NCBI GenBank assembly: GCA_049580985.1
Contig: JBAURA010000041.1
Location: forward strand, 1 to 33,329
Origin: Chloroflexia bacterium
GTDB taxonomy: Bacteria; Chloroflexota; Chloroflexia; QHBQ01; JADMIH01
Direction: 5' to 3'
DNA: 33,329 nt
A program made the translations under genes and the position numbers. This document shows positions 1 through 33,329 of this stretch, piece after piece. The stretch's first letter is position 1. Each line of letters opens with the position of its first letter. The notes under the pieces are model-generated. The model was given only the letters and a program-made list of their open reading frames with translations. It was not told the DNA's origin and did no database searches.

Positions 1-911
1 ATCTGGTGCGGCGTCTGATCAAGAGACATAATCCTGACCTTGTGCTTATCGAACACATAATGATGGCTCAATACCTGCCCGGTGACTCCTCCGACTGGCA
101 CCTTCCGCCCGTGCTTCTTTCGGATCACGACGTGCGCGCCGGTGCTGCACAGGTCCATCGAGTGCCGCGCCGGTTGGCCGCCTGGCTCACCATGCTGGAG
201 GAGCGCCGTTGGCAAAGGTATAAACGGCTCTCGTGGCGACGTGTACAGGCGGTGCTCGTGCCAAGCGCGGAGGACGCGGCGGTGATATTGCGGAGCGTGT
301 CTGATGCCACGGTGGAGATCGTGCCTTTTGGACTCGCACCTCGCGATTTGTCTAGCACTAACGGCCTGGTGCGAGACGACTCGACACTCTTGTTTGTCGG
401 AAACTTCGACCACCCGCCCAATAGAGATGCCGCCCTGCGACTGGGCAACGGCGTCTTCCCTATCGTCGCAAAATCCCGCCCCGACACGAGGTTGTTATTG
501 GTTGGCAAGAATCCTACGCCCGATATAGAGGCGCTGGCAGCCAACGATGAGAGGATCACAGTTACCGGGGAGGTAGAGTCGGTGGAGCCATACCTGCGGG
601 GGTGCGCCCTCTTTGTAGCTCCATTGACCAAGGGCGGAGGGGTGCGCATCAAGCTGCTGGAGGCCATGTCTGCCGGTATACCTGTGATCACCACACCTCT
701 GGGTGTGCACGGCTTGGGCGCCCAGCCGGGAAGGCATCTGCTGGTCGCCAGCGATGACGGGGAGTTCGCTCAAGCGATCGTGGGTGCGCTGTCCGACCAC
801 GCATCGAGAGCGCGCCTGGCTGCCCAGGCTTACGCGCTGGTGGCCGGCCCGGAACGGACAGCGATGCGCGCTCAACGCCTCAACGACGTGTTGCAAAGGT
901 TCGCAAAGTAG
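1..911 (+). CDS. Glycosyltransferase family 4 (GT-B, Glycos_transf_1 type), 5'-truncated by the window edge
   Basis: The reading frame is open to nt 3 with no upstream stop. C-terminal GT-B motifs are LLFVGNFDHPPN, VTGEVESVEPYLRGCALFVAPL and GGGVRIKLLEAMSAGIPVITT (E-x7-E type). Stop TAG 909-911 overlaps the GTG of the next gene. Confidence 0.85.
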   Translation, partial: LVRRLIKRHNPDLVLIEHIMMAQYLPGDSSDWHLPPVLLSDHDVRAGAAQVHRVPRRLAAWLTMLEERRWQRYKRLSWRRVQAVLVPSAEDAAVILRSVSDATVEIVPFGLAPRDLSSTNGLVRDDSTLLFVGNFDHPPNRDAALRLGNGVFPIVAKSRPDTRLLLVGKNPTPDIEALAANDERITVTGEVESVEPYLRGCALFVAPLTKGGGVRIKLLEAMSAGIPVITTPLGVHGLGAQPGRHLLVASDDGEFAQAIVGALSDHASRARLAAQAYALVAGPERTAMRAQRLNDVLQRFAK

Positions 912-2443
912 TGCGTTCGCGTATTCTATCCAACGCAATAGCTAATTATGCCGGACAGGTGACGATTGTGCTCGTCACCTTCGTACTCACCCCGGCGCTC
1001 CTGGCGCACCTGGGCGACGCCATGTACGGAGTGCTGCTACTGGTGTCGGCCGTGCAAGGGCTTGGTGGCCTTTTCGACTTCGGCATTACTACCAGCGTCG
1101 TCAAGTACGTGGCGGAACACCACGCACGGGACGAGATTGACGAGATCAACAGGGTCGTGAGCACTTCCTTCTTTCTACATCTCGTCGTGGGATTGATGGC
1201 CCTGCTGGTAGTCAGCTGCGTGGCCCTGTTCGGCATACCCTTGTTCAATCTGCAACCGGCCGAAGAGGCGGTCGCGCAACCGGCTCTCATCCTGGCGGGC
1301 GTAAGCCTGATGATCAGCCTCCCTTTGGGAGCGGTTGCTAGCGTCTTACAGGGCCTGCGGCACTACGAGATAACCAACGTCGTGGCCGTCGTGCAGGCCC
1401 TGTCGACGGCGGGCGTCACCCTTTTTGTTCTGCAACTCGGCGGTGGCCCGGTGGAGCTGATGATCGTGAACACTGTTAGTTTGGCGCTGGCATACTGTGT
1501 TCGAGTGTGGTTCGCGCTACGCCTCCTACCGGGTCTCCGCCTATCTCCTGGCTATGCCACGCGAGCTACTCTCAAGCGGATAGGGGGGTACAGCGTATGG
1601 CTCTTCATGCTCGATATGGCGCGTAGGATCTTCTACAATGCCGACGCCGTATTGATCGCGGCGTTCCTGCCGGTGAGCAAAGTCACCGCCTATAACCTCG
1701 GGTTCAAGCCCGCCAGCGCCCTTACCTACTTTTCCAGTCCGTTTGTGTCCGTGCTCCTCCCCGCTGCTTCCGCCCTGGAGGCGCTGAAGGATCAGGAAAG
1801 GCTACGGCACCTGTTCGTTACAGCTACCCGCATAGCCGTGGTCGTGACCATGCCTGTCTTCCTGTGGCTAATTCTTTTCGGCAGGCAGGTGCTAGAGGTG
1901 TGGGTCGGTCCGGGCCACGAGGATGCGCTGCCGGTCCTCTACATATTTTGCGCGGTTTTCCTGGTGTCGATAGCTCAGAACCCCGGCGGCACGGTGTTGC
2001 GAGGCATAGGCCAGGTGCGGATATTGGCATTGGTAGTGATGTCTGAGTATGCGGCGAACATCATCTTGAGCCTGCTGCTCTTGCCTCGCGTCGGCGTGAT
2101 CGGCGCTGCTATCGGTACTCTCATACCCGCAATCTTGGTCGACCTGCTCTTGATACCATTGTTGGCATGCCGCGCCCTTAGTATGACTTACGTGAGGTTT
2201 GTAATAGGAGCCTTTGCCGGGCCGCTTGTCGCCGCGGGACCGGCTGCGCTCCTATTCTGGCTGCTTAGCCGGTGGCTGGAGACGTCATCGCTTCTCTCCT
2301 TGATCGCGAGCGGCGTGCTATCGGTTGCTTTGTTCGGCGTCTGCTATTTTCTCCTGGGGGCAACCGCGGGCGAGCGCGTGATCGCAGGTAACGCTATAAA
2401 GAATGTGCTCAGGCGCGCACGCCAGGGGCAGGCACCCAGATGA
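911..2443 (+). CDS. MOP/Wzx-type polysaccharide flippase (polysaccharide biosynthesis protein family)
   Basis: 510 aa, hydrophobic almost throughout with about 12-14 predicted helices. The N-terminus ILSNAIANYAGQVTIVLVTFVLTPALLAHLGDAMYGV is typical of Wzx-like proteins. The GTG start overlaps the previous stop (TAGTG) and the stop overlaps the next ATG (ATGA at 2440-2443). Confidence 0.8.
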   Translation: MRSRILSNAIANYAGQVTIVLVTFVLTPALLAHLGDAMYGVLLLVSAVQGLGGLFDFGITTSVVKYVAEHHARDEIDEINRVVSTSFFLHLVVGLMALLVVSCVALFGIPLFNLQPAEEAVAQPALILAGVSLMISLPLGAVASVLQGLRHYEITNVVAVVQALSTAGVTLFVLQLGGGPVELMIVNTVSLALAYCVRVWFALRLLPGLRLSPGYATRATLKRIGGYSVWLFMLDMARRIFYNADAVLIAAFLPVSKVTAYNLGFKPASALTYFSSPFVSVLLPAASALEALKDQERLRHLFVTATRIAVVVTMPVFLWLILFGRQVLEVWVGPGHEDALPVLYIFCAVFLVSIAQNPGGTVLRGIGQVRILALVVMSEYAANIILSLLLLPRVGVIGAAIGTLIPAILVDLLLIPLLACRALSMTYVRFVIGAFAGPLVAAGPAALLFWLLSRWLETSSLLSLIASGVLSVALFGVCYFLLGATAGERVIAGNAIKNVLRRARQGQAPR

Positions 2444-4233
2444 AGCCGTTGATAAGTGTGCTGATACCGACACGCAACAGGCGGGAGGTGCTGCTGTCCA
2501 CCCTGGGGAGCCTTGCCCATCAGAGCGCATCGCCCGACAGCTATGAGGTGATAGTGGTGGCTGACGGCTGCACAGATGGCACACCCCAGGCTGTCAGAGC
2601 TTTAGCCGAGACGATGCCCTGGAAAATACATGATGACAGTCCGGATGGAATGTCACGCAGCAGGCTGAGGTGCATAGAGCAGGAGTGGGCGGGTGCATCT
2701 GCCGCTCGCAACCGGGCACTGTATGCTGCTCGCGCACCCCTGGTCCTCTTCCTCGACGATGACATCCAGGCAGACCCCGATCTCATTGCAGCGCACATCG
2801 CTCGCCACGACGCGCATATGCAGCCCTCAGTCCTCAGTCCTCAGTCCTCAGTCCTATCTCTCGCGGGCACAGTGGTACAGGGTCGCATCATCCCAGTGGA
2901 AGGTCGCGGATCTCTGCATCGAGAGGTAGCAAGGTCTTTGGAATACCACCATCAGCGGCTACTTTCAGGCACGCTTTCCTTCATGGACCTGCGGACAGCG
3001 AACGTATCTGTACCCAGGGAGGCTGCGCTCCAGGTCGGCGGCCTGGCGGAAGACCTCTTCTATGGAGAGGACTCCGAGTTTGGCTACCGGCTGCACAGTC
3101 TGGGCATGCCTTTCGTTTACGCCCCCGAAGCCTCCTGCCTACACAACGATCCGAAGAGCGCGCATGCGCTGCTCATGGATATATTCAAGTGGGGTCAAGG
3201 CTGCGTGCATCTGTACGAGAGATGGCCCGACTTGCTACCCCATTTGCCCCTGTCTGCGTATGGGGAAACAAGCTTACGTGCCCGCCTCACGCGTGGGTTG
3301 CTCCTCAAGCTGTCCGAACTCCGCACGTTCTCGCGCCTGATAGAGGTGGCCTGCGAACGTTGGGCTACCTCAGATGCCGGCAATCGATGGTCTCGCCCAG
3401 TGTTTGACCTTGTCAGGAGCTATTACCTATGGCGGGGCATCCGCTCGCAGGTACGCGACCGCAAACAGTGGGCCAATTTCACCGATCCGGGAGTGGTGGT
3501 CCTTATGTACCACAGCATCTCTTCCAGGCCGATCGCAGACCGGTTCGCGGTGCCGAGGTGGCAATTCGGGCGGCAGATGTGGTTGCTCCGTGCCATGCGC
3601 CGTCGCGTGATGCCGCTTAGCGACTGTATGGACGTGTGGGAGGCGGGTCGCATGTCTCCTCCACGCACTGTAATCATCACCTTCGATGATGGTTACAGGG
3701 ACAATCTTACCCAGGCATGGCCCGTGCTGGCCCGCCATGGCTACCCTGCAACCCTCTTTTTCGTGACCGAGATGGCCGGCGGCATCAACTCGTGGGAGCC
3801 GCCCGGCTTTGTACGAAAGCCACTCCTTAGCTGGCGCGAAGCTGCCATCCTGGATAGCAACGGCTTCCAGGTTGAATCGCATGGAACTCACCACTCAGAT
3901 CTCACTACCGCCGATCCTGAGACTCTACACCATGAACTGGTGGAGAGCCGCCGGCAGTTGGAGGGTCATCTGCACCGGCCTGCTACCCTCTTTGCATACC
4001 CATACGGCGGTTACGACCAGTTCGTGGTAGAGCAAACCCAGGAAGCAGGGTACAGGGCGGCATTCACCACACACCAGGGCACCAACACATTGCGCACGCC
4101 CCGGCATGCGCTGAAACGTGTCGAGGTCTCCGGACATGACAACCTGCTCATGTTCGCCCTCAAGGTATGGCTGGGTGAAGACCCCTTCAGGCGGTTCCAA
4201 CGCAGGCGACGGAAGGCAGCCCACGATGAGTAG
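2440..4233 (+). CDS. Bifunctional GT2 glycosyltransferase / CE4 (NodB-type) polysaccharide deacetylase fusion
   Basis: The N-terminus ISVLIPTRNRREVLLSTLGSLAHQ...YEVIVVADGCTDGT and the DxD motif LFLDDDIQAD indicate GT2. The C-terminus VIITFDDGYRDN, ATLFFVT, HGTHHSDL and FAYPYGGYD indicates a NodB homology domain. Confidence 0.85.
   Translation: MKPLISVLIPTRNRREVLLSTLGSLAHQSASPDSYEVIVVADGCTDGTPQAVRALAETMPWKIHDDSPDGMSRSRLRCIEQEWAGASAARNRALYAARAPLVLFLDDDIQADPDLIAAHIARHDAHMQPSVLSPQSSVLSLAGTVVQGRIIPVEGRGSLHREVARSLEYHHQRLLSGTLSFMDLRTANVSVPREAALQVGGLAEDLFYGEDSEFGYRLHSLGMPFVYAPEASCLHNDPKSAHALLMDIFKWGQGCVHLYERWPDLLPHLPLSAYGETSLRARLTRGLLLKLSELRTFSRLIEVACERWATSDAGNRWSRPVFDLVRSYYLWRGIRSQVRDRKQWANFTDPGVVVLMYHSISSRPIADRFAVPRWQFGRQMWLLRAMRRRVMPLSDCMDVWEAGRMSPPRTVIITFDDGYRDNLTQAWPVLARHGYPATLFFVTEMAGGINSWEPPGFVRKPLLSWREAAILDSNGFQVESHGTHHSDLTTADPETLHHELVESRRQLEGHLHRPATLFAYPYGGYDQFVVEQTQEAGYRAAFTTHQGTNTLRTPRHALKRVEVSGHDNLLMFALKVWLGEDPFRRFQRRRRKAAHDE
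2821..2855 (+). repeat. Heptanucleotide tandem repeat (CCTCAGT) x4 plus partial units, inside the GT2-deacetylase CDS
   Basis: Read directly: cagc CCTCAGT CCTCAGT CCTCAGT CCTCAGT cct. It encodes QPSVLSPQSSVLS. The unit length is not a multiple of 3. Confidence 0.95.
3472..4179 (+). other. NodB/CE4 polysaccharide deacetylase domain of the 2440-4233 product (approximate bounds)
   Basis: Motifs TFDDGY (Asp-Asp metal/catalytic motif), HGTHH (His motif) and YPYG appear in canonical order. Confidence 0.8.
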
Positions 4234-5185
4234 CAGAGCAATAGATGCGTCTCCCGCCTATGATCCTGAAGGCCGCATCTGTGTCGTAATTCCTACGCTC
4301 AACAGGCCCCTCCTGCTTCGGCGCTGCCTGCTGAGTGTTTTGCAAGGTGAGAGGCTTCCTGAGCAGGTGATAGTCTGCGACCAGAGCACCGGCCAGGACA
4401 CCCGAGAGGTAGTCGTGGACTTGATACCCCAATGGCCCATCCTGGTGTATATGCACCTGCCTAGACCCCATGCCTCCGAGGCGAGGAATGCGGGCTTAGA
4501 TGCGGCAGAGACCGAATTAGTCGCTTTCATCGACGACGACTGCGTGGCCCACCCCCTCTGGCTATGGTCGCTGGCGCAAGGATATGCCGAAGTGAGCAAG
4601 GAGCAGCCGGTGTCGGCGGTCGCTGGACGTGTGCTGCCTCTGCCGATACCGGCTGGCCCCCGCAAAGCCGGGCATGCGGTCTCTTCAAGAGTAAGCAAGA
4701 TTAAGCGCTACTACAAACGCACAGACGACGCGGAGAGTCATAGGGGTTGGGCACCCTGGGATATAGGCACGGGCGCGAACCTCCTCGCCCCGCGCCACGC
4801 GCTCAGCAGGGTGGGCGGGTTTGACACACAGCTTGGCCCTGGCTCGACACATCGTGCAGCCGAGGACATAGACTTGCTCTACAGGTTGGCCGCCATCGGC
4901 ACAGCCGTCTACGAGCCTGCGGCCATAGTCTACCACCCGACCCGCGACAGGTGGGGACGCCTATCGAGCCGCCTCGTGTATGGAGGCGGTATGGGCGCGA
5001 TGCTTGGGCGACATATCGTGTCTGGCGATAGTGCGGCACGCGGCTTGCTTTTGTTGTATGTGCGACACCAGTTCGCGAATATGACGCGAAGAGGCGGATG
5101 GGGTCCGCTCGAAGCCGCACTGACCCTGGCGGGCACCCTGCGCGCCCTGGCCAGGGTATGGCTTGAGACTAGAATGGAACGGTAG
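4226..5185 (+). CDS. GT2 family glycosyltransferase
   Basis: RICVVIPTLNRPLLLRRCLLSVL, VIVCDQSTGQDT, ARNAGLDAA and VAFIDDDCV (DxD). I prefer the internal ATG at 4226 (MSSRAIDAS...) over the track start 4118, because it overlaps the upstream stop (ATGAGTAG) in the same way as the other junctions of this operon. Confidence 0.8.
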   Translation: MSSRAIDASPAYDPEGRICVVIPTLNRPLLLRRCLLSVLQGERLPEQVIVCDQSTGQDTREVVVDLIPQWPILVYMHLPRPHASEARNAGLDAAETELVAFIDDDCVAHPLWLWSLAQGYAEVSKEQPVSAVAGRVLPLPIPAGPRKAGHAVSSRVSKIKRYYKRTDDAESHRGWAPWDIGTGANLLAPRHALSRVGGFDTQLGPGSTHRAAEDIDLLYRLAAIGTAVYEPAAIVYHPTRDRWGRLSSRLVYGGGMGAMLGRHIVSGDSAARGLLLLYVRHQFANMTRRGGWGPLEAALTLAGTLRALARVWLETRMER

Positions 5186-7107
5186 TGTCGTCTAACACAG
5201 ATACAGACGTATCGGTACCAAGTGTAAACATCATAATCCCCTCGTGGACGGGCGACGTGCAACGCGTAATGCGGAGCATCGAGCGCCAGACCTACAGGAA
5301 CTACACGGTCGAAGTCGTGAAGGGTATCGGCCCGGCCGCGCGTGCCCGCAACGTCGGTGCACAACGTGCCTGTGGCGATATCCTCTTGTTCATAGACGAC
5401 GATGCATATTTCGGCCACGACCTCGTGCTTGAGAGCCTCGTCACCCTGCTTGAGAGCGACCCTGAGGTGGCGGCGGTCGGCACGTCCAAGCTAGTGTCGC
5501 AGGGGGCCACTTTCCTCCAAAAAGCGATAGCGCGCCAGGTGCCGCGCATGGTCTACCCAATCGTGCCACGCACTCTTGAGAGCAATCCACCTCTCGATAA
5601 ATATGGCTTTACCGCGATAACCACCACGTGCTGCGCCGTGAAGCGCGATGTATTCCTACAGGTAGGGGGCTTCGACGAGGAGTTGACCACCGGGCCGGAA
5701 GACACCGACTTCTTCTATCGGGTGCGCCAACTCGGCTTCAAGATCCTGGTGGCGGGTGAGGCCTGGGTGTACCACGACCCTCCAAGCAGCGTGCGAGACC
5801 TGTTGCGCAAGAGCTTCTGGTATGGAGTCGGCCATGCCCTGGAAGCTCATAAGCACCCCGAACGGCGTATGGAAGTGATACCTCTCGAAAAATGGTACGG
5901 GAAGGTGGGGCTATTGGGTGCATTGCTGGCCTTCCCTGTGGCGCTGTTCGTCCACTTCTACTTCGACCCTGTTCGCAAGCTGGTGTTCGGCTTCCGCCCT
6001 CTCAAGACTCTCTCGACTTATGCCGTTCTCTGCGGCTACGTCTACGGCTCGTACAAGAAGGGAGCCGTCGATGTCCCCCCCAAATACATGGGACGCGCCC
6101 GCGCCGCCGATGCCGAGCTACCGGACGCTCCATACATAGAAAGTGCAACGGTGAGAACAACAAGGAACAAGCAAGCTCATAATTCGCCCAGCGCACCGGC
6201 TGGGCCAAGCGTAGCCATCATCGTGCCCTCATGGTCGGGCGAGGTAAGCAGGCTCATGCAGAGCATAGAGAGCCAAACTTACAAGAATTACAGCGTAGAA
6301 ATCGTAAAGGGCGTAAGCCCGGCAGGACGAGCGCGCAACCTGGGCGCGAAGCGTACAGACGCGGATATCCTCCTCTTCATCGATGACGATGCTTATTTCG
6401 GCCACGAGCGGGTGCTTGAGAAGACGGTAGCAGCCCTGGGCAGCGACGACGTCGGCGTAGCTGGTACGTCCAAAGTAGTCGCCAGGGAAGCCAGCCTGCT
6501 CCAGAAGGCGATCGCGCGCCAGGTGCCGCGCATGGTCTATCCCATCGTGCCGCTCACCCTCGAAAGCAATCCGCCTTTAGATAGATATGGGTACACGGCG
6601 CTTACCACCACGTGCTGCGCGGTCAAGCGCGCGGCATTCGAGCAGGCGGGCGGCTTCGACGAAAGCCTTACCCGCAGTGGCGAAGATACCGACTTCTTCT
6701 ACCGGGTGCGCCGGCAAGGTTGGCGCATGCTGGTAGTGGGCAACACGTGGGTGTACCACGACCCTCCGGGCAGCGTGCGAGACCTGTTGCGCAAGAGCTT
6801 CTGGTATGGGGTCGGCCATGCCGCCGAAGCCCGCATGCATCCTCAGCGTGGCATGGCGGTGCTCCCTCTGGATAAGTGGTACGGCAAGTTGGCGCTGGTG
6901 GGTGCGGCGCTGGCCTTCCCCATAGCGCTCTTTGTCCACTTCTACTTCGACCCTGTTCGCAAGCTGGTGTTCGGCTTCCGCCCCCTCAAGACCCTGTCAA
7001 CTTATGCCGTTCTATATGGTTACGTCTACGGCTGGTACCGCGTACCTTCGAGGCCCATATCCACCTACCTGGGGCGCCCACGGGCCAGCGTCACGGACGA
7101 GGTGTAG
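5185..7107 (+). CDS. Tandem double GT2 glycosyltransferase. Each half is a GT2 domain followed by a two-helix membrane hairpin.
   Basis: Two homologous halves. The first reads VNIIIPSWTGDV...ARNVGA...LLFIDDDAYFGH...EDTDFFYRVR...FVHFYFDPVRKLVFGFRPLKTLSTYAV. The second reads VAIIVPSWSGEV...ARNLGA...LLFIDDDAYFGH...EDTDFFYRVR...FVHFYFDPVRKLVFGFRPLKTLSTYAV. The GTG start overlaps the previous TAG (TAGTG). Confidence 0.8.
   Translation: MSSNTDTDVSVPSVNIIIPSWTGDVQRVMRSIERQTYRNYTVEVVKGIGPAARARNVGAQRACGDILLFIDDDAYFGHDLVLESLVTLLESDPEVAAVGTSKLVSQGATFLQKAIARQVPRMVYPIVPRTLESNPPLDKYGFTAITTTCCAVKRDVFLQVGGFDEELTTGPEDTDFFYRVRQLGFKILVAGEAWVYHDPPSSVRDLLRKSFWYGVGHALEAHKHPERRMEVIPLEKWYGKVGLLGALLAFPVALFVHFYFDPVRKLVFGFRPLKTLSTYAVLCGYVYGSYKKGAVDVPPKYMGRARAADAELPDAPYIESATVRTTRNKQAHNSPSAPAGPSVAIIVPSWSGEVSRLMQSIESQTYKNYSVEIVKGVSPAGRARNLGAKRTDADILLFIDDDAYFGHERVLEKTVAALGSDDVGVAGTSKVVAREASLLQKAIARQVPRMVYPIVPLTLESNPPLDRYGYTALTTTCCAVKRAAFEQAGGFDESLTRSGEDTDFFYRVRRQGWRMLVVGNTWVYHDPPGSVRDLLRKSFWYGVGHAAEARMHPQRGMAVLPLDKWYGKLALVGAALAFPIALFVHFYFDPVRKLVFGFRPLKTLSTYAVLYGYVYGWYRVPSRPISTYLGRPRASVTDEV
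5218..7038 (+). repeat. Intragenic tandem duplication: copy 1 at 5218-6054, copy 2 at 6205-7038, period 984-987 nt
   Basis: Long near-identical nucleotide stretches recur at an offset of 984 nt. Examples are gtccacttctacttcgaccctgttcgcaagctggtgttcggcttccgccc at 5950 and 6934, and agcgtgcgagacctgttgcgcaagagcttctggtatgg at about 5789 and 6773. Confidence 0.9.
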
Positions 7108-7123
7108 CTCTTTGGACGTACAG

Positions 7124-8800
7124 GTGCGCCAGGGAACGCCACAGCCCATTCGCGCGGGAGAGCGCTCGAACCAGGCAGCTCCAACTCAAGTCGCTACTGT
7201 CGCTGCACACGACCGTTCAGTCGAGAGCGCCGGAGCCAGCCGCCACGCCTTCCTCATGACTGCCGCCGCCCTCGTGGTGGGCGTGCTCAACTATGCTCTC
7301 AACGTTGTCATGGGCTGGCGTTTGCCGGCAGAGGAGTATGGCCGCGTTGGCGTAAGCCAGACGATCATCCTGCTTTGCGTATGGTTTCTCTCGGCGGGCT
7401 TTCCCTGGGTCGTATCTCGCGCTATTGGCCGCGCGGGAGGGGCTGGTCCGCTCGAGAGTGCTGACGGCTCCGAAGCCTGGCGCACCTACAAGACCGCCTG
7501 GCTTGCGAACCTGCTGCTCGCGGCGATACTGGTTTCTGCGTTAGGTCTCGGGTTCTTGTATGGATGGCTGCCCTTGTCAGGCGATTATAGCCTCCTTATA
7601 GTCCTCGTGGTCATTACGGTGATGGCGTTGGGCATCAGCGTTGTGCCGGATGCCGCCTTGCAGGGCCTGCTACGTTTCCGCAGGCTCTCGACCATCCGCA
7701 TCGCTGAGGCCGTGGTAAATACGACTGCCAGCGTGGCTTTGGTCCTCCTGGGGATGGGCGCTGTGGGTGCCCTGGCCGGCTTCGCCCTGGCGGCAGTGCT
7801 CACCTCCGGGCTGAGCATCTGGGCGATCCTGGACAAGCGGTTCTGGCTCGCGCGTGGCTGGGGCGGCCTGAGCGCCCTTCGTGACGCGCTCCCTCTGACC
7901 CTTGCGGTGTTCGGCGGCATTATCCTGACCAATATCGATCTGTTGGCCGTGAAGTTCCTTTCGGGTGGCAACTCTGACGCTCTATCGGGTGCTTATCAGA
8001 TCGCCGCGGTGCTGGCTCGCGCGCCCTTCTTCGTCGCTACTGCTCTCGTGACCGCCTTCTACCCGCGAATCGCCCGCGCGTCTCGTTCCGGTTTTGCAGC
8101 CGCACCTTCTGAGCAGTTGCTGCGCTGGCTTGCTCTCCTTGTTCTGCCCATGCACACGATCATAGTGGTGGCGGCCCCCGCCGTGGTAAGCTTCTTCTTC
8201 CCAGAGCGCTATGCATCGTCGGCCCCTGTACTCTCGGTGCTTGGCACGGCCAGCGCCCTGTTGGCCTTCGCCAGTGGCCTGGCAGCGATCCTGCAAGGCT
8301 CCAATCGCACTTTGGGCCCTGCACTTGTGATGACCATCTCTGTGATAGCGCAGTTGGCGGCACTGTGGTGGTTGGTGCCCGCCCTGGGGCCCTTGGGGGC
8401 AGCCATCTCTTCATCGCTGGCCGGCCTGCTCGCATTAACTTGGCTGGCGTGGCAAGCCCGCACGTTAGGTATTCGCATACGGAGTCTGGGCAGGACCGCG
8501 CTGGCGGTTGGTCTACTGGCAGTGTTGCTTCTCCCGCTTGGCCTGGGTCTTGCGGGGACAGATAGGCCTCTGATCGCCATCTGGGTAGCCGGCACCTTTT
8601 CGGCTTACGCTGCTGTTTGCTGCATCCTTGGCCTGATACGTGCAAGTGAGCTACCGGTGCTCACAAATGACCAACCGCGGACAGGAGTAAGCCGGAGCTT
8701 AGCATCGATTTCTATCGCCGCTTCTCGCCTGATCGGTATCCTCAACAGACTGGGCGAAAATATGGCAGGTGGCAGAGCAGGTCGAAAAAGCAGTCTATGA
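7124..8800 (+). CDS. Second MOP/Wzx-like polysaccharide flippase family membrane protein (start uncertain: GTG 7124 or ATG 7256)
   Basis: Polytopic hydrophobic protein with the Wzx-like N-terminal signature ...HAFLMTAAALVVGVLNYALNVVMGWRLPAEEYGRVG. The first predicted helix begins before Met 7256, which favours GTG 7124. The track start 6932 lies inside the preceding gene and is rejected. Confidence 0.65.
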   Translation: MRQGTPQPIRAGERSNQAAPTQVATVAAHDRSVESAGASRHAFLMTAAALVVGVLNYALNVVMGWRLPAEEYGRVGVSQTIILLCVWFLSAGFPWVVSRAIGRAGGAGPLESADGSEAWRTYKTAWLANLLLAAILVSALGLGFLYGWLPLSGDYSLLIVLVVITVMALGISVVPDAALQGLLRFRRLSTIRIAEAVVNTTASVALVLLGMGAVGALAGFALAAVLTSGLSIWAILDKRFWLARGWGGLSALRDALPLTLAVFGGIILTNIDLLAVKFLSGGNSDALSGAYQIAAVLARAPFFVATALVTAFYPRIARASRSGFAAAPSEQLLRWLALLVLPMHTIIVVAAPAVVSFFFPERYASSAPVLSVLGTASALLAFASGLAAILQGSNRTLGPALVMTISVIAQLAALWWLVPALGPLGAAISSSLAGLLALTWLAWQARTLGIRIRSLGRTALAVGLLAVLLLPLGLGLAGTDRPLIAIWVAGTFSAYAAVCCILGLIRASELPVLTNDQPRTGVSRSLASISIAASRLIGILNRLGENMAGGRAGRKSSL

Positions 8801-8829
8801 TGAGAAAGAATAGCTAGAAGGTAAATGGA

Positions 8830-10998
8830 ATGGCAGTCGAAACAGAAGACAAGATCTTAATACAACCTGAACAGGAGCCTCCGCGCTCCGACCAACCCAT
8901 GCCTGCTCCGATCAAGCGGGTGGGTGGACAAGGGAAGATTATTACATCTGTGCTTGCCCTGGTGATATTCGTTGCTATGTTCTTCCTTGCCAGCTTTCGG
9001 AGCGGCGAGGCTATCGACATCAACCACGACGAAGCCACCTACGCGATTGAGAGTGTCGCATTCCATCGTACCGGGATGACCCTCTGGAACGCACAGCCCT
9101 TCTTCGTGCACCCGCCACTCTTCTTCGTGATCGAAGGAATCTATTTCAAGGCGCTCGGCATCGGCGAAAGTCCGCTCTTTTCACGGCTCCTCGAGCGACC
9201 CATCGTTATCGGCGAGCCGTTGCTCACCCCGGAAGTGCCTCTTTCCAGCGACAACCTCTACAACGCCATCCTGGCGGGCCGGTACCTTAGCGTGGTGTAT
9301 GGCGCCCTTATCGCTACGCTGCTCTTTCTCCTCGGAAGCGCGTTTTTCAACCGGTGGGCCAGCTTGCTGGCGGCCCTGCTCTTCATGCTCGACCCATACG
9401 TCATACGCCGTACGCACTTCAACATGCTGGAGCCGCTTGCCACGCTCTTTGGCGTGTTGCTGGTTGCGGCCTACTTCTTATCACTACGGAAGGACAACTG
9501 GCGCGAGCGGCGACCCTGGCTGATCGCAGCGGGAGTGCTGTTCGGTCTCGCCCTGCTGTCCAAAGAGCTGGCCCTCATCTACTTTCCCGCCTTAGCGCTT
9601 CATGCCCTCCTTTTCCGCCGCGATAGGCTAAAAGAGCTTCTGCTTCCCCTTGTCACAGGGCTGGCCGTCTACTCCCTCTTCCCTCTGTGGGCGGCCCTCA
9701 GCGGTAGCTTCGATATCTGGTGGCAGTCTAAGACCTGGCTCTTCAGGCGCATCACCGGCTCGCTTCAGGATACAGGTATAGCGCGACCGGGTACATCGGT
9801 GGCCCGAAGCTTCAATACCAGCCTATACGACTACTGGCCCTCCTTTGTGCTGCTGGGCGCTGCTGGGCTTATCGCCCTGCTGGTCTTGTACCTCCATTTC
9901 AGGCGAGGACTTCGTGACACCCCTTTCGAATTGCTGTCGGCGCTCATCATAGGCTGCTACGCGTTCTTTGGGGCGGTTGTCGTCCTGGGTGGGGTGATCA
10001 ACGAGCAGTTCTTCTATGTGCTCATGCCCTTTGTGATGATGACGGTGGCCTACGCGGTGGTGGCAGGGCCTTATCTGCTCACCCGCCATGCTGCCGGTCA
10101 GTCCAGCCTCGTCTCAGGCGCAGGCTATGAGCGTTTGCGAGTTCCCGTTCGCACCCGTCTTGCGCAGCTTACCCAACCGGTTATCTTTTTGGGCATGGCG
10201 GCTTTGTTGGCCTTCATGTCCTTTGCATGGGTACAGCGATACGTGCTGAGCACCGACAACAGCTTCGCTCAGATAGAAGGCTACCTCAACCAGGTAGCGC
10301 CCCCAGGCTCCTCGGTTGTCGGACGTGACCCGCTGGACTTCTACCTGCTGCCCAAGAGCGTGGTCTACGCCGTCTCGTTCCTCTCCGACTTCGGAAACCC
10401 CGTTGTTCCCATGGATATTGCCGAGAGAAAGATTCCGTACGCAATTCTGAACGACCAGGCTCTATACGAGCGCTACCACGGCGCGAACGTGCCATACTAC
10501 GACTGGGTACAGCGTAATGGCAGCCTCAATTACACTTTCCCAGGCAGGTTGTGGAACACCTATGTATACAGTCTCGACTACAGCAAGCCGATCCGCTGGG
10601 ACACGATCGGTGCGGACAGTATGTCGGTGGGCAAGCCTGCGGTAGCTTCCTCTACTGAGGATGTATCGCGCTACCCGGCGCAACGTGCCTTCGACTCTAT
10701 CGCTTCCACTCGCTGGTCTTCTTTAGAGAGCGACCCTCAATGGATCTACGTAGACTTGGGCCAGAGCACCAACATCAGCCGCGTGACCCTTGCCTGGGAG
10801 CGCGCCTACGCTCGGTCTTACGAGTTGCAAGTATCGGAGAACGGGTCTGACTGGACCAGTTTCTACTCAACCGAGTCGGGTAAGGGCGCCTACGAAGTGG
10901 TCTATGCCTCCGCCAATGGCCGCTACGTCAGGTTGTGGATGACCCAGCGCGGCACCCGCTACGGCTATTCTCTGTGGGAATTATCTGTATACCCATAA
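8830..10998 (+). CDS. GT-C fold (GT39/ArnT-PMT-like) membrane glycosyltransferase with a C-terminal F5/8 type C (discoidin, CBM32-like) domain
   Basis: The N-terminal polytopic region has the first-loop acidic motif INHDEATYAIESVAF. The C-terminus AVASSTEDVSRYPAQRAFDSIASTRWSS...PQWIYVDLGQSTNISRVTLAWE...YELQVSENGSDW...GRYVRLWMTQRGTRYGYSLWELSVYP is a classic discoidin signature. Confidence 0.8.
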   Translation: MAVETEDKILIQPEQEPPRSDQPMPAPIKRVGGQGKIITSVLALVIFVAMFFLASFRSGEAIDINHDEATYAIESVAFHRTGMTLWNAQPFFVHPPLFFVIEGIYFKALGIGESPLFSRLLERPIVIGEPLLTPEVPLSSDNLYNAILAGRYLSVVYGALIATLLFLLGSAFFNRWASLLAALLFMLDPYVIRRTHFNMLEPLATLFGVLLVAAYFLSLRKDNWRERRPWLIAAGVLFGLALLSKELALIYFPALALHALLFRRDRLKELLLPLVTGLAVYSLFPLWAALSGSFDIWWQSKTWLFRRITGSLQDTGIARPGTSVARSFNTSLYDYWPSFVLLGAAGLIALLVLYLHFRRGLRDTPFELLSALIIGCYAFFGAVVVLGGVINEQFFYVLMPFVMMTVAYAVVAGPYLLTRHAAGQSSLVSGAGYERLRVPVRTRLAQLTQPVIFLGMAALLAFMSFAWVQRYVLSTDNSFAQIEGYLNQVAPPGSSVVGRDPLDFYLLPKSVVYAVSFLSDFGNPVVPMDIAERKIPYAILNDQALYERYHGANVPYYDWVQRNGSLNYTFPGRLWNTYVYSLDYSKPIRWDTIGADSMSVGKPAVASSTEDVSRYPAQRAFDSIASTRWSSLESDPQWIYVDLGQSTNISRVTLAWERAYARSYELQVSENGSDWTSFYSTESGKGAYEVVYASANGRYVRLWMTQRGTRYGYSLWELSVYP
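10597..10995 (+). other. F5/8 type C (discoidin) carbohydrate-binding domain (approximate bounds)
   Basis: TRWSS, WIYVDLG, ISRVTLAWE, YELQVS.NGSDW, GRYVRLW and YSLWELSVY appear in canonical order. Confidence 0.8.
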
Positions 10999-11003
10999 TC
11001 TGC

Positions 11004-11042
11004 AAAAAGAAAGCGCACCTACTGATGGTGCGCTTTCTTTTT
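11004..11042. terminator. Bidirectional rho-independent terminator between convergent genes
   Basis: Perfect 16-bp stem AAAAAGAAAGCGCACC (11004-11019) / GGTGCGCTTTCTTTTT (11027-11042) with a 7-nt loop. There is an A-tract on one side and a T-tract on the other. It lies 6 nt after the 10998 stop and 17 nt after the 11059 stop. Confidence 0.8.
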
Positions 11043-11058
11043 CATCTGCTCATGTCCG

Positions 11059-12483
11059 CTAAGGATACTGCGAGATCATGTAGGCATACTGTTGCAGCGA
11101 AGCCCACCGTGGGTCGGACATATCGGACTCTCGTATCCAGAGAATGCCGCTGTAGCCGTAGCTTTGCATGGCACTGAACATCCACTGCATCGTAGTACGA
11201 GGGTCTGCCCCGCCCGAAGTGTCATACGGGTTGTGGCCGACGTTCTCGGCAAAGACCTTGCGCGCGTTTTGTTGCGCCATCCAGGCGATCTGCTTGGTCG
11301 CGCTCCAGCCCCACCAGAACATATCGTTGTCGTTGCCGAAGCCGTCGCCTACGCTCGACGCCCACCACATTACGTTGGCATCGCCTGCGCCCATCATTGG
11401 CAGGGTCCTGTACCAGTAGTTGCCCGTTCCGTACCACCAAGGATCGGTGAACGTCAAGTTACTGGCGATCAACTGGTTGACCGCAATCGGCCACATGCCA
11501 CCCCCGGCAATAACCGGGGAGACATAGCCTGCGTAGTAACGCCGGATCTCGCCGAGGAACCAGTTGAACGTACTCGCCAGGTTATCCGTGTACCAGTGGT
11601 AGAAGCGCGAGCCTTCCTGGTTGGGCGAAGGCTGGCCCGGTCGCCAACCAGGTACCGGCGATTGCGCCTGTGCGGTGGCGTCATACGCCCAGAAACTCTC
11701 GGTCCGGTCGCTGTAATGAACGTTGGGATACATAAGCTCGCCGCCGAGCGGCCCAACACGCACTGCCCACAGCCTGCCCCGGAAGTTCAGGGTGGTGAAG
11801 AGCCTGTTTATGTAGGTGCTGGCGTAACCCCGCACGGTCTGGCTCCAGTAGACGTTTACGCCGCCGCGAGGGTCGATCCAACGGTTGCCGTACTGGTCCA
11901 TGAGCGGATCGATGTTCGACACCCACCCTGGCGCGTACTGCATACCCAGGTCAAGGATCAGCGTCACATCGGGGCCATATGAGACGAAAGTATCGATCTT
12001 CTGCTGGAGGGCGTTCACCGCGTCCTGGTTCCACTCGGACGGGCCACCGCGCTGGAATGCGTCCCACTCCGGCTCCAAGAGCCTGACCCGAACGCCTGCG
12101 TTGTACTCCGCTTGCAGCAACGAGGGATTGAGCGTCTCGTAAGTGCGCCCTTGCCCGACCAGCCCATACATCTTTCTGCCTGTTGACGTCGGGCTGGGCG
12201 ATGGAGCGAGAGTGTTGGTTGGGATGGGAGTGCCGGGTGCCGTAGGTATGGCAGTCGGTGTGCGGGTTGGTGTAGCGGTCGGTGTGCGGGTAGGGGTCTT
12301 GGTGGGTCGCGGTCTGTCCAACTCATCACCGTCGACCAGGGCCAACCCGGACCCTGATATGGCAAAGGAGCTGGCTTGCTGAGACCTGGCTGTGTAGCCT
12401 GTGGAGACCGGGCCAAGGAAACTGGCGAACGGCGAAAGCGTGAATAAAATGATTCCTGACAGGAAAAACTTGAGCGTCTGCAT
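11059..12483 (-). CDS. Secreted TIM-barrel-like glycoside hydrolase candidate (GH14/GH42-like) with signal peptide and Pro/Thr linker
   Basis: Signal peptide MQTLKFFLSGIILFTLSPFASFLG. Linker PTKTPTRTPTATPTRTPTAIPTAPGTPIPTNT. The motif VGPLGGELMYPNV resembles the beta-amylase GPAGELRYPSY motif. The sequence is Trp-rich. Family assignment is tentative. Confidence 0.55.
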   Translation of the reverse strand: MQTLKFFLSGIILFTLSPFASFLGPVSTGYTARSQQASSFAISGSGLALVDGDELDRPRPTKTPTRTPTATPTRTPTAIPTAPGTPIPTNTLAPSPSPTSTGRKMYGLVGQGRTYETLNPSLLQAEYNAGVRVRLLEPEWDAFQRGGPSEWNQDAVNALQQKIDTFVSYGPDVTLILDLGMQYAPGWVSNIDPLMDQYGNRWIDPRGGVNVYWSQTVRGYASTYINRLFTTLNFRGRLWAVRVGPLGGELMYPNVHYSDRTESFWAYDATAQAQSPVPGWRPGQPSPNQEGSRFYHWYTDNLASTFNWFLGEIRRYYAGYVSPVIAGGGMWPIAVNQLIASNLTFTDPWWYGTGNYWYRTLPMMGAGDANVMWWASSVGDGFGNDNDMFWWGWSATKQIAWMAQQNARKVFAENVGHNPYDTSGGADPRTTMQWMFSAMQSYGYSGILWIRESDMSDPRWASLQQYAYMISQYP

Positions 12484-12706
12484 GAGTTATGTGTGTCCTT
12501 TTAATGCGATACATGCAAGCTTTTACGACGACTACAAGAGGCAACACATTGGCTGCCGCTCGTCGCGCCCTTAGTTTACCGGACCGGCAGTTGGCACGGC
12601 AATAGCAAAATGGTCCTTGAGCCGCCATTACGACGGTCATAGGACCAAAATACGATCTACTGCGTATTGTGCGTAGCTTGCCGCTACTGCATAAACTGTA
12701 GGTTAG

Positions 12707-13897
12707 CTACGCAGAATTGGTTATGCCCAACGAGCGATAGACAGGAATCAGGGCTTCCGCCGCCGCCCTCCATGTAAATTGGCGACTGCGTGCCAACCCG
12801 GCATCGCTCAGGCTTGCTTGCCGCTCGCTGGAATCGAGTATCTGCCTGAGAGCCAGCGCCCAGGCTTGCTCATCCGTAGGTGGAGCGTAGGCTGCCGCCT
12901 CGCCCGCCACTTCCCTGAAAACCGCTATGTCGGAGCACACCACCGGTGTCCCACATGACATGGCCTCGAGCACCGGCAGTCCGAAGCCCTCGATCACCGA
13001 GGGACATGCCACCACGGTTGCCAGGTTATATAAGGCCGGTAGGTCGTCCTCCGGCACCTTGCCCAGGAAGCGCGCCCGCTCTCCCAGAACAGTTGCGGCC
13101 TCTGCCGTCTCGTCCGGGAAGCGCTCGTCGGCGTCGCCTACGAACACCAACGTGGCTCCTTCCACGTGGGCTAAGGAGCGCACGAGATGCGCGAAGTTCT
13201 TGTGCGGCCTGCGCGCACCCACCGCAAGGACGAACCCTGCTGGAAGACTGTAGCGCCAGCGCACAGTCTCGGCTAAGCCCCTATCTTCTATCTGCCGGAA
13301 CGACGGGTCTGCCGCTTCCGGTGTTACCAGGATCTTGCGTTTGGAGGCACGATAGAACCTGCGCAAATCTCTCGCCGTCGCGCGGGAGGGTACGGCTATC
13401 GCCCGCGCCCGCCTCGTGGAGGCGTGCATCAGCAACCTGTAGTAGAGGCGTGCCCAGCGTTGAGGCATATACCGGGCGTCATGCTCAAATATGCAGTCGT
13501 GGACTGTTATGATACTCTTCCTGCCCGGCAACGCCCAGGGCAAGGCAAAGTACGGACTATGATAGAGCGCCGTTGGGTGCATCTCTGCAAAGCATGCCCA
13601 GGGCACCGCCACCTGCTCCGTCAAGCTGAATACATGTGCATGCACGTCGCGGAGCACTACGGATCGCCCCGCGCTCAGGGCTGACCACTCAAACCGGCTC
13701 TCAGGCGCGCCGGGATCGCGCAGCACCGCGAAGTGTACCTCCGGTAACACCTGTATCAGCTCCTTGAGGACCTGAAAGGCGTACCTCCCGATACCATGGT
13801 AGCGGTCCTGAACATAGCGGCCATCGAACACTACGCCTGGTGTTGAGGCTGGGTGCCAAAGAGTATCGGAGCGCCCGCGCAGCTTACCCTTAATCAA
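12707..13897 (-). CDS. GT4 family glycosyltransferase (start uncertain: TTG 13897 or GTG 13834)
   Basis: VVFDGRYVQDRYHGIGRYAFQVL (GT4 N-terminus), FLGKVPEDDLPALYNLATVVACPSVIEGFGLPVLEAMSCGTPVVCSD (E-x7-E). Confidence 0.85.
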   Translation of the reverse strand: MIKGKLRGRSDTLWHPASTPGVVFDGRYVQDRYHGIGRYAFQVLKELIQVLPEVHFAVLRDPGAPESRFEWSALSAGRSVVLRDVHAHVFSLTEQVAVPWACFAEMHPTALYHSPYFALPWALPGRKSIITVHDCIFEHDARYMPQRWARLYYRLLMHASTRRARAIAVPSRATARDLRRFYRASKRKILVTPEAADPSFRQIEDRGLAETVRWRYSLPAGFVLAVGARRPHKNFAHLVRSLAHVEGATLVFVGDADERFPDETAEAATVLGERARFLGKVPEDDLPALYNLATVVACPSVIEGFGLPVLEAMSCGTPVVCSDIAVFREVAGEAAAYAPPTDEQAWALALRQILDSSERQASLSDAGLARSRQFTWRAAAEALIPVYRSLGITNSA

Positions 13898-13932
13898 CGC
13901 CTACCTGCCTGTCAACCGTGGGCTAGCTGTCC

Positions 13933-15720
13933 TCACCCCGCCCATTCTAAACCAGCGCCCTGTGACACGTGGCCTCCCCATCCCTCTGTCACAATCGAGA
14001 TTACATCTTGCACATCTTGCGCACTCATCTTCTCAGGCCGGTATCCCACATCGGCATACCCACTGACGGGAACTCTGACTGCCGGTTGCATTGCATCATC
14101 GTCGATCTCTACTTGCCCGGTTACTGACGAGGCATTTGATGCCACTACGTAAGGCACACGCCTACTCTCCTCGTCCACCGAGTCCACAGCCATACCGTAT
14201 GAGTTGAGGCGAATACCCCCGAGCAGGGGCGCGATCTGGTAGGACAGCCTGTGCAGCCAGCGTCTATCCATGTCGCTGAAAGGCGGACGCTCTTCTCCAC
14301 GAGCCAGGTTCAGCACTCCTACCGTCGAGCCGGCGAAGCGGATCGGCAGCACGAGCGACGATACCAGGTCAGGCTCTGCCTCGTAAAGTGGAACCGTTTC
14401 TGGCATGCCTCCTTTTTGGACCAGCAGTGGCCTCCCTGTTTGAGCCACATGCCCTGCTATGCGCTGGCCAATCAGCAGCGACGTGTTGGCAACTACCACC
14501 GGCTTTACTCCTACGCTGGCAGCTATCCTCATTTCGTGCTCGCCTGCCGGCCATAGCATGAGCGAGGCCCTATCAGCATCGGTTTGGCGAGCTACCTCGA
14601 CCAGCCACTCCTGTAACGTTTCCGTACCGGCTTCGCCACGTCCCATGCTCAATTCCAGCAAGCGGCCAAGATAAGCTTGCTTGTAAATATCCAGATAGGC
14701 TTGTGCGGTGTGGTCCCAGTCAAAGATTAAAGCGCGCTCTTCGGCAAGCACCGATAGCTGTCGGCGCATCTCCACGTCGTCTCGCAATTGCAGAAGTACA
14801 TCTGCCAGCGCGTCGCTGTCACCGACCGGGAACGTCATGCCCGTATCGCCCACCACATCGGTAACGCCAGGGAGGCGCGAAGCCACCGGCACGCACCCTG
14901 CCGCCATTCCCTCGAGTAGGACCAGGCCGAACGCCTCTGCTTTGCGCGTCGAGGGCAGCACCAGGACGTGCGCCTTCGAGTAATAGTCGGCCAGCTCCCT
15001 ATCCGACACCGCGCCATGCAGATGGACCGAGCTTAGCCCAAGCTCCTCGGTGAGAGCAGCGAGATGTTCGCGTTCATGTCCGGTGCCCACGATATGTAGA
15101 TCGGCGTTATCGACATTGCGCCAGGCGCGCAACAACACATCCACACCCTTGTAAGGCCGCAGCTGCCCGACGAATAACACGTTGAAGCGCTCAGGCTTCC
15201 GGCTCTTGCTGCTGAACCTCGCGGCATCCACACCGAACGGTACGGCCGATACACGTCCGGGCCTGGCCACTGCCTCAAGCTGCAATGCGTAGCTGGGAGT
15301 AGAGGCTACCACATGATCTGCCAGCCGGAGCAAGCGCCGGTGCATTCTATTGTAGCTGCGTACCGTAAGCTCCAGCCCCTCAAGATCGATGTCGCAGTGG
15401 TGTGTATACACAACCGCCGACACCCCTCGCACTAACCTGCTTCCAAGCCTTCCAAGTAGAAGGGCAGCCTCGCTGAACGTGGGCACCGAACCATGTATAT
15501 GCAATATATCGTATTCTCCCAGCCTTTTCTGTATTTCGGGCCACCGTAAGCTGAGCGAGCTGAATCTGAACTCTTTGAAAGTTGCTCGTGGGATTTCGTT
15601 TGCCGAGAGTACATCTATTTCGACGCCCAACCGGCCAAGTCTTTCAGTGAGTTCTCCGGCAACCCGTGCGATCCCGCTCTTTATCGGCGGGGCCTCCGAC
15701 ACTAACATTAATACGCGCAT
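13933..15720 (-). CDS. GT4 glycosyltransferase fused to a C-terminal GAF domain
   Basis: The N-terminus MRVLMLVSEAPPIKSGIARVAGEL, LFVGQLRPYKGVD and STRKAEAFGLVLLEGMAAGCVPVAS indicates GT4. See the separate GAF domain feature. Confidence 0.8.
   Translation of the reverse strand: MRVLMLVSEAPPIKSGIARVAGELTERLGRLGVEIDVLSANEIPRATFKEFRFSSLSLRWPEIQKRLGEYDILHIHGSVPTFSEAALLLGRLGSRLVRGVSAVVYTHHCDIDLEGLELTVRSYNRMHRRLLRLADHVVASTPSYALQLEAVARPGRVSAVPFGVDAARFSSKSRKPERFNVLFVGQLRPYKGVDVLLRAWRNVDNADLHIVGTGHEREHLAALTEELGLSSVHLHGAVSDRELADYYSKAHVLVLPSTRKAEAFGLVLLEGMAAGCVPVASRLPGVTDVVGDTGMTFPVGDSDALADVLLQLRDDVEMRRQLSVLAEERALIFDWDHTAQAYLDIYKQAYLGRLLELSMGRGEAGTETLQEWLVEVARQTDADRASLMLWPAGEHEMRIAASVGVKPVVVANTSLLIGQRIAGHVAQTGRPLLVQKGGMPETVPLYEAEPDLVSSLVLPIRFAGSTVGVLNLARGEERPPFSDMDRRWLHRLSYQIAPLLGGIRLNSYGMAVDSVDEESRRVPYVVASNASSVTGQVEIDDDAMQPAVRVPVSGYADVGYRPEKMSAQDVQDVISIVTEGWGGHVSQGAGLEWAG
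14161..14613 (-). other. GAF small-molecule-binding domain (approximate bounds, aa ~370-520)
   Basis: LQEWLVEVARQTDADRASLMLWPAGEHEMRIAASVG...IGQRIAGHVAQTGRPLLV...SSLVLPIRFAGSTVGVLNLARGEE.PFSDMDRRWLHRLSYQIAPLL matches the usual GAF pattern. Confidence 0.7.
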
Positions 15721-16074
15721 GGCTTCTTCTTTCTACATCGCGGACTGCAATGCAGTGGCCCTGCGCGGAAGGTATGCATGTGCAGTCGGTGCTGTGATGG
15801 AATGGTATGAAGCAGTAGACGCCCAACTGCACTCGTGTTATCTAAAGCAAGGTATGTGCCAGATGGTATTGCCATCAGAATCGACAGCCCGGTAGAGGTA
15901 CATCCACTGGCTCTTCACTTTTATGTAAGTCTCATCTACTAGCGAGGAGTCGTTCGTGGTCCTCAGTTTGGCCTGGCGTTTCTTCGCTAAGACAGGAGGA
16001 AAGTGCTAAACCCACCAAAAGATAGTAATATAGTATATTGAGAGACATCGCTCTACCATCATTTCTTCCAGCTC
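15721..16074 (-). pseudogene. IS6-family (IS26/IS240-like) DDE transposase relic with an in-frame stop, a frameshift and truncated ends
   Basis: My own minus-strand translation of 16074->15838 gives ELEEMMVERCLSIYYITIFWWV*HFPPVLAKKRQAKLRTTNDSSLVDETYIKVKSQWMYLYRAVDSDGNTIWHIPCFR*. This parallels IS26 Tnp ...ELQEMLAERGVNVDHSTIYRWVQRYAPE...DETYVKVNGRWAYLYRAIDSRGRTVDF. The in-frame TAG is at 16006-16008. A shifted frame at 15721-15832 gives ..HHSTDCTCIPSA..VRDVERRS, resembling the ..NTDKAPAYG..SDVEHRQ region. Confidence 0.7.
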
Positions 16075-16111
16075 TCATGCTTTCACTTTGACCAACCAGA
16101 AGGAGGAGGAG

Positions 16112-17647
16112 ATGGCTGAAGAGAAACTGGTCTTCAATGGCATTGATGGGAGTAATGGTGAATATCTATTGCCGCCGCTGACCCCGCGGGAGCTGTCAGC
16201 CCTGGTGCAGCAAGAGGGCCAACCCCCAGATGATGTGCTAAGTCAGCTAGAGTGGCGTAACGACACCATTAGCGAGTCTCATCTCGGCGTGGTGGAAACG
16301 GTGGAGGATCCGCAAGACCTAGCCTATGCTGGCTGGGGGGTGATCTTCCCGGCCGCTATGCCTCAAGTCGAACTCGATGCCCTCAGGGATGCGCTCAAAA
16401 CGTTGTTGGATTGGCGAAAATCGCAGGCCACCAGAGAAAACCCAGACCGTTACAAAGAGTATTGCGGAGCCGACGGCTATATCCGGGATGATACAGCGTT
16501 CACGTGGCTGCCGCGCCATGGGCGCTCACCCGGAGAGGCTGCCAACCCAGACGTTATCCCCTACTACCTGTTGATCGTCGGCAGCCCCGAGGAGATCCCT
16601 TACCCCTTCCAATACCAGCTCGATGTTGTTTATGCCATCGGCAGGCTCTACTTTGAGACATGGCCCGATGAGAGTGATGAGCAAAGACTGGCCAAGTACG
16701 CACGCTACGCTCAGAGCTTGGTCGAAGCCGAGAAAGCCGCTGAACGAGGCGAGGGCTTCCGGACACGCAATGCCACGTTCTTCGGCGTAGCCAACCCGGA
16801 CGACAAGGCAACGCAACGCAGTGCCAACGAACTAGTGGCACCTCTCTATGCCGACCTCATCAACCGCCGCAAAGATTGGACGCTGAGCCTCGTACCGCCC
16901 GAGAAAGCAACCAAGGAAACACTTACCCGCCTGTTAGGTGGTGCGGATACCCCGAGCCTCCTTTTTACCGCCAGCCACGGCATGGGCTTCAAACTGAATG
17001 ATCCTCGCCTCGAACACCACCACGGTGCGCTGCTTTGCGGCGACTGGCCGGGCCCTGAGGAGTGGTTCGGACGCCCCATCCCCGAGGAGCACTACTTCTC
17101 AGCCGACGATGTTGCCGACGACGCGCAACTGCACGGTATGATCGCCTTTCACTTCGCTTGCTATGGTGGCGGTATTCCAAAGTTTGATGACTTCGGCCAC
17201 CGCGTGGGCAAAAGCGCCCAGATTGCACCCCGCTCACTGGTGGCCCACCTGCCGCAACGTTTACTGAGTCATCCTGGGGGTGGGGCGCTTGCCAATGTTG
17301 CCCATGTAGAGCGCGCCTGGAACTGCTCGTTTTCATGGAAGAAGCAAGTCAACTCGCAAACCGACACCTTCCGCGATACTCTACTGCGAATCACCCGTGG
17401 GGAGCGTATCGGCTGGGCTATGGAACATTTCAATGACCGCTATGCTGCACTGTCGACCAACCTCAGATACATTTTAGGCCAGATCAAACTCGGCGTGGTT
17501 GCCGACGACGCCAATCTCTCCAATATCTGGACGGCGAACAACGACGCCCGCAGTTACGTTATCCTCGGAGACCCGGCCGCCCGCCTGCCGCTGCCGAAGA
17601 AGGATCAGGAGGCCGCTAACCCACCGTCGCTCAACTTCTCTGGATAG
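16112..17647 (+). CDS. Cytoplasmic clan-CD cysteine peptidase, gingipain/C25-like (caspase-fold His-Cys dyad), with an unknown ~150-aa N-terminal region
   Basis: ATG 16112 is preceded by the strong RBS AGGAGGAGGAG (16101-16111), so it is preferred over TTG 16088. C25-like motifs are IPYYLLIVGSPEEIPYPFQYQLDVVYAIGRLYF, LLFTASHGMGF (His codon 16976-16978) and MIAFHFACYGGG (Cys codon 17159-17161). There is no signal peptide. Confidence 0.6.
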   Translation: MAEEKLVFNGIDGSNGEYLLPPLTPRELSALVQQEGQPPDDVLSQLEWRNDTISESHLGVVETVEDPQDLAYAGWGVIFPAAMPQVELDALRDALKTLLDWRKSQATRENPDRYKEYCGADGYIRDDTAFTWLPRHGRSPGEAANPDVIPYYLLIVGSPEEIPYPFQYQLDVVYAIGRLYFETWPDESDEQRLAKYARYAQSLVEAEKAAERGEGFRTRNATFFGVANPDDKATQRSANELVAPLYADLINRRKDWTLSLVPPEKATKETLTRLLGGADTPSLLFTASHGMGFKLNDPRLEHHHGALLCGDWPGPEEWFGRPIPEEHYFSADDVADDAQLHGMIAFHFACYGGGIPKFDDFGHRVGKSAQIAPRSLVAHLPQRLLSHPGGGALANVAHVERAWNCSFSWKKQVNSQTDTFRDTLLRITRGERIGWAMEHFNDRYAALSTNLRYILGQIKLGVVADDANLSNIWTANNDARSYVILGDPAARLPLPKKDQEAANPPSLNFSG

Positions 17648-18096
17648 GTGTTCGGCACCCAATCCACTGAACCTAAAAGTGGGGGTGCACCACAAATCGC
17701 AACAAACGGCAGCGTAGCGCAGGTCTCCACCTGATACAGACCCAGGCCCAACTATCGGCACACCCATCTCGCTGGCCGGTAATGGAGAAGGGGCTTCGAC
17801 GGCAACCAGGATACCGGTCGCCGAACATGTGGTCATCAACGTCTACACAACTGGCAGACTGGCAGAACTGAGGGCGGCCCTGTGCATGCTCTCCAACAAA
17901 GAGACGAGGTCGCCTATTGCCTTCTCGACGATATCGGCTCGGCCAGGGTATAAGGGACTTTGGGCAGAGTTTGATTGGCGCGCTGCAAGATATCATAAGC
18001 GACGTCGGTTCGGTGACGGTGACCACCTATGTCAGCAGCAACATGGCTGTGGTGACAATTGAACTAGCAAAATTGCTCGCCCATGATCCGGCAGTC

Positions 18097-18194
18097 TTAC
18101 TGCTCTATTTTCCTAAAAATTGCGCTATAATACTCGACAAGGATCGTCTTGTACAAAGCCCACGGTTCTGAAAAAGTGGACTCTGATTACAGCA
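18097..18194 (+). promoter_or_regulatory. Conserved upstream module, copy 1: candidate promoter (TATAAT at 18126-18131) and the start of a ~185-nt leader
   Basis: About 100 nt aligns with 20293-20391, for example tattttcctaaaaattgcgcTATAATactcgacaag versus catttttccaagaactgtgtTATAATaatcgacaag, and ggactctgattacagca versus ggactctaatgctgca. No good -35 element sits at 17-nt spacing. Confidence 0.4.
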
Positions 18195-18317
18195 TGGTAG
18201 AGTTCATGTCCAGCCCAAACAGCGAGGAAAGAACCAACTGCTTAAGGGATAAGTGAAAGGGAATAGCGAAGGGAGTCGCTATTGCGCGGCTCCAGTGGTC
18301 CAAAGGGAGGATCCACA

Positions 18318-20204
18318 ATGGTTACCACCATCAACCGGCGCGTATCGCTGGCGCGCTACTTATTGCTTATGCTGGCCCTGGTGGCTGTGCCGTTCCCGCC
18401 CACCGCCGGGATAGCTGCTTCGCCTGCTACGCCGGGCTGCATAGCCTCTCCGCCCAATGTGACCGGTATCTATAAAGAGGTCTGCGGCCGCTTCGCCGAT
18501 TACTGGAACTCGAAGGGCGGATTGGCCCAGCAAGGCTATCCACTTACGCCTGAAATGACCGAAATCAGCCAGGAGGACGGTAAGCCCTATCTGGTGCAGT
18601 ACTTCGAGCGGGCGGTGTTCGAATACCACCCTGAGCAGGAGGACCCCGACTACGAGGTGTTGCTCAGCCGGCTCGGCTACTCCTTTTACCGCATAAAATA
18701 CCCATCTGGCGCGCCCGATCAGCACGCCAACTCCGGTCCTGATTCGAGATACTTCGAAGCTACCGGCAAGTGGCTGGGTGGCCCATTCCTGCAATACTGG
18801 AACGATAATGGTGACCTGGCTCAGCAGGGGATGCCGATCTCCGACGAGTTCCAGGAAAAGAGCGCCTCCGACGGCCAAGTCTACACCGTCCAGTACTTCG
18901 AGCGCGCGGTGTTCGAGTACCATTCCGAGCTTACGACGACCAACAAGGTGCTTCTCCAACTCCTCGGCGTGTTCCGTTTGTACAGTGCCCTCGTCCAACC
19001 CTACTCGGGTTATCAGGGTTGGATTTGCCACCCTCGGCATCTGCACGAATACTCGAATTGCCTTCAAGGACAGTTGGGGGGGCCAGATCCAGAAAGTATG
19101 CCGAGCGAAGTAGCGGAAGGAGGGCCGTCGCCAACAGCCAGCCTGGCTCAACCAGACGATATCCTCCTTGCTAACGCCGACAACCCCCTCCCTGTGCGCT
19201 ACGCGACAAGTAGCCTGACGCTGATGAATGCGACAAAACTCGGTCTCTGGCAGAGCTCCCCATGCACTGCCTCGCACGGCGTCACTCTGCTTATGGGTGA
19301 TCCCGAGGACCTCAAGGTCTTTGCAAACCCGGCGGAGGTCGTGGTGAATGATGGGTCTATACCTCTGGAGGTCCAGGTCGGTAATGTCTGCGTCCACCCC
19401 CTGGGCACTTTTTACGGTGTGCGTCTGTGGCCTGACGGGAGCGCCGATGTAGCCGTCAAAAGCGGCGACCAGGGCGCTTTGGTTATCGTGCCACCGGGCC
19501 GCAGGACCAGGGTGTTACCCGGACAGCAAGTCCATGCCTCTCCGGCCGGGGTGGTCGTCGCAGTAGGATCGATCGATGCAGAGTTCGAAAAGTCCTTCGC
19601 TAGCCATAACGACCCTAGTCGCCCAGTTAGCCCCCCACCGTCCGATCCACCACAACCGCCCGGCTGGGCGTCCAGCCTGCTGAGCAACGGCGATTTCGAG
19701 ACCGGCACCCTGGCTACCTGGACCTCGCAAATCAACGGCGGCAGCGCCTTTATCGCCACTCGCCCACGACGGGCCGGGACCTATTCCGCCAGGATTACGA
19801 GCGTCGCCAAGGCCGGCGCGAACAGCGGCGTTGCTGGGGGAGGCACCTGCCCTGGCGGCAATCGCGTGCCGGTGGTACCCTCCACTTCCTATTCCTGGTC
19901 AGGCTGGGTCTTCATCCCAGAGTCGGACGCGCAACCCGGCGCCAGGTTATTAATCAACTGGTATAGTGCCTGCTCTGGTGGAAGCCATGTCGCTGTCTCC
20001 GGTACCTCTATAGCCCAGGCCACCGGCCAGTGGCTTCAGATCACCGGCCAAGCGTTCGCGCCTCCTAACGCCACACACGCGGCATTCATCATGGAGATCA
20101 CATCCGCGAACAACGCCGAGGGCAGCGCCTACTTCGACGACCTTCAGTTGAACGTCGTAGGTGTCCTTACACCGACCCATTTGTCCCCACTGTACCTGCG
20201 GTAA
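18318..20204 (+). CDS. Secreted protein: signal peptide, 2 LGFP-like repeats (QYFERAVFEYH), Cys-containing middle region, CBM4_9-like jelly-roll. Truncated paralog of 20561-23113.
   Basis: ATG 18318 follows RBS AAAGGGAGG and matches the start of the paralog (MVTTINRRVSLARYLLL...). The repeats read GGLAQQGYPLTPEM...GKPYLVQYFERAVFEYHPE and GDLAQQGMPISDEF...GQVYTVQYFERAVFEYHSE. The C-terminus NGDFETGTLATWTS...AYFDDLQLN is CBM4_9-like. Confidence 0.8.
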   Translation: MVTTINRRVSLARYLLLMLALVAVPFPPTAGIAASPATPGCIASPPNVTGIYKEVCGRFADYWNSKGGLAQQGYPLTPEMTEISQEDGKPYLVQYFERAVFEYHPEQEDPDYEVLLSRLGYSFYRIKYPSGAPDQHANSGPDSRYFEATGKWLGGPFLQYWNDNGDLAQQGMPISDEFQEKSASDGQVYTVQYFERAVFEYHSELTTTNKVLLQLLGVFRLYSALVQPYSGYQGWICHPRHLHEYSNCLQGQLGGPDPESMPSEVAEGGPSPTASLAQPDDILLANADNPLPVRYATSSLTLMNATKLGLWQSSPCTASHGVTLLMGDPEDLKVFANPAEVVVNDGSIPLEVQVGNVCVHPLGTFYGVRLWPDGSADVAVKSGDQGALVIVPPGRRTRVLPGQQVHASPAGVVVAVGSIDAEFEKSFASHNDPSRPVSPPPSDPPQPPGWASSLLSNGDFETGTLATWTSQINGGSAFIATRPRRAGTYSARITSVAKAGANSGVAGGGTCPGGNRVPVVPSTSYSWSGWVFIPESDAQPGARLLINWYSACSGGSHVAVSGTSIAQATGQWLQITGQAFAPPNATHAAFIMEITSANNAEGSAYFDDLQLNVVGVLTPTHLSPLYLR

Positions 20205-20253
20205 CATATCCGTTAGCCGAAGGGTTCGAGGCGGGGTATGGAAACTTCATAAA

Positions 20254-20293
20254 ATGCAACATGAAGTAGCAGAGTCGCTACTTCATGTTGCAT
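20254..20293 (+). terminator. Perfect 17-bp hairpin downstream of paralog 1 (possible terminator, no adjacent T-tract)
   Basis: ATGCAACATGAAGTAGC (20254-20270), loop agagtc, GCTACTTCATGTTGCAT (20277-20293). It sits exactly where homology to paralog 2 ends. Confidence 0.5.
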
Positions 20294-20391
20294 TATTGCT
20301 GATACATTTTTCCAAGAACTGTGTTATAATAATCGACAAGAGCTTGTTGTAGCAAGCCAACGATTCTGCCCGAATGGACTCTAATGCTGCA
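20293..20391 (+). promoter_or_regulatory. Conserved upstream module, copy 2: candidate extended -10 promoter (TGtTATAAT at 20322-20330) and the start of a ~230-nt leader
   Basis: Aligns with 18097-18194. TGTTATAAT matches the extended -10 consensus TGnTATAAT. Confidence 0.45.
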
Positions 20392-20560
20392 CACCAGGGC
20401 TTATGAACGGTCCAATAGCTAACATCGCCAGAATCTGAGACAACGGACCGGCTGCTAAAGAGACATTTGAAACACAATCATCAATGATTGTCCGGCCTGG
20501 TCGTAGATTGGGGCAGCAATCGCTATTGCATAGCACTACCGATCCGAAAGGAGAGTCGCT

Positions 20561-23113
20561 ATGGTTACCACTATCAACCGGCGCGTATCGCTGGCGCGCT
20601 ACTTACTGCTTGTGCTGGCCCTGGTGGCTGTGCCCTTCCCCTCCACGGCCGGGATGGCCTCTCCGCTTGCTCAGCAGGGCTGCGTACCTTTCCCAGCGAA
20701 TTTGACCGGTATTTATAAACGGCTGTGCGGACGCTTTGCCAATTACTGGAACCTGCATGGCGGACTCGCCCAGCAAGGCTATCCACTTACGCCTGAAGTC
20801 ATGGAAGTCAACCAGCAGGACGGCAAAATATACACAGTACAATACTTCGAGCGGGCTGTCTTTGAGTACCATCCCGAGTTCCGAGGCACTACCAATGAGG
20901 TGCTTCTATCGTTGCTCGGCGCCTCTTTTTATCGCAGTAGATACCCAAATGGCGCGCCGGGGCAGCGGCCCAACTCTGGCGCTGGTTCCATGTACTTCGA
21001 AAAGACCGAAAAGTGGTTGGGTGGTCGATTCCTGGAATACTGGCGGGCCAACGGTAGCCTGGCTCAACAGGGGATGCCGATCTCCGACGAGTTCCAGGAA
21101 AAGAGCGCCACCGACGGCAGGCCCTATACAGTCCAATACTTCGAGCGCGCGGTGTTCGAGTACCACCCCGGAAATGCGCGGCCCAACGATGTGCTTCTTA
21201 GCCTGCTTGGTGTGTCGCGCCTGCGCACTGCCCTCATCCAGCCCTACGACGGTTATGCGGGTTGGATTTGCCACCCCCCCCAACGGCACGAACACTCGAA
21301 TTGCCGCCAGAACCTGGGGGCTACGAATCCCTCGCCAACTATGCCGCACGACGTAGCGGTGGGCGGGCCGCCGCCCTGGGCTACCCTCGCTCAACCGGAC
21401 GATGTCATCCTTGCTAACGCCGGCAACATCCTCCCCGTGCGCTACGCGGCGCGTAGTCTGACGTTGGGCAAAGCGACGAAACTGGGCCTCTGGCCGAGCT
21501 ACCCATGCACCCAGCCGGAAAGTGTCACTCTGCTTATCGATAATCCCAATAAGGACAAGGATAGAACGGTCGTGACAAATCCGGGGGTAGTCGTGGTGAA
21601 CGACGGGATTTTACCTCTGGAGGTCGCGGCAGGCGCTACCTGCACCCAGCCCCAAGGCACTCTTTACGGCGTGCGTCTGTGGCCCGATGGCAGCGTCGAC
21701 GTGGCGGTCAAAAGCGGCGCCGAGGGCGCATTAGTGATTGGGCCAGCAGGCAGCACCAAGGTGCCGCCCACAAAGCAAGTTCATGCCTCCCCTGCGGGGG
21801 TGGTCGGCTTGCCGGGACCGATCGACGCAGAGTTCGAGAAGGACTTCGCTCGCCATAGCGACCCTAGCCTCCCACCTAGCACCCCAATACCTGATCCCCC
21901 TCGTCCGCCCGGCTGGGCATCCAGCCTGGTATTCAATGGCGATTTCGAGAACGGCACCCTGGCGTCCTGGACCACGCCAATCGGCGGCGGCAGCGCGTCC
22001 ATCGCCACTAGCCCTCGACGGGCCGGGACTTATTCCGCCAGAGTTACAAGTGCCCCCAAGGAGCGTCTGGGCAGCGGCGTTGCTGGAGGTGGCACCTGCC
22101 CCGGCGGCAACCGCGTGCCGGTGGTACCTAACGCTCACTATCAGTTGTCAGGCTGGGTCTTCATCCCAGAGTCGGACGCGCAACCCACCGCCAGGCTATT
22201 ACTCTACTGGTATAATACCTGCTCTGTTGGAGCCCCTGTTTCTCAATCCGGTTTCCGTTTTCTCCAAACCACCGGCCAATGGCTTCAACTCGGCAGCGGA
22301 GGGTCCGTGCCCAATAACGCCACATACGCGACCCTCAACATGGAGGTGGTGCCCGCCAACAACGCCGTAGCCAGTGCCTACTTCGATGACATTCAGTTGA
22401 ACGTCGCGGATGCCCCTGTTGCGACCGCTACCCCCACCGTACCTGTGGTAACATACCCGCTAGCCGAAGGATTCGAGTCTGGATACGGAAACTTCAGATC
22501 GAACGTCGCGGGTACTCCTGTACCGACCCCTGTCCCCACCGTACCACCCGTAGCCACGCCAAGGCCACCCGGCTGGGCCAGAACGACAAATAATGGCGCG
22601 GGCTGGACCGCTCACAGCGGCAATTGGGCAATATTTGCTCCCGATAAAGATAATAGCGCCAATCAGATCCTGTCGACTATCAGCCCCATCGCTATCCCGG
22701 CTAACGCGAATAGTGCCGTGCTGGACTTCTGGCATCGTTATGATTTGGGCCTCACAGGTTATCCGTATCCGGCACCGAGCGCCGGGGTGCTGGAAACTTC
22801 CACTGATGGAGGTATATCCTGGCGAGATGTGTTGTCAACTACATCCTTCATAGCAAACGGCTACAACGGCTCTACAGGGCCTAACGCGCGCGCCGGCGGC
22901 CAAATGCTTGGCGACAATCGCGCGAGTTGGATAGGTGATACCGGGGGTAGATATACGAAAGTCCAGGTCAACTTGCTGCCCTTCGCCGGGAGGAATCTCC
23001 TGTTCCGCTTCAACCTCGGTACTGGGGGTGAAGCTGGTTACTCTGGGTGCTGCACACCACATATCGGCTGGCAAATTGACGACATCTTAGTGACGATTAC
23101 TTCACGTCCGTAG
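20561..23113 (+). CDS. Secreted protein, full-length paralog: signal peptide, 2 LGFP-like repeats, middle region, CBM4_9-like domain, Pro/Thr linkers, and a C-terminal choice-of-anchor-J/MAM-like jelly-roll
   Basis: The first ~90 nt are more than 90% identical to 18318 onward, and the domain order is the same. The extra C-terminus reads GWARTTNNGAGWTAHSGNWAIFAP...AVLDFWHRYDL...GVLETSTDGGISWRDV...LLFRFNLG...GWQIDDILV. Confidence 0.8.
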   Translation: MVTTINRRVSLARYLLLVLALVAVPFPSTAGMASPLAQQGCVPFPANLTGIYKRLCGRFANYWNLHGGLAQQGYPLTPEVMEVNQQDGKIYTVQYFERAVFEYHPEFRGTTNEVLLSLLGASFYRSRYPNGAPGQRPNSGAGSMYFEKTEKWLGGRFLEYWRANGSLAQQGMPISDEFQEKSATDGRPYTVQYFERAVFEYHPGNARPNDVLLSLLGVSRLRTALIQPYDGYAGWICHPPQRHEHSNCRQNLGATNPSPTMPHDVAVGGPPPWATLAQPDDVILANAGNILPVRYAARSLTLGKATKLGLWPSYPCTQPESVTLLIDNPNKDKDRTVVTNPGVVVVNDGILPLEVAAGATCTQPQGTLYGVRLWPDGSVDVAVKSGAEGALVIGPAGSTKVPPTKQVHASPAGVVGLPGPIDAEFEKDFARHSDPSLPPSTPIPDPPRPPGWASSLVFNGDFENGTLASWTTPIGGGSASIATSPRRAGTYSARVTSAPKERLGSGVAGGGTCPGGNRVPVVPNAHYQLSGWVFIPESDAQPTARLLLYWYNTCSVGAPVSQSGFRFLQTTGQWLQLGSGGSVPNNATYATLNMEVVPANNAVASAYFDDIQLNVADAPVATATPTVPVVTYPLAEGFESGYGNFRSNVAGTPVPTPVPTVPPVATPRPPGWARTTNNGAGWTAHSGNWAIFAPDKDNSANQILSTISPIAIPANANSAVLDFWHRYDLGLTGYPYPAPSAGVLETSTDGGISWRDVLSTTSFIANGYNGSTGPNARAGGQMLGDNRASWIGDTGGRYTKVQVNLLPFAGRNLLFRFNLGTGGEAGYSGCCTPHIGWQIDDILVTITSRP

Positions 23114-24490
23114 AACCAATACCAACCCTACTGCATTGAGTATAGCCAGCCAAAGTATGGGTACAGCGAACGCCAACGTTTGAAAACGACGGGGCGCCAG
23201 GGCTGCCAGACCGCCGAGCATGCATAAGGCTATGGGCAACAGTACGGGGAAGAGAAAACGAGTATGTGGGTGAAAGGAAATGATGGTATTGTACTGAAGA
23301 AAACCCAGGAGCAAAGTCCCGGTGCTTGCGGCCATCGCCACCCCGATCTGCACAGTATACACAGCGATGGTTCGCTCCCACATGCGCCTGGCGGCCCCCA
23401 CCACCGCTATGCCTGTCAAGGCAATGAGAACCATGCCTAGCACGTTGCTGAGCCTATAATATTCGCCGGGTAGCTGAATGGTCGTCCACCCGAAGGTTCC
23501 CCAGAAGTTTTGCACAGTCCAGGTCAGGAACAGGTTGGCGTTGCCAAAGTACTGGAAGTCAATTGGATTGAAATGCCCCCGTGAAAAACGGAGAAGATCG
23601 AGGCTGCCGGTCGGCTCCCCATAGATAAGGGCATTTCGCGCCAACCACCAACCACAGACAGCCAGGGCTGCGCCGGCCACACTTAGCCCCAGTGGCGGAA
23701 TCTGCCGGAGCCATTGCCGCAACCCCCTCCCGGACCCTACTACTCCCTGGCGCGAGCGAAACAGCACGACAAAGACCAAACCAGGGAGCAAGGCTAAGGC
23801 ACTCAATTTCGCCAGTATGGCTAACCCGAACAGAGCGCCCGCGCGCAACAACCACGGATCATAGCGAGGTTCGCGCAGCCCACGGCACCAGACATAGAAA
23901 CTGGCAGCGCTCAACCAGTTGATAGTGCTGTCGTTTGAGGCCGCGGCACTATCGCAGCAGAACTGGGGCAACAGCGCGACAAACCCGCCAACAGCTAATG
24001 CCAGGCGGGGGGAGCAAGGGGCTAATTGACGGGTTGTCGCCCAGCAGTAATAAACGGCCAACGCTCCAAATAAAGCGGCGACACCGCGCCCAGCATAGAG
24101 CACCGCCGCTGGATCGGCAGGGACTATCCGCGCCACTAGTCCCGCGACTATGTAGTATAGCGGAGGTTGCCTCCCTTCGTAAGGCCAGAGAAGTAGCGGG
24201 GGGCGGCTGTAGCCGAGGTGAATAGCATAGTCCCGGGCGGCATCATCTACGGGCGTATTAGCGACAATGCCAGCCGGGTCCTGGTCGAAGCGAAAGTGGA
24301 CCTCGGGCAGGATATGCTGATTGCGTACTTGCAGGATCGCCTGTAGATGAGCCGGCTCGTCTACGGCGTTGAGTGGCTTTACTGCTACCGCCCAGCCAAT
24401 GTTCAGTCCCAGGCTTATCAACAGTAACACTACCCCAGGCGACACGCCTTGATACCGCATGGCCGGCCTGTGTAAGCCAATGGCAATCAT
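23102..24490 (-). CDS. DUF2142-like polytopic membrane protein (putative GT-C type glycosyltransferase)
   Basis: About 11 hydrophobic segments. The first-loop motif AVDEPAHLQAI and PPLYYIVAGLVARIV are typical of DUF2142. RBS GGAGGG lies in the 27-nt gap after the WD40 gene stop. The 3' end overlaps the convergent gene by 12 nt (23102-23113). Confidence 0.65.
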   Translation of the reverse strand: MIAIGLHRPAMRYQGVSPGVVLLLISLGLNIGWAVAVKPLNAVDEPAHLQAILQVRNQHILPEVHFRFDQDPAGIVANTPVDDAARDYAIHLGYSRPPLLLWPYEGRQPPLYYIVAGLVARIVPADPAAVLYAGRGVAALFGALAVYYCWATTRQLAPCSPRLALAVGGFVALLPQFCCDSAAASNDSTINWLSAASFYVWCRGLREPRYDPWLLRAGALFGLAILAKLSALALLPGLVFVVLFRSRQGVVGSGRGLRQWLRQIPPLGLSVAGAALAVCGWWLARNALIYGEPTGSLDLLRFSRGHFNPIDFQYFGNANLFLTWTVQNFWGTFGWTTIQLPGEYYRLSNVLGMVLIALTGIAVVGAARRMWERTIAVYTVQIGVAMAASTGTLLLGFLQYNTIISFHPHTRFLFPVLLPIALCMLGGLAALAPRRFQTLAFAVPILWLAILNAVGLVLVLRT

Positions 24491-24517
24491 ATGAGCCTTC
24501 GCCCTCCATAACGACTC

Positions 24518-27500
24518 CTACGGAGTATCGAGCGGCAGGTTGGAGCAGGTTGCGCGACGCGGCAGGCCTTTGGGCAAATACTGCTCCCACTCGAGAGCAG
24601 TCAGGTTGCGGTTGGCGATGGCGCAGGCCCGTCTAACCCAAGAGTTGGGATCGACATCCAACAGCCGAAGCACAGCAGCACCACCGCCGCCCACAGCCAG
24701 CAGCCGTCCGTCAGGGCTGAAAGCCAAATCGTTTTCGGCCCCCGCCTGTTCCCAGAGCAAAGCGCCTGGTGATACCCCGCCGCGCGCAGGCCAAAGATGC
24801 ACACTGCCATCCTTGGAAGTCGAAGCGAGCGTGAAACCGTCAGGACTGAAGGCTAGGTCGGTAACTGGCCCCTGGTGGCCCTGGAGCGCCGGTCCAAGCG
24901 ACGTGAGCATGGGCCAGTCCCACAACCGGATGGTGCTGTCAGTGTAGCCGGTGGCCAGGGTGCGGCCGTCGGCGCTGAAGGCCAGGGCTGCAAGTTCGGT
25001 GCGCAGCTCGGGATAGGATGTCGGGGTGGCTAAAGGCCAGCTACTGGGCATTTCCCACAGGCGCAGCACGCCATTTGGGCAGCCAAACTGTGTGGGAGCG
25101 GAGCAACCACCAGCCGCCAGGACGCGACCATCCGCGCTAAATCGAAGCGCCGAGATCTGTGCCTGTGCGTCCAGCGTCCGTGTCGGCCCAGATGTGGCAT
25201 TGATATCCCAGAGGTCAATCCGACTGCCGAGGGCTACGGCAAGCGTATGGCCGTCCGCGCTGAAGGCCAGGCGCGGCCGTAACTCGCTTGCGCTGCCCGC
25301 CGTAAGCACGAGCGGCTTCTCCCAGGGCTGGCTCCACAACAGTAGTTCTCCGTCGAGCCCGACCGACGCGAGCGTGTCGTCCAACGGACTGAAAGCCAGT
25401 TCACTCACCCCCGCCTGATGGCCCCGTAGCGGCTCCCTATGCGCGGTACCGGCCGGCAGATCCCAAAGGCGAATCAGGCCGTCGGCCCCGCCAGAGGCAA
25501 GCATACTTCCGTCGCGCGTCACCGAGGTGCTGGTCACCACGCCCTCCGGGACCGGCAAAATAGCCGTGGTAGGCCAACTCGATCCTAAGTCCCACAAGCG
25601 AACGTCCGCTAGTTCATCGGTCGCGCCCTTGGCCTCTTTTCCAAAGCCGGCGCTGGCCAGTGTGCGTCCGTCGACGGCCATCGCCAGTGCGTTGATGATG
25701 CCGGTGTGCCCGGTCAGGATGTATACCGGCCGTCCCTCCCTAATGTTCCAGGCATGGATAGTCTGCCCCGCCCCCGCCCAAAACAGGGTCTGGCCGTCTG
25801 GACTGAAGGCCAGCGCGTTTATCATCCCTTCAGAGCCATTTATGATCTGCGGCTCGCTGCCGGTCGTCTCCACGTCTCTGCCGGTCGCGTTCACGTCCCA
25901 CAGGAGCACCATACCATCATCGCCTGCGGCTGCAATCTGGTCGCCTTGCGGACTGAAAGCGACGGCACGCAGAGGATTATTTACTCCCCTTCCACCCAAC
26001 GGTGGCGTGATCTCTTGGCGTGTGTCGAGATCCCATCGGCGTACCAGACCATCACTGCCCACGGAGAAGACAACAGAGCCTTTTGCCCTGGGCGAGAATA
26101 CGATGGCCAGTGCTGCGCCAATGTGACCGCCGGGCAGCGGACCAAGTGGGATGTGTGCCACAGGATCCCAAAGCCGAATCGTGCCCTCTCTCCCTGTCGA
26201 GACCAGAATCTTGCCCCCAGGCGCAAAGGCCACAGCGGTCACGTCGTCCGTATGCCCATCCAACTCCAGTAGTTGTAGCGGGCTACTGACGACCCACACC
26301 CGCACCTTGTTATCCCAGCTGCCGGACGCGAGCATGCCGCTGTCCGGGCTGAAAGCAAGCCCGGTTACCGGCTGGCCGTCATGGCCCACCAGCGACCGAA
26401 GGAGCCGGTGGGTTTGCGTGTCCCATAGCCAGATCGCGCCGTCATCGCCGGCACTCGCCACGGTGCGGCCATCCGGGCTAAAGGCAACGGCATAGGCCCA
26501 GCGCGGCTCGCCCCAGAGAAAGCTCGCGAGACGAGCGCTCTGGGTCAGCCCACTATAAAGGCTGGCGCGCGCCTCGACCGTATCTGTGAAGGCATGTGAC
26601 TCCACACTCAGCAAGAGAGATAGGTCGAGTCGGTCATTTAGCCGACCCGACGCTCCCAACGCCAGCGCCCGGGAGACAGCCAGGTCAGCCTCGATAGCTG
26701 CACGAGTGCTTTCGGCAACCGCCAGTGCGCGCTGCTGGTCCGCGCGATTTCCTTCGGCCACCGCCGTCGCGCGCTGTTGGTCGGCCAGTTGGGCGTTGGC
26801 GTCTGCTCGCAGCTTCTCGGCCACCGCCGCCTGCTCACTCGCTACAGCCGTCTTACTGCTCGCTACGGCCTCCTCCTTCGCGATCCTGGCGTCGTTCCAG
26901 AAGAACAACACCACCACTAACGCGGTGAACAAGATGGCAAAGAGCGCAACCGTCACCAGCAACCGGCGGCGACGGGCGGCCGCGGCCTCAGAAGAGGCAC
27001 GAAGAAACTCGCGCTCAACCTGGCGTAACTCTGCTGGGTCTCTACGCGCCTGCCGCTCAGCCTCACGCAATTCTGCACCGAGCAGCAACAGGCTCTGCGG
27101 CCGGCCTGTACTGGCCCACTCCGGCGCGCGCCTCTGCAGCGGCCTCAGCGTCTCGCGCCAGCGCTTATTGTCCTCCCACACCGGCTTGATCATGCTGTCG
27201 TGGGCGAGTTCGAACCAGGTCGTGCCATGCCGGTCGTCACGGCGGATCAAGTGTGTATCTACCAGCGCCTCTATGGCAGCGAGTGGCAATGCCTGCTCGC
27301 CTTTCAGTTCGAGCGGCACCTGGCCCCTGGTGTCTTCCGACGTGATCAGTCGCTCGAACCAGTCTCGGATGCGCCTCGGCGACACCTTGCATGTGTCGGC
27401 GACCTCGGTTATGCTCTCCGCATAGTATTCGGTTAGTGCCTGACTCACATAGTCGCCGTTGCTTATCAGATCCTCACCCATCTGTTGCGCGCCTACTGGC

Positions 27501-28468
27501 CGATGATTCCAGATTCGACGGCAGACAACCTGTAGCACCACCGGCTCGATAGGCCCTCGCCCGCTCGGCTTGATGCCATCGGGCTCTTGTACTATCACTG
27601 TTCCCAGGTCCTCGACCAAGCGATTAACCGCGGGTTCGGTAAAGGGCACACCGGCGATCCTGGCCGGTTCGCGGATCGCCTGAGCGGCGGCGTTCGGCCC
27701 GAGTTGCGCCAGGCGGTACGTGGAGTTTAGGTATCCAGGCAGCAGATCCCTGTACGGATCGAGCTGGCCCAGGTAGTCCTCTCGGATGGAGAATAGCACC
27801 CAGCGGTTGCGGCTGCCCAGTACGACGCCAAGCTGCTCAAAGAAATCGCGCTTGGCGTCAACATCCAGCGGCTCGACCGTCAGCACGTCTTCGAACTGAT
27901 CGAATATCCAGACGACGCCGGCTGGCGCGTCCCGATTAATTCGGGCACGGGATTGCTCCGTTTCGGGTTCTTCGCCCTCGAAGGTCTGGCGCTCGCCATA
28001 ACGGAGCTTCACATAAGATGGTAGTGTAAGCTCGGCCAGTTCGGCGGGCGTGAAGGCCTCCTTCTCTTGCGCCTGCTCCAGCGAGGCAAGGAGTTTGAGC
28101 ACGAAGGAATTGGCTTTATGGCTGACCGCTAAGTATTCGACAGGCAATTCGGCGCCAAAACGGGCGATCCGTACTACGTCAAAGCGTGGCCGCCATATAG
28201 CCTGTGCCTCCTGATCCTGGCTCGGCTGACCCACCTGCCGCCCCTCCAACCTGGGGATCAACCCGGCCTGGATAAGCGAGCTCTTGCCCGCGCCCGACGG
28301 AGAGTGGAGCAGCGTGATACGCTCGGCGACCAGCAGGTTGTAAAGCTCACGCAGTTCGCGATCGCGACCGTAGATGCCGTTCTCCTCGCTTAAGGCGAGC
28401 GGGCCTGGGTAAGGCTCATACCGGGCCACGTCTACGTCAATGCCAGATGCATCAGCCATTTGTGGCAC
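24518..28468 (-). CDS. STAND-type P-loop NTPase (nSTAND-like), single TM helix, Ala/Gln-rich coiled coil, 14 WD40 repeats
   Basis: YGRDRELRELYNLLVAERITLLHSPSGAGKSSLIQAGLIPRL (Walker A), VVWIFDQFEDVL (Walker B, hhhhDQFE), LFSIREDY, winged-helix-like LIRRDDRHGTTWFELAHDSMIKPW, and TM LLVTVALFAILFTALVVVLFFW. These are followed by 14 units of the type VAFSPDG.TLAS...D..I.LWD and the tail ACAIANRNLTALEWEQYLP. The start is GTG 28468 or ATG 28459, and both overlap the upstream stop (28452-28454). Confidence 0.9.
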   Translation of the reverse strand: MPQMADASGIDVDVARYEPYPGPLALSEENGIYGRDRELRELYNLLVAERITLLHSPSGAGKSSLIQAGLIPRLEGRQVGQPSQDQEAQAIWRPRFDVVRIARFGAELPVEYLAVSHKANSFVLKLLASLEQAQEKEAFTPAELAELTLPSYVKLRYGERQTFEGEEPETEQSRARINRDAPAGVVWIFDQFEDVLTVEPLDVDAKRDFFEQLGVVLGSRNRWVLFSIREDYLGQLDPYRDLLPGYLNSTYRLAQLGPNAAAQAIREPARIAGVPFTEPAVNRLVEDLGTVIVQEPDGIKPSGRGPIEPVVLQVVCRRIWNHRPVGAQQMGEDLISNGDYVSQALTEYYAESITEVADTCKVSPRRIRDWFERLITSEDTRGQVPLELKGEQALPLAAIEALVDTHLIRRDDRHGTTWFELAHDSMIKPVWEDNKRWRETLRPLQRRAPEWASTGRPQSLLLLGAELREAERQARRDPAELRQVEREFLRASSEAAAARRRRLLVTVALFAILFTALVVVLFFWNDARIAKEEAVASSKTAVASEQAAVAEKLRADANAQLADQQRATAVAEGNRADQQRALAVAESTRAAIEADLAVSRALALGASGRLNDRLDLSLLLSVESHAFTDTVEARASLYSGLTQSARLASFLWGEPRWAYAVAFSPDGRTVASAGDDGAIWLWDTQTHRLLRSLVGHDGQPVTGLAFSPDSGMLASGSWDNKVRVWVVSSPLQLLELDGHTDDVTAVAFAPGGKILVSTGREGTIRLWDPVAHIPLGPLPGGHIGAALAIVFSPRAKGSVVFSVGSDGLVRRWDLDTRQEITPPLGGRGVNNPLRAVAFSPQGDQIAAAGDDGMVLLWDVNATGRDVETTGSEPQIINGSEGMINALAFSPDGQTLFWAGAGQTIHAWNIREGRPVYILTGHTGIINALAMAVDGRTLASAGFGKEAKGATDELADVRLWDLGSSWPTTAILPVPEGVVTSTSVTRDGSMLASGGADGLIRLWDLPAGTAHREPLRGHQAGVSELAFSPLDDTLASVGLDGELLLWSQPWEKPLVLTAGSASELRPRLAFSADGHTLAVALGSRIDLWDINATSGPTRTLDAQAQISALRFSADGRVLAAGGCSAPTQFGCPNGVLRLWEMPSSWPLATPTSYPELRTELAALAFSADGRTLATGYTDSTIRLWDWPMLTSLGPALQGHQGPVTDLAFSPDGFTLASTSKDGSVHLWPARGGVSPGALLWEQAGAENDLAFSPDGRLLAVGGGGAAVLRLLDVDPNSWVRRACAIANRNLTALEWEQYLPKGLPRRATCSNLPLDTP
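24656..26506 (-). repeat. 14 tandem WD40 blades (enough for two 7-bladed beta-propellers)
   Basis: Counted by eye from WAYAVAFSPDGRTVASAGDDGAIWLWD to ENDLAFSPDGRLLAVGGGGAAVLRLLD. Each unit is about 40-50 aa. Confidence 0.85.
26897..26962 (-). other. Single predicted transmembrane helix between the NTPase and WD40 modules
   Basis: LLVTVALFAILFTALVVVLFFW is 22 uncharged hydrophobic residues. It is preceded by AAARRRR and followed by NDARIAKEE. Confidence 0.75.
28280..28303 (-). other. Walker A / P-loop (SPSGAGKS)
   Basis: The reverse complement of gctcttgcccgcgcccgacggaga reads tct ccg tcg ggc gcg ggc aag agc. Confidence 0.9.
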
Positions 28469-30572
28469 TTCGCTCGGCAGCCTGCTTCGCCTCCCAGCGC
28501 TCTCGCAACTCTTCGGTGAAGTCGTCTACTCGGCCCCAATATATACTTATTCTCTCGCCTTTGAAGTAGCTCTTAAGGTAATTGCGTGCGCCTCGCGGAT
28601 TAGCGTACGCACCCTCCTCAGGGTCAATTTGCGCCGCCACATGATTGTATAGCTTCATCAGGCCCCCCTTTTGTCCGGTCACCAGGAAGCGGAACAGCGT
28701 CCGGAAATCCCAGTCCTCTTGTTTGAAGCCTAGGAAGAGCAAGGCGTTCTGTAAGAAGGCCTCCAAAACCACATCTGGGATGCGCTTTTTGTTGCTGGTG
28801 ATACCGACCAAATAGTCGAAGTAATCATCCTCTTGGATCACTAGTGAGAGTGGCACCTTGATGTGGCCGAATAGATGATAGACAAGCGGATTGTGTTTAT
28901 CGGGCACGTAATCTCGGTCTATCTGCCATAGATCTTTGGGCCAATCGAGGTCGTTCCAGCGACAGATCTTTAGCGTCGGTTTTTTCCCCGCGTCTTGCAA
29001 CGCGTCAAATAGCATCGTGTCAGGGTTGGTGGTCACATAGACCTTGAAGGGCAGGCTGGCTAGTACCGCATGCGGTTCGATACGGCGCGCGGCAGCCGGT
29101 TCATTGGCATGGGAAGAGCGCAGGTAGCTGCCGGCGGATTTCACTACCTCCGCCACGTCTTTGCGGTCAATGTTCGGAGGAAGAAAGTGGCCAAACCGGT
29201 CGAGTAGTTCCATACGTACATGGTTGATCAACTCGCGCTTCGGTGTGATCTGTTGCTCGCTGGCTGCCAGGTACTGCGCGACCTGGGGCAGATCGTCCAT
29301 GTCGCCAGGCGACATGGGGTAGCCATACCGCTCGGCCCACCTCTGCGCCAGTGCCCAGGTGGGCCCGATCAGCTCTTCCAGCATGCCCGACCCGAGGATC
29401 GGCGTGCATTGTCCATAATCAATATTCTCTAGCACCGAGTCCCAGCCTCGAAAGTCGTTATCGCCGCCCAGGACGAATCCGGGTGAGAACCAGATTCGCC
29501 CTTCCTGCAGGCGTGAGAAGAGAGTAGGCATCCAGAAATCCCGATTCTTGCTCACGAAACCTCGAGCTGCGGTCACCGCCCTGTCAATCTGGCCGTGCCG
29601 TTTCAGTTCGCTAAAGAATACAGGCATGAAGCTAGTCACGGTGCGCATGCTGACATTGCCCTGCATACCGAGTACCGCCGCCACCCCCGCCTCCGCCAGT
29701 TGAGGCCCCAACGACGCAAGAGCACCGTCATCACGGCTGGTGTCCATCGCAGCGCTCTGACACGAGCCCAGTACCATCAACAATGGGCGATTCGTCAGGC
29801 CGCGTATGCGGGTGACGAGCGTTCCACCCGACGCGGGCGCTGCCTTACCCGCACCATCCTCCAGCAAAATCACCGGCTCTTTATTCTTGAAGCCGCCATG
29901 TGCGACCAGATAAACGATGTCGTAGCCCTTACCCAGTTCTTCCACCAGGTGCTCCAGGGTAACGCTTCGAGCCGGCATTGCCTCAACCCGTAATCCAGCC
30001 AGGGCCTCCATAGCGCGGTCACGTTCGCCTTGCTCGTCAATTGTGACGGGGGAGCCGCCATCGAACGAGAATTCGCCCTCTGCCAAAGTTGGGTTGGCAA
30101 TGGCAATCAGCGCCTTCAGGTCGTTGCGTGTGTGTAGTCGCAGGCGTCGCCGGTCGGCGCTACTACTTAGGAAGCGCGAAAAGGGGACATTCTGATCGGT
30201 GGTCAGTGGTTCTCCATTTTCAGGGTCACACAACATCTCCCATAAAAGGTCATGGAGTCGCGGGGTGCCGGGCCAGATGAAGAGGCGCAAGTGTAACAGA
30301 ACCGGGTTGCCCGGTACGCGTTCTGCCTCCTCGCGGGCCCTGCGATACCGGCTGAGCACATTGGCATCGGCGAACAGATACTGGCCCAGCAGCATGCCGT
30401 ACGCCTTTGGGTTGGTCTTCGCTCCCAGCAGTTTCTCGAAATCGAAGGTTACTACACCTCTTACCGGAACCTGGAAGGTTTGGTCGTTCGATATGCTGAA
30501 ACGCAGCTCGACGGCATAGCTGTTCTTCTCAAGGTGGTGGAGCCCGATCTCAAGATCGGCGGAAACATCCAT
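28452..30572 (-). CDS. CHAT (caspase-like clan CD) protease fused to a C-terminal SIR2-like (SIR2_2 type) domain
   Basis: 706 aa. See the two domain features. The N-terminus MDVSADLEIGLHHLEKNSYAVELRFS is typical of CHAT proteins. The stop overlaps the start of the STAND NTPase gene. Confidence 0.85.
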   Translation of the reverse strand: MDVSADLEIGLHHLEKNSYAVELRFSISNDQTFQVPVRGVVTFDFEKLLGAKTNPKAYGMLLGQYLFADANVLSRYRRAREEAERVPGNPVLLHLRLFIWPGTPRLHDLLWEMLCDPENGEPLTTDQNVPFSRFLSSSADRRRLRLHTRNDLKALIAIANPTLAEGEFSFDGGSPVTIDEQGERDRAMEALAGLRVEAMPARSVTLEHLVEELGKGYDIVYLVAHGGFKNKEPVILLEDGAGKAAPASGGTLVTRIRGLTNRPLLMVLGSCQSAAMDTSRDDGALASLGPQLAEAGVAAVLGMQGNVSMRTVTSFMPVFFSELKRHGQIDRAVTAARGFVSKNRDFWMPTLFSRLQEGRIWFSPGFVLGGDNDFRGWDSVLENIDYGQCTPILGSGMLEELIGPTWALAQRWAERYGYPMSPGDMDDLPQVAQYLAASEQQITPKRELINHVRMELLDRFGHFLPPNIDRKDVAEVVKSAGSYLRSSHANEPAAARRIEPHAVLASLPFKVYVTTNPDTMLFDALQDAGKKPTLKICRWNDLDWPKDLWQIDRDYVPDKHNPLVYHLFGHIKVPLSLVIQEDDYFDYLVGITSNKKRIPDVVLEAFLQNALLFLGFKQEDWDFRTLFRFLVTGQKGGLMKLYNHVAAQIDPEEGAYANPRGARNYLKSYFKGERISIYWGRVDDFTEELRERWEAKQAAERSATNG
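28533..29420 (-). other. SIR2_2-like domain (approximate bounds, aa ~385-680)
   Basis: Ordered motifs: CTPILGSGML (GxG Rossmann start), KVYVTTNPDTMLFDAL (compare TTNYD), LVYHLFGHI (compare KLHG), LVIQEDDYFDYL, and NALLFLGFKQEDWDFRTLFR (compare LFLGYSLSD). Confidence 0.7.
29538..30290 (-). other. CHAT protease domain (approximate bounds, aa ~95-345) with a His/Cys dyad
   Basis: YDIVYLVAHGGF (His225 codon 29898-29900) and LLMVLGSCQSA (Cys271 codon 29760-29762), followed by AGVAAVLGMQGNVS. The order and spacing are typical of CHAT/caspase-fold enzymes. Confidence 0.8.
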
Positions 30573-30697
30573 GGTGCTTCCCTACATGAGCCGATGGTAA
30601 GGCGGCTCACATAGCACGCCACGCACAGTGGTCCCGTTAAGTTGCAGACCAGCCCACAGCGAGGCGATATTACGAAGGCTTCTCGACTCTTAGTATA

Positions 30698-30726
30698 ATT
30701 ATACAGTCGGAGAGTGCGCTGTGCAA
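30698..30726 (-). promoter_or_regulatory. Candidate sigma70-type promoter for the CHAT-SIR2 operon (TTGCAC - 17 nt - TATAAT)
   Basis: On the minus strand, -35 TTGCAC is at 30726-30721, the spacer is 17 nt, and -10 TATAAT is at 30703-30698. The -10 lies in the perfect palindrome GTATAATTATAC (30693-30704), about 125 nt upstream of the ATG. Confidence 0.4.
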
Positions 30727-31402
30727 GGGAGAGCATCAATACTCAAAGCATCATTTGGTGGGGCTAATCCTGCGTGTTCGATGCTACTTGTCTCATGCTA
30801 GATCGTGGAGTCTCATTCGCAAGCACAGCCTCTTGTAAGGTAGTATGGTCGTTCGTATGAGCCAAGAGAGCCATTCAGGGCGCCCTCTGTTAGCAACCTC
30901 ATAAAAGATGAGAGTACCCAACCCTGACAAGCCTTTTAGGATGTTTGGTCTAATATCGACCTGTCAGTACGGGAGCGGTATAGCCGTAGGTGTGCGCGTC
31001 GGGGTGTTGGTAGGGGTGTTGACGGCAGTGCTGGTCGGCCATCCGTAGTGCATGAGCTTTGTATGAATTCTTGTATGAGTTTCGTATACCGCAATGCAGC
31101 TTTAGGGCAGCCTGGCTGCTGTATACTTTCTTCACAAAACAAAGCGCAACTCGCAGGTACGTGCGTCCTCAACCCAGGTCTCTGGGCCCCAACACGCAAT
31201 CTTCTGGAGCAGTGGCACGCCGAGTGCTGTAGGGCGTAACTGGTTGCGTATTCTAATGTCATGGTAGTTTGCGACCTGGCGCAGTATTCTCCTCCCACAC
31301 GTCAGTGCTACCTGGGTAGTCCTCCACAACCGCGCATCCCTCTCACAACGCTCTTACCAAAGACAACGTTCGTCCCACTAATTCGGCAAGGAGGCCTCGT
31401 TC

Positions 31403-33329
31403 ATGTTTGCTCACGTCCAGTTTATGAGCGCCCACCGTTGGTTGAGCAGGAGCGGCATATTGGCGCTCGTAGCCATCTCTTTCGCTCTCGTTTTGGGCTG
31501 GTATGTGGTGGCGCAACTCACTCGCCAGCTCGCCATCCCTCCAATCAAAGCTAATGTCCCACTCAGCTTCGTGCCTGATGCCTGGCAATCGGGCACGAGC
31601 GCCAGGTATGTAGCGCATCTTCCGGGCGGCGCTCTCTCCTTTGACCAGGAGGGTGTAGCTCTGCAATTGCCGATTGCCGGAGGCGATACCGGCACCACGG
31701 AGCATCCTCAAGTTAAGCTGGGTATCGGTTTCATCGGTGCGAGCGGCACGGCTACGCTGGCTGGCGATAAGATTCAGCCAGGCACGGTCAACTACTTCAT
31801 CGGCGATGACCCCGACCAGTGGCGCACCGGGGTGCAGAGCTACGGGCGCGTCACCTACAAAGCTCTCTACCCCGGCATTGACCTGACCTACGAGGGTGGC
31901 AGCATGGAGGCGCGCGCAGGCGTGCCCCTGCTCAAAGGCACCTACACCGTCGCCCCAGGAGCCGACCCCTCCCTCATAGCCTGGCGCTATACCGGCGTGC
32001 AAAGCACAAGCCTGGATGCGTCCGATAATTTGCTGATAAGCGTTGAAGGGCCGGTGGCAGGCGGCGACAACGTAGCGCTCAGCGAGCTGGCTCCGGTCGC
32101 CTGGCAAAACGTTCGTGGGCAGCGCGTGCCCGTGCAAGTCCGCTATACACTGGCCGAGGACGGCGCGGTGCGCTTCGCTTTGGGCAGCTACGATCCGGCA
32201 CTCCCCCTCGTCATAGACCCTGTGCTCACCTACTCGACGTACCTGGGAGGCAACTTCGCCGAGAACGGCACCGGCATCGCCGTGGACCCCATGGGCAACT
32301 TCTACGTCACCGGCCACACCAACTCCTCCAACTTCCCCCGCGTCAACGCTCTCCAGAACAACTTCGGCGGTATCGAGGATGCGTTTGTCGCCAAGTTCAA
32401 CCGCGATGGGCAGCCCGTCTACATCACCTACCTGGGCGGCTCCCACTGGGACTTCGGACATGACATCGCCACCGACGCCGCGGGTAACGCCTACGTGACC
32501 GGTTATACCCTCTCGCAGAACTTCCCACTCGCGAATCCTTTCCAGCCAACCCTTGGTGGCAGCAACGACACATTCGTCGCCAAGCTCAATCCTTCCGGGT
32601 CGGCCCTCCTATACTCCACGTACCTGGGTGGTAATGACGATGATTACGGGCGTGGCATCACCGTTGACGCACAGGGCAACGTATACATAGCGGGGAGCAC
32701 CGATTCGACCAACTACCCCGTGAGCAACGCCTACCAACCGGCGAACGCGGGCAACTCCGACGCATTCGTAACCAAATTCAACCCCGCAGGCTCGGCACTG
32801 GTGTGGTCCACCTACCTGGGAGGCTCGAACAGCGACGCGGCGTTCAGCATAGCGGTAGACACGACGAACAATGTTGTCATCACGGGGCGCAGCTATTCCA
32901 CAAACTATCCCCTTCAGGCCGCCTACCAACCCTTTATGGCCGGTCTCCACGACGTGGTTGTGACCAAGCTGAACGCGGCAGGCTCGGGCCTCGTCTACTC
33001 CACCTATTTTGGCGGCACTAGCGACGAGGTCGGCAACGATATCGCCGTCGATCCGGCGGGCAGCGCCTACATTGTGGGCTATACAGGCTCGGCCGATTTC
33101 CCCGTGATCAACGCCTTCCAGGGGGTGGGTGGCTTCGGCGATGCGTTCGTCGCCAAGTTCACCCCCGTCGGTGTGCCCGCTTATTCCACATATCTTGGCG
33201 GCCCCTGGCCGGATGGCGGCGACAGTATCGCCGTCAACGCAGCCGGAGAGGCGTTCGTCATCGGAAGCACCCAGTCTGATAACTTCCCCCTGATGAACCC
33301 CATCTACCCCATTCTCCGAGGTAGCGAGG
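31403..33329 (+). CDS. Membrane-anchored SBBP beta-propeller repeat protein, 3'-truncated by the window edge (absent from the supplied ORF track)
   Basis: My own translation from ATG 31403 (RBS AAGGAGG 31388-31394) gives MFAHVQFMSAHRWLSRSGILALVAISFALVLGWYVVAQL (TM anchor). It continues ...VPLSFVPDAWQ...VNYFIGDDPDQWRTGVQSYGRVTYKALYPGIDLTYEG...YTVAPGADPSLIAWRYTG...PLVIDPVLTYSTYLGG. At least 6 repeats of the type YSTYLGG..D.G.GIAVD..GN.YV.G.T.S.NFP....Q......DAFV.K follow. The frame is open to nt 33329. Confidence 0.85.
   Translation, partial: MFAHVQFMSAHRWLSRSGILALVAISFALVLGWYVVAQLTRQLAIPPIKANVPLSFVPDAWQSGTSARYVAHLPGGALSFDQEGVALQLPIAGGDTGTTEHPQVKLGIGFIGASGTATLAGDKIQPGTVNYFIGDDPDQWRTGVQSYGRVTYKALYPGIDLTYEGGSMEARAGVPLLKGTYTVAPGADPSLIAWRYTGVQSTSLDASDNLLISVEGPVAGGDNVALSELAPVAWQNVRGQRVPVQVRYTLAEDGAVRFALGSYDPALPLVIDPVLTYSTYLGGNFAENGTGIAVDPMGNFYVTGHTNSSNFPRVNALQNNFGGIEDAFVAKFNRDGQPVYITYLGGSHWDFGHDIATDAAGNAYVTGYTLSQNFPLANPFQPTLGGSNDTFVAKLNPSGSALLYSTYLGGNDDDYGRGITVDAQGNVYIAGSTDSTNYPVSNAYQPANAGNSDAFVTKFNPAGSALVWSTYLGGSNSDAAFSIAVDTTNNVVITGRSYSTNYPLQAAYQPFMAGLHDVVVTKLNAAGSGLVYSTYFGGTSDEVGNDIAVDPAGSAYIVGYTGSADFPVINAFQGVGGFGDAFVAKFTPVGVPAYSTYLGGPWPDGGDSIAVNAAGEAFVIGSTQSDNFPLMNPIYPILRGSE

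Follow-up and report, generated by a model that had tools for sequence, protein, structure and literature searches.

Results

The window, meaning the whole stretch of 33,329 nt analyzed here, contains two overlapping minus-strand genes whose open reading frames lie where the first-pass annotation had placed them. Gene 1 (28452..30572; 706 aa), whose start ATG is preceded by GGGAAG, encodes a CHAT protease carrying a SIR2-like domain at its C-terminus. Gene 2 (24518..28459) encodes an nSTAND1 NTPase followed by a transmembrane helix, a stalk and fourteen WD40 blades; its product is 1313 aa long if translation starts at ATG 28459 and 1316 aa long if it starts at GTG 28468. The junction reads ...AAT GGC TGA, with the overlap ATGGCTGA (28452..28459, minus strand): the gene 1 stop (28452-28454) falls inside the start of gene 2, giving an overlap of 8 nt with the ATG start or 17 nt with the GTG start. 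This arrangement suggests translational coupling, as had been proposed, and the gap between the two genes in homologous loci is typically -4 to +13 nt. The proposed promoter fared less well: a TGCACA-16 nt-TATAAT site with 10 of 12 consensus matches is present 126 nt upstream of gene 1 (30698..30725, minus strand), but since the region holds four such sites versus 2.1 +/- 1.4 in shuffled sequence, and thus no excess, its role as promoter of the pair is only plausible.

Pfam assigned the CHAT, SIR2_2, nSTAND1 and WD40 domains of the first-pass annotation, the first three above their gathering cut-offs. The CHAT domain (caspase-fold, clan CD; PF12770) covers gene 1 residues 96-340 (29553..30287, minus strand; 86 bits, gathering cut-off 24, E = 4e-24) and contains the VAHGG and GSCQS motifs with the catalytic residues H225 and C271. 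Gene 1 has more than 534 full-length homologues, and both catalytic residues were invariant in an alignment of family members (201/201). The AlphaFold2 model of the CHAT-SIR2 protein reached a pLDDT of 67, which is moderate confidence only.

The SIR2-like Rossmann domain occupies approximately residues 385-700 (28473..29420, minus strand), with the SIR2_2 match at residues 511-652 (64 bits, gathering cut-off 24.5, E = 2e-17) and recognizable GSG, TTNPD, EDDY and LFLGF motifs. Its top Foldseek matches were ThsA, KomC, DSR2 and the SPARSA SIR2 (E from 3e-11 to 1e-6), and the PADLOC ThsA SIR2 models matched the protein at 2.5e-11. The position aligned with the catalytic His of SeThsA, BcThsA and KomC is nonetheless occupied by F568. 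This column is Phe in 185, Tyr in 12 and Leu in 4 of the 201 family members and His in none, and the canonical His was likewise absent from all 149 top cluster representatives. The catalytic Asn is retained in only 140 of 201 members (70%) and the adjacent Asp in 60%, although the window protein itself keeps N516 (of TTNPD), the GxG motif and D582. The domain is strongly conserved, with many invariant columns between residues 389 and 689, and is therefore functional despite its degeneracy.

In gene 2, the nSTAND1 module (PF20703; residues 19-456; 27101..28414, minus strand; 123 bits, gathering cut-off 27.1, E = 3e-35) contains Walker A (SPSGAGKS) and Walker B (IFDQFED) motifs, which confirm the P-loop and DQFE motif noted before and show no change in 68-69 of 69 homologues. 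Beyond the transmembrane helix, translation reveals an Ala/Gln/Glu-rich linker (26549..26896, minus strand), presumed to form a helical stalk, and then the WD40 region (24644..26542, minus strand; Pfam WD40 E = 1e-86, with matches to many other beta-propeller families). The blade count of fourteen was upheld in the translation and is enough for two seven-bladed propellers; no DNA-level tandem repeat was found across this region. The tail carries a C-terminal two-cysteine cap motif (C-x5-RNLT-x2-EW-x14-TC; 24545..24625, minus strand), which 14 of 51 long homologues share in its strict form. In several other homologue tails, variants of this two-Cys motif could be seen by eye.

The single transmembrane helix, LLVTVALFAILFTALVVVLFFW (26897..26962, minus strand), has a mean Kyte-Doolittle hydropathy of 3.05 and is preceded by RRRR. 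An equivalent is present in 59 of the 62 gene 2 homologues of at least 600 aa, the other three falling below the hydropathy threshold, and the same feature recurs in cyanobacterial and Ensifer relatives. Position and hydrophobicity are conserved in these 59 homologues (20-25 residues, mean hydropathy 2.0-3.3), but the sequence is not. The Arg/Lys cluster flanks the segment on the NTPase side only (mean K+R of 5.5 on the N-terminal side versus 2.3 on the C-terminal side), and homologue tails past the WD40 region bear Pro/Thr-rich linkers and paired cysteines. This positive-inside bias suggests that the WD40 sensor and stalk are probably extracytoplasmic and the NTPase cytoplasmic, a topology predicted from hydropathy and charge bias. 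One homologue (L043) counts against it, having an FHA domain rather than WD40 repeats C-terminal of the helix; FHA domains are normally cytoplasmic.

Relatives of the CHAT-SIR2 protein are encoded at 443 loci in species-representative genomes of Chloroflexota, Actinomycetota, Planctomycetota, Acidobacteriota, Verrucomicrobiota, Pseudomonadota and Desulfobacterota. Filamentous Chloroflexia, Anaerolineae, cyanobacteria and actinomycetes make up most of the hosts. Among 80 of these loci that were fetched, 71 had a same-strand nSTAND1 gene downstream, within about 200 nt in 66 cases, so that the pairing is conserved across phyla. The nine loci lacking a downstream nSTAND1 gene include five cut by contig ends, one with a STAND gene directly upstream and two with a convergent one 4 kb away. 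The neighborhood beyond these two to three genes is not conserved, and the plasmid collection yielded no full-length copy. In the window, the pair lies within a polysaccharide and cell-surface gene cluster rather than a defense island; a PMT-like glycosyltransferase gene follows the STAND gene after 27 nt, and the context also includes an SLH surface-protein gene.

The pair as first described stands, but it does not appear complete as two genes: a C25/gingipain-like peptidase gene is a frequent third gene of the system and usually accompanies it. Of 54 informative loci, 33 have a homologue of this clan CD cysteine peptidase no more than 8 kb from the pair, in 19 cases directly after the STAND gene, and all six C25-like homologues that were looked up adjoin CHAT and nSTAND1 genes. 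Since no C25-like gene was found within 8 kb in the remaining 21 loci, the peptidase may be an accessory and not an obligatory component. The window copy, gene 3 (16088..17647, plus strand; 519 aa from TTG 16088, or 511 aa from the likelier start ATG 16112), is displaced from the usual site directly downstream of the receptor gene: it lies 7 kb from the pair on the opposite strand, with unrelated genes between. Its dyad comprises H297-G298 and C358, all invariant in homologues. PF01364 matches 26 of 27 homologues, the window copy only at E = 0.022; the AlphaFold2 model of the latter (pLDDT 84) has gingipain K as its top Foldseek match (E = 9e-9). Both this gene, elsewhere in the window, and the absence of the SIR2 catalytic His had been missed in the first-pass annotation.

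Related architectures help to define the modules. Cyanobacteria encode a fused CHAT-nSTAND1-TM-WD40 protein (CHAT identity 27-31%) beside the same C25-like peptidase, suggesting that CHAT is the effector of this receptor family. Separate encoding of effector and sensor, considered unusual at first, holds for the window but is only one of the arrangements found in the family. On Ensifer plasmid pB, a gene for a stand-alone SIR2 with an intact His (YHFHG) immediately precedes an nSTAND1 propeller gene whose product contains a TM helix, and the protein P0325 joins SIR2-like, nSTAND1 and WD40 domains in one chain; together they point to the SIR2 module as the partner of the NTPase. Effectors are swapped within the family (SIR2 alone, CHAT-SIR2-like, CHAT-TIR-SIR2-like, fused CHAT), C-terminal domains vary, and some genomes hold several paralogous copies, e.g., tandem CHAT-nSTAND1-WD40 genes at L085 and L086.

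Discussion

The pair is a widespread bacterial NLR-like STAND system without experimental characterization and without a PADLOC model. An NLR-like conflict or cell-death system, as first suggested, is still its best frame because the domain assignments, gene coupling, neighbor conservation, NTPase motifs and transmembrane helix hold, and because no known defense-system model, including those of PADLOC, matches the pair. With moderate confidence, we favor a membrane-anchored STAND signaling module of three proteins: a receptor, a CHAT protease with a probable SIR2-like pseudo-enzyme domain and a C25-like peptidase. In the filamentous Chloroflexia host, the receptor would have its nSTAND1 module in the cytoplasm, one membrane-spanning helix and, on the outer side of the cytoplasmic membrane, its stalk and pair of WD40 propellers, while a cytoplasmic CHAT protease would be made in translational coupling with it. 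Ligand binding at the external WD40 domain would start the sequence and send a signal across the membrane, upon which the nSTAND1 modules could oligomerize in an NTP-dependent manner and switch on associated CHAT domains by induced proximity. CHAT would then cut its substrates, possibly including the C25-like peptidase, which would act as the second protease and executioner, and the outcome could be cell death, growth arrest or another irreversible response. A CHAT-to-second-protease step has a precedent in the processing of PCaspase by SAVED-CHAT, as outlined in bioRxiv 10.1101/2024.10.24.620036.

Alternatively, the module may serve outside-in signaling of filamentous bacteria rather than immunity or suicide, with the WD40 domain reading a cell-envelope, cell-cell or kin cue and the proteases performing limited regulatory proteolysis, e.g., in differentiation, filament fragmentation or envelope remodeling. 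The predicted extracytoplasmic sensor, a poor fit to sensing phage proteins inside the cell, is consistent with such a role, as are the mostly filamentous hosts, the nearby polysaccharide, glycosyltransferase and SLH genes, and the lack of full-length copies in the plasmid collection. However, effector swapping, paralogous copies and variable C-terminal domains are the pattern of conflict systems (PMC7159879, PMC8195603), and the wider neighborhood is not conserved, which leaves this reading unlikely but of some weight. The topology itself could also be wrong: if the hydrophobic segment fails to cross the membrane or serves only as a peripheral tether, a cytoplasmic WD40 domain could sense an intracellular (e.g., phage) protein, like Apaf-1, Avs and bNACHT. 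Characterized STAND sensors work in the cytoplasm (PMC13581612); the single FHA-bearing homologue and the three homologues under the hydropathy threshold also speak for this reading. Yet the length and hydropathy of the segment, its conservation in position but not sequence, its one-sided Arg/Lys cluster, its recurrence in cyanobacterial and Ensifer relatives, and the Pro/Thr-rich linkers and paired cysteines beyond it make a cytoplasmic sensor highly improbable.

Under our preferred reading, the SIR2-like domain most likely serves as a pseudo-enzyme that docks onto or regulates the NTPase and does not hydrolyze NAD+. The first-pass annotation had instead proposed two effector chemistries, in which the STAND protein activates both proteolysis and NAD+ depletion by SIR2, possibly after CHAT cuts the SIR2 domain off. 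The defense-type fold shared with ThsA, DSR2 and KomC, the PADLOC ThsA matches and the retained N516, GxG motif and D582 are compatible with this, and because the stand-alone Ensifer SIR2 keeps its catalytic His, an NADase probably served these receptors as their ancestral effector. With the His lost in all members examined and the Asn and Asp only partly kept, whereas the CHAT dyad is invariant, two effector chemistries in one polypeptide are unlikely, and we regard the NADase-release scheme as improbable. Some unconventional NAD+ consumption is conceivable despite the loss of the canonical His, given N516 and the GxG motif of the window protein. In deposited structures of DSR2 (H171A) and KomC (H146N), the same His was mutated to inactivate the enzyme, and in a KomBC mutant chain Ala replaces both the Asn and the His; the window protein has F568 in place of this His.

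A conserved operon of a CHAT-SIR2 gene and a STAND receptor gene

Two long open reading frames occupy the minus strand of the window between 24518 and 30572: the 5' member of the pair encodes a 706-aa CHAT-SIR2 protein (28452-30572) and the 3' member a STAND receptor (24518-28459). In the CHAT-SIR2 protein, residues 96-340 match CHAT (PF12770; 86 bits against a Pfam gathering cut-off of 24) and residues 511-652 match SIR2_2 (64 bits against 24.5). Receptor residues 19-456 match nSTAND1 (PF20703) over profile positions 1-376 of 379 (123 bits against 27.1), and the receptor also matches WD40 (E 1e-86) together with a long series of WD40 and beta-propeller families; 14 blades can be counted in the translation. 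The CHAT and SIR2_2 scores are well over the curated cut-offs. The first-pass annotation, which had proposed these ORFs and the CHAT, SIR2_2-like, STAND NTPase and WD40 domains, was upheld in each detail that could be checked. The blades form no tandem repeat at the DNA level, and strong internal repeat conservation of the fungal NLR kind was dropped as a candidate feature on that account.

The sequence of the junction, ATGGCTGA, places the stop codon of gene 1 (CHAT-SIR2) inside gene 2 (the receptor), with an overlap of 8 nt if translation of the latter starts at ATG 28459 and of 17 nt if it starts at GTG 28468. A TGCACA-16-TATAAT site lies 126 nt 5' of gene 1; sites of this type are not enriched relative to shuffled sequence. 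The CHAT dyad (H225-G226 and C271) is present in 201 of 201 family members, and the Walker A (SPSGAGKS) and Walker B (IFDQFED) motifs of the receptor are intact by the patterns GxxGxGK[ST] and hhhhDxxE and invariant in 68-69 of 69 homologues.

CHAT-SIR2 has more than 534 full-length homologues of ~680-700 aa, and a scan of one genome per species gave 443 loci, mainly in Chloroflexota but also in Actinomycetota, Planctomycetota, Acidobacteriota, Verrucomicrobiota, Gammaproteobacteria and Desulfobacterota. The closest relative is a Chloroflexia metagenome-assembled genome (79% identity; locus L001), and PLSDB holds no full-length CHAT-SIR2 on plasmids. An nSTAND1 gene lies downstream on the same strand in 71 of the 80 loci fetched, within ~200 nt in 66 of these and often with a 4-nt ATGA overlap. 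The nine exceptions comprise five cut by contig ends, one with the receptor gene immediately upstream, two with a convergent receptor gene ~4 kb off, and one (L076) with none in the visible 8 kb. CHAT-SIR2 and its receptor are a conserved operon, as borne out by the kind of gene-neighbourhood check that the first-pass annotation had proposed. The same annotation had asked whether a known defence system would be called: PADLOC matched ThsA SIR2 (at domain level, over the SIR2 part only) and WD40 (at repeat level), none of its models matched the NTPase region or the C25-like protein described below, and an NCBIfam search gave no meaningful match.

A gingipain-like peptidase as third gene

Clustering of the flanking ORFs of the 80 loci yielded a single further recurrent family, that of a 519-aa C25-like cysteine peptidase encoded in the window at 16088-17647 (plus strand; likely start ATG 16112). 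Among 54 loci with enough sequence, a homologue lies directly 3' of the receptor gene in 19, directly 5' of CHAT-SIR2 in two and elsewhere, at most 8 kb away, in 12, and was not seen in 21. The gene stands on the opposite strand to the pair, 7 kb off in the window and 2.2 kb off in L001. Conversely, the six C25-like homologues for which contigs were looked up all adjoin CHAT and nSTAND1 genes, split or fused. On the basis of synteny in relatives, the displaced gene probably belongs with the pair in this genome.

The window protein has no Pfam match at default thresholds and scores 14.5 bits against Peptidase_C25 (PF01364; cut-off 23, E 0.022), while 26 of 27 homologues match this profile at E <=0.01 (best 5e-9) and relatives are named "C25 family cysteine peptidase" or "gingipain domain-containing protein" in their source records. 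Single-sequence and profile searches against PDB sequences returned nothing, and the fold was recognised only via AlphaFold2, run with database homologues (pLDDT 84, pTM 0.88), and Foldseek, which placed the model on Kgp (gingipain K; 6i9a, E 9e-9; 4rbm, E 6e-8) over ~465 columns. The dyad H297-G298 and C358 is invariant. The predicted structure of the gene 3 product has the fold of a gingipain catalytic domain and includes a His/Cys dyad. Porphyromonas gingipains are secreted enzymes that have a signal peptide and, at the C-terminus, a domain for type IX secretion; on reading, the translation of the window gene has no hydrophobic N-terminal segment. About half of the C25-like homologues (~650-700 aa) have, besides a low-complexity linker, a conserved domain of ~130 aa at the C-terminus (DGDT...VP...LW..H...AQ..R.E; A2 columns ~600-867) that is absent from the window copy.

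The surroundings in the window are polysaccharide and cell-surface genes and no defence island. Positions 1-15720 hold a polysaccharide biosynthesis cluster with several GT2 and GT4 glycosyltransferases, two Polysacc_synt flippases, a GT2-polysaccharide deacetylase fusion and a PMT-like membrane protein with a C-terminal F5/8 type C domain. One cluster member, a 595-aa GT4 glycosyltransferase (13933-15720, minus strand), has a C-terminal GAF domain, which suggests ligand-regulated glycosyl transfer. Between the C25-like gene and the pair lie two large plus-strand proteins (18282-20204 and 20561-23113) with weak, sub-threshold CBM_4_9 matches, and a PMT_2/DUF2142 GT-C-type membrane glycosyltransferase gene (23102-24490, minus strand) begins 27 nt past the STAND stop codon, in the orientation of the pair; across the 80 related loci this neighbour does not recur. 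The window is identical to a stretch of an ENA metagenome contig, whose gene calls place the start of a 1716-aa surface-protein gene (DUF7948, SBBP repeats, faint SLH) at ~31403, divergent from CHAT-SIR2 and running off the window end at 33329 (plus strand). Three minus-strand ORFs considered as upstream neighbours (30936-31298, 31343-32461 and 32609-32950) are probably spurious, since they have no Pfam matches and lie opposite this long SLH/SBBP gene.

A SIR2 fold without its catalytic histidine

The first-pass annotation had read the CHAT-SIR2 protein as joining two effector chemistries, proteolysis and putative NAD+ consumption. The SIR2 assignment stood as far as the fold and the SIR2_2 match are concerned, but the catalytic His is replaced by F, Y or L in 201 of 201 members (F in 185, Y in 12, L in four). 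Sequence searches against solved structures led to SeThsA, BcThsA and KomC, and Foldseek with an AlphaFold2 model of moderate confidence (pLDDT 67) ranked ThsA (3e-11), KomC (2e-10), DSR2 (1e-7) and SPARSA Sir2 at the top (range 3e-11 to 1e-6). In the SeThsA, BcThsA and KomC alignments alike, the counterpart of the xHG catalytic His is F568 (VYHLFGH). In the KomBC alignment the depositors' mutant chain departs exactly at the Asn and at the xHG His, and it is this His that is replaced in the DSR2 H171A and KomC H146N structures. The catalytic Asn (TxNxD), present in the window protein as N516, is kept in 140 of 201 members and the neighbouring Asp in 120. A search with the SIR2-like domain alone against 1.84 billion cluster representatives gave 916 clusters at E <=1e-30, and the His position is F or Y in all 149 representatives examined from the best 150 of these. 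Judged from its sequence and model, the domain is a genuine SIR2 fold that would lack the canonical chemistry, and its high conservation along its length suggests that it has been selected for some other role.

Three architectures appear to tie this domain to the NTPase rather than to catalysis. In the family protein P0325, a SIR2-like domain, nSTAND1 and WD40 share one chain. On plasmid pB of Ensifer adhaerens, a free-standing 318-aa SIR2 (31% identity) lies directly 5' of an nSTAND1 beta-propeller gene whose product has the RRR-TM arrangement of the window receptor; this SIR2 retains TTNYD and YHFHG, and its catalytic His is therefore intact. In cyanobacteria, a related CHAT is fused directly to the nSTAND1 N-terminus and the SIR2-like domain is absent. 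The simplest history we infer is that an active SIR2 effector was first paired with the receptor, that a CHAT protease was next added ahead of the SIR2, and that the catalytic His was then lost, the domain being retained to contact or regulate the NTPase. The domain may bind a NAD-derived ligand, in view of TIR-inserted variants such as P0265 (CHAT-TIR-SIR2-like).

Another variant, P0301, reads TIR-(unassigned)-SIR2-like. The Ensifer pB locus (L090) carries its SIR2 and nSTAND1 genes at 5908-10886, a stretch without annotation in the PLSDB record, and 3 kb upstream (1064-2860) a Peptidase_C14-PG_binding-C-type lectin protein.

Topology of the receptor

Hydropathy averages 3.05 over the receptor segment LLVTVALFAILFTALVVVLFFW, and among 62 homologues no shorter than 600 aa, 59 have a hydrophobic segment of 20-25 residues at the equivalent position; its sequence is unconserved, as expected of a lipid-facing helix. 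Lys and Arg in the 15 flanking residues average 5.5 on the NTPase side and 2.3 on the WD40 side. Since the NTPase requires cytoplasmic NTP and there is a single transmembrane segment, the stalk and WD40 propellers should be extracytoplasmic, and this is the topology that we predict. Weak signs in the same direction come from the longer homologues, which have Pro/Thr-rich linkers and unknown extra domains past the WD40 region, and from a two-cysteine C-terminal cap motif that recurs among receptor homologues. The four cysteines after the transmembrane helix of the window receptor form two close pairs. One homologue fits an extracytoplasmic C-terminal part poorly: in L043 (742 aa; 4733 and upstream) the helix is followed by an FHA domain in place of WD40. 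The idea of an external sensor is not unprecedented, in that transmembrane segments in C-terminal regions have been noted, though not studied, for some bacterial NACHT proteins (bioRxiv 10.1101/2022.07.19.500537) and periplasmic sensor domains for some STAND-type DGR targets (PMC10907252).

At twelve loci (L003, L004, L008, L011, L019, L028, L031, L034, L037, L059, L067 and L079), the receptor continues past its WD40 region into a Pro/Thr-rich linker and then into domains of 150-300 aa that have conserved Cys. The extra tail domains of the longer homologues have no Pfam match apart from weak SH3_3 and the FHA of L043.

Proposed mechanism and significance

The combination of invariant Walker motifs, two clan CD peptidases with invariant dyads and a repeat sensor predicted to be external points to an outside-in STAND switch, which is the best-supported reading of a system whose functions are all read from sequence, gene context and predicted structure. 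A ligand at the WD40 region would trigger NTP-dependent oligomerisation in the cytoplasm, and the CHAT protease, held via the SIR2-like domain, would be activated by proximity. CHAT would then cleave its substrates; the C25-like peptidase may be one of them and would make up a second step. Type III-B CRISPR offers a precedent for such a cascade from CHAT to a second protease (as summarised in bioRxiv 10.1101/2024.10.24.620036). Abortive infection is one possible outcome; programmed death within filaments and signalling that does not kill the cell are others. The effector swapping, tandem paralogues and variable C-terminal domains of this family fit the pattern described for conflict systems (PMC7159879, PMC8195603).

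A bolder, more tentative version, which we consider possible but rather doubtful, would make the outside-in switch a bacterial "transmembrane NLR", a hybrid of death receptor and apoptosome in which an external WD40 sensor acts through a STAND NTPase and a pseudo-sirtuin adaptor on CHAT and then on the gingipain-like enzyme. Its cue would be an external threat or non-self, with adsorbing phage, predators and foreign filaments as candidates.

In bacteria, plants and animals alike, the STAND/NLR receptors characterised to date are, to our knowledge, sensors of ligands inside the cell. If the sensor does lie outside the membrane, the NLR principle would reach to outside-in signalling through a large and phylogenetically broad family, with 443 loci among species-representative genomes and, for the SIR2-like domain by itself, 916 clusters at 50% identity. 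This family would also offer a natural case in which a defence sirtuin became a non-catalytic module once CHAT had been gained, with the His-intact Ensifer relative available for comparison, and a candidate bacterial two-protease cascade built from parts other than those of CRISPR SAVED-CHAT/PCaspase. In practice, annotation and tests should treat the locus as a three-gene system and should not take NAD+ depletion for granted.

Comparison with known systems

Close in architecture are the uncharacterised cyanobacterial CHAT-nSTAND1-TM-WD40 proteins from Calothrix, Desmonostoc and Nostoc loci found in this analysis, which share the CHAT subfamily (27-31% identity), nSTAND1, the transmembrane helix and WD40 with the window system, and whose loci likewise have an adjacent member of the C25-like family (~52% identity). 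They differ in that CHAT sits on the receptor N-terminus with no SIR2-like domain, the C25-like gene is upstream, and receptor genes are often tandem duplicates. They also have an extra gene of ~460 aa with a GHSFG motif ahead of the C25-like gene. Its products of ~455-474 aa (L081 7417-8820; L085 7535-8902; L086 7555-8958; L089 6608-8032) have no Pfam match, and L081, the single copy read, carries the serine-hydrolase-like GHSFG. In L030 (13359-14657) a relative closely follows the C25-like gene, and the window has none. In the Nostoc locus L081, a CHAT-nSTAND1 gene at 10776-13036 is shortened to 531 aa, with a WD40 and C-terminal cap remnant in another frame, and appears to be a decayed copy of a fused receptor.

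The nSTAND1 conflict systems of multicellular bacteria (PMC7159879, PMC8195603) share the NTPase clade (PF20703), the multicellular hosts and the logic of an NTP-dependent switch with superstructure-forming repeats and peptidase or NAD+-targeting effectors. There, effector and NTPase are coupled by EAD/Death-like adaptor pairs or by fusion, whereas no EAD is evident in the window receptor, whose nSTAND1 match starts at residue 19; the main text of the two papers mentions neither a CHAT-SIR2 protein nor a C25-like partner, and no transmembrane helix that separates the NTPase from WD40. In the EACC1-caspase system (Kaur 2020, system 4), the 5' gene encodes a single-TM EACC1; 5' of the pair in the window lies the divergent SLH surface-protein gene. 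Avs and bNACHT systems are likewise tripartite, combining an effector, a STAND NTPase and a repeat sensor, and activation by oligomerisation is assumed for both, but their NTPases belong to a different clade, and the window NTPase region has no PADLOC match. Avs proteins carry an N-terminal effector on the same chain, whereas a separate gene supplies it here, so the Avs arrangement is absent; their sensors are cytoplasmic, TPR-like and bind phage proteins, in contrast to WD40 propellers predicted to lie outside the cell.

The Apaf-1 apoptosome likewise has a STAND NTPase with two WD40 propellers that controls a caspase-fold protease, with a possible second protease downstream. However, Apaf-1 is a soluble AP-ATPase (NB-ARC) that senses cytochrome c in the cytosol, compared with a membrane-anchored nSTAND1 here, and it recruits its caspase by CARD-CARD contacts, where the window system has a SIR2-like domain at the adaptor position. 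Defence SIR2 NADases (ThsA of Thoeris, DSR2, KomC and SPARSA Sir2) have the same fold and are the best matches by sequence and structure, but here the catalytic His is lost across the family, with F, Y or L in its place, and the Asn only partly kept. No SLOG, HerA, pAgo or TIR partner lies among the window ORFs scanned, and with no TIR, SLOG or Macro domain in the pair or in 19 other window ORFs the locus differs from Thoeris. Among CHAT and caspase-like immune effectors, the protease is the effector, as here, and in the CRISPR case CHAT switches on another protease of clan CD (as summarised in bioRxiv 10.1101/2024.10.24.620036). The trigger there is a cyclic nucleotide bound by SAVED or a C-terminal domain, whereas here a STAND NTPase lies upstream, and the second protease here is C25-like rather than caspase-like (C14).

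The combination of CHAT-SIR2, nSTAND1-TM-WD40 and a C25-like peptidase has no description in the literature searched (Kaur 2020, Kaur 2021, Dore 2024, a 2026 STAND survey, a bNACHT preprint, a prokaryotic WD40 survey and a type IV Thoeris preprint), though absence from these sources is no proof that the system is undescribed. Its parts are known Pfam families, and conflict systems in which a STAND NTPase works with caspase-like and NAD+-targeting effectors had already been predicted in multicellular bacteria. Three features stand out for specialists, namely a sensor predicted to lie outside the membrane, a pseudo-sirtuin and an additional protease.
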